From: Eledone cirrhosa | Taxonomy: Eukaryota | Assembly: GCA_964016885.1 (NCBI GenBank) | Contig: OZ024742.1 | Location: 58,218,001-58,282,000 of the forward strand | DNA length: 64,000 nt | Direction of reading: 5' to 3' | Part shown: positions 1 to 64,000 of the stretch, one piece after another | Numbering within the stretch: the stretch's first letter is position 1 | Layout: each line of letters starts with the position of its first letter | Position numbers and translations under genes: made by a program | Notes under the pieces: generated by a model | The model's input: only the letters and a program-made list of their open reading frames with translations | Told to the model about the DNA's origin: nothing | Databases searched by the model: none

Positions 1-570
1 TTTGGTGTGATATGTCTCCGCCCTTATGTACCCCTACAGCACCAACCGGTTCCACACAGTGAAGAGCTTCCTGTTCTTGCCTTCAATGTCTTACCTCAGA
101 TAACAAAGAAGATTCATCACCTGAAGATGACACTAGAGATCAAGACTTTTTAGTTGAGACTTTACCTCAGCTATTCTCCCAGGTAGAGCTGAATGATCTA
201 GTTCGTGACTTCAACCTCGCCAAAAATTCTGCAGCACTGTTGGCTTTCCAACTGAAAAAGAAGAATCTTCTAGAGAAAGGTGTCCGTATAACCTTTTATC
301 GGAGTCAGCAAGAGTTCCTTTCTTTCTTCACAAAAGAGGAAGAGCTGGTTTATTGCAGAGATGTCAGTGGGCTTCTTAATAAACATGGCATTGAGGAATA
401 CAAACCAGAGGAATAGCGTCTTTTCATAGACAGCTCTAAGCGTAGTTTAAAATGTGTATTGTTGCACAACGGAAATGTGTATGGCTCTGTCCCACTTGGC
501 CACTCAAGGACTCTGAAGGAAAAATATGAAGAAATTAAGTTGGTTTAGAAGATACTGTATCATGATCAAG
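1..570 (+). mobile_element. Chapaev3-like (CMC) DNA transposase remnant
   Basis: Hand translation gives HQPVPHSEELPV...ELNDLVRDFNL...RLFIDSSKRSLKCVLLHNGN...KEKYEEIK. I recognise these as Chapaev3-type transposase motifs. Stops are present and no TIR lies in the window. Confidence 0.7.
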
Positions 571-742
571 GCGAGGAAGTGTGACGAGGCAGCCATCAAG
601 AAAGGAAATCACCGGTCAGTAGAGCAAAACAGTACAAGTAATGAGCTGTGTAATTTACCGTTAATAAAAGCTTTTCATAAAACCTATTACGTGTCATACT
701 TAACAAATGGTGACAAGGATAAGATACGGAAAACATTTGAAC

Positions 743-1890
743 TGTAGTGCCCTAGCGGTCGAGAACTCAGAAGTAATGAGAGTTACGTCCCTTGGAGACT
801 GTAGTGACCCCTAGTGTCAACAACAAGAGGTAATTGGAGTTACGTCCCCATGGGGACTATATATTGAGACAGCAAGAGTGCTCTATCTCTTTTACTACCA
901 GCAGCCCTGAAGAGAAGATGAACTTTGCCTTCACCCACAACACGTGGAGTGAAGATACCCAGAGCAAACTCTCACCCACTATGGTCTCAAACTACTCAGC
1001 AAAAATGAACCAACTACACAGATAACATCAACAATCTTCGTAACTCATTGGTAATATGTTTATTGTTCTATTTTGACTTCAATGAAGTAAATCTTTGTAC
1101 AAAAAGTAAATCAGCCATTCTTATTCTTTCAACAACTGTTATAATAATATCTGTACTAATACCATTTACTAAAGTGGTGACCCAGCCGTGGGAACTAAAT
1201 GTTCCTTTAAAAAAAAAAAAAAAAAAAAAAAAATACAGAGTGGTATTATAAAATAAAAAATTAATAGAAAACAACACGCTTTTTGATTCTGATATGGCTT
1301 CATTTACCGATCACATAAGGAAGAGAAAACTGAACTTTTTGTTAAGAACAATTATGTAAATATTTTTTTTTCTTCTTTCCCTTGCTCAAATTTGTGAAGA
1401 TGTCAAGATGGCGGCTTTCTTCTTCAACAGTTTTTTTGTCGCGAAACTGTGCGCTATGTTGGTTTCTGTTTTAGGTTCTCTGTAAATATATTGATAATGC
1501 CATTGTTTGCTTAGTCGCTCACTTAGATATTTCGGATGCATTCTTTTTCCTGTCCGGTTGTTTGACAAGTGGGTTTACTTTCTTTTTCCCTTGATATTTC
1601 TTTATTTTCAGAGACGCATTTTGCCGCTTACTGAGATTGCATCAATGGCATCTTATTTTGTTCTCCCTGCTTATACGGGCGACGTGAGATTATGGTTCAC
1701 TCAATGGAAGCATTTTTCGAGGTTAACAACATCGCTGAGGCACAGCAATGTCCCCTCGTCCTTAGTGAAATTCCTCCGGCACTTATCCCAAATATTAAGG
1801 ATCTTGTATTGGAGACACCGACTGACACTACTCACAAGTCGTTAAAGGCTGAAATACTCAGCCGGACTGCACAGTCCGCAAAAAAACACT
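743..1890 (+). mobile_element. Truncated Gypsy LTR retrotransposon (LTR + PBS + gag start)
   Basis: TGTAGT starts at 743 and 800 (duplicated ~57-bp head). LTR ends ...ACTAAA at 1173. PBS TGGTGACCC at 1175. Gag start MASYFVLPAYTGDVRLWF (~1645) is homologous to the gags at 13.5 kb and 49.2 kb. Confidence 0.8.
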
Positions 1891-3706
1891 TTAGAACCAT
1901 ATTAATCTTTGGTCATACTTAGCTCCCTGAAGGTTGAGCGCTTCTTCTGTAATAGATTACTAATAAATGATGGAGTTCTTCAGGATTTCTTCATCTCTCA
2001 AAGATATACCTTTACCATCTAATGAAGAATATGAGAAAACTTATTGGACAAACCAACTCCTTCATAAGAAGACTGCGGTGGCGTGCTTTCCACTTTGAAA
2101 ATAAAGAGAAAACGGATAAGAAAAACACCAACCACAATTTCGAGCATATTTTTAAATCTAGGAAAAATCCTCCTTACAACAAACTCTTGGCTAATTTCGA
2201 AAACTAAATTATAACTATACTAAGGAATATAAAATTTAAAAAAACCCATATAAAGGCCAGGAATACCTTAGAGGTCTAAAGGAAAACATTAATGACATAC
2301 AGAAAGTAAATAAAATATAAGTGAAATCAGACAAAACGAACAACCTATATGGGACTGAAAGAACGACTTAATTTTAAAAGAATTGAGAAAAAATTACAAA
2401 AAGGCCCCAAATGAGGATTTATTGGATATTAATAATGATGCATTTGAAATTATCACTAATTTTGGAATAGAGCGGAAAACCGATCCCTTCATACCAAGGC
2501 AACCGCGGATAAATTTTAAAGACCATAAAAGAAATTTTGAAGAGGACTTACCTGTTTGACTTATTGCACCTTCGAAATCAGATCTCGGAATAATTAGTAA
2601 AAACATAATAGATAGGATTTTACCAACGCTTAAATTGAGGTCAAGGTTAAATCTATGGAAGGGCACTAGTGAAGTCATAGATTAGTTCAATAATATCGAA
2701 AATCAAAATAATCATAAGTTCATTTAAATGGACAGAGCGAGTTATTATTCCTCGATAACTCCTAACCTACGAAATAAGGCGCTATCATATGCATATAAAC
2801 ACACGGATCTATCTAGTGATGAGATAAATATTATTTTAACAGCAAGGCGAACATTGATAGATTTTAATAATGATCTTTGGACTAGATCAGATAGGCAGAA
2901 GAACTTTGACATTACTATGGGCTCATCTGATTCAGCGCAAGTTACCGATCTTGTGGAAATTTTCATCCTTAACATGATAAATAGAAAACTGCCGGAGATT
3001 ACCGGTAGTTTATATAGATACGACATATTATTTACTGTAGAAAAACATAATAGTGAATTAAATTGAGTAAAGAAAGTAATTATAGAATTTTTTAAAAATT
3101 ACGACCTGAAATTAGAAGTAGAAAATAACAATAAAATAGTTAATTTTTTAGATGTAACTCTTAATTTGAACTCAGGCCTTTATTATCCTTTCCATAAACT
3201 CAATGAGAACTTAAATTATGTTAGTTTTTATTCTAATCATCCTAAAAGTGTTAAGAAAGCAATAGTCAACAGTGTGCAACAACGAATATCCAGACTATCT
3301 GCTAATAGATAAAGTAATAGTAAAGCCATATATTATAATGAAGCGTTACGTAAAGCTGGATATAACAATAATAATAATAATAAAATTGACTATAAAAATA
3401 ACAACTTGAGGAATAAATCGGGGGGAAAAAATAAGACCAAGATCTATAATTTGGTATGCTCTGCCAGCATCTTTAGCTATTAAAACACCTTTAGCCCACT
3501 TATTTTTTAAAGCCTTGGATAAATGCTTCCCTAGATCACATAAATATTACTCTATCTTCAATAGACACACAGTTAAACTCTCTTATTCAACAACTATGAA
3601 TATTGCTCAAAATATAGCAAAAATAAATAATAAAAATCTTAATTTGAACCAACATATAAATAGCGATAATAATAATAATACATTAGTAAATGGGAATAAC
3701 AATAAT

Positions 3707-3895
3707 TGTTTCTACATTAGGCACAAGGCCAGCAATTACCCAGTGCATTACTGGTACTTTATTTTATCGACCCCGTAAGGATGAAAGGCAAAGTCAACCT
3801 CGGCGGGATTTGAACTCAGATCGTAAAGGGACGTAACTATGCTGGAAAGCATGGCGTCCGACCCTCTACCGATACTGCCAATCTACCGCCCCTAT
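3707..3895 (-). mobile_element. tRNA-derived SINE
   Basis: B-box-like GAGTTCAAATCCC on the minus strand. 16-bp TSD TGGGAATAACAATAAT at 3691-3706 and 3896-3911. Same family as 41.7-41.9 kb. Confidence 0.85.
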
Positions 3896-4544
3896 TGGGA
3901 ATAACAATAATAATAGTTTAAATATGAATAATAGTAGAACACCTTTAAATAATAATAATATGAATAGTTTAGGGCAGTGGTTCCCAAAGTGGGTTCCGTG
4001 AAGCAAGGCCAGGGGTTCCGTAAGGCGCAAGTTGAGGTTTACTATAAAAATAAAGACTAACAAGTTGTAACGTGTATGATCAGTATATACTCCCCATATA
4101 AACATGCAAAGAGTGTTGCACTGCGGAGCTCTCAGCCAAATCGTTCAGTTGGGTTGTAGTATTCCATTATTAAGGGTGTACTGTGAGCACCGTGTAATAC
4201 TCAGAATTATAATAATCAGATTTATAACTTTTTACAATAAACTTACGTATTTGAATCTCTCATTTGAATATTTAAGTTCTCTCTTAAACGTAACATAGGT
4301 ACCAAGTCTCAGACGGTGAGCACATGCTGTATCCTGTATCAATTAACGTTTGCTCCTTGTCAACGAGTTTATTTTTGAGTTTTATTAAAATTTATATTTT
4401 CAAAGCCCTTCAATGGATCGATGGTTAAAAAAACAAGAAATTTGTAAAGGAACTGAAATTACAAGAAATACAGAAACAAAATCTTCTATAGAAGATACAG
4501 TAATTGCTGAGCATGCAGCACAACCTTCCGCAACTACTAGTTTA

Positions 4545-6945
4545 ATGTGCAAAATAAAAAATTTGCTTCACTTAATTATACTCAAGAGGGTTATCAATTT
4601 TATTTGTTTGTAATTACTTTAATTTTCTATGTGCAGACTTGAAATTTTGTCAGATGTTTAAATAACTATAATTTACAATTATATATTTTTACCTGATTTT
4701 TTTTTGTTAAATTTGACTTTTATGGGCAGGTGAAATTAATTAACAGGTGTAAAAGTAATAACTTTATGGATAAACACAAAAATTTAAACTTTATCTGCCT
4801 TACTTGTTAGATTTGTTGCAAAAAAATCCAATAATGACCTAGATGCTTAATTAAAAATGCAGGTGTAATCAGTACAAGGTTTCTCTACATTCCAGGCAAA
4901 TATTTTCATTGAAAAAAATGTATAAAACCTTTTCACCAGTCAAAATAATATTGGCAATGTACTCTTACACAATGTACGGTGTAAATTTACGTAACAGAAT
5001 GTTCTCAATATATAAGTTCATTAACAGGTGTGACACAGGTGAATACAGGTGTTTTTGTATATGTGTTCTAATATATTTTTAAAATATTATTTTCAATATT
5101 GTCAGACAATATTTCTATCGTGATACTGCCCAAAGCACCCTTTACATAATGGCACTTTGCAAAAGGAACACATAAATAGGGTTTGGATTGCATAACCTTT
5201 AACAGTTTTTCTCTTTTGCAAAGAGCACAATCGGCAAACCTTCCTCCTACCATCAATTCTCTCCACTTTGTGAAAATCAATATTTTCTTTGTGGACCACT
5301 GCTAATTTTGATTTTTTCCCAGCTTTGTGTTTGCGAGAAGTATATCCTCCACGTAGCTGGGATGCAATGTCCACGCGAAACTTCATATGACAGTAGTCCT
5401 TTGGTGGTGGCAGATCCTTGTGGCTTTTAGTAAATACAATAAAAGAATTCACAATGGTTAAATCCACTAAAAACCACAAGATGTATCTCCATTTCTTTCC
5501 AGGGTGCCCAACTGGGTAATAAGCACAGTACTGGTCAGATTTGTCAACCCCACCCATATATTTATTGTAGGAGAGGTTAACTAAAGGTCTACCCTCAGCC
5601 CCAACACCTGGTTGTTAGTTAGAACTCAGGAACAAAATTTGCCGTTTGTCCGTGGCTAACATGTTCTCTTTTTGCATTTGGAGAATGTCGCCTCTGTTTT
5701 TCAGCTTCGCAACTTTTATTTCTTGGGGTAGCCCTTTCCGATTGCTCATTATTGTGCCGCAGGTGTATGTATTTACAAGGGCAAGATCCTCTGCTAAAAG
5801 CACCGAAGAAAAAAACGGTCAAAATATATGTCTGTTGAGAGTGGAAAGGTTGAGTCAGCGACCACACAACATCGTAACCCAACCCGTGTTTTCTCTCTCT
5901 GTTATGTTTTTTTCCTGTGTCCGATTCACACAGTTCCCACACTTTGATGCCCCATTTGGTGGGTTTAGCTGGCATATACTGTCTGAAATGAACCCTACCC
6001 TTATACCCAATCATAGCTTCATCAACACTAAGATTTTTTCCAGGTATATACACACTTTTAAATTTTTCTGACAACATTTCAATTAATGGTCGTACTTTGT
6101 ACAGTGGGTCGTAATTTGATTCATTTCTACCAGGGGCATTTGAAGTATCAACCAGATGCAAATACTGGTTTAATTTGATGAATCTCGTTTTTGCCATAAT
6201 ACTAGATATATAAGGGTCACCAAACCTTATATCAGTACTCCAATAATTCTACAGTCATGGAAATTGTTTAATACTAAACATAATGTTTATGGTAAAAAAC
6301 GCTTTCATTTCGGCAGAATCTGTCGGACGCCATAACAGATCGGGTTTTCTGATATTAGAAATCTGTTGTTGTGCATAGCGATTTGTCTCTTCTGCCACAA
6401 CTTCGAAGAAAGTTTGTGGTAAAAATAAAAAAATAATAATCCAGTGCTTTAGCATCGGGTGGTAATGTGTGTTGTGGTCCAGTATTTTCAGTAAAATCCG
6501 AAACATGTATCGGTGTTGTTTCTTTCAACCACGTTATATCTTCAACCACAGTTATATCTTCTCTTTCACTTTCAAAGTGACTATCATCATCATCAGATAT
6601 ATCGGAAATAAATATATCTGATTCATTTGAAGATAAATCACTGATATTATCTTCTGTTTCTTTTTGATCTCGAATGTCGTCGGACGTAAAACCTTCAAAT
6701 TCGTTGTCGCAACTTTCGGAAGCCATGTTACACTTTCAACGTTAAAAACACGTGTTATCGCAAGTTCTTTAACTATACTAAGAGTTAATTTTCGCGCGTA
6801 AGGGCTTTATCTCGCACTAATCTCGAATTGACGAGATTTCGATGATGTCAATGTTTATTTTTAGAAGGAGATCTCCGTGTGGTATTAAATGACGGTTTGA
6901 ATAAATGAAAGGGGACATAATCTTGTCGGTTTGAATGCTAAAGGG
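4545..6945 (-). mobile_element. piggyBac element 1 (PGBD4-like transposase, frameshifted; left TIR lost)
   Basis: ORF pieces 6726->5102 carry LSVDEAM, QYMPAKPTKWGIK, MGGVDKSDQ and a C-terminal Cys-rich domain. The right end ...GAATGCTAAAGGG is followed by TTAA (6946-6949). The left boundary is approximate. Confidence 0.9.
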
Positions 6946-8769
6946 TTAATGGTGAGGCACATACTATTGGTGAATCACTAATAAAACCTATATTGAAAGA
7001 TGTAGTATCCTGTGTATTTAATGAAGAGGCTGTTCAAAAGGTTGAAGCTATATCTCTTTCCAACAATACGGTGTCAAGACGTATTACTGATATTGCTGAT
7101 ATTAAAAAAGAACTTATTTCACGATTGCATGCATGTCATGCTTACGCATTGCAAATGGATGAGTCGACAGATGTAGCTGGACTAGCAATATTACTTGTAT
7201 TTGCTAGATATGACTTTAACAAAAATATTGAGGACAACATCCTTTTTTGTAAAAGTTTAGAGCTGCATACCACAGGAAAAGATATACAGTGCATCTTCGC
7301 TTATCCACATATCGCTTTTCCGAAATTCAATTTACCGGACGGCTATTTCTATACTACAAACAATGTGTATTTGAAGGTTGTTTAGGAAGGTTTATGTTTA
7401 TCTGAAGGTTTATGAAGTTTATAGAAAACGCGCCTAGTGTCGGTTGGCTACTTGTGCCTAGCCGTCACACGCAGCTAACACGTGGCGTGTATTGATTTCT
7501 TTTATTTGATTGACTGCTTAAAAGCTAAGAAACTAACTTGGCTCTCAGTTAAACATAATGGCTGGAGAAAAGCGAAAGCGAGTTGTTTTGACTATCGCGG
7601 ATAAGCTCTCTATATGTCAGGCCCGTAGCCAAGCGGATGCCAGGGGATGCCCGGCATCCCCTATCAAAAGCAAATTTAGTTTTGGCATCCCCTATCAAAC
7701 AAGATTTTATTTTAAAAAATTAACACAACAGGTAAAGGCAAAATAAAACATTAATGACACAGAATAAGCCTATATAAGACAATATCACAATATTATACGG
7801 TTTGACTTGTATTTTGGACAAAGCATATATACAATATACATATATGAATATGAGGAGAGAGAATATACATACACATCTTATAATATCTTTCTATTTGTTT
7901 AAATATTTGCATGAGGTATCACATGTATACAGGACATATTTTATATAATTACCTATTATTAAATAGTATTGTAAAAGTGAAACTAAAATTTCATGAAAGT
8001 TTAAAGGTATGTTTTTACATTATATATTTTAATACATTTTATGACTGCTCTGCATCTGCATAAAAAATATTAACAAATATATTTTTACATAAATTTTAGG
8101 ATCATGGATATATCAAAATATTTCTCCCCATCTTCAAAAAGAAGAAAAAAATGAAGACAACAATGATTATGAAAATATAACAGTAACTACAGCGCAATCA
8201 TCGTTACAGAATGCTTCATCCGAATCAAAGAAAACATTAGATGTGTTAAATTCTACAGAAAACGAAATTGGCCATAAAAAATTAACAACAAATGAACCTA
8301 TTCAGCCATTTTTACAATTTTATCCAAAAACAATGTACGGTACTCGAAGTAGATGCTTTAATTATAATTGGTTCACAAAATACAATTGGCTTGAATATAT
8401 TGTTGAGTGTGATTCTTGTTTGTGTTTTCCTCGTAGAGTCTATAACAAGGTGCAATTTAAGGAAGATGTCTTCACAAACAAAGGTTTTAGAAATTGGAAT
8501 AATGCTAGTTAAAACAAAAGGATTTTCTCAACATGCAATGACAGCAGGACACAACGAAGCAATGATTTTATTGGAGGAACACAAAAAGAGAATAAATAAT
8601 AATCTTAGTGTTGACACTCTGTTAGTCCAAAAATTACCAGAGCATAGCATTTGGATGGAATGTGTATTTTGTGTTGTCAAGGTTTTAGCATGTAATGGAC
8701 TTCCATTTCAAAGGGATGATGAGTGTACTGATTTTGCATTTGGAAATATTGGTGGTGGTTTATATTTAA

Positions 8770-11373
8770 GCCTTTCGTTACCATATTTCTAACCAAAATA
8801 CACCCCTTATGTGTTTCAATTAATTTCTAACATAATCATAAATTTAGTCTGGTTTCATTAAACAACTAACTTTTTTATTTATCAACATATTAATGTGATT
8901 TTTTGAAGAAAATTTAACGAAAGGTTCTCAACCAATTCTATTCCATAATTTTTGTCTCAAAGTGACTAATTACAGGTAAATACAGGTAAATTCAACAAAA
9001 TATGAAATTATTTAAATTTTGTTCAAATATCGCTATAGAAAATGGGTTATTAGCTAATATTTAATTGGCTATACAGCAAAATTTTACTATAGAAGAGTTG
9101 TGCACATTACTGGATTTATCAGGTGAATTTAAACACACAAAAGACAGGTGTACCATAAAGGTATAAATAAAACGAAAGACTGGAATTTGTCTGAAGAAAA
9201 CTAGAAAACAAAATACACACACACCAACTAGATTAAATAAGCTCTCCCACATACATAGATACGCAGAAATATACAATAATGATTTACAAAAGAAATTAAT
9301 CAAAACTCGTTACTCACCTTACAGGTAAATTAAAATAACAGGTAAATTAAAATTACACAAAGAAACCACCATACCAACAGTTACATTCATCCATCCACTT
9401 ATCGTTACAACCACACATAATATTCCGTTACACAACCTTGCAGAATGCACATTAGAAAGTTGTTACAACAGACCTTCCACTAGGAGCTTTCCTTTTTTGA
9501 TGAAGGCATTCACGACACTGCCTTTTGCGACCCTCAATTTTTTTCTAATTTATGGAGATCAGCTGAATTCAGAGGGAAATCTCTCTGGCAGGCTTTGTTT
9601 TTTCTCCCTACAGTTATTTTTTTTTTAGGAATAACCAGCTCTTAATTGTGTTGCTACATCTGCTCGGAACTGCAGATGGTCGCATCGCTTTCGAGCCGAT
9701 CCCGATTTGGTATATAGTATAAAAGCATTAGTAATACTCATATTTACTCATATATACCAAACAAGGTATCGCCACCATTTATTCCCCAATCTGCCAACTG
9801 GATAATAAGACATCATCTGATTCATCCGATCTACACCAACCATGTACCTGTTATAATCGAGATTCACAAATGGGGTGCCATTTTCATCCACATGTGGCCG
9901 TGCACAGGTAGACAGAAAATTGATCTGCCTCTTATCTCTGTATGCGGTCGCTAGCAAATTTCCTTTCTGCCGTTGAATTATTTCGCCTTTTTTTTTTTTT
10001 TTTTTGCTTTTTTTATATCCAACGGCAGTCTTTTTCTATTAGCGATCACTGTAGCACATGTATGTGTTGCCACAGTATCTAAATTCTCCGCAAGTTTGAC
10101 CGAACTGAAAAACCGGTCAAAAAATAATATACGGTCCTGGTTATGGTATGGAAGTGATAAATTCCAGACCACATCATACCCTAGGCCATGCTGACTTACA
10201 TAATTGTCTCTTTTGCCAGTATAAAATTCAAATCCAGAGCAGTACCCAGTATTCAATTTGCAAATCTTCCAAACTTTGAAACCCCATTTTGTGGGCTTTC
10301 CTGGCATATATTGTCGAAAACGCACTCGGCCTTTATAGCCCACCATACACTCATCGATAGATAAATATCTCCCTGGTTTGTAAATTGTTTTATATGTGTT
10401 TTGAACACAATCAATGAGGGGTCTTATTTTAAATAAGGGATCATAGTTTGGTTCTCCACGTACTGGTGTCCTGCTCGTATCTCTTACATGTAAATACTGC
10501 GTCAATTTTAAAAACCGTGTCCTCGTCATTATACTTGAGACATATTCGTCTCCAAAGGGTTTATCGCTACTCCAGTAATTTGTAATTCTGGGTAGCTTTC
10601 TAATGCCCATAATAATATTTATGGCAAAATAAGCCCTAATTTCATTTAAGCTTGTGGGAAACCACAAACTATCCTTTTTTTCGCTTTGTTTACTTTCAGC
10701 GTAACAGTTTGTTTCCGCCGTAATAATTTCAAACAAGCTCATAGGAAAAAGTAAAAGGAAATAGTCTAAAGCTTTGCTCTCCTGGGATAGACTGTGACTT
10801 GGTTCAGTTTCTTCATAAAAATCACTGAAAGAAACGGTTTTTAAATTTTTACTCCATTCAGGTGCCAATTCATTTTCTTTATCGCTGTCATCAAAGCTCT
10901 CGGATTCACTGTTTTCACTTTCGGAAAATGAAACATCGGATTCATTAACAAATACCACGTGCTTTTTTTTTTCAGTTATAGAGTTAGATTTTTCAAGGTC
11001 TTCAGTAGAAAATCCTTCGAATTCTGACTCGCTGCTTGACTGAATGAAATTGGTATCCATTTTTTGTCAGAATTACAAATTTTCAAAACACAACAGGAAC
11101 AAATTTGGAAAAAAATCTCCCAAAATTCACAGAATTAAAATAACATGTCGACATTTGTCCAAAACTGTAGCTCAATTGTTTACGTAGTATAATCACATGT
11201 TTTTACAAATGTACTAACGAGATTTGCTCTGATATTCTCATTTAAATATGAATGTGTGAGTACGGTCGGTTTTGGGCGGCTTGGTCACATGAACCAAAAT
11301 TTTTTTCTGGCGGCTTGGTCACATGAACCAAAATTTTTTTCTGGCAGCTTTGGCCGGTTTGGTAACGAAAGGA
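8770..11373 (-). mobile_element. piggyBac element 2 (PGBD4-like)
   Basis: TTAA TSDs at 8766-8769 and 11374-11377. TIRs gCCTTTCGTTACCA / TGGTAACGAAAGGa. A 360-aa ORF (11060->9978) has SIDECM and FFDRFF, followed by a frameshifted C-terminal part. Confidence 0.93.
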
Positions 11374-12171
11374 TTAAATAGTTTTTCTGGGCTTCTCTTT
11401 CATGTAAACCCCAATTTGGCTGAAATTGCAAGTCGTCTACCGAGAAATGCAAAATATACATCACCGGACATTCAGAATGAAGTAATTTGTTTAATTTCCC
11501 AGATAATAAAAGAAAGAATTAGTAAAGAAATAAATGAAGCAGAAATATTTACCATCATGGTGGATGGAGCAACAGATATAAGAAATCAGGAATTGGTCGG
11601 TTTTGTTATAAGGTATATCAACATGACAGATTTGTCTATAAAAGAACATGTTATTGATATTGCTCCAGCTAACGACCGTTCTTCATTTGGAATATTAAAC
11701 TTGTTAACTGACATTGCAGAGAAAAATTGAGTTAATATAAATATTGGAGTTGCTTTACAATGTTATGACGGAGCAAATGTTATGGCTGGTTATCGTGGTG
11801 GTTTGCAACAATTATTGAATGAAAAAGTTGGTCGGAAAGTGGTATATATTCACTGTTTTTGTCACAAAATGGTTTTAGCTGTCCAGCGCTCTTTAACATC
11901 TATAAAGAAAATTAATGATCACTATGATATTGTGTGTAATTTATACATTTCAAATTGGTTGACATTCGAAAACATTACAAAGGGAAAGCATTAAAGCGTT
12001 TAATTGAAACACGGTGGTCAGGTCATTTTGAAACTATCAATGCAATTAACAGTGAGTTTAATGATATATTAGACTGTTTACATATTACCTCAACTGATAA
12101 AAGCGTTAAAGTTGATCATCGTATAACATCATCTGGTCTTTATGCTCAAATATTTAATTCAGAGTTTATCT

Positions 12172-15100
12172 TGTAGCATAGCGGCCCTTTACGGCTGTGA
12201 CTCAGCACGTATGAGAGTTGCGTCCCTTTACGACGGTCGTAACTCAGCACGTATAGGAGTTACGTCCCTTTGCGACAGGCGCAATCCCCATTGGCAGATT
12301 CATGTACTAAATGGAGTTGCGTCCCCCTGGGGACTATATATCTGAGGGCTGGCAAGCCATCAGCCTCTCTCGCATCCTGACCTTCGAAGCGACAACAAGA
12401 ATACCTGAGACCTTGACAAGAGATGACTCCTGTCCCACTTCCTTCGCCAGCAAGAAGAAGAATACCGGCAGCCTAAAGAAATACTAACACCTCCAAGAGA
12501 AGATTTCTGTTCTTTTCTACACACTCCAGTCTGGGAGTTGTGACCAACTGAACATCTACATGTGGTAACAATTATTTATATTAATTTATTTGACTTCATC
12601 ACCATCATCATCATTTTACGTCCGCTTTTCCCTGCTTGCAAGGGTGGGACGGGAACTGATTCTGGCTTGATTTCTACAGCTGGATGCCCTTCCTAAAAAC
12701 CAACCTCATTTACAGTGAGTGCTGGGTGCTTTTTTTGCCGTGGCACCTCCACGTCCACTTTCTACAGCTGAGTAAACTGGAGCAATGTGAAATAAAGTGT
12801 CTTGCTCAAGGAAACAACACATCACCCGGTCTGAGAATTGAACTCACAACCTTTCGATTGCAAGCCCAATGCTCTAACCACTAAGCCATGTGCCTCCTTC
12901 TGTGAAGTAAAACCTTGTCACAACACTCACCGGCATTTATTGTCATTCTTGATTATATATATATATGTACACTGATACTAATCTCCTAAATTGGTGACCT
13001 GACGTTTTTTTTTAAACAAAAAAAAAAAAAAAAAGAATTGGAAATAGTACCGTGTGTATATAAAAAAAACGAGAAAAAAAAAACATTTAATACAGAACAA
13101 CACACTTGATTCTGATATGGCTGTATTGACCGATCTAAACATATTTCTCTGTAACACTTAACATCAAACTCTTCACATGTGCAAAACGAACACCCAAAGT
13201 TATTTACAAACAAACAAACAGCAATTGTATAAATGTTTTTTTCCTTTTTTTTCTCCTTTCTTCTTTTCTTCTCTTCTCTGGCTAAAAATTTTGAGGATGA
13301 CAAGATGGCAGCTTTCTTCTCCATCAATAGTGTTTTTGGCGTGAAATAGTTCGCCATGTTGGATTTAGTTTTAAGTTCCCTGCCCTATACCTTATTAATG
13401 ACATCACTCGGTTAGTCGCTCCTTTGAATATTGTCCCGGATGCATTATTTTTCCTGTCCAGTTGTTTGACAGAGAAAAATAAGCGATTTTGTTTTCCTTT
13501 GCTGTTGGAGACATTTTTCCAAACAGAGATGATTTTTTTTTGTTTTTGGCAAATTACCTACGGTATACCAATGGCTTCTTATTCTGTTCTACCTACGTAC
13601 ACGGGCGACGTAAGGCTATGGTTCGCCCAACTCGAACCATTTTTCGAGGCGAACAGAGTTGACGAGGCACAACAACGTCCTCTGGTCCTTAGTGCAATTC
13701 CTCCGGCACTTCTCCCAGCGATTAAGAACCTGGTGTTAGAGACACCCACAGACGCGACGTACAAGTCTCTAAAGGCTGAAATACTCAGCCGGACTGCACA
13801 CTCTGCAGAAAAAAGATTTAGGGCTCTGGTCCATCTGGAGCATATAGGGGATGGCACCCCATCGAACCTCCTAAGGCGAATGAAGGACCTAACAGAGGGG
13901 TCGGTAACGGAAACTGCCATGCTGAAGCAGTTGTTCTTCTCGCGTCTACCGACCAACGTACAGGGAATTTTGGCCCCCATTAGGGATACTTGCATGGTGG
14001 ATCAGCTTGCCGCCTCTGCGGACAAAGTTTTCTAAGTTACGGGTGCTGGAGGCAGCGAACCCCTTGCCGCTGTTTACCACCCAGCTCAGACCACACCTGG
14101 CTATGCCATCTACGCGGCAGCGCCGATAGACAGCTCAGCTATCATGGCGATGCAGAAGTCCATTCAGGAACTCACCCTAGAGCTCCATAAGATGAAGGCC
14201 AGGTGTGGTGCCCATTTGCGCCCCCGCAGTCACGGGAGATCGCAAAGTTTTAGCAGTCATTCCAAGTCACCAGCTTCATCTTTATGCTGGTATCACGAGC
14301 GATTGCTGAGAGCGCAAACTACTGTGTGCAACCTTGCTCGTTTCATAAGGCGGGAAACGCCTAAGAGGTCTGCTGATGGGGACAGTTGACCTCAACATAA
14401 AGCCACCAAACTGCCATTTCTTTATTAAGGACCTTATGTCGGGAAGAGGTTTCCTCGTGGATACAGGAGCCTCCTGTAGTATTTGGCCGGTCCATTGCCT
14501 GAAAGATACCCCCGTAGAGTCACCTGTTACTCTGCAGGGAGTTAATCACTCATCTATAAAGACATACAGGCAAATCTCGCTTTCTCTCAAATGCCTAAAT
14601 CTTTGTAGAGATTTTAAGTGGATTCTTACGGTTGCCGATTTGCCATTCCCTATCTTAGGAGCGGATTTCCTCCACAACTTCTCTTTGACTGTGGACGTCC
14701 GTGGCCAACGTCTGGTGGATAACATCACCGATTTTTCAATTTGTGGCCGGAAAGCCAATGCTCCAAACAGTCAGCCCCATATTCTTCATCGCTGCCGCTG
14801 GAGACGCCTACCATTCGTTGTTAGGTTCTTTCCCGGAGCTCACCGATGGAAATTTTTGAGTCACCGAGCCAACACACTCAACTGAACATTTCGTTTCCAC
14901 CACCAGTGCTCCAGTGTTTGCGCGTCCACGCCGCTTACCGGCGGACAAATGAAAGGCAGCACGGTCCAAGTTCGATCATATGCTGCAGCTGGGCATTATT
15001 CGCCCATCTACGAGTCCTTGGGCTTCACCGTTACACATGGTGCCTAAGACTTCCGGCGACTGGAGACCCACTGGGGATTATAGAAGGTTAAATGCCATGA

Positions 15101-15248
15101 CCGTCCTGGATAGGTATCCCATTCCCCATCTCCAGGATTTCGCATCTTCATTGCAGGGTGTAAGATTTTCTCAAAACTAGATTTAGTGTGAGCCTACCAC
15201 CAAATTCCGGTCAGGAAGGAGGATATTCCGAAAACAACGATTACAACA
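12172..15248 (+). mobile_element. Gypsy family A copy 1 (5' LTR, gag, PR, partial RT), 3'-deleted
   Basis: LTR 12172-12990 is homologous to 48242-48678 and 56843-57350. PBS TGGTGACC at 12992. Gag at ~13570, protease [22 protein letters not shown]. Ends abruptly in hAT sequence. Confidence 0.92.
12598..12896 (-). mobile_element. tRNA-derived SINE with RTE-derived 3' tail, inside the Gypsy LTR
   Basis: Head GAGGCACATGGCTTAGTGGTTAGAGC...GAGTTCAATTC has A and B boxes. (ATG)n tail. Short TSD CTTC. Absent from the other LTR copies. Confidence 0.88.
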
Positions 15249-15935
15249 ATAGATATTCAAGATATATATAAATTATTACATACAAAATAATGCAATAATA
15301 ATGCTATACAGAATTGTATTAACATGTGGCTATAGTTCATCAAGAGTTGAATGCCTGTTTTCTGCTATGGCTCACATAGACTCACCACAAAGAAGAAGTC
15401 ACCTTACAGAGAATGCAATTTGACATACATCTTTTTTGAAAAAGGTGAATGTGAAAAAATTCAATTTGAAGACTTTGCAAGTGAGTGGTTAAAGAAACCA
15501 CAAAAACTATTATTTTGACATTTCATTGTATAATGTGTCTTTGTTTGGAATAATATATATATTTTATTAAACAATATTTCTTTATTTTGTTTTGGCATCC
15601 CCATGTTTTAACATATTCGAATGGCATTACATGGCAGAAAACCTGGCTACGGGTTTGCTATATGTGATGCATTGAAAAAGAAAACAGCTACGCCAAATGA
15701 GCTCGTGAAAAGATACAATGTAAGGACGTCTACAATATCAGATATCAAACGGTCAGAAGCCAAGCTATGCGGATTCGTATCGGAAAAATTGCAAATTGGT
15801 TTGGAGGGAGTGGAAAAGAAAGTGAAAAGCCTGAAAACGTCAGACTACGAGCAATTAGACCAGGCCTTGTACATTTGGTTCCGGCAGCTTTGAGAAAAGA
15901 ACGTTCCTGTTTCTGGACCTATTTTAATGGAAAAG

Positions 15936-16278
15936 GTGTGCACAGTGTAATTTACTCATCTTGTTTAAATATTTTATATTAATGAGCTGCCTTACTCATC
16001 TTGTTTAAATATTTTATATTAATGAGCTGCCTTACTCATCTTGTTTAAATATTTTATATTAATGAGCTGCCTTACTCATCTTGTTTAAATATTTTATATT
16101 AATGAGCTGCCTTACTCATCTTGTTTAAACCGGTTTTATATTAATGAGCTACCTTTCCCTGCACTTGAAAAGTGCATGAGCTGCCTGTCCAATGTTGTCT
16201 GTCCCCTGTTTTGTTTAAATCTCTTTAAATATTCATGAGATCTGGAAAATAAACAAGTTTTCATACATTCTTTTATAG
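15936..16278 (+). other. Putative phase-0 spliceosomal intron in the Tigger transposase
   Basis: AAG|GTGTGC ... TTCTTTTATAG|GCA. Removal gives a contiguous in-frame PVSGPILMEK-ASDFYRRLYPDVEKDFLASTG (CENP-B HTH). Confidence 0.75.
15951..16152. repeat. 40-bp minisatellite, ~5 copies
   Basis: Unit CTTACTCATCTTGTTTAAATATTTTATATTAATGAGCTGC, head-to-tail with no spacers. Confidence 0.95.
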
Positions 16279-16478
16279 GCATCCGACTTCTACCGGCGGC
16301 TTTATCCTGATGTGGAAAAAGACTTTCTTGCAAGCACGGGCTACCAAACAAAGTTTTGCCGCCGTTATGGAATACGGAAGCTCGCCATCTCGGGTGAGAA
16401 AGTCAGCGCAAATAAAGAAGCAGCTGAAGATTACGTCCAACATTTTCCAACAATAATTGCCAGCTACACTCCGGATGA

Positions 16479-17000
<522 letters not shown>

Positions 17001-17524
17001 TAATTGTTACATTATTTTCGTGATCATAAATTTAAATTGTCTGACAGATTAAGAAATAGTGTATGGTTATCAAAAGTTATATATTTAGCAAATGTTTTTT
17101 CAAAGTTAAACGAAACATGCCTATCTCTACAAAGGAAAGAAACAAACATTTTTTGAGCTCAAGATAACATGATATGTTTATCACGTAAATTGCAGTACTG
17201 GACCTCAGAAATAGAAAATAATAATTTTGATTGTTTTCCGCTTCTTACTGAATTTTTACAAGAATCCCAAGTGGAATTAGATACTGAAACTTGCAATGAT
17301 ATTAAACATCATCTGAACAACTTACCACAATCTCTTATTGAGTATTTTCCTAGTTTGAAGAACAAAGACCACTATTGGGTGCAAAACCCATTCTAAGTAA
17401 CAGGAAAACCTACAGGATTTCAAGGACCGGATTATGAAAAATTAATAGAAATTACTTCAGATACTCAGTTAAAGGCCAAGTTTGAAGAAATGCCGTTAGA
17501 CGTATTTTGGGGGAATCTAAGTGA

Positions 17525-17737
<213 letters not shown>

Positions 17738-18943
17738 TAGACATTCATTCTATTTTAAAAAATTATGTACAACTTAAATATTAAGTAGAGGTATGTCTGT
17801 TTAAAATAAACTCATTTTTCAATATAATATGTTTTATTTTAGATTAGGGTTCCATTATTTTTAAAATAATGTCAAGGGGTTCCACAATAAAAAAAAGTTT
17901 GGGAACCACTGGTTTAGGGTATAGAAATAACATCGAGAAGAAATGTAACTGTAGAAAGAAGTCAGAATGTCCCTTACAAACTGCCTTGACAAGAATCTAG
18001 TATATAAATGTACCATTAAGACAAATAATAATATATATAACAACATTGGTGCCACTTCATCTAAATTTAAGTTTCATTGGTACAATCATAAAAATTCCTT
18101 TTCTAAACCAGATAAAAAATGTTCAACCTCACTCTCACAATTAATATGGTCTTTGAAGGACAAGAATAGTAAATACTCCATCTCTTGAACTCAGTTAAAG
18201 AATGCCAATTCCTATCGGAACGCTTCCATTTCGCTAAATTGAAATCTATTGATAATTACAAATTATGACAATTTATCAACAAGAAAAATGAATTATTCAG
18301 CACCTGCCAACATAAATTCGGTAAAACATTCCAGGCATTGTACAAGTTTTGAAAACATATTGACAATTAATAATTTTTTAAAAATATACATATAATTTTT
18401 TGCCTTACTGGGGTAATAATTTATTTATTCTATTAGAATAATTTCATTAAGAGTCTCTGTATCCTATGTTTTGATTAGGACAGTTCAATATTTAACTAGA
18501 CAATTGTTTAGAAATATCACTAGATTGTTTACATTCTTCGTAAATATTTTTATTCTGTTTGAATAGCTTGCTAAATTATATTTGACATGAATTATGTAGT
18601 TTAATAATATAAGAATATCTTTAAAAGGAAACTATAATAATATGTAATTACAGAAGTAAATATAAATTAACAAAATAAAACTTTTGAGAGTAAATATAAC
18701 TGCAATTTAATCCTATGATTTTATAAAGAGAATATACTATTTAAATAAAATAATTCGGATAAAAAATGATCTTAATATATTATATATATTGATGGTGATA
18801 TATTTTAATGCATGTTTAATAATTATTTAAATTTGCTTTAAAGATAAAATTTTTTAAAGTTGTAACAAAATACTTAAGGAATATATAAACCAAAAATTAT
18901 AATCTTAAATGAGTTAAATTAAATTATATAAATTTTTAATTAA

Positions 18944-19152
18944 CCCTTTAGCATTCACATTACTCTATGTATACTATTGTATTTTTGTGGTAAAGGTTTT
19001 AACCTCACATAATTATCTCACAATATTGAATCTATGAGATTTTGAAAGTATTTATTTCGAGAACAATACCTTAACATCACTTTGAGTGACCAGTTACAGT
19101 TAGTATCAACATAAACAGGTAGAGAATTCTGGCCGGTTTGAACATTAAAGGG
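18944..19152. mobile_element. piggyBac-type MITE
   Basis: TTAA|CCCTTTAGCATTCA ... TGAACATTAAAGGG|TTAA, 209 bp, non-coding. Confidence 0.88.
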
Positions 19153-19348
19153 TTAAACTAATTATGTAACGGCTATAAAAAGTAATGTATATTAAAAAAG
19201 AAATAGGATTTTGCTTCAAGCATAGCTTTATACAATATGTATAAATATTTCGTATCTCCTAAGAAATACGGTTTTAGGAAGCCGTAGCTATGCAAATACT
19301 GGGGGGCTAACGCCCTCTGGTGATGTCCAGCAGAAGCAAGGGGGACAA

Positions 19349-19390
19349 CAGTCTATGCATTTCAGGCTTAACTGGCCTTCGTCAGGACGG
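19349..19390 (-). ncRNA. Minimal type I hammerhead ribozyme
   Basis: Minus strand: GTC-CTGACGA-AGGC cagttaa GCCT-GAAA TGCA TA-GAC. Stem III is palindromic (ATGCAT). Confidence 0.65.
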
Positions 19391-19545
19391 TCCCTCCCAC
19401 CGCTTGCGACTGTATATTGATTAATTTTGATATAATATGTAAGTATAATTAGCTTAACCATAATCAAATACAAGAGATATTCAATAGTTTATGGTAATTG
19501 ATTGGTTGCCTCAATTGACCTAATATTTGAAAACAACGTTTTTTT

Positions 19546-19566
19546 CTATCTATCTATCTATCTATC
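19546..19566. repeat. (CTAT)n microsatellite at the head of the LINE array
   Basis: CTATCTATCTATCTATCTATC. (TATC)3 recurs at 26167-26178 and TATCTAT at ~31812. Confidence 0.9.
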
Positions 19567-20535
19567 TTCTCTCTTTAGATTAAAGAAATCTAATCGCTGG
19601 GATAGACACGTGTTAAACTTGCTCGGTAAGTTTTGTTTGAATTTCTTTAGAAATTCGTCATTGTGAACTTTTAATTTTATACCAATTTGTAGAGGGACTG
19701 ACAGGTCAAATTTTGATCTGGTCAGTCCTCCAAAATATCGTGCCCCTCAGGGCAAAAACATCCAAAATATCTTCGAAAATATTTTTTGCAAAACACTTCA
19801 TTTTTTAAAAAATGGCCGAAGCACCTACTTCTTTGTCAAAACAAGAAGATGGGAAGGGAAAGCCATGCCTACTTGACCAGCAGGTAGTAGCAGACATGGA
19901 GAAAGGAAGGCCAACATCATCGCCTCAACATTTAGAAGAGGAACAAGCTTCAGCTGCTTGTAAGCAACTGAACACGCCTGACGTCACAAACGTCACATGT
20001 ATCCACACACAGAAGGAAATATATGTAATAAACACTTCGTTTCGTAAAGAAATGGAAATTCACACAATAAAAAATGAAAATAACAGCCCACAACAGACAC
20101 CAAAAAATACAGAAAATGAAAGAATTTGAAAACACATCCAACAATACCAATCAAAAGGAAAAAAATGTCAACACAAACACCAAAGAAAATACAAACAACA
20201 GTAGCAACAACAACAAGAAAGACAACAGCAAAATTTCTTTTGCTGATACCGTAAAAAATCCGGAAATATTTCAACTTTTGGATTTAACCAATGTGAAACA
20301 AAAGTTGGAAGAAGCTAAATAATATGTAACTTTTGGACCCAATGGGTCATTTAGCATAAATTCACCACAAGAACTAAGGAGAGAGAATGCCCTGAACACG
20401 GTGGTTTTCAGGACAATCTCAAATGCATCCAAAAAACCAGCTCAACTATCTCAGAGTGAGATTGAGGTGGTTTTAAGGAACCACATGGATAACATTTTAT
20501 TTATTCAGAAAGCCAAACTTTTTCGGCAGCATCTC
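19567..20535 (+). mobile_element. Tx1-clade LINE family B, 5' ~970-bp fragment
   Basis: Near-identical to 26179-27147 (constant offset of 6612). Confidence 0.92.
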
Positions 20536-23500
20536 TTTACGATGGACACATGTGCTGAGCTCGTTCGGTAAGTTTCGTTTAAATTTATCCGGAAATTGTG
20601 AACTGTAAAATTTCATTTTTGTACCATTTTGTAGAGGGACTGCCAGGTCAAATTTTGATCTGGTTGGTCTCTCAAAATATTCTGCGCCTTTGGGCGAAAT
20701 AGTATTGTAAACATTTTATCTTTCGAAAAACTTCAAAAAACCCTATTTTGAGAAAAATGGCTGAAGCATCTTCACCATCAATCAAAGAAGGAAAGGGGAA
20801 GTCATACTCACAGCTTCCCCCTGCAGCAGATGCCAAAGGCAGAGGTCAGAGAGAGGAAGAATTGTCTTCACCTGTTGACCGACCACTAGATGTAGCCACA
20901 ACTATACAAGAAACTGAAAACAACAACAACGACAACAACAGCAACAATAAAGACAACAAAAACAACAACAACACAAACGTCACAAGTATCCACACACCAA
21001 ACGAGAAAGACAACAACAACAACAAAGAGGAAAACAACTCAAACGACGAGAAACAAAACAATACAAACACCAACAACGAAAACAAAATATCTTTTGCACA
21101 AACGGCTAAATTATCAGTCACGTATGTGCTTGAAGATATTTCAAAAGCAAAAGAAATGCTGGAAAAAGCCAAGAAATATGTATCTTTTGGCGAAAACGGT
21201 TCGTTTTCTATAAATTCACCTCCAGAACTATAAAAACAGACGGAATTACGAACTGTCGTATTCCGTACAATTTTAAATAAAACAAAAAAACCAGCACAAC
21301 CATCTCAAGCTGAAATTCAGTTAGTACTGAAAGAAGCGATGAGAGACATCACTTTCATACAAAAGGATAAACTCTATGGGAGTCTATCCATATTGATGAA
21401 AGACGAATTTGCGGCGAAAAAATACTCTGTGTCGCCAATTCGTTCCACACACTACACCTTCTTCCCCACCTACATGGGTAAAAAAACCCAGAGGATATGG
21501 ATAACCACCATCACCCCAAACATAAACTACTGGTGGTTACTAACCGGTTTCCTCAATTTAGACGAGGACAACCTCATTTCAATAGGGTAGGGAAGGCATC
21601 CGGCAACGCGTTCAGTGGAACGAGCATCGAAGTTCTGACCCAAATAAGGCCAGAACGTATCGCCCAAATCCCTAAGCACGTCATGCTGGATGACCGTACC
21701 CACCTCAACATTATTGTGGAGGGTAGGCGTCCCTCCTGTTACCTCTGTGGCAATAGAGGTCACCTGAGGGCTGCCTGTCCCCAGCTCACACAGAAAAAAA
21801 ACACTGCTACCAACACCACCCCAACAACAACAACAACAACAACCAACAACAGCAACAACAACAACAAACACGTGAAAAAACAACACAATACTGTCCCACC
21901 CAATCCCTCCCCACCCAAAACAAATACAAAAACACACACCGCAAACACTACCAGAAAACATACCCCTCCCACCCAACAAGGAAGACGAACCCCTTTCGTC
22001 GCAAGACGAAAAAGATCCCTTCCAACAAGTAAAAAGAAAGAAGAGGAGACGCACCACAGACACACATGTTAACTTTAACCCTCCCCAAGAGAAAACAAAC
22101 TACACGCAAACCACTCCTCCCTGTCACACAACACTAACTGCTACACAAAAAAAGACCTTACAATATACATACATGAACACAGACAACAAAGAACTACTGA
22201 AAACAATTTCAGCAAACCCTTCGGTCCAAACTGAAGGGCCTAACTTTAAAACTGCTGTGGGACTACCTCATTTAAAAATGATTAAAGTCCCAATGAACTT
22301 TTACAAAACACTGAAGATAAATTTCACGGAGGACGTGGGCACCCCCTGCGCCAAACCAATCAACCGCGTCCTCCTAAAAAATTTCACCCCCCCACCCCAA
22401 CAACACACTGATGCCCCTTCACTTCCACAAACCACCACCCCACCCAACAACCCATCCCCAACCAGCATGGAAATTGAGTGGCCCGTTTCCCGGGACGCAG
22501 AGAGGTAAGTGCCTTTTCTCCTTACCACCAACATGGCTGTGCTAAGAGTAGGGTGTCTAAATGCGGGTGGCCTGGGCTCATCTTGGAAGCAAGCAATGCT
22601 TCTAAATGACCTCAGGTCACAATCTATGAATGTGATGGTTATCTGCGAGGCCCGGATCAGCAACATGCGGCAGCTAGCCCCCACCTTTGACGACTTTGAG
22701 ATGCACGCATCTCTCTGTCAGCCCGGAGGTGGGGGTGGGGTTGTCGTTCTGCTGCAAAAACATCTGGGCCTTGCAACAGATAGTTCACTTGGACCCAGGG
22801 GGTCGACTGGTGGTGCTGGACCTTGGCAGTGGTGAAGGTAGAGCCTTTAGGCTGGTAGCCGCATATGCCCCTTTTGGGACAGAGCGGCCCGACTTTTTCC
22901 AGCGTCTGGAGTCTTTTCTAGGGACGTCCCGTTCCCTGCTTTTAGTGGGGGACTGGAATGGTATCCTGGATGCACGTTGGGACTATGCAGGGGCATGTCC
23001 CGATAGAGAGGGGTGCAACAGCCTCAAGGGGTTACTCGGCCGATTTGACCTGGCCGATAGATTTCGACTAGATTTTCCGATGGTGCCAACCTGGTCTTGG
23101 TCAAATCGCAGCGGATCATCTAGGTCGTACCTAGATAGGTTTTTAGTTAGAAATAAGGACAGGGACTTTTTAAGTTGTCCAGAAATGCTCATGGTTGGCT
23201 ATTCAGACCACAAGTTGGCGACCTGCATGGTCAACCTTGATAGAACGCATAGACAGGGCCCCGGTTACTGGAAGCTCACCTTGTCCTTGCCGGCAAGTAG
23301 AGCTTACAGGGATCGGATTAGTACGTTAGTTAAGGAACGGTTGACTGGAGCGATCGTCAACAGCAGGTGGTGGGTATCTCTAAAGAGAGAGATTAGAGTA
23401 GTCTCGATAGAATTTAGTAAGGTTCTAGCTGCGGATAGGAATAGGAAGGAAAGGGAGCTAATAGATAGAGTAGAAGAGGCAATTAGAAGCGGCGACGTGG

Positions 23501-26166
23501 CCAGAGTGCTAGCGTCGAGAACGGCTTTGAGCCAGTTTTTCAACGCGAAGCACGAAGGCTGCGTTGTCCGAAGTAAAATACGTGCTCTAGGGAACGAGGG
23601 GACCAAAGCTGTTAGCTGGGCCCGCGTGACAGAGGCCAACAGTGGAACTAAATCCACCATCCGGTCTTTGCGAGACCTGGACGGACGGGCGATTCTTGAG
23701 CCTAAGCAGATGTGTGAGGCCTTTCAAAGGCACTTTGCCTGACTGTTCGGGAGGGGCGGGGAGCCGGTTGGGAATATGGACTTCGGTCCATACCTCGACG
23801 GCCTGCCGCGTCTCTCGGACAGGGAGGCGAAGTCCTGCGAGGAGCCGATTTCAGCCGCTGAGATAGAGGACGTGCTGAGCCAATGCGGCAAACGCAAATC
23901 CCCGGGTCTCGATGGTCTTCCTTACGAATTATATCTAGCTATGCCGGACTTGTTCCCCGATCTCCTCGAGGCGGTCTACTGCAACTGGCAACAGAACGGG
24001 AGAATTCCCTGTACTGTGAGGAAAGACGAGAACAAGGGGGACGAAATAAGTAACTTCAGGCCCATAACTCTGCTAAATACAGAGTTACAGATTTTGGCCA
24101 AGGTGCTAGCAAACAGGTTGGCGCTCGTCGTGGGCAACCTGGTGGGAGATGCGCAGACATGCGCTATCCCGTCCAGGTCCATCCATGACAACCTCCACCT
24201 CATGCGATACATCATAGAGAGGGTTGGGAACGAACCCGGCTTTGGTGGGGCTCTGATCAACTTGGATCAATCTAAGGCGTTCGATAGGGTCGACCATGGT
24301 TACCTTGATGCGGTGCTAGCGGCGGCAGGCTTCGGACCCGATCACTGCTATGCACAGCGGCCGCATCTGCTCTAGGGTCAAGGTGAACGGCTACCTCTCG
24401 GAGCCGTTCAAAATCGCGCGGTCCATCCGACAAGGGTGCCCTCTCTCTCCTCCCTTCTGTATGTGTTGACTCTCGAGCCACTACTGCGGAAGTTGGAGTT
24501 GTTGCAGGGCATCCCTTTGGAACCGGGATTGCGGAAAGCGGTGTCGGCCTACGCCGATGACGTGACAGTAATGGTGTCGACGGCCTCCGAAATCGAGGCG
24601 GTCGGCACCTTACTGGAGGAGTACGAAAGGTTCACAGGGGCTAAGCTGAACCGGGACAAGTCGATCGGTTTGCAACTCGGCACGTGGAGGGGCAGACCGA
24701 TGCCCTCCGATGGCGTCGTCGGACGCTGGACGGAGGGCCCGGTGAAGTTGCTCGGGGTCGGGTTCGGACCGGACCTCCAGGTGGAGAAAAACTGGGCGGA
24801 GGTTACGAACAGGGTGTTTGCACTGACCCAGAAGTGGGCCAGTTGCAAACTATCCCTGAAAGGTCGGGCGGAGGTGGCGAACACCTATATAGCGTCCGTC
24901 ATCTACTACCGCCTGACCGTAGTGCCTTGCCCAAGGGAAACCCTCGCCAAGATGGAGCGCGCGCTCTTCCAATTCCTTTGGAAGAGGCGGGCTCCTATGG
25001 TGAGGAGATCCATCTGCTGTCAACACCCTTCGAAAGGAGGGCTGGGGATGCCGTGGCTAATGATGCGTAAACACGCATTAAGGCTACAGCACCTCTACGT
25101 ATTCCTCACCGGTCAACCGGTGTGGGCCTCGTTTGTGAGACGAACCTTTCCCAGACTCGTCTCACTCACAGAGCTGCAATCCTGGGTCAAGCAAAGACCT
25201 AGAAAACTGGGCGCCTGGCACACTGAGTGTGCCCAGGCACTCACCGCCCTCTGGCAGGCGGATCCGGTTATCAGTGGAGACTCCACCGCAACATTCTATA
25301 GAGGGCTGGTACGCAGCAGGTGCGACGGCGCCCTCGGAGAAGCCCTAGACATGGAGGAGGACGAACTGGCCAGCCTGTTCGGTAGGACATTCAGCCCGGG
25401 ACCTCTGGACAACTTCCAGAAGTCCCTGGCCTGGCAGTGCTACCAAGGGGCTCTACCCGTTCAAGAAAAGCTCTACAGACACGGGCGCCCGGGTAGGGAC
25501 CCCGCCAAAAAGATCTGTCCCAGATGCGTGTGCGACGAGGAAACCGTTGCACACGCAATGGTACACTGCTCGGGCGTAGCCGATCTGTGGGGCTATGTCG
25601 AACAACTGCTGTCAAGGGTGGGACCGATCCGGTTGACCACCGAGTCTATTGTAATGATCAAGCCGCCTCCCCCCTTCAAAGATGAAGGAGAGGCGGTGTT
25701 TCTGTGCGTAATAGCCATGGTGAACGCGTCTGAAAGGACTGAGGTCAGGCACCTTTCTCTCTGGCCAACAACTGGTCCGTTTCTTCCGATATCATTTCGG
25801 AAGAAGGATCAGGATGGAGAGAGAGGTGCTCCACCCCAGTCGTTTTTATGAAAGGTGGGTGAAATGGCGAGAATGGCCCGTGTGAATGGGCCTTCTCTTT
25901 ACATAAGCCTGTAGGTTGAAAGGAGGAAGGAACGAGGGAGCACCCCCTCTCTGTGCTCCTGAGGAAAAGGGTTGCACACTTTTTTCGGGGGTGTGTGCGA
26001 CCCCCCCCCTATCGAGGATTTTGTTATAAATTTTATTTTTTGTTATATTTTATTTTATTTTTATATATTGTTATTGCCTCCTCCTTATTGAGGACGCCTT
26101 TTTGTGTAAACTCCCCCCTTTGTACTTGTCCCACTTTTGATACCCTGGTGGCAAATAAAAGAAACA
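20533..26166 (+). mobile_element. Tx1-clade (L1 group) LINE family A, full length, decayed
   Basis: ORF1 ~20757-22508 has a CCHC knuckle (CYLCGNRGHLRAAC). ORF2 ~22533-25914 has APE (GDWN, SYLDRF, SDH), RT (KSPGLDG, DQSKAFDRV, YADDV) and C-terminal CPRC..ETVAH..HC. Ends with AATAAA. Confidence 0.93.
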
Positions 26167-26178
26167 TATCTATCTATC

Positions 26179-29100
26179 TTCTCTCTTTAGATTAAAGAAA
26201 TCTAATCGCTGGGATGGACACGTGTTAAACTTGCTCGGTAAGTTTTGTTTGAATTTCTTTAGAAATTCATCATTGTGAACTTTTAATTTTATACCAATTT
26301 GTAGAGGGACTGACAGGTCAAATTTTGATCTGGTCAGTCCTCCAAAATATCGTGCCCCTCAGGGCAAAAACATCCAAAATATCTTCGAAAATATTTTTTG
26401 CAAAACACTTCATTTTTTAAAAAATGGCCGAAGCACCTACTTCTTTGTCAAAACAAGAAGATGGGAAGGGAAAGCCATGCCTACTTGACCAGCAGGTAGT
26501 AGCAGACATGGAGAAAGGAAGGCCAACATCATCGCCTCAACATTTAGAAGAGGAACAAGCTTCAGCTGCTTGTAAGCAACTGAACACGCCTGACGTCACA
26601 AACGTCACATGTATCCACACACAGAAGGAAATATATGTAATAAACACTTCCTTTCGTAAAGAAATGGAAATTCACACAACAAAAAATGAAAATAACAGCC
26701 CACAACAGACACCAAAAAATACAGAAAATGAAAAAAATTGAAAACACATCCAACAATACCAATCAAAAGGAAAAAAATGTCAACACAAACACCAAAGAAA
26801 ATACAAACAACAGTGACAACAACAACAAGAAAGACAACAGCAAAATTTCTTTTGCTGATACCGTAAAAAAACCGGAAATATTTCAACTTCTGGATTTAAC
26901 CAATGTGAAACAAAAGTTGGAAGAAGCTAAACAATATGTGACTTTTGGACCCAATGGGTCATTTAGCATAAATTCACCACAAGAACTAAGGAGAGAGAAT
27001 GCCCTGAACACGGTGGTTTTCAGGACAATCTCAAATGCATCCAAAAAACCAGCTCAACTATCTCAGAGTGAGATTGAGGTGGTTTTAAGGAACCACATGG
27101 ATAACATTTTATTCATTCAGAAAGCCAAACTTTTTCGGCAGCATCTCGGTGCTAATGAAAAACAACATAACAGCACAAAAATATTCCACCGCGCCCATTG
27201 TGTCCACCCATTTTACATTTTTCCATACATACATGGGAAAAAGAACACAAAAAATAAAAATTACATCTATAAGACCCAAAGTAGATATTTGGTGGATACT
27301 TTATGGCCTAATTGACTTTGAACAAGACATTTTGATCTCAGTAGGAAAATCCTCCAGGGATATATTTACTGGGACTAGCGTCGAAATTCTGGTGCAGATG
27401 AGCCCAGAACGCATAATGAAAATCCCACAAAGAGTACCTCTGGATGGACAGACCTACATAAACATTTCGGTTGAGGGTAGACGGCCCGCATGTTACCACT
27501 GCACAAGCAGAGGTCACCTAAGGGCTGCCTGTCCTCAATTGACAAAAAGAAAACCACTTTTACCAACACCACCACCACCACTACGACAACAAGAAAAAAA
27601 CAACAGAGAACACTACCCCCCCCCCCCCAAAAAAAAACAAATACAAAAACACACACAGACACTACAGAACCCCAAAACATACCCCTACCCATCAACACGG
27701 ATGAGGAACCCCTATCGACGGCACCCAGCGGCGATGAGGAGGTACCCTTCCTACCCGTGAAAAGAAAAAAAAGCACCGCATGAACAAAAACGAAACAAAC
27801 GCACAAACACCAGCACAAACAAAACACCCACAACAAAGAGAAAACACACGCAGGAACCACAGACAAAAACAACACAGGAAAAGTACACATACACTTACAT
27901 AAACAAAGAAAATAGAACACTGATGGAGACCATCAGAAACAACCCTTTGGTCAAAACCGAAGGGAAAACTTTGGATAGCTCCAACAAAAAAAAAAATGAA
28001 CCTGAAACTGATCAGGGTCCTTATAGGAACTTATAGATACCTAAAAGAAACATTTGTAGAGGACATGGGGGAATTCGTGCGTGAAACCAATCAACCGCGT
28101 CCTCTTAAAAGACCTCCCCACCACAGGCACCGCCACCCAAATCATCCCCATCCCACCAGACACCACCACCCCAAGGAATTTGTTCAGCCTGGTCCCCAGG
28201 AGACGAAGAGGTGAGTGATTTTTTTTCCTCTTCTTAACTTTTCAGCACCAACATGGCCAATATAAGAGTTGGATGTGTGAATGTACGCGGCCTGGGGATG
28301 CCCTGGAAACAGGTCAAACTCTTAAACGACCTCAGGTCGCACAGTATGGATGTAGTAGCCATTTGCGAGTCCAGGATCCACAGCGAGTGACAACTGGCCC
28401 CCATCTTCAACGACTTTGAGATCTACGCATCTCTGTCAGCCGGGAGGTGGGGGTGCCGTTTTGCTGCGGAAACACCTGGACCTCGTAACACAGACGGTAC
28501 ATCTGGACCCGGAGGGTCGACTGGTGGTCCTAGACGTTGACAGTAGTGAAGGTGGCGCCTTCAGGCTGGTGGCCGCATATGCCCCATCCGGGACACCGTG
28601 GCCAGACTTCTTCAAACGTCTAGAGACTTTTCTGGGAACATCCCGCTCCCTGCTGTTAGGGGGGACTGGAATGGAATCCTAGATGCACGTTGGGACTATG
28701 TGGGAGCATGTCCCAATAGAGGGGGTGTAACAGCCTCAAACAGTTAATCGGCCGATTTGACCTTGTCGATAGATATCGACTAGATTTTCCGACTGTGCCA
28801 CTGTGGGCGTGGACTAATCGTAGCGGAACATCCAGATCGTACCTAGATAGGGTTCTAGTTAGAAAGAAGGATAGGGACATGTTAAGCTGTCCACAAATGT
28901 TCATGGTTGCCTATTCAGATCACAAATTAGTGACCTGCTTAGTCAACCTTGACAAAACCCATAGACAGGGACCCGGCTACTGGAAGCTGGACTTGTCGTT
29001 ACCGACCTGCAAAGCCTACAGTAGATGGATTAGCACTTTAGTTAAGCAGCACTTGACGGGGGCCATTGTCAACAACAGATGGTGGTACTCTCTCAAGAGG

Positions 29101-31810
29101 GTAGTTAGATTAAACTCAATAGGTTTTAGTAAAGAATTAGTGTTAGATAGAAATAAGACCGAAAAGGAACTGGTAAAGTAGAAGAGGCACTTAAGAGTGG
29201 CAACGTAGCCAGCGTGCTAGCGACGAGAACGGCCTTGGACCAATTCTTCGACGCAAAGCATGAAGGCTGCGTTATCAGAAGCAAAATACGTGCTCTGGGA
29301 AACGAGGGAGCCAAAGCTGTTAGCTGGGCCCCGAGTGACGGAGGCGAAAGTGGCAAAAAGCCCACGATTCGGTCTTTGAAGGATCAAGACGGATGCGTGA
29401 TACGTGAGCCGAAGCAAAAGTGCGCAGCCTTTCAGCAGCACTTTGCTCAACTGTTCGGGCAGGGAGGCGCGCCGGGAGGGGCTATGGATTTTGATTCATA
29501 CCTCGACGGCCTACCGCGACTCTCGGACAGCGAGACAAAATTCTGCAAAAGGCCGATTTCGGCCGAGATAGGTGACGCGCTCAGCCAATGCGGCAAACGC
29601 AAATCTCCAGGTCTCGACGGTCTGCCCTACAAATTTTACGTAGCAATGCCGGACTTGTTCTCCGGTTTCCTGGAAGCGGTCTACTGCAACTGGCAGCAGA
29701 ACGAGAGAATTCCCAGTTCTGTGACCAAGGGCGTAATCACGTTAGTCAAGAAGGACGAGAACAAGGGGGATGACATAGGCAACTTCCGGCCCATAACTCT
29801 GCTATACACAGAGTTACAGATTTTGGCCAAGGTGTTGGCAAAGAGGCTGGCGCTTGTCGTCGAAAACCTGGTGGGAGAAGCGCAGATATGCGCAATCCCG
29901 ACCAGGTCCATACAAGACAACCTCCACCTCATGCGATACATCATAGAGGGTAGGGTGTAAACCCGGCTTCGGTGGAGCCCTGATCAACTTGGATCAGTCT
30001 AAGGCTTTCGATAGGGTTGACCATCGTTACCTGGATGCGGTGCTTGAGGCGGCAGTCTTCGGTCCCGTGTTCAGGGGCTGGATTGCTGCAATGCACAACA
30101 GCAACATCTGCTCAAGGGTCAAGGTGAACGGCTACCTCTCGGAGCCGTTCCATATCACGCGATCCATTCGACAGGGATGCCCTCTCTCCTCCCTTCTGTA
30201 CGTACTGACTCTCGAGTCACTACTGCGGAAGTTGGAACTTTTGCAGGGCATCCCTTTGGAACTGGGACTGCGAAAAGCGGCGGCGGCCTACGCCGCCGAC
30301 GTATCAGTAATGGTGTCGAGCACCTCGCAAATCGGGGAGATCGGCACCTTACTGGAGGAATACGAAAGGTTCACAGGAGCGAAGCTGAACCGGGACAAAT
30401 CCGTCGGTTTGCAACTCGGAACGTGGAGAGGCAAACCGATGCCTTCCGATGACGTTGTCGGATGCTGGACGGAAGGACCGGTAAAGCTGTTAGGGGTCTG
30501 GTTTGGTCCTGACCTCCAGGTGGAGAAGAACTGGAACGAGGTGACGCCCAAACTATCCTTGAAAGGTCGAGCGGAGGTGGCGAACACTTTTATAGTGTCC
30601 GTCATCTACTACCGCTTGACCGTTGTGCCTTGTCCAGCCAAAATGCTCACCAAAATGGAGTGCGCGCTCTTCCAATTCCTTTGGAAGAAACGGGCTCCTT
30701 TGGTGAGAAGATCCATCTGCTGCCAATACCCTTCAAACGGAGGGCTGGGGATGCCGTGGCTGATGATACGCAAACACGCACTCAGACTGCGGCACCTCCA
30801 CGTATTCCTCACCAGACAACCGGTGTGGGCCCCGTTCGTGAGGCGAGCCTTCCCACGACTCGTCTCGCTGACCGAGCTACAGTCCTGGGTCAAGCAAAGA
30901 CCGAGGAAAATGGGCGACAGGCACATCGAATCCTCTCAGGCGCTCAGTCCTCTGGCAAACGGACCCGGCGGTCAGTGGAGACTCCACTTCGACATTCTAT
31001 AGAGGGTTGATCCGCAGCAAGTGCGACGACACGCTCGGAGAAACTCTAGGAGTAGAGGAGGACGAACTGGCCAGTCTGTTCGGTAGGACCTTCCGCCCAG
31101 GACCAATGGACAACTTCCAAAAGTCCCTGGCCTGGCAGTGCTACCGAACAGCTCTACCAGTTCGAGACAAGCTCTACAGACATGGGCGCCCGGGTAGGGA
31201 CCCTTCGAAAAAGATCTGTCCGAGATGCGTGCGCGACGAGGAAACCGTCGCACACGCATTTGTACACTATTGTCGCGGGTGGGACCAATCCAGTTGACCA
31301 CCGAGCCCATTGTCATGATCAAACCGCCACCCTCCTTCAAAAACGAGGGAGATGCGGTTTTCCTATGTGTTAGGCTATGGTGAAAGAGGTTATATGGTGG
31401 ATGAGGTTAAAAGGGCTGAGTCAGACACCTTTCCCTCCGGCGAGCAACTGATTCGTTTTTCAAATATCCTTTTGGAAGAAGAATCAGGATGGAGAGAGAG
31501 GTGCTGTATCCCAGCAAATTTTATAAAAGGTGGGTGAATGTGGCAAAGATGGCCCGAGTGGTTGGGCCTTCTCTCTATATCAGCCTGTAGGTTGAGAAAA
31601 AAGAGGAAGAGAGGGAGTACTCACTCTTGGTGCTCCTGGAGATGAGGGTTGTACATTTTTTCGGGGTGTGTACAACCTCTGTGTAACACCTCCCCCCCTA
31701 TTGGGGATTTCAATTGTTATTTGTTATTGTATTAATAGTTTTATTTTCATATACCTGTATGTAAACTCCCCATTTGTATGTCCCCTTCTTTTGTGATATA
31801 ATAAAGAAAT
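26179..31810 (+). mobile_element. Tx1-clade LINE family B, full length, decayed
   Basis: ORF1 26424-28214 (CYHCTSRGHLRAAC). ORF2 28253-31590 is APE-RT with the catalytic motif mutated to YAADV. Ends AATAAAGAAA-TTTATCTAT. Confidence 0.93.
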
Positions 31811-32087
31811 TTATCTATATTCTCTTTTGTCGTTATTTCTCCTTTCTTCTTCCTGTATTCATCCATTTATTTATTTTTATTCATTTAAATATTTATGTAT
31901 TTTTTCTTGCCTTCCTCCTCTTTACACCCTCTCTTATATCTCTAATTCGCTCCACATCCTTTTCTTCTTTAAGTTTATCATATTATTTGTGGTATATAAA
32001 TGTTGAGATTTGATGAAATAAATCACTGCCAATACAGGAATTGAAATATCAAGACCGTAGAGGTATGTCATATATCAAATCATATAT

Positions 32088-32147
32088 TTTATCTGACGAG
32101 GACATACTGAAAAAATAAAATAGTACCTTTGAAATATATATAATAAA
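32088..32147 (+). ncRNA. Minimal type I hammerhead ribozyme
   Basis: TTTAT-CTGACGA-stem II-GAAAT ATAT ATA-ATAAA. Stem I is TTTAT/ATAAA. Confidence 0.65.
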
Positions 32148-32347
32148 GCATATATTTTGATTATGTGAATATCTTCATTTGTTAATATTTTGAATAATAT
32201 ATATATATATATATATGCAAAAGTTCTATTTAAAATTGTTGGGATACAACAAGTAAATATTTTTATAACTGATATAAAGCACTCGACAAGTATTTGGAGT
32301 AGATATACGATATTAATAAATGGAAACTATATTTATAAAACCATATT

Positions 32348-32412
32348 TATTTCATTATACATATTTCAGGGATACCAAATTAAATTATGGTATGCCTTCA
32401 TCAGACAAAATA
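32348..32412 (-). ncRNA. Hammerhead ribozyme in the Penelope pLTR
   Basis: Reverse complement of the motif at 36651-36715. Confidence 0.78.
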
Positions 32413-33779
32413 CAATATATAACAGTTTTACAAATAAGCTTTGACGTACCCTTTTAAAATGCAACCATTATTTTTGGAAGCCATCTGGATAGTGAATTGT
32501 TTATATTATTTTAATAAGTCTTAGTGTTAAGGACAATTAGAAAAAGACGGAGAGAAAGAAAAAAGACGGAGAGAGAAAAAAGAAAAAGAAAAAAACGTGG
32601 AGAAATATCGGAGAGAGAGAAATGCATGGAGAAAAAAGAGAGAGATAAATAAAGACAGGAGCAAAGAAAGAAAAAAAGAAAAAAGAAAAAAGGAAGAAAT
32701 AAGAAAAACAGAGGAAAGCAACAGAGAGATATCAAGTCATCAGACAGATAGAAAAACTCAAGAGAGAGAAATAATATATAGAGAGAGGGGGAGATAATGA
32801 AAACTTTACGTCATGTCATATTAAGTTGAGTTAACAATTCATATGAAATGAATAATAAAAATATTAATATTAATATTCATGAATGGGACATAAATATATA
32901 ATATGAGAAATTAAACATTGTTTAATAATGATTATATGTTTAGTTTAAAACTTGAGATCAATATACTAAAATTTGAGAAACCACTATCTTACGGCAAAAT
33001 ATATATACACACGTCCTGAAAATAGAAATTATATCTACTCAGGTCTACAATATAGACATACAAAACGCAAATGATTTCTCTTAATCACTGCTATACATTC
33101 CTTGTGTTATAAAAAGTTCACAGTATATATACATAAATATATACGATTAACATTCATGCCTTCATATATACGATTACCATTCATGCATTTAACATTCTGT
33201 TAAAATTATGCATATCTGCAATCAAAACTGCGTGGGTAGGCATGCACACACATAACTCTCACCCATACATATACATATATATATATACACATACATATGT
33301 ATAAATAAATATTTGCGTGCGTCTTCACCAATTGTTAGACCCGCATCGCTCATGTACACATACAGACAGATATACAATCATAAAAAAAAACCTATAACAC
33401 TTTTATATGCATGTTAATACACACATACACATCTGTATAGAGATAATCAAATATCAATATATTACTAAAGGATTATACTTTGGAAATATAATTATAACAA
33501 TATAAATTTAAAATACCAAAGGATTATATTTTGGAAATACAATTATATCAGTATAGTCTAAAGGACAAACGAATTCTAGAGATATCAAAACATTAAATAT
33601 CTTTAAAAACACTATAGAGTATCTTAAGTTAAAATAATATGTTTCATATATTTAGTATAGAAATTTACCCTACGTATATTTTAATCAAGATATTGAAAGG
33701 GTAGACTTATGAAAAGTATGAGAAGCTATCAGAATCAAAACAAACCTAATAAAAATAAATAAAAATTAAAAAATTAAAA

Positions 33780-33850
33780 AAATAAAAAAAATAAAAATAA
33801 AAATAAAAATAAAAATAAAAATAAAAATAAAAATAAAAATAAAAATAAAA
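33780..33850. repeat. (AAAAT)n microsatellite
   Basis: Seen directly in the sequence. Confidence 0.9.
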
Positions 33851-36650
33851 GTTAAATAAATATTATATCAATATAATTTAAAAATTTTTAAATTTTAAAA
33901 AGTTTTAAAAATTTAAAAATTTAAAAAATGTTTAAAAAGCCAAGGATTTTACAGATATCCTTATATTTAGTATAGAAATTTATCTTACGTATATTTTATT
34001 TAAGACATTGGAAGTATAAACATTTTAGAGTAGTTTATTATATCTATGTTTATATTTAGGAAGAAAATTTAATAAGAAAAAGGTGAAGGAATCTAATGAT
34101 TTATCGACAGGTTTCATATATTAACTAAATTACTTAATTACTTATACTACATTTTAAATTTATATTTAAACGTTGAGTTCAATCTATGTCTGCAGCAACT
34201 GAATAAATTATTCCTTAAATTAAGGGAATTTTTGGACTTTAATATAAAAAATATTTCTTCGATACAAAGATCACAATTTTCTGAAGAGGAATTAAAAGGA
34301 GTAGCTTTTGAAATAATATTCCAAGTCATCGAATATTTAACATTATCTCGTTTAAGGTCCCATAGTAGGCTAGATAGCGAAGTTGAAGATTTTTTGTTTG
34401 GATCTGTGAAAGAATTTTTATGATTATTGAAGCGAAATTTAAATTCTGTAGAGGTAGAACCGACATAGTTAAATGAATTTAAATTAGTTTTAACATTACA
34501 ATTGTACACTACATTTTTAGCTAAGCAGTTGTTATTTAACGGACAGTTAGATTTATTTCTACAGTTACAGTTATTCAATTGAATATTGCTTGGGTTATTA
34601 TTGGTATTTCGGTTAGGTTTTAAGTTTCTATTATTAATTCTATTAATATTTTGTGTTAATTTTATAGTATGTCTATTAAAAATTGAGTAATATTTATGTG
34701 TTCTAGGGAAGCGTTTGTCAAGAGCTTTAAAGAATAGTTTAGCAATAGGGGTTTTAATATTTAGTGAGAAAGGGGGAGCAAACCATAATATATTTCTAGT
34801 TCTATTTCTTTTTCGGCTTTGGGAATTATTGTAATGTTTTCTATTATAGTTGTTAAAGTTGTTACCATAATTAAAATTGTTATTATTTTGGTTTGTTTGC
34901 TTATTATTATTATCGATGTATTTAATTTTATTTCTATATCCAGCTCTACCTAACGCTTCGTTGTAATACTGCGCTTTTTCATCAAATATATTTTTATTAG
35001 ATGAAATTCTTGAAATTCGTTCTTGAACAGAGTTCACTATAGTATTTTTAACAGATCTGGGGGTGATTAGAGTTAAAATTAACATAATTCAATCTCATTT
35101 AGTTTGTGAAATGGATAATGAAGACATGTGTTGAGATTTAGTGTTACATCAAGAAAATTGACTATTTTATGGTTATTCTCTATTTCTACTTTTAGATTAA
35201 GGTAATTAAAAAATTGTATAATTTGTTTTCTTTTTCTATTTAGTTCACAGCTATTATTTTCTATAAGTAAAAGCATGTCATCACGATATAAGCCTCCGGT
35301 TACACCTGGTATTTTTCTATGTAGCGAATTAATTATAAATAGGCCCACAAGGTCCGTTACCTGAGCTGAGTCTGATGATCCCATAGTTATGTCAAAATTA
35401 TTATTTCTATCTGCCCTAGTCTAGAGTTGGTTATTAAATTCTATCAATGTTTTCCTTGCCGATAATATAATGTGCATTTCATTGCTAGTTAGGTCTGTAT
35501 GTTTAAATGCGTTATTTAGTGCCTTATTCAGTAGATTAGGAGTGATAGATGAATAGTAGTTAGCAATATCCAGCTGAATAAACTTATTATTATAGTTATA
35601 TTTAATTTCTTTAAACCAATCGATAACCTCACTAGTCCCTTTCCATAATTTTAAGTAAGATAAATTAGGTAAGTTTTTAATTTGTTGTATTACTCTGTCT
35701 AGAATATTTTTGCTAAGTTTGCCCAGGTCAGATTTAGATGGTGCAATCAATCTGACTGGTAAATCATTTTCAAAGTTTCTTTTGTGATCCTTCATATTGA
35801 TCTTAGGTTTCCTAGGCATGAAGGGTTGTGTTTTATTCTCAATGTCTAATTCATGCATTATACAAGATGCATCTGTATTCAGTTTTTCAAGTTCGTCCTT
35901 ATTTGCTACCTTGTACTTTTTCCTTAGTTCCTTCAATATAAGGTCGTTATAAATGTCCTTTTGTATTCCATAAAGATTATTAGTTTTGTCCGACTTCACT
36001 AGAATTTTCTCTGTTTTCTCCAAGTTTTCAATATTATCCTTAATACTTCTTAAGTAATCCTGGCCTTTGAAGTTTTTTTTTAATTTGATGCCTTGGATGA
36101 TAGATATATCATTTTCAAAATCCATTAGTAGTTTGTTGGGGGGTGGATTTTTTTTAGATTTGAAAATTTTATCCAGATTTGAAACATTTTCATTTAGATT
36201 AGATTTATCAAAGTGGAAAGCACGCCACCTGATTCTTCTTATAAAAGAGTCTGATTTTTCTATTAATTGTTTAATAAAATCTTTGTTCCTAGGTAGAGGT
36301 ATGTCTTTTAGAGAAGAAGAGATCTTAAAGAATTCCATTTTTTCAGTTATAATGTAAAGCGCTCAACAATACAGGAGCAGAATATATGCAAAAGTTCTAT
36401 TTAAAATTGTTGGGATACAACAAGTAAATATTTTTATAACTGATATAAAGCACTCGACAAGTACGTTTTTTTCTTTTTCTTTTTTCTCTCTCTCCGTCTT
36501 TTTTCTTTCTCTCCGTCTTTTTCTAATTGTCCTTAACACTAAGACTTATTAAAATAATATAAACAATTCACTATCCAGATGGCTTCCAAAAATAATGGTT
36601 GCATTTTAAAAGGGTACATCAAAGCTTATTTGTAAAACTGTTATATATTG

Positions 36651-36715
36651 TATTTTGTCTGATGAAGGCATACCATAATTTAATTTGGTATCCCTGAAAT
36701 ATGTATAATGAAATA
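36651..36715 (+). ncRNA. Hammerhead ribozyme in the inverted Penelope pLTR
   Basis: TATTTTGT-CTGATGA-AGGCATACCA..TGGTATCCCT-GAAAT ATGT ATA-ATGAAATA. All three stems pair. Confidence 0.78.
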
Positions 36716-36779
36716 AATATGGTTTTATAAATATAGTTTCCATTTATTAATATCGTATATATATATATATATATATATA

Positions 36780-39140
36780 GAGCGCCCTACTGAACATGAT
36801 TAAAAACAAAGTTCAGGAAACACAAATCTGAATTCCAAAAGGAATTAGACTCTACCGTTCTGCAACTGAAAAATTCAAACAAGGTCCAAGTCCATTCTGA
36901 CAAAACTGGTAATCTGTACCATATGGACATCGATAAATATAACCAGTTCATTTATAAAGAACTTAGAAAAAACTACAAGAAAACCAGCACCACCACACTG
37001 ACATCCTTGAACAACACATCATGCGATATAGTAAAAAAACTCCATATTGAAGATAAGACGGAGCCATTCACACCTAAAAGCCCGCACTTCAACCTGAAGG
37101 ACCACAAATCTGACTTTAATTCAAACCCATCTATTAGACTGATATGCCCATCAAAATCTGATATCGGTACTATCAGCAAGAAAATTATTGATCGAATCAT
37201 CCCGCAGATTAGAAAATTTGTAACACTTCCATTATGGGATAACACTTCCCAGGTTATTGAATGGTTCATTAACATTGAGAATAAAAACTCAGCTTCATTC
37301 ATACAATTCGATATCGATTCTTACTATTCTTCGATTTCTCCCATTCTCTTAAACAAAGCACTGATTTTCCCCAGAAATAGATCGGATTTATCTACTGAGG
37401 AAATCAACATCATAACACACGCTAGAAAAACCTAACTAAACTTCCAAGAAGAACACTGGACAAGAAACACATATAACAACTTATTCGATATAACGATGGG
37501 ATCCATGGACTCTGCTCAAGTTACAGACATCGTTGGACTATTTCTCCTCTATAATATTCATTCCTTTTCCCCACCTCAAAGGTGGTCTTTATCGGGATGA
37601 TTGTCTATTGATATCTAACAATCTTAGCAATTCTAATATAGAGAAAAACAAAAAACAAATTAGAAAATTCCTCAAGGACTATTACAACCTTAATATCACC
37701 TTTGAAAACACCTCAAAAGTAGCTAACTTCCTTGACATTACCTTAGACCTCTCTACAAATATTTATCAACCTTACCACAAACCCAACCAGAATCTACACT
37801 ATGTACATTCACGCTCTAACCACCCTGGCTCTATACTCAAAAACATATCTCTTACACTTTCTAAATTATCTTCCAATGAGGATATATTTTATAAAAATGC
37901 ACCCTTCTACAATGAGGCCCTAACTAGAAGTGGATATAAAGAAAACATTTCATATATCCCCAATATCCCCAACACTACTATGGACCATACTACAATACCT
38001 AGCAAAAACTACAAACACCAAAAAATATTGAAACAAATGCCTAATGGGGTCAATCCCATCACACCAAACAACCGAAAAACCACAACAACTATTACTATAC
38101 GATCTATGACTAGTGTTAACAACTCACATATGACTACCAAACATTCAACCTCTCATAATCTACCCAATAATAACACCAAATACAACCACTGCAATTTAGC
38201 AAAATCCACAAATACAAATACTAACCATAGGAACTCTTCTAGAACACAGCACATTAATATAAGTGAGAATAAGAACTTAACTAAAAACCGCAAAAGAAAC
38301 ATTACATGGTACAACGCACCTGCAAACTATTGGGCAAATCCCCCAAAAATTCTTAAAAATTCTACATAAACATTTTTCACCAAACCACAGATACCACCAA
38401 ATATTTAACAGGTATACTGTTAAATTCTCAGACTCTACATCAAACAATCTCCAACAGAAAATAAGCAACTTCAACATTTATAAATTTAAAAATAATATGA
38501 CTACACCACCACAACATAATTTAAATAAATAATACAATTCTTCAACCTGGAAAACACAACCACCCAAATCACCGACACAAAATCACAATACAACCCCAGC
38601 ACTAAATCACCCACAAAGCAGCACTCATTCTCTCTCTAACACTAATTACAATAAGAATACCTCCAGGATTAATGAGAATTATGTAGGTACCTCCAACAAC
38701 CATCTTACGTATGGTTGTAATTGCAGAAATAGAAGCGTTTGCCCCTTAAATGGCAACTGTTTGATTAATAATGTAATATATAAATGCACTGTGTCTACTA
38801 CTGACTCTAACAAATCGTATATAGGATCTACATCGAACACATTTAAGAAAAGATATTACGCACACTCCAGTAGCTTTAACAATACTAAACTAGCTAACAC
38901 CACATCTTTAGCTGAAGCAGTAAATAACTATAAAAAAAAAAAATAGATTTCAAGCTATCGTGGAATACCATTCTACAAAGAACTCCATACCTTGGGAACA
39001 GGAGAGAATGCAGATTATGTTCCGGAGAGATCTTGGAAATTACTAAATCTAAGGACGATTTATTGAATAAAAGACAAGAACTGATTATAGCTTGTAATCA
39101 CCGTATAGGAAAAACATTTAAGTACTATAAACCTAATTAA
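36780..39140 (+). mobile_element. Penelope-like element 3, 5'-truncated
   Basis: RT (IQFDIDSYY, GGLYRDD, NFLDITLDL), a long Asn/Thr-rich linker, and GIY-YIG (CNCRNRSVCPLNG, VIYKC..YIGST). Confidence 0.9.
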
Positions 39141-39289
39141 ACATTCTAAATAGCAGCTCACTATAGTTCTATGTGCCGTACCTTTTTGTTAGTATCCCCT
39201 TCTCCTAATTATACGCCTTCCTGTAAATTTTTTAACCTTTTTATTTTTTAGCTTCCATTGATTCATGTGTTACTGACTAAGGGCATCAA

Positions 39290-40255
39290 AGTACATAACC
39301 ACCTGTATCAGCAAGCAGCAAACAGCCACAGGAAACAAGTACCACCAATCTCTGGGAGGGCTCTGTAGAAACAGTAGACAGCTTCTGCTACCTAGGTGAC
39401 CGAATTAGCAGCGGAGGTGGGTGTTCAGAAAGTACAATAACTAGGGTAAGAACGGGATGGAAGAAGTTTAGGGAACTACTACCACTGCTAGCTGCAAAAG
39501 GCTTCTCCCTCAGAATGAAAGGCAGACTGTATGATGCGTGTATCTGAACAGCAATGTTGCATGGTAGTGAAACCTGGGCGCTGAAGGTGGAAGACTTACG
39601 TAGATTAGAGAGAAACGAAGCCTGCATGCTCCGATGGATGTGTAACAGTAATATACGTGAACGACAAAGCATAAATGAATTGAGAGAGAGACTAAGCATA
39701 AGAGGAATCAAATGCTGTGTGCAGGAGAGGTGGTTGCGCTGGTATGGACATGTGATGCGTATGAAGGATGACAGCTGCATAAAAAGGTGCAGAGCACTAG
39801 AAGTCGATGGAAACCGCGGAATGGGGAGACCGAAGATGACCTGGGATGAGGTGATAAAAGCCGACCTTACCCAATTACACCTCTCAAAGGCAATGACACA
39901 CGACTGTGACCTCTGGCGTCACGCAGTAATACAGAGTACCCGACCTCCCATGGGTACAAGCTGAAGCATATAGACAATATGCCTCCACCGCAAGCTGGTC
40001 GTGGAGGTGCCACGGTAAAAAAGCACCCAGCCCACACTGTAAAGTGGACGTGTAGGCGCCACGAAAAAGCACCCAGCACTCACTGTAAATGAGGTTGGTG
40101 TTAGGAAGGGCATCCAGCTGTAATCAAGCCAGAATCAGTTCCTGTATGAGCAAGGCATGGTCAGCCGACCAGACACTGCCCACAACAGGACAACCCGTCC
40201 AACCCATGCTTGCGTGGAAGAACGGACGTAAAACGGTGATGATGATGATGATGTG
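39290..40255 (+). mobile_element. RTE-clade LINE 3' fragment with SINE-like 3' region
   Basis: LHGSETW..LERNE..LRWYGHVMR..GRPKMTW. Ends in (GAT)n. Confidence 0.88.
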
Positions 40256-40299
40256 CGTGTGTGTATATGTGTGTATGTACATGTATGTGTGTATATATA

Positions 40300-40351
<52 letters not shown>

Positions 40352-40400
40352 ATGTATGTATATGTGTATGTATATATCTATGTATGCGTATGTATGTTTT
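40255..40400. repeat. Compound (TG)/(TA)/(TATG) microsatellite
   Basis: Seen directly in the sequence. Confidence 0.9.
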
Positions 40401-40834
40401 TAATGGAGTACCTATGTAATTATACCTCTATCTATATATGTGAGCATATGTAATTTTGTGATCTAAGAAAATTATGCATTTTGGCTATGTCAACATACAT
40501 TTATCTGGGATTAATTACTTATACATAGACCCACTTGAAAATATTTACTGTTTTATATTTTATGATACATCATACGCTATACTATACTATATACAATGTA
40601 CCATAATGCACTATAATATATATTACATTATATTATATTATAATATTCATCTTTTAATATACTATCCTTTCTAGTTATGACCATTACTTTACCTATCTAT
40701 ATTTATCCTAGTTATTTCCATATATTATATATTTCTTTATTTATATTCACCTAAAAACTCCATACAACACAACTCAACATATAATTTTTACATCCCTCCA
40801 CCATCTACATTCCACTATCAATACAATAAAGCAA

Positions 40835-41225
40835 GGAATGCTGTGAAAACATTCCTGGCCAAATTGAATGTCATCGAAAGGAATCTTTGTTGACAGGAAT
40901 TCTATAGTTTTCCTAGTGTCGCCAATGTTCAAAACATTGTGAGCAATGACCAACTCCAAATTTATACCGCTCACCTTTGTGAGCTACAAGACAACATGAG
41001 AGAACGGTTTGTCGACCTTTTGCAGATGGACATCCCAATGTGGATAGCAGATCCCTTCATAGCTAATGTCAATGATTTGGACATTAAATTTCAGGAAGAA
41101 GTCATTGAACTTCAAACAGATGACATGATCAAAATTAGATTTTCCAAAATAGGTGAACCCCTTTTTTGGATGCAAGAGGGAATTCAGTGTCAATTTCCAC
41201 TCCTACATGAAGAGGCTCAGAGATT
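40835..41225 (+). mobile_element. hAT (Charlie/GTF2IRD2-like) transposase C-terminal fragment
   Basis: HLCELQDNMRERFVDL...WIADPF...QEEVIELQTD...FW...FPLL. Confidence 0.7.
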
Positions 41226-41709
41226 TAACTTGTTTTTAACTTTAATTTTCCAACTCATGTTTTATTTTTATTTCACTAATTCCCACCTCACTCCCTCTCG
41301 GAGTTCCTCCTTCCCACCACTCTCCTGATGAAGGGCTTATGCCAGAAACGTCACACCCACACATCCCCCCACTCTCACTAAGCATGAACCTAATACCTTT
41401 CGTAACTCCTACCATTAGACTTAGTGAAATAATTCTTAATAGAACTCACACAGACAGGAACATGAAATAATCCTTAATAGAGAATCTAAAGAGAGGAATG
41501 TATTATATAATATCTTTCTTATACTTATATTGACATGGCAACAAAAACAGTAGAATTAATGTTTACTTCAGAGGTATATTTAAACTATACATATTTCACA
41601 TACATTACAACTAGAATTAAAAACATTCCAAGTATCGAACCTTTGCTTTACACCCAGCATAAACATTTCTACATGAACTCTAGTATAAAAAATTTTCAAT
41701 GACATTAAT

Positions 41710-41912
41710 GCACTGGTAATTGCTGGCCTTGTGCCTAAAGTAGAAACAATTATTTGCATCCTTTCCAGCATAGTTACGTCCCTTTACGATCTGAGTCCAA
41801 ATCCTGCTGAGGTTGACTTTGCCTTTCATCCTTACGGGGTCAATAAAATAAAGTACCAGTAACGCACTGGGTATTTGCTGGCCTTGTGCCTAAAGTAGCA
41901 ACAATTATTTGT
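41710..41912 (+). mobile_element. SINE (same family as 3707-3895), 5'-truncated, with the tail duplicated upstream
   Basis: TGCTGGCCTTGTGCCTAAAGTAG(A/C)AACAATTATTTG occurs twice, flanking the SINE body. Confidence 0.8.
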
Positions 41913-42353
41913 ATTTTGCATTACACAACATTTATTCATCTTATTATGTATTTCTTTACCATGGTGCATGCCATTTTTAACATTTTTATCATTCTTTAAC
42001 CTTCTGTATGTAATAAGCTTGTTATATTCATTTTCTAACTTTTACTTCATGCATGCCTTTATTAATATTTTGCATCATATACTCTTACTATTACATTCTT
42101 CAATGCTATATCTTTTATCTATCTTCTGTAACACCTTTTTGCACCTGAATTACCTTAATGAATAACTTTCTATATAATATGTTCAATATTTTCACTCTTC
42201 ACAACATATATTAATACTTTAATATCTGTATAACATAATATCATTTTGTCACTCCTGCTTTTCTATATGATATCACTGACACTGTCAATAGTAATGTATC
42301 TTTATGAAGGTTCCGAAGACTAGGATTATAATTACTTGTTTAAACATTGTGTA

Positions 42354-42400
42354 TGCTCTGATGATTTCAGACAATTGTCTGGAAGAAACGATCGTCAGCA
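42354..42400 (+). ncRNA. Minimal type I hammerhead ribozyme
   Basis: TGCT-CTGATGA-TTTCAGACAATTGTCTGGAA-GAAAC GATC GTC-AGCA. Canonical GUC site and palindromic loop 3. Confidence 0.85.
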
Positions 42401-43302
42401 ATTAAATGTATTAAGCTAAAATTTGATTGTTTTATATTTTGTATCTCTGCTCTGTAATACATTGGATAATTTACATTGAGCTTTTTCTCTTACTGGTAAT
42501 TGGGTAGTGCTTAATACTACCCTTTCATATGTATAATTATATATAACTCATAAGTATAAATATTATTATTATTATATATATATATATATATATATATGAT
42601 AATAATGATGGCTGCGCGTTGCAAATGGTGGTGCATATGAAAAAGTAAGTCCTTCATCAGTGACCCTCCAACCGTCCCAGGCATTTCATCGCTTTAAGGG
42701 CCATATGCCTCAGGTTGGTGCAAACAACGGCTAAAAAAAGTCGTTGGGACACGTAAACAAAGGGGACGTTAGGGTAACAAACAAAATGGTTTAAGCAACG
42801 GAAAGTGAGAAGAAATAGACAAGTCCCAGATCTCTATGAATATAAACTCGGTGAAATCGTGAACAAGAGACAAAAGACCATCAAACCTGGTTGAAATGTG
42901 AGCAAGGAAAGAATTTCGCACAGGTCTAACGGGGGGGGGGGGAAGAAGAAGAAGAAGAAGGGGTCTGGTCTACAAATTCGGTAAACATAAGTTTTGTGAA
43001 GTCGCAGACGAAAGAGAGAGAGAGAAAAAAAATTCCATACCAGCTTGACCAAGACCGCGCGAGAAAAGAATTACACACAGGTCAAACTTGAAGGAGGAGG
43101 AGGAAAGAGGAGGAGAGGTAGTGACAGAGAATGAGTGAGTGAAAGTTGAGGAGGAGGCTAACAGAGAGAGAGACTGCTAGAAAGGGTAAAAGGTACAAAG
43201 AACGAGAAAGGGTAAAAGGTACAAAGAACGAAACAGACGGGTGGCAGCAGAAGAAAAATTATGTGTAAATATGATAATAATGATGGCTGCGCGTTGCAAA
43301 TG

Positions 43303-43334
<32 letters not shown>

Positions 43335-43336
<2 letters not shown>

Positions 43337-44959
43337 AACCTACACTGCTTCGGGCTCACCCCCACTGACATCTACCCGCTCCTATCCGTTGTCGTTGAAA
43401 ACACCTATTTCAATGTTTTCAACCACACATACTGGCAGACTTCAGGGCTACCCATGGGTTCAAGCCTGTCGGATGTGCTAGCAATCTTCTATATGGACAG
43501 CCTAGAATGCAAGGCACTCAACACCTGCCACCCCAACGCTGTCGCCTTCTTCTCAAGATACGTGGATAACATCCTCCTCCTCATTCTCACATCTTATCGG
43601 GAGATGGCAAATGAGATTTACGAGACGTTCAGCAATATGGCCGAGAGTATTAACTTCAGCATTGAGCACCCCAGCAATGATGGATCCCTTGCCCTCCTCA
43701 ACTTCTGAATCAACATCAACTTTTACCGTAAGGCGGCCTGCAGGGACTTGTTTGTTCACTACAAATCTGCCCTCCCTAACAGTGCTAAAAGAGGGTACAT
43801 CACAAACAAGATCATGCAGATTAAAAATAGATGTAGCAATCCCGTGAGTGGTGTCACCCACACCAAGTGGTTCCACAGGGCGCTGGAGATGAATGGATAA
43901 CCAACATCATTTACAGAGTAAGGGACACCAGACACGAGGTCAGTGCTTCCTTAAGATCCCGCACTTGGGCGAAAAAACCACCAACGCTATCCGCAGGGCC
44001 ATACGGAGGGAGGGCCTCGATATCCACTTGGCCTACTCCGGGCCCTGCCTACAGCGATGGCTCTCCAGGAAACCTGACAAATCGGTTAGCATGTGTTCCC
44101 TCAACAACTGTCCAATACACCAGATGAGTTGTTGCTTACGCATGTATGTCGTTTACAAGATCGAATGTGACAAGTGTAATGAATTCTACATCTGTAGCAC
44201 CATCCGGCCACTAATTGATCAAGGAACACATCAACATTAGGGCCTCGTCTTTCCGGAAACACATAATCAAATGTGGAAACAAAGACGGAAGGCCCATTGT
44301 CATAGTGTAGATGGAACACAATGTCGGCACTTTAAGGATCAAGGAGGCACTCTGGATCAAACATCTCGGACCACAATTCAATAATCAAACCAAGACAGTG
44401 AGACATGATGGATGATGTAAACAAATGGAACAACACACGACAATCGAGCAATTGCTATTGTGTGTATATCGTGTCCACCACCCATTGGCCAACAGATAAC
44501 AGGCAGGCAGACTACTATCACCATGCCTGCCACCGACCCCACGATCACAGACCGAAAGTAAAGTTTTGACAGCAATGATGCGTACACACTAACCCACCAC
44601 CACCCCACTACTCTAGTATAGAAGAACTGCTTCAAACTATCCGACCGCAGCTATTCCACGTGCGAGATATAGTATTTCAGTTGTACGCACACGGTAAACA
44701 GCAGAGGCCGCGTGTTGTCCTTCTCCAACATAACTTTATCCACTCAGAAAACCCCAAGTTGATGGATGCGAAATCTGAAATATAGGGACTATTAAATCAC
44801 TTCCAAGGTAACTAGTGTTATTATTTTTTACACTTTTCCTACATTCTTTTACGTTCTCTACGTCTCTTTCTACGCTTCCTCTAACATCTCTCTCTCATTA
44901 CCACCTGGTTCTGTTACCTGGAGATTTATCCATCTGCATTGTTGAGGCTTCCAAAACGA

Positions 44960-44960
<1 letters not shown>
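43335..44960 (+). mobile_element. Penelope-like element 4 (different subclade), 5'-truncated
   Basis: QTSGLPMGSSLSDVLAIFYM, FSRYVDN and GIY-YIG VVYKIECDKC..YICST. Flanked by TA runs. Confidence 0.85.
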
Positions 44961-45001
<41 letters not shown>

Positions 45002-45097
45002 TTCTTTTATCCAGGATTAGCCTCTGCTTTAAATGAACTTTTACCCAGATCGGCTGGTTAGATCAACTTTGATTGGCATCAGTCTAAACAATTATAT

Positions 45098-45190
45098 CTT
45101 CTCTGAAGATTCTATACCACAGCGTTAGCAGCTTACACGTGCGTAAACAGTGTTACTCGCTGTGGTATAGTTGAAACATAATGTAAGAAG
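45098..45190 (+). ncRNA. Hammerhead ribozyme with extended stem II
   Basis: CTTCT-CTGAAGA-13-bp stem CTATACCACAGCG/CGCTGTGGTATAG-GAAAC ATAAT GTA-AGAAG. Confidence 0.82.
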
Positions 45191-45254
45191 TAAAATTTTG
45201 TTTTAAATGAATTGCTCCTCCCTCATTTATATATTTTGCTTATATATATATATA

Positions 45255-45560
45255 TGAGTTCAAGACTAGATTTAGATCACATCTCCACTCTTTTAAAAAT
45301 AAGAAACTCAGGTTCTCTACCTCCCTTGCTATCTATATCACACAATTAATGGAATCTCACATTAGCTACACTACCCAGTGCAGTATAGTAGATCAAGCAA
45401 CGCCTTACAACTCTAGGAAGAATTGTAAGCTATGCCTAATGGAAACTTATATAATAAGCTCACCCTACACACTTATTAATAGCAGAGCGGAAACTGTTAT
45501 AAACTGCCACCACAGACTACAACACTCATTCTATAACTGGTCTTTTGACCAAGGGTAACC
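45255..45560 (+). mobile_element. Penelope GIY-YIG 3' fragment
   Basis: FKTRFRSHLHSF..TSLA..ATPYN..CKLCLME..LINSRAE..C.H. Confidence 0.75.
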
Positions 45561-45889
45561 TTCAATCTCAGCATCAGCCTACATTACGCCACCATTAAGT
45601 ACTTCCTATAATAGTTCAGCTTAAGTAACATATTTAATGATGCTCTTAACCACCCACCTAACATCTGCCTAAGTACTAGCCAACACTTACTGAATTAAAT
45701 CCACTCTGCCAAATCATCCCTATAGCTGATATATACAATATTTTCTAGGAGTGCTTTTCAACCTTTTCACCATGCAGTTACCTCCCTTGGAGATTATGCC
45801 CCTTTCACAGTCACCATTATTATTTTTTGTTTACGATGCACAGCGATTGGTTGGTATATTTATTGACAGACATTTGTATTAACAAACAC

Positions 45890-45945
45890 ATTTCTCTGAA
45901 GAGCCCACATTATTCTTTAATGCAGGTGAAACATCATGTAGGAAT
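45890..45945 (+). ncRNA. Hammerhead ribozyme (partly degenerate)
   Basis: TTTCT-CTGAAGA-...-GAAAC ATCAT GTA-GGAAT, downstream of the Penelope fragment. Confidence 0.6.
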
Positions 45946-46648
45946 TGTATAAATAATTGTTATAACGGCTGGCGACTCCATTTATTCACTTGCTTATATA
46001 TATCTTTACTATAAAGCTGACGGCCATATGTAATTAACAAACTTTCTGCCAAGTGGCTGGACCAAACAGCACCAAATTTGCACCATAGATGTAACTTTTT
46101 CCAAGTAAGAAAGTGGGGGTATTTTAGTCTACTGAATTTTGTTAAAAGATTAAAGACATTATTTAAATATTCACTTCTTTAAAATTTTCAAATGTCAACA
46201 CTTCCGGTTATATGACATTCCTAACGTCTTCACGAACCAAAGTATCATCTTCCTGTTTTCTTTCGGTTGCAACGTTTTTAGAAATATTTACTGCGTTCAC
46301 AGATGATTTTATTAGTTTCAGAAGATCCCGTTAAGGGTGAAAGCAGCGATTGTTTGCTTAAACTTTAATCTGTTATTTCAATATATATATAATTATATAT
46401 TCGTATACAGATATTTTTGCATACACAAAAACAAAATATAAACAAACGTATTTATTTCACGAAAGCACAGACGGCTTATCATCATTATTACTGCCGATAT
46501 GCCACCCAAAAAGTCCTAGCCACGTATGCTAACCAACCTGACTGCTATTTCTAGCAGGTTGGGAATCAATCATAAGGGATTCTCTTTGCGAGTTCGTTCT
46601 CAGTGATGATAGTGTTTCGCGGCCTATGTCTCCGATTCCAACGGTGGA

Positions 46649-46649
<1 letters not shown>

Positions 46650-46709
<60 letters not shown>
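46650..46709. repeat. (CA)n microsatellite
   Basis: About 30 AC units. Confidence 0.95.
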
Positions 46710-46714
<5 letters not shown>

Positions 46715-48241
46715 CAAGACAATGCATTCAATACAGACATTTTCTCTTCTGCCGGTCTTCTCTTGTCATTTGTTAACCTTGGCGAAGCTGGGTACCTCAG
46801 CTAGTATAATATATATATATGTATATATATATAGGAATTAAATGTTAGAGAAAACAATAACAAATTCTTGAACAAATATATATAATACATTTACTCTGTT
46901 TCCGCATCACCAACATGATTCAACATTGAAGATGGATTAGTTGCATCGAGTGCTTTTTTCATATTACGTCATGGTTAACATTGCAGAATGACCAATTCTA
47001 TCCTGTGGTAAACCACCAAATTTAAACAAATAATTGCTCCTTATCCAGTTGAGCGCTTTATGATGTAATGGAGTAGAGGCCCTTTCACTGATGCGGGACC
47101 TTTACCATCGTGGGATTGATAACATACCAGTAGGCATGCCTGCCTCACAACTCGGACCAGGCCCCGAATTAACACCTATCCACACTTGAAGTAATCAAAA
47201 CTCTGTAGGACTTTACAAGTTCTTTCAGACGTCCACACAACCCCGCCTCTTCCTGACGTCCTTTACCTTATTACCTTATATGTTATGTTTCTGGATTTCT
47301 GAGTAACTGCATGGACGGTCACTGTTCAAACTGTGCACTATATCTCACCTGATGTCAACTCTATCCATATTGTATTCTTTTCAAACTATATTCTCAAACT
47401 TAAATTTTGTTTTCGAAACTTTACTATTTTTTTAGCTCTGCAGTTTATTTGTTTATATTACGCCCTATTTGTTATTTTGTATTCCTATATTTTTTTATAT
47501 TTGTATGTTTATTGTTTATCTTTCACTCCTATGACTACTAAAATGTATCATGTCACTCATCCTTTACTAAAATTCTTGTCCCCTATACATTATCTATAGC
47601 AAACTAGATTTACATGAGAATATCTCGACAATCATGACCTTAGCAGTTTCTTCCACAATAGACCCCCTACCATAACTTCGATGGCAAAAAAAGACTCCCA
47701 TAGGAAGATGGAATGGATGGATCAAACCCATATGGACACCCGTAAGAAAACTTACACCCAAGACGAAGGAGCGGGCATTGGCATCAGCATAGCTGGCGAT
47801 ATAGCCAACCTATTTATGGTAACTCTCGTTAAGTAGATGACATTAATATAGTAATAAAAACACCCTAGCAAGAGTGTACAAATAAACCTGAATTAGAAGT
47901 TAACACCAAGGAGAGCTTCCAGCAAATAGTTAATTCCATACACCAGAATATTACAGTAACTATCGACTACCCTTCCAAACACCCTAACAATAGACTACCA
48001 GTATTAGACATTGAACCCTGGTTGCATACTATAAACGAGGAAATCCAAATCCTCCACTCACATTATGCTAAACCCATGGCCTCCAAATAGTAGAAGAGTT
48101 TTAAACTTGGTGCCTCCTGGACGTGTTTGTTTAGGGCTCCGTTTAAGCCAGCAGCAACACATACAACCATGTATGACTTCTCATCAAAAGGGAAACCAAA
48201 CCAAATAATTGAATTATTTACATCAATTGTCCTTAAAAAGC

Positions 48242-51200
48242 TGTAGCGGCCCCTTATGGCTGTGACTCAGCACGTATAGGAGTTGCGTCCCTTTACGACG
48301 GTCGTAACTCAGCACGTATAGGAGTTACGTCCCATTGGCAGATTCATGTACTAAATAGAGTTGCGTCCCCCTGGGCACTATATATTTGAGGACAAGAACA
48401 CCTGAGACCGTGTCAAGAGATGACTCCTGTCTCACTTCCTTCGCCCGCAAGAAGAACACCGGCAGCCTAAAGAAATACTTGAACACCGCCAAGAGAAGAT
48501 TTCTGTTCTTCTCTACACACTCCAGTCTGGGAGTTGTGACCAACTGAACATCTACATGTGGGAACAATTATTTATATTAATTTATTTGACTTCTGTGAAG
48601 TAAAACCATGTCACAACACTCACCTGCAATTATTGTCATTCTTTGATAATTTATATACACTGATACCAATATCCTAAATTGGTGACCCCAATGTGATTTA
48701 AAAAAAAAAAAAAAAAGAATGGGAAATAGTACCATGTGTATATAAAAAAAACGAGAAAAAAAAACGTTTAATACAGAACAACACACTTGATTCTGATATG
48801 GCTGTATTGACCGATCTAAACATATTTCTCTGTAACACTTAACATCAAACTCTTCATATGTGCAAAACGAACACACAAAGTTATTTACACACAAACAAAT
48901 AGCGATTGTATGAACGGTTTTTCTTTTTTTTTCTCCTTTTCTTCTTTTCTCTGGCTAAAAATGTTGAGGATGACAAGATGGCGGCTTTCTTCTCCATCAA
49001 TAGTGTTTTTGGCGCGAACTACTCCGCCATGTTGGTTTTAGTTTTAAGTTCCCTGCCTATACCTTATTAATGACATCGCTCGGTTAGTTGTTCCTTTGCA
49101 TATTGTCCCGGATGCATTCTTTTTCCTGACCAGTTGTTTGACAGAAAAATAAGCGATTTTGTTTTCCTTTTCTGTTGTGTTGGAGACATTTATCCAAATG
49201 GAGACGATTTCTTTTTTTGGCAAATTACCTACGTACACGGGCGACGTAAGGTTATGGTTCGCCCAACTCGAACCATTTTTCGAGGCGAACAGAATTGACG
49301 AGGCACAACAACATCCTCTGGTCCTTAGTGCAATTCCACCAGCACTTATCCCAGCGATTAAGGACCTGGTGTTAGAGACACCCACCGACGCGACGTACGA
49401 GTCTCTGAAGGCTGAAATACTCAGCTGGACTGCACACTCTGCAGAAAAAAGATTTAGGGCTCTGGTCCATCTGGAGCATATAGGTGATGGCACCCCATCG
49501 AACCTCCTAAGGCGAATGAAGGACCTAACGGAGGGGTCAGTAGCGGAAACTGCCATGCTGAAGCAGTTGTTCTCGCGCCTACCGACCAATGTACAGGCAA
49601 TTTTGGCCCCCATTAGCGATACTTGCACGGTGGATCAGCTTGCCGCCTCTGCGGACAAAGTTTTCAAAGTTACGGGTGCTGGAAGCAGCGAAGCCCTTGC
49701 CGCTGTTTGCCAACCAGCTCAGACCACACCTGGCCATGCCATCTGCGCGGCAGCTCCTATAGACAGCTCAGCTATTATGGCGATGCAGAAGGCCATTCAG
49801 GAACTCACCCTGGAGCTCCAGAAGATGAAGGCCTGGTGTGGTGCCCGTTCGCGCCCCCGCAGACGCGGGAGATCTCAATCTTTTAGGCGTCGTTCTAAGT
49901 CACCAGCTTCAGCTTTATACTGGTACCATGAGCGATTTGCTGAGAGCGCGAACCACTGCGTGCAACCTTGCTCGTTTCATAAGGCGGGAAACGCCAGAGA
50001 GGTCCGCTGACGGGGGCAGTTGACCTCAACATAAAGCCACCAAACCGCCATTTCTTCAATAAGGACCTTATGTCCGTAGAGTCATCCGTTACTCTGCAGG
50101 CAGTTAATCACTCGTCTATAAACACGTACGGGCAAATCTCGCTTCCTCTCAAATTCCCAAATCTTTGTAGGGATTTTAGGTGGATTTTTACGGTTGCCGA
50201 TTTCCCATACCCTATCTTAGGAGCGATTTCCTCCACAGCTTCTCTTTAACTGTGGACGTCCATGGCCAACGCCTGGTGGATGACATCACCGGTTTTTCAA
50301 GTCATGGCCGGAAAGCCGATGCTCCAACAGTCAGCCCCATGTAGTAAGACGCCTTACGCCCCCCGTCGGATAATGGACCAGGCCTAGTTGTCTCCCCTGG
50401 TTGAGAACACTATTTAAGTAAGCAGCAGTATTACTTTCTCAGACAAGCCACGGAGACAGCCTTTGTACCACGAAACAGTAGACAGTTTTGGACCACGAGA
50501 TCACACAGATGTCAATACACTGAACTCCTATGCCGAAGCCACAAGGATAGTGTTGGCCGAGCACTGGCTCATAACTGATTTCACTTTACTGGTCCCGTCA
50601 CATTGGTGACCCAGACGTGGCGTTACATTGGTGACCCACGACAATTGTAATACGTTGCCTTCATTTCAACTGATCATGTCTATATTGGTATGTTGTTTCA
50701 TTTGTAATATAACAAACACATAATAGACAAAATAAACATCCTTATTTACATTGTTGAATAGAACTCTCATTGTGGTTATTATCTTGTCTACACACACACC
50801 CACTCACTTGTTATAATCCTATGGAGTACCTATCCTCTCACTTACGAAAATGGTAAATAGACGAGGGACTTTCCCTCACGTCTATATTGATAAACTATCC
50901 AACAAGGATTCATTACCATACTGGTAACCCCAACTAAAGAATTTTACGCAGCCTTTTATTCATTTGAACTTAAATATTTCACTGTTATTACCACATTGCC
51001 AACCTTTTCGCAACTTACAAAAATACACAAAAAAAAAAAAGACAGAAATAATAATGTGTTTATACGGTATTGACAAAGTATACAAAAAACCAGCCAAAAA
51101 TGTTTCCAATATGGCGTTGCTTTTCTCCGTTTTGCAATTTTCCCACCAGGACAGGGACATTTTGAATTGCTTGTGTGCGTTCCATATTTGATCAAGAGAA

Positions 51201-54200
51201 AAACTGTTTTTATGAACATTACTGCCCCGCTGGGGATACACATGCCTTACTTTTTTCCTAAGGGATTTTTAGCCACAGGCTACCTATTGTTGATATCCAA
51301 CGTGGATATATTCTAAAAGAAACATTTTTTTTTTCTCTTTTTCTCGGGTTATATGCTTTGGCTTGCCCGTTGAAGCAACACAAGGGCACAGACGTTGAAG
51401 GAATATATTTTTTTTTTAATATATATATGTACTTTATGTATTTTTGCTATTTCCTAATGTTTTGAATATCTGTTTCTTTTTGACCTTTGATTTTTTTACC
51501 ATTTTGGGTGTTTACTTTTCCCTGTACGAGGGAACATTAATTGCTGTTTCTATTTTTTTTTAGTCGTTTCACAATGAATACGCCACATTTGCCCGCCTTT
51601 AACGGAAACCCTAAGCTGTGGTTCGGCCAGCTACAGGCGTATTTTACGATCTGTAAGACCGAGTCTGACCAGCGCCTTCGTGTCTTGATTAGCGGACTTC
51701 CCCCTAATTTAGCAGATTCAGTTCAAGACCTAATTACAGACCCCTCCCCCCTCTGACTTAACGTATGATTCTTTAAAAGGCGAGATCTTGAGAAGGAACT
51801 GTAAATCGGTAGAGAGTCGTTTTCGGTCATTGATCGAGGACGAACGACTAGGTGACAGAACCCCTACCGCTTTTCTCCGGCATTTGCGGGAATTGAGTGA
51901 TTCCCAAGATCAGGATAGCCCTTTCCTGAAACAATTGTTCTTCTCTCGCCTACCTCAAGAAGTACAGGCGATCCTAGCCCATATGCTAGAGTTAAACACA
52001 CTCGACCACATTGCTGTCTGCCGACAAAATAGTAGAAGTGACGAGAGAGACACTTCGAAGCAAAAGTAGGTTGCTGCCTCTTCTCTTCCTCAATCACGCT
52101 CATCAGCGAGTGGTGAGAAGTTGGTCAAAACTATGGAAGCCATGACTTGTCAAATGGCGGAGTTGTGCCAGGAACTCAGGTCTTTTGGACGGCAGAGGAG
52201 CCGCTCACGATCTTATTCAACTCCTCGCCGCCGTAGCCGTTCCAAATCTTCAAATCCATCATATTGTTATTACCATGACAAATATGGCGACAAAGCCGCC
52301 CGTTGTAGGCCTCCTTGTGCTTACAAGGGAAACGACGACCAGAGTCACTAACGGCGGATAGTGCGCTCTGCGAAACATCATCCAACCGCCACTTTTTTAT
52401 TGAGGACCTGCTATCAGGTAAAGCCTTTCTGGTTGACACAGGTGCAGCTTGTTCAATATGGCCTGTGTTGTATGAAGGAGACTCCCCCGAGTCACCTATT
52501 GAGTTGCAGGCAGTAAATTGTTCGCAGATTCGAACCTTCGGACAAATCTCGCTACCTTTGCAGTTCCGTAATCTGCGGTGCGAGTTTAAATGGATTTTTG
52601 CTGTCGCTGCCTTGCCGTATCCAATTCTAGGCGCGGATTTTCTTCACCATTTTTCATTGACGGTGGACCTCCGAAGTAAACGCCTAATTGATGACATCAC
52701 TGGTTTTTCTGTTGTTGGCAAGGCAGCAGAAGTTCCAACGGTTAGCCCGACCTTTTTTCTTGCTAACACCGGCGATACTTACCATGCGTTGTTGAACTCG
52801 TTCCCGCAACTGACTCAGGGAAATTTTCGAGTTGATGAGCCAACTCATACCACGGAGCACTTCATAACTACAACTGGTGCTCCCGTTTTTTCTCGTCCTC
52901 GTCACTTGCCTCCAGACAAACTCAAAGCAGCACGATCAGAGTTTGATCCTATGCTGCAGTTGGGGATTATTCGTCCGTCCACAAGCTCGTGGGCGTCCCC
53001 ATTACACATGGTACCGAAAGCGACTGGCGATTGGAGACCTACTGGAGATTATCGAAGCTTAAATTCAATAACGGAACCGGACCGTTATCCTATCCCTCAT
53101 CTGCAAGACATTCCAAAAACGGCTATAGTTACGCCATTTGGGTCATTTGAGTTTTTGACCATGCTGTTCGGATTAAGGAATGCCACTAGTACGTTTCAGC
53201 GGTTTATGGATGAGGTTACTCGTGGCCTCGATTTCGTCTATACATATATTGACGACCTGCTCATTGCTAGTTCTTCTCAAGAACAACATACGCACCATTT
53301 AAATCTTCTTTTCCGCCGATTGAAGGCGTATAACGTGCAGATTAATGCACCCAAATGTGTTTTGGGTGCTGAGTCACTGACTTTATTGGGTCACGTCATC
53401 GATGCTGATGGTATTCGACCCCGGCCTGAGCGAGTTAAGGTCATAGAGGATTTGCCTCCACCGACCTCACTACGTCAGTTACGCCAGTTCTTAGGCCTGA
53501 TCAATTTTTATAGGCGTTTCGTGCCAAATTGTGCGAGATTGCTTTTCTCCCTGACGGAAATTTTAAAAAATTGTCGGAAGAAGAATACAGACATTTCTTT
53601 AACCGAGACTCAACTTGCTGATTTTCAGCACGCCAAAACTGCTTTGGCTAATGCTTCTTTACTGGCTCACCCGGTACCCGGTGCAAAGCTAACGCTTTGT
53701 GTTGATGCATCGGATATCGCTCTGGGCGCAGTGCTACAACAAAACATCAATGGTTACCAGCAACCGCTGGAGTTTTTTTCCAGAAAAATGAAACCTGCTG
53801 AGACGCGCTACAGCACCTTTGGAAGGGAGCTTTTAGCCATCTATTTAGCCGTGAAACATTTTTCACATATGCTAGAGGGTAGACTATTTACTATCCTCAC
53901 TGACCATAAACCATTAACTTTTGCGTTGAGAGCGAAGGCTGATAAATACTCGCCCAGAGAAACGAGGCACCTTGATTTCATCTCGCAATATACGAACGAT
54001 ATCCAACACATTCCGGGTTCACTGAATACAGCGGCCGATGCTTTGTCCCGCTTACCCGTGACAGCGATCTCGTCACCCCCTGACATAGATCTGACTCGTT
54101 TGGCTGCGGATCAGCCTCCCCTTGAGTCATTGGATGTTACATCGCCTGAGTTTGCGAATTGCGAGATGAAATACTTGCCTCTGTCGACTGCAGTTGGCCA

Positions 54201-57200
54201 AATTCTCTGCGACGTCTTTTTGGACGTGCCTAGGCCCTTCGTTCCAGAGAATCATCGTCGGACCGTGTTTCTGGCATTACATAGTTTCTCACATCCAGGA
54301 TCTTCTGCCACAGTAAAGCTCATATCAGCTAGATTTTTCTGGCCAAATATGAGGCGTGAAATTGCTGCTTGGTGCCGTTCCTGCGTCACTTGCCAGAAAT
54401 CAAAGTTCCATCGACACGTCAAGGCTCCCTGGGTACCTTTACTAACCCAGATGCGCGTTTTTCGCACATTCACATTGATATAGTGGGACCTTGGCCTGTC
54501 AGCGACGGTTATTCTTATCTGCTGACTATAGTTGACCGTTTTTCGAGATGGCCTGATGCCATCCCCTTGAAAAACATCACCGCTGAGACAACAGCGCGTG
54601 CTCTTGTGTCTGGATGGATCTCTCGTTATGGAGTTCCATCCACAGTAACTACCGACCGTGGACGACAGTTCGAGTCGAGCCTTTTCCTCGAACTGTCATT
54701 TCCACCACCAGTGCTCCAGTGTTTTCGCGTCCACGCCACTTACCGGCGAAAGAATTAAAGGCAGCACTGTCCGAGTTCGACCATATGCTGCAGCTGGCCA
54801 TTATTCACCCATCTACGAGCCCTTGGGCTTTACCGTTACACACGATGCCTAAGACTTCCGGCGACTGGAGATCCACTGGGGATTATAGAAGGTTAAATGC
54901 TATGACCGTCCCGGATAGGTATCCCATTCCCCATCTCCAGGATTTCGCATCTTCATTGCAGGGGTGTAAGATTTTCTCAAAACTAGATTTAGTGCGAGCC
55001 TACCACCAAATTCCGGTCAGGAAGGAGGATATTCCGAAAACGGCGATTACAACTCTTTTCGGATCCTTCGAATTTTTTACCATGCCTTTCGGACTCAAGA
55101 ACACCGCTAGCACTTTTCAGCGGTTCATAGACGAGGTCACTCGTGGTCTGGACTTCGTTTATGCTTACATAGACGATATTCTTGTCGTTAATTCCTCTCC
55201 GGAAGAGCATATGCGCCACATGCATCTCTTATTTCGGTGACTTCAGGATTACCGCGTTCGTGTGAATCCTGCAAAGTGTGTTTTCGGTTCCACTTCGCTA
55301 AATTTTTCAGGCCACCTCATCGACGCCGAAGGTATTAGGCCGCTCCCTCAGCGAGTTCAAGCCAAACGGGATTTACCTCCGCCTACTACACTTCACCAGT
55401 TGTGTCACTTCTTAGGCCTAATCAATTTCTATAGGCGTTTCGTTCCTCATTGTGCTAATTTACTATCTTCCCTTACTGACATTTTGAAAAATCGTTGTAA
55501 GAAGAATGAGAATATTTCCTTGACACAAGGACAGCTTCAAGATTTCCAGACTGCCAAGACAGCACTCGCTAGTTCATCTTTGCTAGCCCACCCAGTACCA
55601 GAGGCCAAGCTTTCGCTTTGTGTTGATGCATCTGATACCGCTGTGGGAGCAGTTTTACAGCAGTTCAACGCTGAAAACCAACAACCTTTGGTATTTTTCT
55701 CAAGGAAGCTGAAACCAGCAGAAACGCGTTACAGCACGTTTGGGTGGGAATTATTAGCCATATATCTGTCGGTGAAACAATTCTCTCATATTCTTGAGGG
55801 GAGAAATTTTACTGTTTTAACCGACCACAAACCTCTGACCTTCTCTTTGAGGGCTAAAGCCGCAAGATATTCGCCCAGAGAGACAAGGCACCTGGACTAC
55901 GTTTCACAATATACAAATGATATCCAGCACATTGCTGGCTCGCATAACATAGCTGCAGACGCATTGTCACGTTTGCCAATCAGCTCCATCTCGTCATCCC
56001 AGGAGATCGACTTAGGTCGTTTAGCTGCAGACCATCCTGCACTCCAATCGTTGGATACTCTTTCTGCTGAATTTGCGACTTGCATCTTCAAATATCTGCC
56101 CTTGTTGACCACCGACAGGCAGATTCTATGTGATTTATCTACGGATTCACTACGACCACTTCTTCCTGAGATTCACCGTCGAATTGTGTTCCTTGCTTTG
56201 CACAGCATTTCTCACCCAGGAATTTCTGCCACAGTAAAGCTTATAACAGCTAGATTTTTCTAGCCCTATATGAGGCAAGAAATTACTGTATGGTGCCGTT
56301 CCTGCACACTGTCAGAGATCTAAAATACAGACACATCCGGACTCCACTTGGTGGAGGGATATTGCCTCGTGGACACATGTATTCGTCAGAAACGATGCGG
56401 TTACTCCACCCCTCACACAACCGTACTCTGGACCCTACCGTGTGTTAGCACGTACAGACAAACATTTCACTGTAGACATTAACGGGTCCAGAGAGACAAT
56501 TTCGGTGGATAGACTAAAAAGGGCATACAATGACGCTCATACACCCGAGCCACAAATACCCCAATCTTTCTCTCTTGTGCATACACCTGCTGCTTTTGCC
56601 CCACCTTCACCTACATACAAGACCACGACCCATTCCTGTCGAAGAGTCCAGTGGCCCAAAAAACTCTGCCAAACTGTTTTCATGTGAACTGGCTACTGGA
56701 GCCTTATTTTTTTTGTGTTTTTCTCTTTATTGTATTACCATGTACCTTCTCATTACCATTTCATGCCCGTGCTGGGAGCCCATGCTTGTGGGTTCGCTAC
56801 AGTTACCTTCGGGCCTTTCGCCTAGCATCTGGAGGAGGGTACTGTAGCGGTCCCTTACAGCTGTGACTCAGCATGTTTAGGAGTTGCATCTCTTTACGAT
56901 GGTCGTAACACAGCACGTATAGGAGTTACGTTCCTTTGCGACGGGCGCGACTCCCATTGGCAGATTCATGTACTAAATGGAATTGCGTCCCCCTGGGGAC
57001 TATATATTTGAGGACTATCAAGGCATAACCCTCTCTCGCATCCTGAACTTCGAAGGGACAAGAAGAACACCTGAGACCTTGTCAAGAGATGACTCCTGTC
57101 TCACTTCCTTCGCCCGCAAGAAGAAGAACACCAGCAGCCTAAAGAAATACTTGAACACCTCCAAGAGAAGAATTCTGTTCTTCTCTACACACTCCAGTCT

Positions 57201-57350
57201 GGGAGTTGTGACCAACTGAACATCTACATGTGGTAACAATTATTTATATTAATTTATTTGACTTCTGTGAAGTAAAACCATGTCACAACACTCACCTGCA
57301 ATTATTGTCATTCTTTGATAATTTATATACACTGATACTAATATCCTAAA
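48242..57350 (+). mobile_element. Gypsy family A copy 2 with both LTRs; internal deletions; hosts Gypsy B
   Basis: LTRs 48242-48678 and 56843-57350. TSD AAGC at 48238-48241 and 57351-57354. PBS TGGTGACCCC at 48680. PPT GGAGGAGGG at ~56831. Gag to 50010, RT YIDD at ~55170, RNase H 55262-56263. Protease DTG site and integrase core are deleted. Confidence 0.95.
50340..54696 (+). mobile_element. Gypsy family B nested in A, 3'-deleted
   Basis: LTR TGTAGT...GTCACA 50340-50602. PBS at 50604. Gag ~51574-52351. Pol 52315-54483 ([12 protein letters not shown], RNase H VDASD, integrase zinc finger). The frameshifted integrase core (HIDIVG, TTDRG) runs to ~54696. Confidence 0.93.
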
Positions 57351-59099
57351 AAGCTAAGGCAACACAGTCAAAAGCCTACTTTGATTAGTTTTTTCCTAAC
57401 ATCTTCCAACACAATGCTGTTATATCGGCTTTAATAGTTTTTTTTTTTCCTCCACTATTGATTCTTTATATTGTCAGCTTAAAATCACTGTAACACACAT
57501 TCCTAACACCGTGCATTAACAGAGTTACAAACTTATAGCTACAAAGCAAAGACACACTCACAAATACAATGTTAGAAGCTACACAATTAATCAATCAGGA
57601 AAGTTATCAACACATTGTCTGAACCTAAACATACCACTGCATATACACTGACAGCCGTTTGACCGAATATCTATTGATATATAACACTATAAACACAACG
57701 TAAATTTGCAATAGTAGCTTCTCTCAAGACGGAATTATCTAGATGAAATGACCACTGTCAACAGAATCACAAAAATACCTTGAACCATAATTGACCAGGA
57801 ATGTGCTGGAAAGGTCAAATATGTGTTTCGCTGAGGATCTGATTTGAATGCCTAATATACACAAAAACTCAGCGATGTCCAATAGTGCTAAGTTTAATAT
57901 CCGGATTGCAGACTTAGCAAGAGTAATGAAGAATGTGTACCGCATGTGCAATCCAACCGAACTGGTGAGACACATACAATTCATCAATCGCATACAATTC
58001 ACTGGCTACAACCAAAAAGACAGAATCAGGGTGTGCAAAGGGAGGCATGGTGAAATGTAAGACCCTCATAGAGATGGATATGAAAGGGATTTGCCCACTG
58101 TACAGGAGCAAATCATGGAATAGCATATATAGAACCAGACAAAAGATAGGAAAAGCCAACTCATGGTACAAGAGATACCAGAGTGTCATGTTCGTGGATG
58201 CTACCCCTGGAGGTGAACTAACCACCCAATTTAGAAAGGCCCTAAAAAAGACCTATTTAAATATTAAAGAGGTAGAAAAGCCAGGAACTACCATAAAAGC
58301 CCTGATCAGTTAAGAAAACCCACTGTACAAATTAGAAATGTGTAATATGTAGATTAAGTCCACAAATAGATTGTAAAACTAGAAATGAAGTCTATAGCAT
58401 AAGATACGCAGAAGGTGCCTGTAGAAATATGACAATGACATACATACGTAGCATAGGAGAGAGGATAAATGAACACTGGAGTGAACTAAAAGGACAAAAA
58501 TACAATTCAGTACTATATGAACATGCCAAATTAAGACATGATAGTAATATAGACAACATAGAAATGAAAATAGTATCTAAACATAGGATTGACTCCACAA
58601 TTAGACAAATTAGAGAAGCTAGAAAAACAAAATTAAGAAAACCTAGGCTGAACAGAAAACATGAATGGAATATCAATAACAACATCCACACATAAACACA
58701 CACTAATGACCAAAGGTAGAATATAAACACAAACAGACAGACAGACATGAACACACAAACACACCAAACAGAATACACATACATACAGACAACAATAAAT
58801 GAATAAATAAAATAGAACAAGAAAATATTACAAGAATACAACAGGAGGAAACAGAAACATTACTGATATGTCCAGTTGTGTGATGAAAGAACTCTGAGAA
58901 ACTATATTTTTTAACTGTTGGTCAATCAATGATAAACATTGACTGCCAGCTTAATTATAAAAATAATTTTTTAAATGTCTAAATATACTGAAGCGAAAAC
59001 TAATCCAAACCGAACAGAGAGTGTGTTTTACTATATTTTTCTGGCAATATTATAACATGATCCTCCCAAATATAACAATATATATATATAATACCCGAA

Positions 59100-59510
59100 C
59101 TCAGGAATAAAATTAAGCTCAGCCTATGGTCACTAAGAAGGTCATAGACAGGTTCTCCTAAATGGACAAGAAGTCCGAAACTTGATTTGTCCAACTAAAC
59201 ATATTGAACTACGATGCTCCTATCCCCCACATCACCATGAATAAAGCATTAATCTCAGCCATGTGTAGATCTAGCCACAGTAGAAAGGAGGTTGATATTA
59301 TTCTATAAGTGTCTTCCTAGCTTTTAAAAGCTAAGAAGACACTTATAGAATACAAGGATAAATTCTGTGAAAGACAAGACAGACCTGATGGTTTTGATAT
59401 CACTATGAGGTCCAATGACTCCACCTAAATCACCAACATAGTAAGAATTTACTTCTTATGTAAGCTCAGAGAGGAGATCCCAAGCATAGGAGTGGGACTA
59501 TATTTCTGAA
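59100..59510 (+). mobile_element. Highly decayed Penelope RT fragment
   Basis: Remnant KAKKTLIEY..GFDITMRSNDST..., similar to the other Penelope RTs in the window. Confidence 0.55.
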
Positions 59511-59608
59511 TTTTCATCCAACAAAGATTGTTATTTTGATAGTGAAAATTTCCAGGATGACATTGAAAATATTACAGCGACATGGTCAACGAACACAACA
59601 CCCATATA

Positions 59609-60130
59609 CAGGGCCCACCAAAAAAATGTATACACACTTTAAAAAAATTAAAACTTGTATAAATACCTCTATAAATATAAATACTTCTTTCAAAGTTTGA
59701 TCAAATTGCAATAGCACAGTGTACTGTAGTACAATGTTGTCTCAACAAATGGTGTTACCCTCATGGCTGTAGCATCAAGAAGTAATGTCTACAACAATGA
59801 CAAAATGTTAGAGGCACGGTTGTGAACTGAGGAATGTAAAATCATTTCAAAGTGGTATTTCAAATTTGAGAATGTTGTTGAAGTCCAATGACAATAGAGG
59901 CGTGAGTTTGGAAAAAAACCTCTAAGATGCTTGAGAATTTCACGGATTCGTGAAAAATTCAAAACACATGGAACCATGTGTTTTGTGCATAAAGGAAAAG
60001 CTGGCAGACCTTGTACAGAAACAAATGCTGCTTCCTCAACTATAGTATTGGAACAGTTCACACGTTTGCCACAGAAGTCTACCTCATAAGGTTGGCACTG
60101 ATCACTTGACATGAAAAGGAGTGATTGGAC
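59609..60130 (+). mobile_element. Tc1/mariner 5' fragment (DUF4817-type HTH)
   Basis: TA|CAGGG start. Decayed KWYFKFENVVEVQ..RREFG..ISRIREKFKTHGT. Confidence 0.65.
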
Positions 60131-60560
60131 GGAATGGCAATCCCAAATTAAATTCAAATGGAGAGGCCTTATTAGACTTCTGTTCTAGTAATGGAACATC
60201 CATAAATATATATGGTATAAGGGGAATAATGTACAGAGATAATAATCGATTTTGTTATTGTCTCTGATCTCTTCAATTTTGTCAAGAGAGGAACTGAGCT
60301 GTCAACTGGTCACCATCTGCAACTTGAGACTACCTAACGCCAATGAAGTCAACCCATGGGGTAAAGTGGGAAGCATTGGCAGATAAGGAAGTCAGGGCAA
60401 GTTATGCAGATATTGCATCCAAATTCGGAGAACTCCCTGAACAAACTGAAGATGTTGAAACAGACTGGAGATTGTTTAGCTTGGCAGTTTCTGTTTCAAT
60501 TAAATGCTGTGGGTGAAAGCAGCTTGGCATGGTGGCAGAGGAATCTTTGCTTCAATCAAG
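60130..60560 (+). mobile_element. Decayed LINE APE endonuclease fragment
   Basis: NSNGEALLDFC, IDFVIVS and RGTELSTGHHL remnants. Confidence 0.6.
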
Positions 60561-60729
60561 AGAACATAAGCAAAAGAATCGCTAACCTTTCTTTTAATAA
60601 AGTCATCTATTAAAACGCCATTCTAGCCAACAGCAGTTTCTCAGAAAAAATACCTTACTCCTAAACAACACCTAGGAAGAATAGTAGAAATAATCAATCA
60701 CAAGGACAAAACCCTGATTCCGTCAGGGA

Positions 60730-61556
60730 AATGGCCATGTTCGATATGCAGAAAAGGAACTGGCATAAATTCTATAAAATGCACACAATGCAGATCCTGG
60801 GTACACAAGAGATGTAGCGGGATAGCAGGCAAACTAACAGGTAGGGAGAAATATGTATGCAGTAGATGTACAGGGAAATTAGACAGTAGAAGTCACATTG
60901 ATAGACACATTTTTCAGATGCAGGAGGGCGCTATAGAAGTGGTGGATAGCTTCCGGTACCTAGGAGATCAGATTAGCATGGGAGGAGGGTGTTCCGAGGC
61001 CATAGTATCTAGAATAAGGACGAGTTGGAAAAAGTTTAGGGAGCTGCTTCCTCTGTTGACGAAGAAGGGTTTCTCCTTGCGTACAAAAGGCCGCTTGTAT
61101 GATGCCTGTGTGAGGAGCGCGATGTTGCATGGTAGTGAGACATGGGCAGCAACTGCAGAGGATATGCGACGGCTGGAGAGAAATGAGGCAAGCATGCTCC
61201 GTTGGATGTGCAGTGTAAATGTGCGTGAACGACCCAGCATAAATGTGTTGAGAGAGAAACTGTGTGAGAGGGATAGAATGTAGTGTACGGGAGAGGAGAC
61301 TGAGGTGGTATGGACATGTAATGCGCATGGAGGATGACCAATGGGTGAAGAAGTGCCAGGAAATGCCAGTTGAAGGAAGACGTGGTAGAGGTAGACCACG
61401 AAAAATATGGGCGGAGGTGATGAGAACAGACCACAGATCATTGAAGCTCACGGTGGAGATGACAAAGGACCGTGACGAGTGGAGAGATGCTGTGCTGAAT
61501 AAGACCCGTCCCACCCTTGCAAGCAGGGAAAAGCGGACGTAAAATGATGATGATGG
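60730..61556 (+). mobile_element. RTE-clade LINE 3' fragment
   Basis: CSICRKGTG..CTQC..WVHKRC, IEVVDSFRYLG, LHGSETW, LRWYGHV, RGRGRPRK. (ATG)n tail. Confidence 0.9.
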
Positions 61557-62140
61557 TTCTCCCTTCCACTATTAATGTTAAAACCACCATAAGCAAAAAT
61601 GTTTTAGCCCTTATTGATAAACACTTCCTCATAGACCATAAGTATAGACCAATTTTTTGACATACAATGAAAATCAGTTACCCTTGTGCAAAAAAACATG
61701 AAAGCTCAGATCGCCAACAAACCCAAGAGCGCTCCCACATCAAGATGCTCTAGAAGAAAACCAGAATCATGCTGTGTAGATCAGCAGTGCAACATACTTG
61801 AGGTCGTATTTTAAGCTGAGGTAACCTCCATCCAACTGAATCATCAGCAGGATTTCAGGACATGTGGGTATGTCATAAGGTCACTTCAAAAGCCGCTTCC
61901 AAAACCATGAAATGACTTTTAGTCACCCAGATAAACAAACAGCCATGAAACTGCCTGGTCACTGAATGATGTAGGTTTGGACTTCTCCATTAAATGGAAA
62001 ATCCTGGAAAAAATCAAGTCTTTACCTAAACTGTAAGAAACATAAATTGTGCAACAATAAAGGATGGAATATCTTAAGACACCTGCATACTACAAAAACA
62101 TGCCTTAATATGAGGGCCGATTTTTTTTAAACTGCTGAAA
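61557..62140 (+). mobile_element. Decayed Penelope C-terminal/GIY-YIG fragment
   Basis: PFH..VKT..LIDKHF...FKSRFQNH...IKWKIL remnants. A degenerate hammerhead-like CTGATGA..GAAA lies at ~62490. Confidence 0.6.
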
Positions 62141-63165
62141 TACATCCTACATAATTAGAAGAGCTCTGGATAACATCTAAACAGCCATACTCCACAACCT
62201 TACACAATCCGAGCGTATCCCCATCCCTCATTATAAAATTTTGCCATCTACATCTAACCCCACCCCCCACCCCACTATCTCACACCCAAGAAACCTTTTA
62301 GATAAACAACCACTATATCTTTCCAGCCCACATAATACATTCCCCAACCCTAAACAGGAGTAATTTTCTATTTGGTACAAGTCTAAGAAAAAGTTCTGTC
62401 AACTGAACCCCCCAAGTTTTCACTTCACCCCTTCCGTAAGAACACTTTAGTGGGACTAATGCCAGCAGCATCCATTTCAAAGATGTTGGACTGATGAGCT
62501 GCAAAGATTACATATTTGTCAGATGAAAATGTGAATAATTTTGTGTATTTTTTTTTTTTTTTAGCAAAAGACTCCTAGTCTTCATTAAGTCATCTCTAAG
62601 AGGTAACTGATAAAAAAAAAAAAAAAAAAAAAAATTTTAAAAACCTGCAACTTCGTTTGCATCCAATATTGTTGACAAGTTCTACTTTTTGGGCAAATGC
62701 ATTCGATGTTCAGAGAGTGGGATTGGCCTCGTGCAAAGCCTTTCCTCACTTAAAAAAGCTTCAAGTACAGGCATCGCATGATATGTGACATATTTGTGGT
62801 GCATGGCATTGCTTTCCATAGGCAAGTCCCTAGCAGGACTAAAATGCCATGTCCATGATGTTCATGCTTAAGTATCAAGCGATGGCATTACTCGAAATCA
62901 AGTTGAAACCATCATGTATGTATGTATATGCATACACACACACTGTATCAGCTCATGTGTATGTCACCCAATTTTACATATATCTGCAATGTACCATACA
63001 ATTAAAATGAGGTTTTGTATGTCAAATACATACTGGTTTTTAATATATTTTTGTGGTAAAATATGAGTGCTGCCTATGAGTAAATCAGAAGTTATTACAA
63101 TTTTTAAAAAATCAAAAACAAAATTAAAAGAATTCAACAAATAAATAAAATCGCAATATTTACAA

Positions 63166-64000
63166 TTATTTCTGTTTAAAAAAAACTTCTAACTTTTTCA
63201 TGTGTGGGTTGGCTTTCAGCTTTTTCCCTTTACTCATATTTTGGGTTTTCCGCTTTTTCACTGAAATCTCTGAAGTCGAGGTCCTGTGGATCATCTCTCT
63301 GTTAACAGTTCCCTGTAATTCTTGAGCAAAATGGTAATCGTGATGTTCCTGCAGGTCCCAGACAAGGACTGACTTTCCGCAGTCTTCGCACTCAATATAA
63401 TCTAATTTGTCTCTCTCAGAATGCAATGCAGAATCGGTTGAATGGCATGAATCAACTGAATCTTCCTTAAAGAAATGGTGTTGCTGGAGGTCATCGAACG
63501 GCAGCTTTTGAGAAAGGCTGCTGTTCAGTTTTTCCTGGTTGGGCAAAAATACATTATCTCTGAAACCACCAGCAGGATAATTCACATCATCATCATCATC
63601 ACTAGCTATATAAATTACTGATGCTTCCTGCTTGGTAACATCACAATTATCAGGAGAATTCACACCAACATCATTCACAAATTCAGAAGAATCACATGAT
63701 TTTAACAGAGAATTATTATAATCAGAAGAATCTGCTTTGGAAGAATTTGAAGAGTTGTCAAAACCTAACATTTTGGCTTCAGAATGGAGTAATTTTTCTT
63801 CAATAGATCTAGCAGGTTTTTTTACTGGCAAAGCTTTCAATTTTTGGACCTCGTTTTGTTTCATTGCAAAGAAACTAGGTTTGCTCTCAGCCTTATCTTC
63901 CCCAGAATCTCTGACAACATTAAGGAAAGAACTTTTAGTTTTTATAGCATTGTTAGAAAATTCACAAATAGAATTAGCTAAAACATTTTGGGAAAAGAAC
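63166..64000 (-). CDS. POLH: DNA polymerase eta, C-terminal (last) coding exon, partial
   Basis: The frame is open from the window edge to the stop at 63166. UBZ3 CEDCGKSVLVWDLQEHHDYHFAQELQ (human pol eta as I recall: CEKCGSLVPVWDMPEHMDYHFALELQ), basic NLS KKRK..KKLK, terminal PIP box MKKLEVFF, and upstream FF motifs (possible REV1-interacting). Confidence 0.9.
   Translation of the reverse strand, partial: FFSQNVLANSICEFSNNAIKTKSSFLNVVRDSGEDKAESKPSFFAMKQNEVQKLKALPVKKPARSIEEKLLHSEAKMLGFDNSSNSSKADSSDYNNSLLKSCDSSEFVNDVGVNSPDNCDVTKQEASVIYIASDDDDDVNYPAGGFRDNVFLPNQEKLNSSLSQKLPFDDLQQHHFFKEDSVDSCHSTDSALHSERDKLDYIECEDCGKSVLVWDLQEHHDYHFAQELQGTVNREMIHRTSTSEISVKKRKTQNMSKGKKLKANPHMKKLEVFFKQK

Follow-up and report, generated by a model that had tools for sequence, protein, structure and literature searches.

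Why should a LINE retrotransposon carry, near the start of its 5'UTR, a segment with the outline of a short intron, and is this segment ever removed? The question is raised by a 64,000-nt stretch (the window) of a 3.0 Gb assembly of Eledone cirrhosa (GCA_964016885.1, contig OZ024742.1, positions 58,218,001 to 58,282,000, forward strand). A preliminary description proposed that two diverged LINE families hold three such segments, each followed by co-varying hairpins, and that splicing may separate a translated mRNA from an unspliced transposition template. In this study, we found that these elements have two conserved splice-donor motifs, that the motifs are conserved in diverged lineages, and that spliced genomic copies are absent among those counted.

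The elements in the window and their relatives

The features are as follows (a slash marks the putative exon-intron boundary).

19555–20535, + strand: B1, a (TATC)n junction and the first ~940 nt of a B element; 968/981 identical to 26167–27147 in a single ungapped block
19626–19692, + strand: intron-shaped segment (site 1) of B1, GTAAGT…TTTGTAG, 67 nt, read from the sequence
20536–26166, + strand: A, a full-length element with 5'UTR, ORF1 from 20757 and ORF2 at 22533–25914
20568–20634, + strand: intron-shaped segment (site 1) of A, ~30 nt from the 5' end of A
20634–20673, + strand: long hairpin of A, adjoining the acceptor, predicted by folding
20685–20696, + strand: small hairpin of A, predicted by folding
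22502–22510, + strand: second donor motif (site 2) of A, GAG/GTAAGT at the ORF1 stop, 28 nt upstream of the ORF2 ATG
26208–31812, + strand: B2, a full-length B element with ORF1 from 26424 and ORF2 at 28253–31590, broken
26238–26304, + strand: intron-shaped segment (site 1) of B2, 67 nt
26304–26366, + strand: long hairpin (26304–26342) and small hairpin (26353–26366) of B2, predicted by folding
28208–28216, + strand: second donor motif (site 2) of B2, GAG/GTGAGT at the ORF1 stop

The three 67-nt segments, each reading TCG/GTAAGT…TTTGTAG/AGGG (19626–19692, 20568–20634 and 26238–26304), and their hairpins lie where the preliminary description placed them. They are not three examples from two diverged families, however. 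The near-identical blocks of B1 and B2 have a common 5' junction that is absent from the other 28 B loci, and we infer that the ~980-bp duplication flanking element A is a target-site-like duplication. B1 and B2 are one duplicated insertion, so the window holds two independent examples. Families A and B both carry the segment (50/67 positions identical), but they are subfamilies with alignable UTRs (73% identical; ORF2 78%), and the common length of the segment therefore comes partly from simple descent. ORF1 and ORF2 are broken in both A and B2, in A by stops or frameshifts, and the endonuclease and RT domains are detectable in both. Element A also has the ORF2 zinc finger, a zinc knuckle in ORF1, AATAAA at 26154 and a (TATC)n tail.

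These elements, of which the genome holds thousands of copies, are Tx1-like LINEs that target microsatellites. In intact ORF2 of C (1145 aa) and E (1139 aa), the sole families are Exo_endo_phos, RVT_1 and zf-RVT; this arrangement of an APE endonuclease, an RT and a C-terminal zinc finger without RNase H is that of the L1/Tx1 group, and the domains were also found in the window fragments. GIY-YIG gave no match in the window fragments or in the intact C and E copies, the endonuclease is of the APE type, and the elements are thus not Penelope-like. A separate ORF1 carries a CCHC zinc knuckle (zf-CCHC in A, E-value 8e-4, slightly below the curated cut-off); in the ORF1 of locus L401, which has no Pfam match, CX2CX4HX4C is visible. 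Most 5' ends of A, B and C are preceded by (TATC)n or by another copy's tail, those of types D to I by (ATT)n, and the tails repeat the target microsatellite, as in repeat-targeting members of the Tx1 clade. In a rough RT tree (20/22 sequences, with one plant L1 as the sole outgroup) the elements form, together with unnamed relatives, their own clade with support of 1.0; TX1-labelled fish proteins are not inside it. The tree places the clade firmly neither relative to the TX1-labelled Takifugu protein nor within Tx1, and we therefore use the name Tx1-like. An origin from SL RNA, snRNA or a ribozyme was rejected, with 0 Rfam matches at E ≤ 5 in 19000–33000.

Nine 5'UTR types (A to I) were compared. 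The third subfamily, C, was found through a loose end in read contigs and has 385 exact matches. A relative with 68% identity served as the query of a protein search, which gave 29,659 candidates, of which 150 were scored; the six types D to I come from 80 upstream regions of these 150 matches and from 30 loci of an ORF1 search. In ORF2 they are 66–69% identical to A/B. A/B/C and E belong to two deep branches (ORF2 67% identical in nucleotides), and the ORF1 domain, compared with that of H, is 28% identical in amino acids in A, ~29% in F and ~50–65% in D, E, G and I (55% in E). All types have a UTR of 202–230 nt built on one plan: the first 30–45 nt are GC-richer, an AT-rich part of ~65 nt follows, and then come GC hairpins and an A-rich leader. 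Likeness between types over the whole UTR is weak (z 1–9 versus shuffles), as would be expected if the resemblance of the segments were a vestige or chance.

Two conserved splice-donor motifs and no spliced copies

At site 1, the segment GTAAGT…TTGTAG of A, B and C is 67 nt in 75 of the 83 classed copies, 68 nt in 7 and 71 nt in 1; 2 further copies, outside the 83, were deletions. Type E has GTAAGG…TTGTAG. Among the matches listed, of which 60 of the first 63 were used after exclusion of 3 tandem duplicates, E copies have a length of 67 nt in 55/60, GTAAG in 56/60 and AG in 59/60, and the donor has changed from G to T at +6, towards the consensus, in 4/60. When A and E are compared without gaps, the terminal positions are 11/12 identical and the interior ones 21/55 (~38%, background level). 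Both ends and the length are thus kept between two deep branches, which argues against a mere vestige and would be explained more simply by real excision of an intron than by signals that are only retained.

The other types are less regular. F and G have AG/GTTYGT…TAAG of 65–67 nt and I has GTAAGT…TAAG of 60–61 nt, so that all three hold GT…AAG segments of about 60–67 nt with a long AG-free stretch. This again favours a real intron, although these acceptors read AAG rather than YAG. H has GTAAGT in 10/14 copies and, by eye, an AG at 58–70 nt in none. GTRAG is absent from 24/24 5' ends of D, a loss that by eye resembles a 4-nt deletion relative to I. As family D shows, site 1 is dispensable under any reading. 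U2-type intron signals (GT, AG, a branch-like match to the branch-point consensus yUnAy, an AT-rich interior and conserved ends) are all present in A/B/C and E and weaker in F, G and I, whereas D lacks the donor and H the acceptor. A U12-type intron was considered because E, F and G have TTAAC 12 nt upstream of the AG; it was rejected, since no donor reads the U12 consensus RTATCC. An upstream ORF that ends in the TAA of the donor, found in A, E, C2 and part of the B copies, was likewise rejected; H, I, D and G have no ATG in exon 1.

Against 3000 dinucleotide shuffles, a donor within the first 60 nt exceeds chance in A (P 0.010) and B (P 0.007), and a donor with an AG at 58–70 nt does so at P 0.003 (A) and 0.0007 (B). 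Taken by itself, the donor stands out in A, B, C, H and I (P 0.007–0.05) and is unremarkable in D, E, F and G (0.23–0.78; E 0.37, F 0.29, G 0.23). The preliminary description expected donor and acceptor to be better conserved than their surroundings. This held in A/B/C, where variants common to at least 3 copies were found in 0/11 end columns versus 25/56 interior columns (Fisher p 0.005), a test biased towards the acceptor, since 30 loci had been selected partly by it (p 0.07 with the donor alone). It did not hold in the unbiased set of E, where the counts among the matches listed were 1/11 and 12/56 (p 0.68). In A, B, H and I, local folding predicts a mostly paired donor (unpaired probability ~0.2 or less).

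The hairpin region that follows folds far better than shuffles in the sense strand (z −5.1 in B, −4.6 in A); for the antisense strand, z is −3.8 and −3.4. In the long hairpin of A, the G of the acceptor AG is predicted to be paired at the base, and the AGs that come next, at 69 and 79 nt after the donor, fall within the 5' arm. The co-variation between A and B given in the preliminary description was not borne out: two-sided changes occur in 0/19 pairs among 53 A/B/C sequences, and the paired fraction was reached in 500/500 shuffles, the covariation score in 482/500. Since the small hairpin changes register between A and B, such column counts understate its covariation. Across the sister families E, F, H and I (8 hand-picked sequences), the second hairpin has two-sided changes in 5/12 pairs, its covariation score is reached by 0/500 shuffles, and in E its G-U pairs and cUUCGg loop favour the sense RNA (−13.3 versus −7.4 kcal/mol). 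An Sm-like AATTTTGA sits in the hairpin apex.

The second donor motif, site 2, is kept more strictly than site 1. G/GTRAGT is present at the end of ORF1 in 9/9 types, 26–44 nt upstream of the ORF2 ATG, and between types its intron part differs only at +3, where B has G for A. The motif falls in phase 2 in A, B, C, E and G (Arg-stop), in phase 1 in D, H and I (Gly-Lys-stop) and in phase 0 in F, where it is read through. Because the motif is kept in three reading phases, neither the protein nor the stop codon accounts for it, and a vestige or chance is hard to reconcile with it. The checked copies of A, B and C have no sense-strand GTRAGT in 5.6–5.7 kb apart from those of sites 1 and 2; in E, GTRAGT is present at site 2 and at one other place. 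Among 80 distant metagenome relatives, 39 have an identifiable ORF2 start, and none of these 39 has G/GTRAGT 25–45 nt upstream of ORF2; GTRAG anywhere within 100 nt was found in 14/39, versus 64/369 background windows. There is no convincing local intron at site 2. The nearest AG is 30–54 nt from the donor, and the introns would be very short (30–59 nt), which speaks against excision here. Splicing to the first AG would, by a check made by hand, leave ORF1 and ORF2 joined in one frame in A/C, B, E/G and F, in support of excision, but not in D/H/I. No 3'UTR acceptor common to all types, which splicing from site 2 into an ORF1-only mRNA might use, was found in a comparison of 32 loci (4 gave no anchor and 3 were mis-anchored); acceptors are strong only in E/G-type ends. 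ORF1 and ORF2 contain 2–3 internal poly(A) hexamers per element.

Spliced genomic copies were searched for by exact matches in the one assembly with the same anchors, the gap alone being changed; copy counts obtained by exact matching are lower bounds. At site 1, covered in A/B/C, E and G, intron-less versus intact copies numbered 0 versus 820 in A/B/C, 0 versus 1013 in E and 0 versus 2062 in G, in total 0/3,895 (upper 95% bound ~0.08%). Exact intron loss of the L1 SpIRE type was therefore seen in none of these three groups. At site 2 of D/H/I the counts were 0 versus 529, and a short-gap search in E/G, with no matched denominator, gave 2 matches, both non-splice deletions. Exact exon-exon junction patterns were found 0 times for A/B and 0 times for C, versus 919 intact acceptors. 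An acceptor joined to foreign upstream sequence was found 0 times with a filter that passes only ~40% of random joins, and a donor joined to distant exons was not found with filters that each catch roughly half of possible exon starts; apart from point mutants, small indels and unrelated repeats, these filters returned nothing. Three contig sets of one sample (kind of contigs unspecified) contained no joint at the A/B segment. For family E, the alignment of contigs was dominated by a neighbouring SINE-like repeat.

Of the proposed division between spliced mRNA and unspliced template, the template half is therefore upheld, and the signals and their length are kept beyond A and B. The mRNA half is not, since no genomic copy records a splice, and D without a donor and H without an acceptor have both multiplied.

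How the retained signals may be read

Our preferred reading, to which we give a probability of about 0.42, is that the splice signals are recognised by the spliceosome and retained with little or no excision, so that the RNA that is copied would be unspliced. Site 1, a donor that opens a 60–67-nt segment ~30–45 nt into the 5'UTR, and site 2, at the end of ORF1, would be landing sites for U1 and the early spliceosome, with U1 snRNP bound close to the cap and where ORF1 ends. We infer U1 binding because the motifs match the consensus and the sole tolerated change is A/G at +3. In most lineages, a 3' AG at the distance of a minimal intron would stabilise this binding across the segment, and the completion of splicing would be hindered by the hairpin, which begins at this AG and encloses those that come next. 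U1 sites support transcription and protect RNA from premature polyadenylation. The elements may benefit through transcription support and protection of their A-rich RNA from premature polyadenylation, and/or because the full-length RNA is kept in the nucleus; the accessible text of PMC4380460 reports that 5' splice-site motifs inhibit export.

Retention of the signals would account for the absence of spliced copies, for the donor that H keeps without an acceptor, and for site 2, which is kept in 9/9 types and absent from the distant relatives. That sites 1 and 2 are the sole sense GTRAGT in A, B and C, in elements with internal poly(A) hexamers, also counts in its favour. Several points count against it. 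A complete block of splicing despite canonical signals is unusual. The 67-nt length and TTGTAG common to A/B/C and E point rather to excision, the base pairing predicted for the donor (A, B, H and I) would hinder U1 too, D has amplified without the site-1 donor, and this donor is at chance level in E, F and G.

Next in probability, and possible though doubtful, is an arrangement like that of Penelope: a real minimal intron would be excised from the exported mRNA, boosting translation, and only nuclear unspliced RNA would be copied; site 2 would also be spliced, possibly for an ORF1-ORF2 fusion or for the removal of ORF2. The ends and length kept between A/B/C and E, the AG-free segments of F, G and I, the invariant A/B/C end columns (with their acceptor bias) and the fusion frame of most types agree with it, as does the precedent of Penelope itself, with mostly spliced RNA and copies that keep the intron (PMC2377424, accessible text). 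Spliced RNA would, however, have to escape copying to below ~0.08%, contrary to the cis preference of LINEs as given in the accessible part of PMC5860796, and the E variant test, the incomplete signals of D and H, the AAG acceptors, the short site-2 introns and the 3'UTRs without an acceptor common to all types are all unfavourable. In an unlikely extension of this arrangement, RNA would be partitioned as in retroviruses: both sites would be true introns, spliced mRNA would be exported (site 2 perhaps giving the ORF1-ORF2 fusion), the donor motifs would keep the sole template, unspliced RNA, in the nucleus, and copying would occur in trans, bypassing the LINE cis preference.

Less probable still is that the motifs are promoter or transcription-factor sites in the DNA that resemble donors by chance, with the AT-rich segment as a promoter spacer. 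This would explain the lack of spliced copies; in the accessible texts, the human L1 donor G98U99 lies within a RUNX3 site (PMC5860796), and the place of site 1, near +30, is that of the downstream promoter element of Drosophila LINEs (PMC2377424). However, the motif varies as a U1 site would (the exon side of site 1 is free, site 2 has A/G at +3, E has the +6 change), it is found again at the end of ORF1, 2 kb further downstream, and TTGTAG at 67 nt is left unaccounted for. A vestige or coincidence without present function is the least probable reading, since site 2 is kept in 9/9 types and the ends of site 1 outlast an interior at background level, even though D and H each manage without one end and the donors of E to G are singly unremarkable.

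Comparison with known systems

Splice sites in L1 are regarded as liabilities. Here, a young LINE clade of several thousand copies with intact members has paired splice signals under apparent selection and no spliced copy, and it includes natural lineages that have lost the donor (D) or the acceptor (H). The clade is a ready test of whether LINEs profit from U1 and the spliceosome, or choose an unspliced template against cis preference.

Searches of the open literature, outside of which lie Repbase entries, subscription papers and supplements, turned up no conserved splice signals, introns or U1 sites in Tx1-like LINEs. In the accessible texts, PMC13282606 lists L1-Tx1 families without mention of introns, and PMC8226300 holds nothing on LINE introns. 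The elements resemble Kibi, Koshi and crocodilian Tx1 in having two ORFs, an APE-RT-zinc finger order and insertion into simple repeats, but differ in their targets, (TATC)n and (ATT)n; for Kibi, Koshi and crocodilian Tx1, the accessible part of PMC4494074 reports no splice signals.

Penelope and Chlamys-3_cRei also have a short intron-shaped segment near the start, with conserved ends, that is kept in copies, and their 5'UTR introns overlap an internal promoter (PMC2377424 and PMC8557442, accessible texts). The Penelope intron of D. virilis, according to the same part of PMC2377424, is 75 bp long and begins 46 bp after the start; most RNA is spliced, the copies keep the intron, and its deletion abolished the protein and not the RNA. 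In the accessible text of PMC8557442, retention of introns through retrotransposition is called a highly unusual trait of PLEs whose significance is unknown. PLEs, as these texts describe them, have a GIY-YIG endonuclease and pseudo-LTRs, and their splicing was shown by RT-PCR or Iso-Seq, whereas the present elements are APE-type two-ORF LINEs with a putative intron, and another donor stands where their ORF1 ends.

Human L1 likewise has a long-conserved donor, G98U99, in the 5'UTR while most of its RNA is unspliced, and sequestering of this donor in RNA structure was proposed (accessible text of PMC5860796, as is what follows). Its SpIREs, which use distant acceptors, make up ~2% of full-length copies, and its donor is explained by RUNX3. 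The elements described here differ in the fixed geometry of a minimal intron, in the second donor and in 0/3,895 spliced copies, so their template is, to an uncommon extent, unspliced. In its workings the feature resembles the 5'UTR intron of Penelope or the 5'UTR donor of L1, but it belongs to neither system.

Modular make-up and the two ends of the LINEs

E and G, two of the further 5′UTR types (D to I) of this LINE clade, have an ORF2 that is 96% common to both; their UTRs are only weakly alike and their ORF1s are divergent. In addition, several copies are mixed: their 5′ module belongs to one type and their ORF2 or 3′ end to a different one. From their sequences, the E/G pair and the mixed copies read as module swapping between types.

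Modular and terminal features
Genomic loci L203, L204, L209, L210, L228, L393 and L416: module swapping
Window 20542-20571 (element A), also the 5′ end of L210: short upstream ORF
Window 25915-26160: example of the 3′UTR

The upstream ORF begins within a few bases of the 5′ end and ends at the TAA within the donor of site 1, the 67-nt intron-shaped segment of the 5′UTR. It was present, with this stop, in A, E, C2 and some B copies. If the site-1 segment were excised, this short ORF would become longer. The layout of the 3′UTR is conserved from type to type. It runs from GC hairpins through a CCCC(T)ATTGGGG-like element and a U-rich tract to AATAAA, which lies directly 5′ of the microsatellite tail. 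The E/G 3′ ends contain a strong acceptor-like polypyrimidine-CAG.

Insertion targets and the duplication around element A

Loci of subfamilies A, B and C have (TATC)n as the target whereas D to I loci have (ATT)n, which is a target switch within one clade. At both groups of loci the 3′ tail is the same repeat as the target, so that copies stack in tandem within one another's tails. The ~980-bp duplication around A has its start inside the (TATC)n target, and its end falls at CATCTC, a microhomology to the 5′ end of A. It is either a target-site-like duplication of unusual length or was produced by recombination.

Repeats beside the LINEs
Window 19555-20535 and 26167-27147: near-identical ~980-bp pair on both sides of A
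L210:172-912 and flanks of many D to I loci: SINE-like repeat

The SINE-like repeat, which has a B-box-like motif, is very abundant (depth 10^6-10^7, as sequences aligned over the family E region) and often lies directly upstream of the (ATT)n target. It may be a partner SINE or a preferred landing site.

Other features of the window

Window 9978-11066 (-): fragment of a piggyBac-type transposase (PF13843, E 7e-66)
Window 13331-14035 and 49153-56263 (+): Gypsy-like LTR retrotransposon pieces with DUF7041, RT, RNase H and an integrase zinc domain
Window 34147-35088 and 35421-36362 (-): two frames free of stop codons, 313 aa each

A Pfam search of the first 313-aa frame (34147-35088) gave no match. 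The two frames, equal in length and separated by 1,274 nt within AT-rich sequence, are probably a duplicated repeat. Among the Gypsy-like pieces, the RNase H region occurs twice.

Follow-up and report, generated by a model that had tools for sequence, protein, structure and literature searches.

Kibi and Koshi are non-LTR retrotransposons of the Tx1 clade with microsatellite targets (PMC4494074). In SART1, whose RNA is bicistronic, RNA structure where the ORFs meet influences how ORF2 is initiated; the stop and start overlap and the structure is local and downstream, according to the cited sections (PMC3894237). How a single LINE RNA yields plenty of ORF1 protein but little from ORF2 is described there as still an open question (PMC3894237). 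Human L1 contains internal splice sites and has left retrotransposed fossils of spliced RNA (SpORF2, SpIREs), with a donor in the 5'UTR and possible loss of ORF1 (PMC2896524, PMC5860796, cited sections). The Ty1/Copia LTR element EVD of Arabidopsis makes a spliced subgenomic gag RNA, using a conserved 5' donor that lies late in its structural gene. Its intron is short and is accompanied by premature termination, as far as the cited part of the account goes (PMC5580714).

The window analysed here is a 64,000 nt stretch of Eledone cirrhosa DNA (GCA_964016885.1, OZ024742.1:58,218,001-58,282,000, forward strand). It contains two full-length LINE copies on the + strand, A (20536..26166) and B (26213..31810), both with broken ORFs. 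Like Kibi and Koshi they have two ORFs, an APE endonuclease with reverse transcriptase (RT) and microsatellite insertion, here into CTAT; the cited part of the Kibi and Koshi account mentions neither a donor at the ORF1 stop nor pairing around ORF2 (PMC4494074). As in EVD, the donor lies late in the structural gene and is conserved more than the acceptor, and an excess of structural protein is predicted. In EVD U1 also acts on termination, a role that the LINE donor may share. In A and B the would-be intron is the 3.4 kb ORF2 and, unlike in EVD, the donor sits in a predicted long-range helix (PMC5580714, cited part). By analogy A and B may act in an EVD-like way at most, and they are not members of the EVD group. 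They share probable internal splice sites and putative fossils of spliced RNA with human L1; their donor lies at the ORF1 stop instead of in the 5'UTR (PMC2896524, PMC5860796, cited sections). SpIREs are described as dead ends, whereas the putative B fossils are chimeras between elements that later amplified (PMC5860796, cited sections). As in SART1 a junction structure is predicted to affect ORF2 initiation, with a spacer of 21-43 nt and a pairing partner 3.4 kb away in place of the overlap and local structure (PMC3894237, cited sections).

ORF1 of A (20757..22508) carries a CCHC knuckle and ends at a TAA within the donor. ORF1 of B (26424..28214) is of the alpha type and ends at a TGA within the donor. 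ORF2 of A (22533..25914) encodes APE endonuclease, RT and zf-RVT and is 1145 aa when intact; ORF2 of B lies at 28253..31590. Both 5'UTRs hold a 67 nt segment that is intron-like by sequence, GT..AG (20568..20634 in A, 26238..26304 in B). RVT_1 and zf-RVT were matched by Pfam in the broken window copy and Exo_endo_phos was below cut-off; homologs likewise contain APE endonuclease, RT and zinc-binding domains, and no named Tx1 reference was among the matches. The zf-CCHC match in the separate upstream ORF1 was slightly below cut-off, and the CCHC motif is present in long ORF1 frames. Most printed 5' and 3' element ends were in CTAT repeats, as read by eye and with no background count. Judged by domains, ORF1 knuckle and repeat target, A and B probably belong to the Tx1 clade (L1 group). 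Poly-C slippage scrambles the ORF1 frame in A and B copies. An ORF1 ending in another frame was considered and rejected: long knuckle-bearing ORF1 frames in related copies (L101-103, L112, L118, L119 and L131) share the frame of the window stop and end there, so the stop chosen in the preliminary description is the true ORF1 stop.

Donor and predicted helix at the ORF1/ORF2 junction

The overlap of the ORF1 stop with a consensus donor, described earlier for A (22505..22510) and B (28211..28216), was confirmed letter for letter. The donor was present in 30/30 A copies, and its GT was intact in 29/30 B copies. An 8-letter donor motif occurred seven times in the window on both strands, two of these at the ORF1 stops; the two are not independent because A and B are homologous. 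Across lineages, GT with +5G and +6T was found in 12/12 groups, and in the distant family X, with copies picked by their 3' end, the donor was found in 32/32. It was kept regardless of fourfold-site identities of 0.53 (A-X) and 0.50 (A-F). A stop codon alone does not account for the donor, as the stop of F and B2 sits at donor positions +6 to +8. The 5' splice site consensus at the ORF1 stop is thus held across divergent lineages, and it is probably a working splice site. The donor was found in 0/41 distant relatives and none of those scored reached a helix z of -2; relatives lacking the stop or flank received no z. A donor variant without the stop was tried as a family marker and rejected, 7/9 matches carrying the stop.

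The junction can base-pair with sequence 3.4 kb away, around the ORF2 stop and in the 3'UTR, in a predicted helix of about 60 nt. In A the predicted 5' strand (22486..22546) holds the exon end, donor, a pyrimidine spacer without AG and the ORF2 start, and the 3' strand (25898..25967) holds the ORF2 end, stop, a purine tract and a partial anti-donor. In B the predicted strands are 28198..28272 and 31566..31641, the latter with a complete donor complement. Helix energies in the two window copies were -72 and -63 kcal/mol (z -6.1 and -6.2; 0/500 shuffles). The partner was the best in the entire element, and the sense strand was stronger than the antisense. The z was -5 to -7.5 in 13/14 groups. 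Junctions favoured their matched 3' ends (permutation p 7e-5, a value inflated by the relatedness of the lineages); the X junction gave -73 with its own 3' end and -36 to -56 with those of other lineages. Changes on both sides were found opposite donor +3 and +4. With three single-copy groups removed beforehand, only 5/19 register-fixed pairs had changes on both sides. The helix was within the global minimum-energy fold of just 7/14 copies, and a local hairpin competes with it. The sequences show that the complementarity of the two strands shifts in step between lineages.

The main reading, to which we give a probability of about one half, is that the helix gates the conserved donor, whose use would splice out ORF2 and give an ORF1-only mRNA, while unspliced RNA would serve for ORF2. 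In cells the junction would pair with the region of the ORF2 stop. The closed helix would conceal the donor as well as the AUG and stop of ORF2, the RNA would remain full length and ORF2 output would be low. A ribosome finishing at the ORF1 stop would open the helix and could restart 21-43 nt downstream; ORF2 is likely translated from unspliced RNA, starting at its own AUG. In the open state the donor would join a candidate AG at the ORF2 end, and a stop would then follow one to four codons on. The donor is more likely to excise ORF2 than to turn ORF2 on. A conserved donor in such a 5'-3' clamp would be a concrete, mutable mechanism for the ratio of ORF1 to ORF2 protein. No published account of a donor-in-clamp arrangement was found in the open-access literature searched.

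The ORF2 end and chimeric subfamilies

In all lineages the end of ORF2 offers an AG that would bring back a stop in the phase of the donor. The candidate acceptor AGs are 25906-25907 and 25913-25914 in A and 31582-31583 and 31589-31590 in B. In F (phase 1) the upstream AG is missing and the terminal TAG would be used; in X (phase 2) the upstream AG is present and the stop is TAA. As acceptors these candidates are weak, reading AAG in A and B and GAG in X, and codons and pairing explain them as well. No ORF2-less retrocopies were found for either ORF2-end AG. Probes with ORF2 removed gave four near-matches, compared to seven in the control, with no donor join among them. The 14 exon ends followed by non-G and 16 by G but not T were all point changes, against 1488 intact A/E/H exon ends. 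An A exon end followed by GT and non-A gave no match to the spliced-retrocopy probe. Removal of the intron-like 5'UTR segment was seen in 0 copies, against 257 unspliced. Among the 15 joints listed of 320 in contigs of one sample none skipped from GT to AG at the junctions, a result without evidential weight. ORF2-less copies could be hidden by cis preference. Tandem units of 970 bp were considered as spliced copies and rejected; they consist of flank and the first 103 nt of the element.

Two multi-copy chimeric subfamilies carry a B ORF1 joined exactly at the donor (28210|28211) to another element after CAG. The chimera search was anchored at the donor and covered B, A/E/H and D/G. It gave 41 B exon ends followed by non-G, of which 30 were examined as loci; 15 of these join another element, 11 of them family E and four an existing B/E chimera. 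Three of four further B exon ends also join family E. In the parent elements CAG directly precedes both entry points. The 5' parts of the chimeras stem from different B subtypes, so these are two separate events. No donor-seam chimeras were found in A/E/H or D/G. With a free gap, 11/11 B-to-E joins fell at the donor, which is one of 29 possible joins with at least 2 nt of microhomology. The chimeras may be fossil evidence for splicing at the donor, in two events within the B branch. Splicing into neighbouring tandem copies, if true, would be a new route of ORF1 exchange between LINE lineages. A more tentative extension, which we consider possible but would not favour, is that the RT gene acts as a switchable intron: a co-evolving clamp with its own anti-donor would set ORF1-only mRNA against full-length template, and the same donor, spliced into tandem neighbours, would make ORF1-swapped subfamilies.

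Other readings of the donor and the helix

The best-surviving alternative accepts the helix and lets the donor bind U1 snRNP but seldom be spliced, controlling 3' ends or export of full-length RNA, with the chimeras as rare accidents. The conservation of the donor beside weak and variable acceptors fits this, as does the absence of ORF2-less retrocopies. The donor also skipped the ORF2-end AGs, if the chimeras arose from read-through RNA, and the cited part of the EVD account shows U1 acting against premature termination (PMC5580714). However, AATAAA is absent within ORF2 of both window copies, so there is little there for U1 to suppress, and the stop-restoring AGs follow the donor phase in F and X. 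We regard this alternative as rather unlikely.

Less probable still is that the donor look-alike is a by-product of an Arg codon, a stop and paired bases, only the helix and start context being selected and the chimeras being template switches. Most lineages end ORF1 in Arg-stop; in most of them donor +2 to +4 are accounted for by the stop codon and +1, +5 and +6 are paired helix positions. Both chimera seams carry 2 nt of microhomology, making a template switch possible, and the donor variants without a stop are single-copy changes. Against this, the donor stays while most helix sequence has been replaced between A, F and X, and in F donor and stop are out of frame with each other. Two seams fell at this one position, compared to no joins at two control AG-ending positions (15 and 7 matches).

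The preliminary description had ORF2 made by an acceptor just upstream, either by micro-intron fusion or by skipping of ORF1 from a 5'UTR donor, or by ribosomes reading through the stop of ORF1. The conserved, probably functional donor of that interpretation stood; its partner acceptor just before ORF2 did not. For B the letters are as described: an AG lies at 28244..28245 (+ strand) before the ORF2 ATG at 28253, and cutting 28211-28245 (35 nt in the window copy, 37 nt in the family) puts both ORFs in one frame. This AG was present in 30/30 B copies. It is private to the B branch and unsupported as an acceptor: it was found in 6/40 copies picked by ORF2 start and in 3/14 groups, all B branch, leaving 11/14 groups without it, and in the sister group B2 the same cut gives out-of-frame ORFs. 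For the spliceosome 37 nt leaves little room, which counts against a B micro-intron. Copy A does have AC where AG was expected, with ORF2 (ATG 22533) in frame behind a single TAA; the acceptor AG proposed for the family was absent from 30/30 A copies, the outcome named beforehand as refuting the proposal, and for A that model is largely refuted. No conserved in-phase U2-type micro-intron acceptor was found across the lineages. Both the pyrimidine tract and the conserved start of ORF2 are present, but long-range pairing and start-codon context explain them better than a role as acceptor signals. Beside 525 unspliced B copies not one retrocopy of the fusion was found, though fused ORF1-ORF2 RNA would bring its own RT. 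Splicing from the 5'UTR donor to ORF2 left no retrocopy, the one match being by chance. Readthrough can be considered for A, E, D, B2 and one single-copy group, with ORF2 in frame behind one stop; it is not general, since the ORF1-ORF2 spacer is divisible by three in only these 5/14 groups and the other nine are out of frame. Human L1 does produce spliced ORF2-only RNA (PMC2896524, cited sections), and by comparison about 2% of its full-length copies are spliced (PMC5860796, cited sections). Taken together, an upstream acceptor or readthrough is very improbable as the source of ORF2. Two variants were also rejected. None of the 14 non-G exon ends showed the join expected from a frame-preserving 42 nt cut in A that ends at an AG within ORF2, and pairing of the B AG with a 3' change specific to B was unsupported, this AG being unpaired in the dominant fold.

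That the complementarity is a DNA-level relic of an old inverted duplication with no RNA function is barely credible: antisense duplexes are strong too, only about 8-14 kcal/mol weaker, but drift would erase pairing at about 50% fourfold-site identity, and the pairing persists in F and X, where the sequence has changed wholesale.

LINE copies and routes to ORF2

Two full-length LINE copies were present in tandem, copy A at about 20536-26166 and copy B at about 26213-31810. They are 73% identical, and each encodes an ORF1 with a knuckle and an ORF2 with endonuclease-RT. Their domains and microsatellite targets fit the Tx1/L1 group (PMC4494074, available portion); homolog searches gave no match bearing the Tx1 name. 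The available part of PMC13282606 names L1-Tx1 families as having been active recently in Octopus vulgaris. Copies of these LINEs are numerous in the 3.0 Gb genome. A pattern search with the ORF2 start returned 3866 copies. Forty of the first 100 listed, picked to span the variants, formed 12 groups together with A and B. A distant family, X, was added through its 3' end (39 copies, 32 of them extending to the ORF2 start).

The motifs of the preliminary description, including a splice donor overlapping the ORF1 stop, were all found at their positions in the window. Its choice of ORF1 frame was correct, since the long ORF1 frames of related copies stop at the same place (four bases later in lineages F and B2). 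Poly-C tracts of very variable length lie near the ORF1 end (22340-22400 and homologous places). In copies of both families they disrupt the ORF1 frame, which was shifted in most A copies. The donor was conserved in 12/12 groups. It was also conserved in all 32 copies of X, a family with an ORF1 end that does not resemble that of A. The stop codon and the pairing of this region partly explain the conservation, and fossil joins at the donor are the stronger evidence that it is probably live.

ORF2 expression had been tentatively attributed to micro-intron fusion, to splicing that skips ORF1 or to readthrough of the ORF1 stop. None was supported as a general route. An AG between the donor and the ATG was present solely in B, B2 and M, three lineages that are 97-98% alike. 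It was found in 30/30 of the best B copies, most with a donor-to-AG segment of 37 nt. Of the 30 best A copies, all had the donor and none had such an AG. The donor phase differs in B2, so a B-type cut would be out of frame there. Because an RNA with ORF1 fused to ORF2 would bring its own RT with it, retrocopies would be expected, but none were found against 525 unspliced B junctions. The search for copies spliced from the 5'UTR to ORF2 also found none; in human L1 about 2% of full-length copies are spliced (PMC5860796, available portion). The donor-ATG spacer was 21-43 nt and divisible by three in just 5 of 14 groups, leaving readthrough unsupported as the general route. AAC directly 5' of the ATG was conserved in A, B and X, all found without AAC as an anchor; translation of ORF2 from its own AUG would predict this.

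A GT..AG segment of 60-68 nt, an ordinary intron size, is present in each of four dissimilar 5'UTR types (20568-20634 and 26238-26304 in the window; loci L115-L118 and L131-L133). For the A/E/B-alpha type, 0 spliced and 257 unspliced copies were found.

Predicted start-to-stop helix and proposed role

At the sequence level the analysis showed that the donor is conserved, that a general acceptor ahead of ORF2 is lacking, that the complementarity co-varies and that seams fall at the donor. The position of the donor within a start-to-stop clamp is real at this level, and its role in RNA is proposed. When the whole element was searched, the best pairing partner of each window junction (donor, pyrimidine spacer and ORF2 start) was the ORF2 stop with the start of the 3'UTR. 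Predicted helix energies were -72.1 (A) and -63.1 (B) kcal/mol (z -6.1 and -6.2; 0/500 shuffles), and sense beat antisense by 8-10 kcal/mol. In a fold of the last 3.8 kb of A, 22486-22546 paired with 25898-25967. The ORF1 stop forms a bulge in this fold, and the ORF2 AUG lies opposite the ORF2 stop.

Helix z was -5 or lower in 13/14 groups, the exception being a single-copy group. Matched junction and 3' partners were favoured (p 7e-5, inflated since the lineages are related). F and X have about 50% fourfold-site identity to A, and their helix is rebuilt with different letters. The 3' strand contained a near-complete complement of the lineage's own donor in B, D and X and a partial one in A. 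Both-side changes occurred at only 5/19 fixed pairs. The clamp was within the global minimum-energy fold in 7/14 copies, a local hairpin over the donor being the common alternative. Among distant relatives from metagenome contigs the donor was present in 0/41 and the pairing was absent in all those scored; the feature is therefore local to this LINE group. EVD (PMC5580714), human SpORF2 and SpIREs, and SART1 are parallels that, in the available parts of the sources, differ in having no donor at the ORF1 stop inside such a clamp. The literature search, at the level of listings, found no description of this arrangement.

In the proposed mechanism, unspliced RNA would be the template both for copying and for ORF2 translation. 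The closed helix would conceal the donor, the AUG and the ORF2 stop, and a ribosome finishing ORF1 would open it and reinitiate nearby. L1 uses termination-reinitiation. In the open form an AG at the end of ORF2 would become accessible to the donor, and splicing to it would give an ORF1-only mRNA. Every lineage has an AG there whose use would bring a stop into frame within one to four codons, and in F and X the choice of AG follows the donor phase. Such an mRNA would resemble the gag-only RNA of EVD, as described in the available part of PMC5580714. Counting against it, no ORF2-less retrocopies were found and the candidate ORF2-end acceptors are weak. The same two results favour the main rival, in which the donor binds U1 with little splicing. 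However, no AATAAA in need of protection occurs within ORF2 in either window copy.

Chimeric copies joined at the donor

B exon ends followed by a base other than G gave 41 matches, of which 30 were examined as loci. Eleven continued directly into family E at its ORF1 end, four entered a pre-existing B/E chimera at a point 76 nt 5' of its seam, and 15 were point changes or small indels. CAG lies immediately 5' of both entry points in the parent elements. The chimeric copies occur on several contigs and differ in their flanks; some of them are full length, and all 19 examined have an E-type ORF2. The 5' parts of the two seam types derive from different B subtypes. The chimeras are two inter-element fusions at one donor, amplified afterwards.

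A free-gap search placed 11/11 B-to-E joins at the donor, and this seam is one of 29 possible joins with at least 2 nt of microhomology. Two other AG-ending control positions, the second requiring merely a pyrimidine next, gave 0 joins among 15 and 7 matches. Read-through into a tandem neighbour followed by splicing would be a simple path to the chimeras, because tandem copies are common in this genome. Template switching on the 2-nt microhomology could also have produced them. There were only two events, and no donor joins were found in A/E/H and D/G.

Arrangement of copies and other repeats

The initial 981 bp of B (26167-27147) are duplicated (98.7%) on the far side of A (19555-20535), as if A lay within B and had produced a very long duplication, or had arisen by tandem recombination. 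Tandem arrays of ~970-bp units, each comprising flank and the first 103 nt of the element, were found at L265, L266 and L271 (contig G000:C1 near 211.9 and 212.4 Mb), with a full-length copy downstream. ORF1 and 5'UTR types were common to several ORF2 lineages. In the single copies L074, L091, L113, L126 and L128 the junction and the 3' end are apparently from different lineages. An internal ORF2 deletion in L143 (contig G000:C28 near 35.94 Mb) ends just 5' of the ORF2 stop and starts away from the donor. The window also contained LTR-type pol remnants (RT, RNase H, integrase zinc finger and DUF7041) and a DDE_Tnp_1_7 transposase fragment (49153-56263 and 9978-11066).
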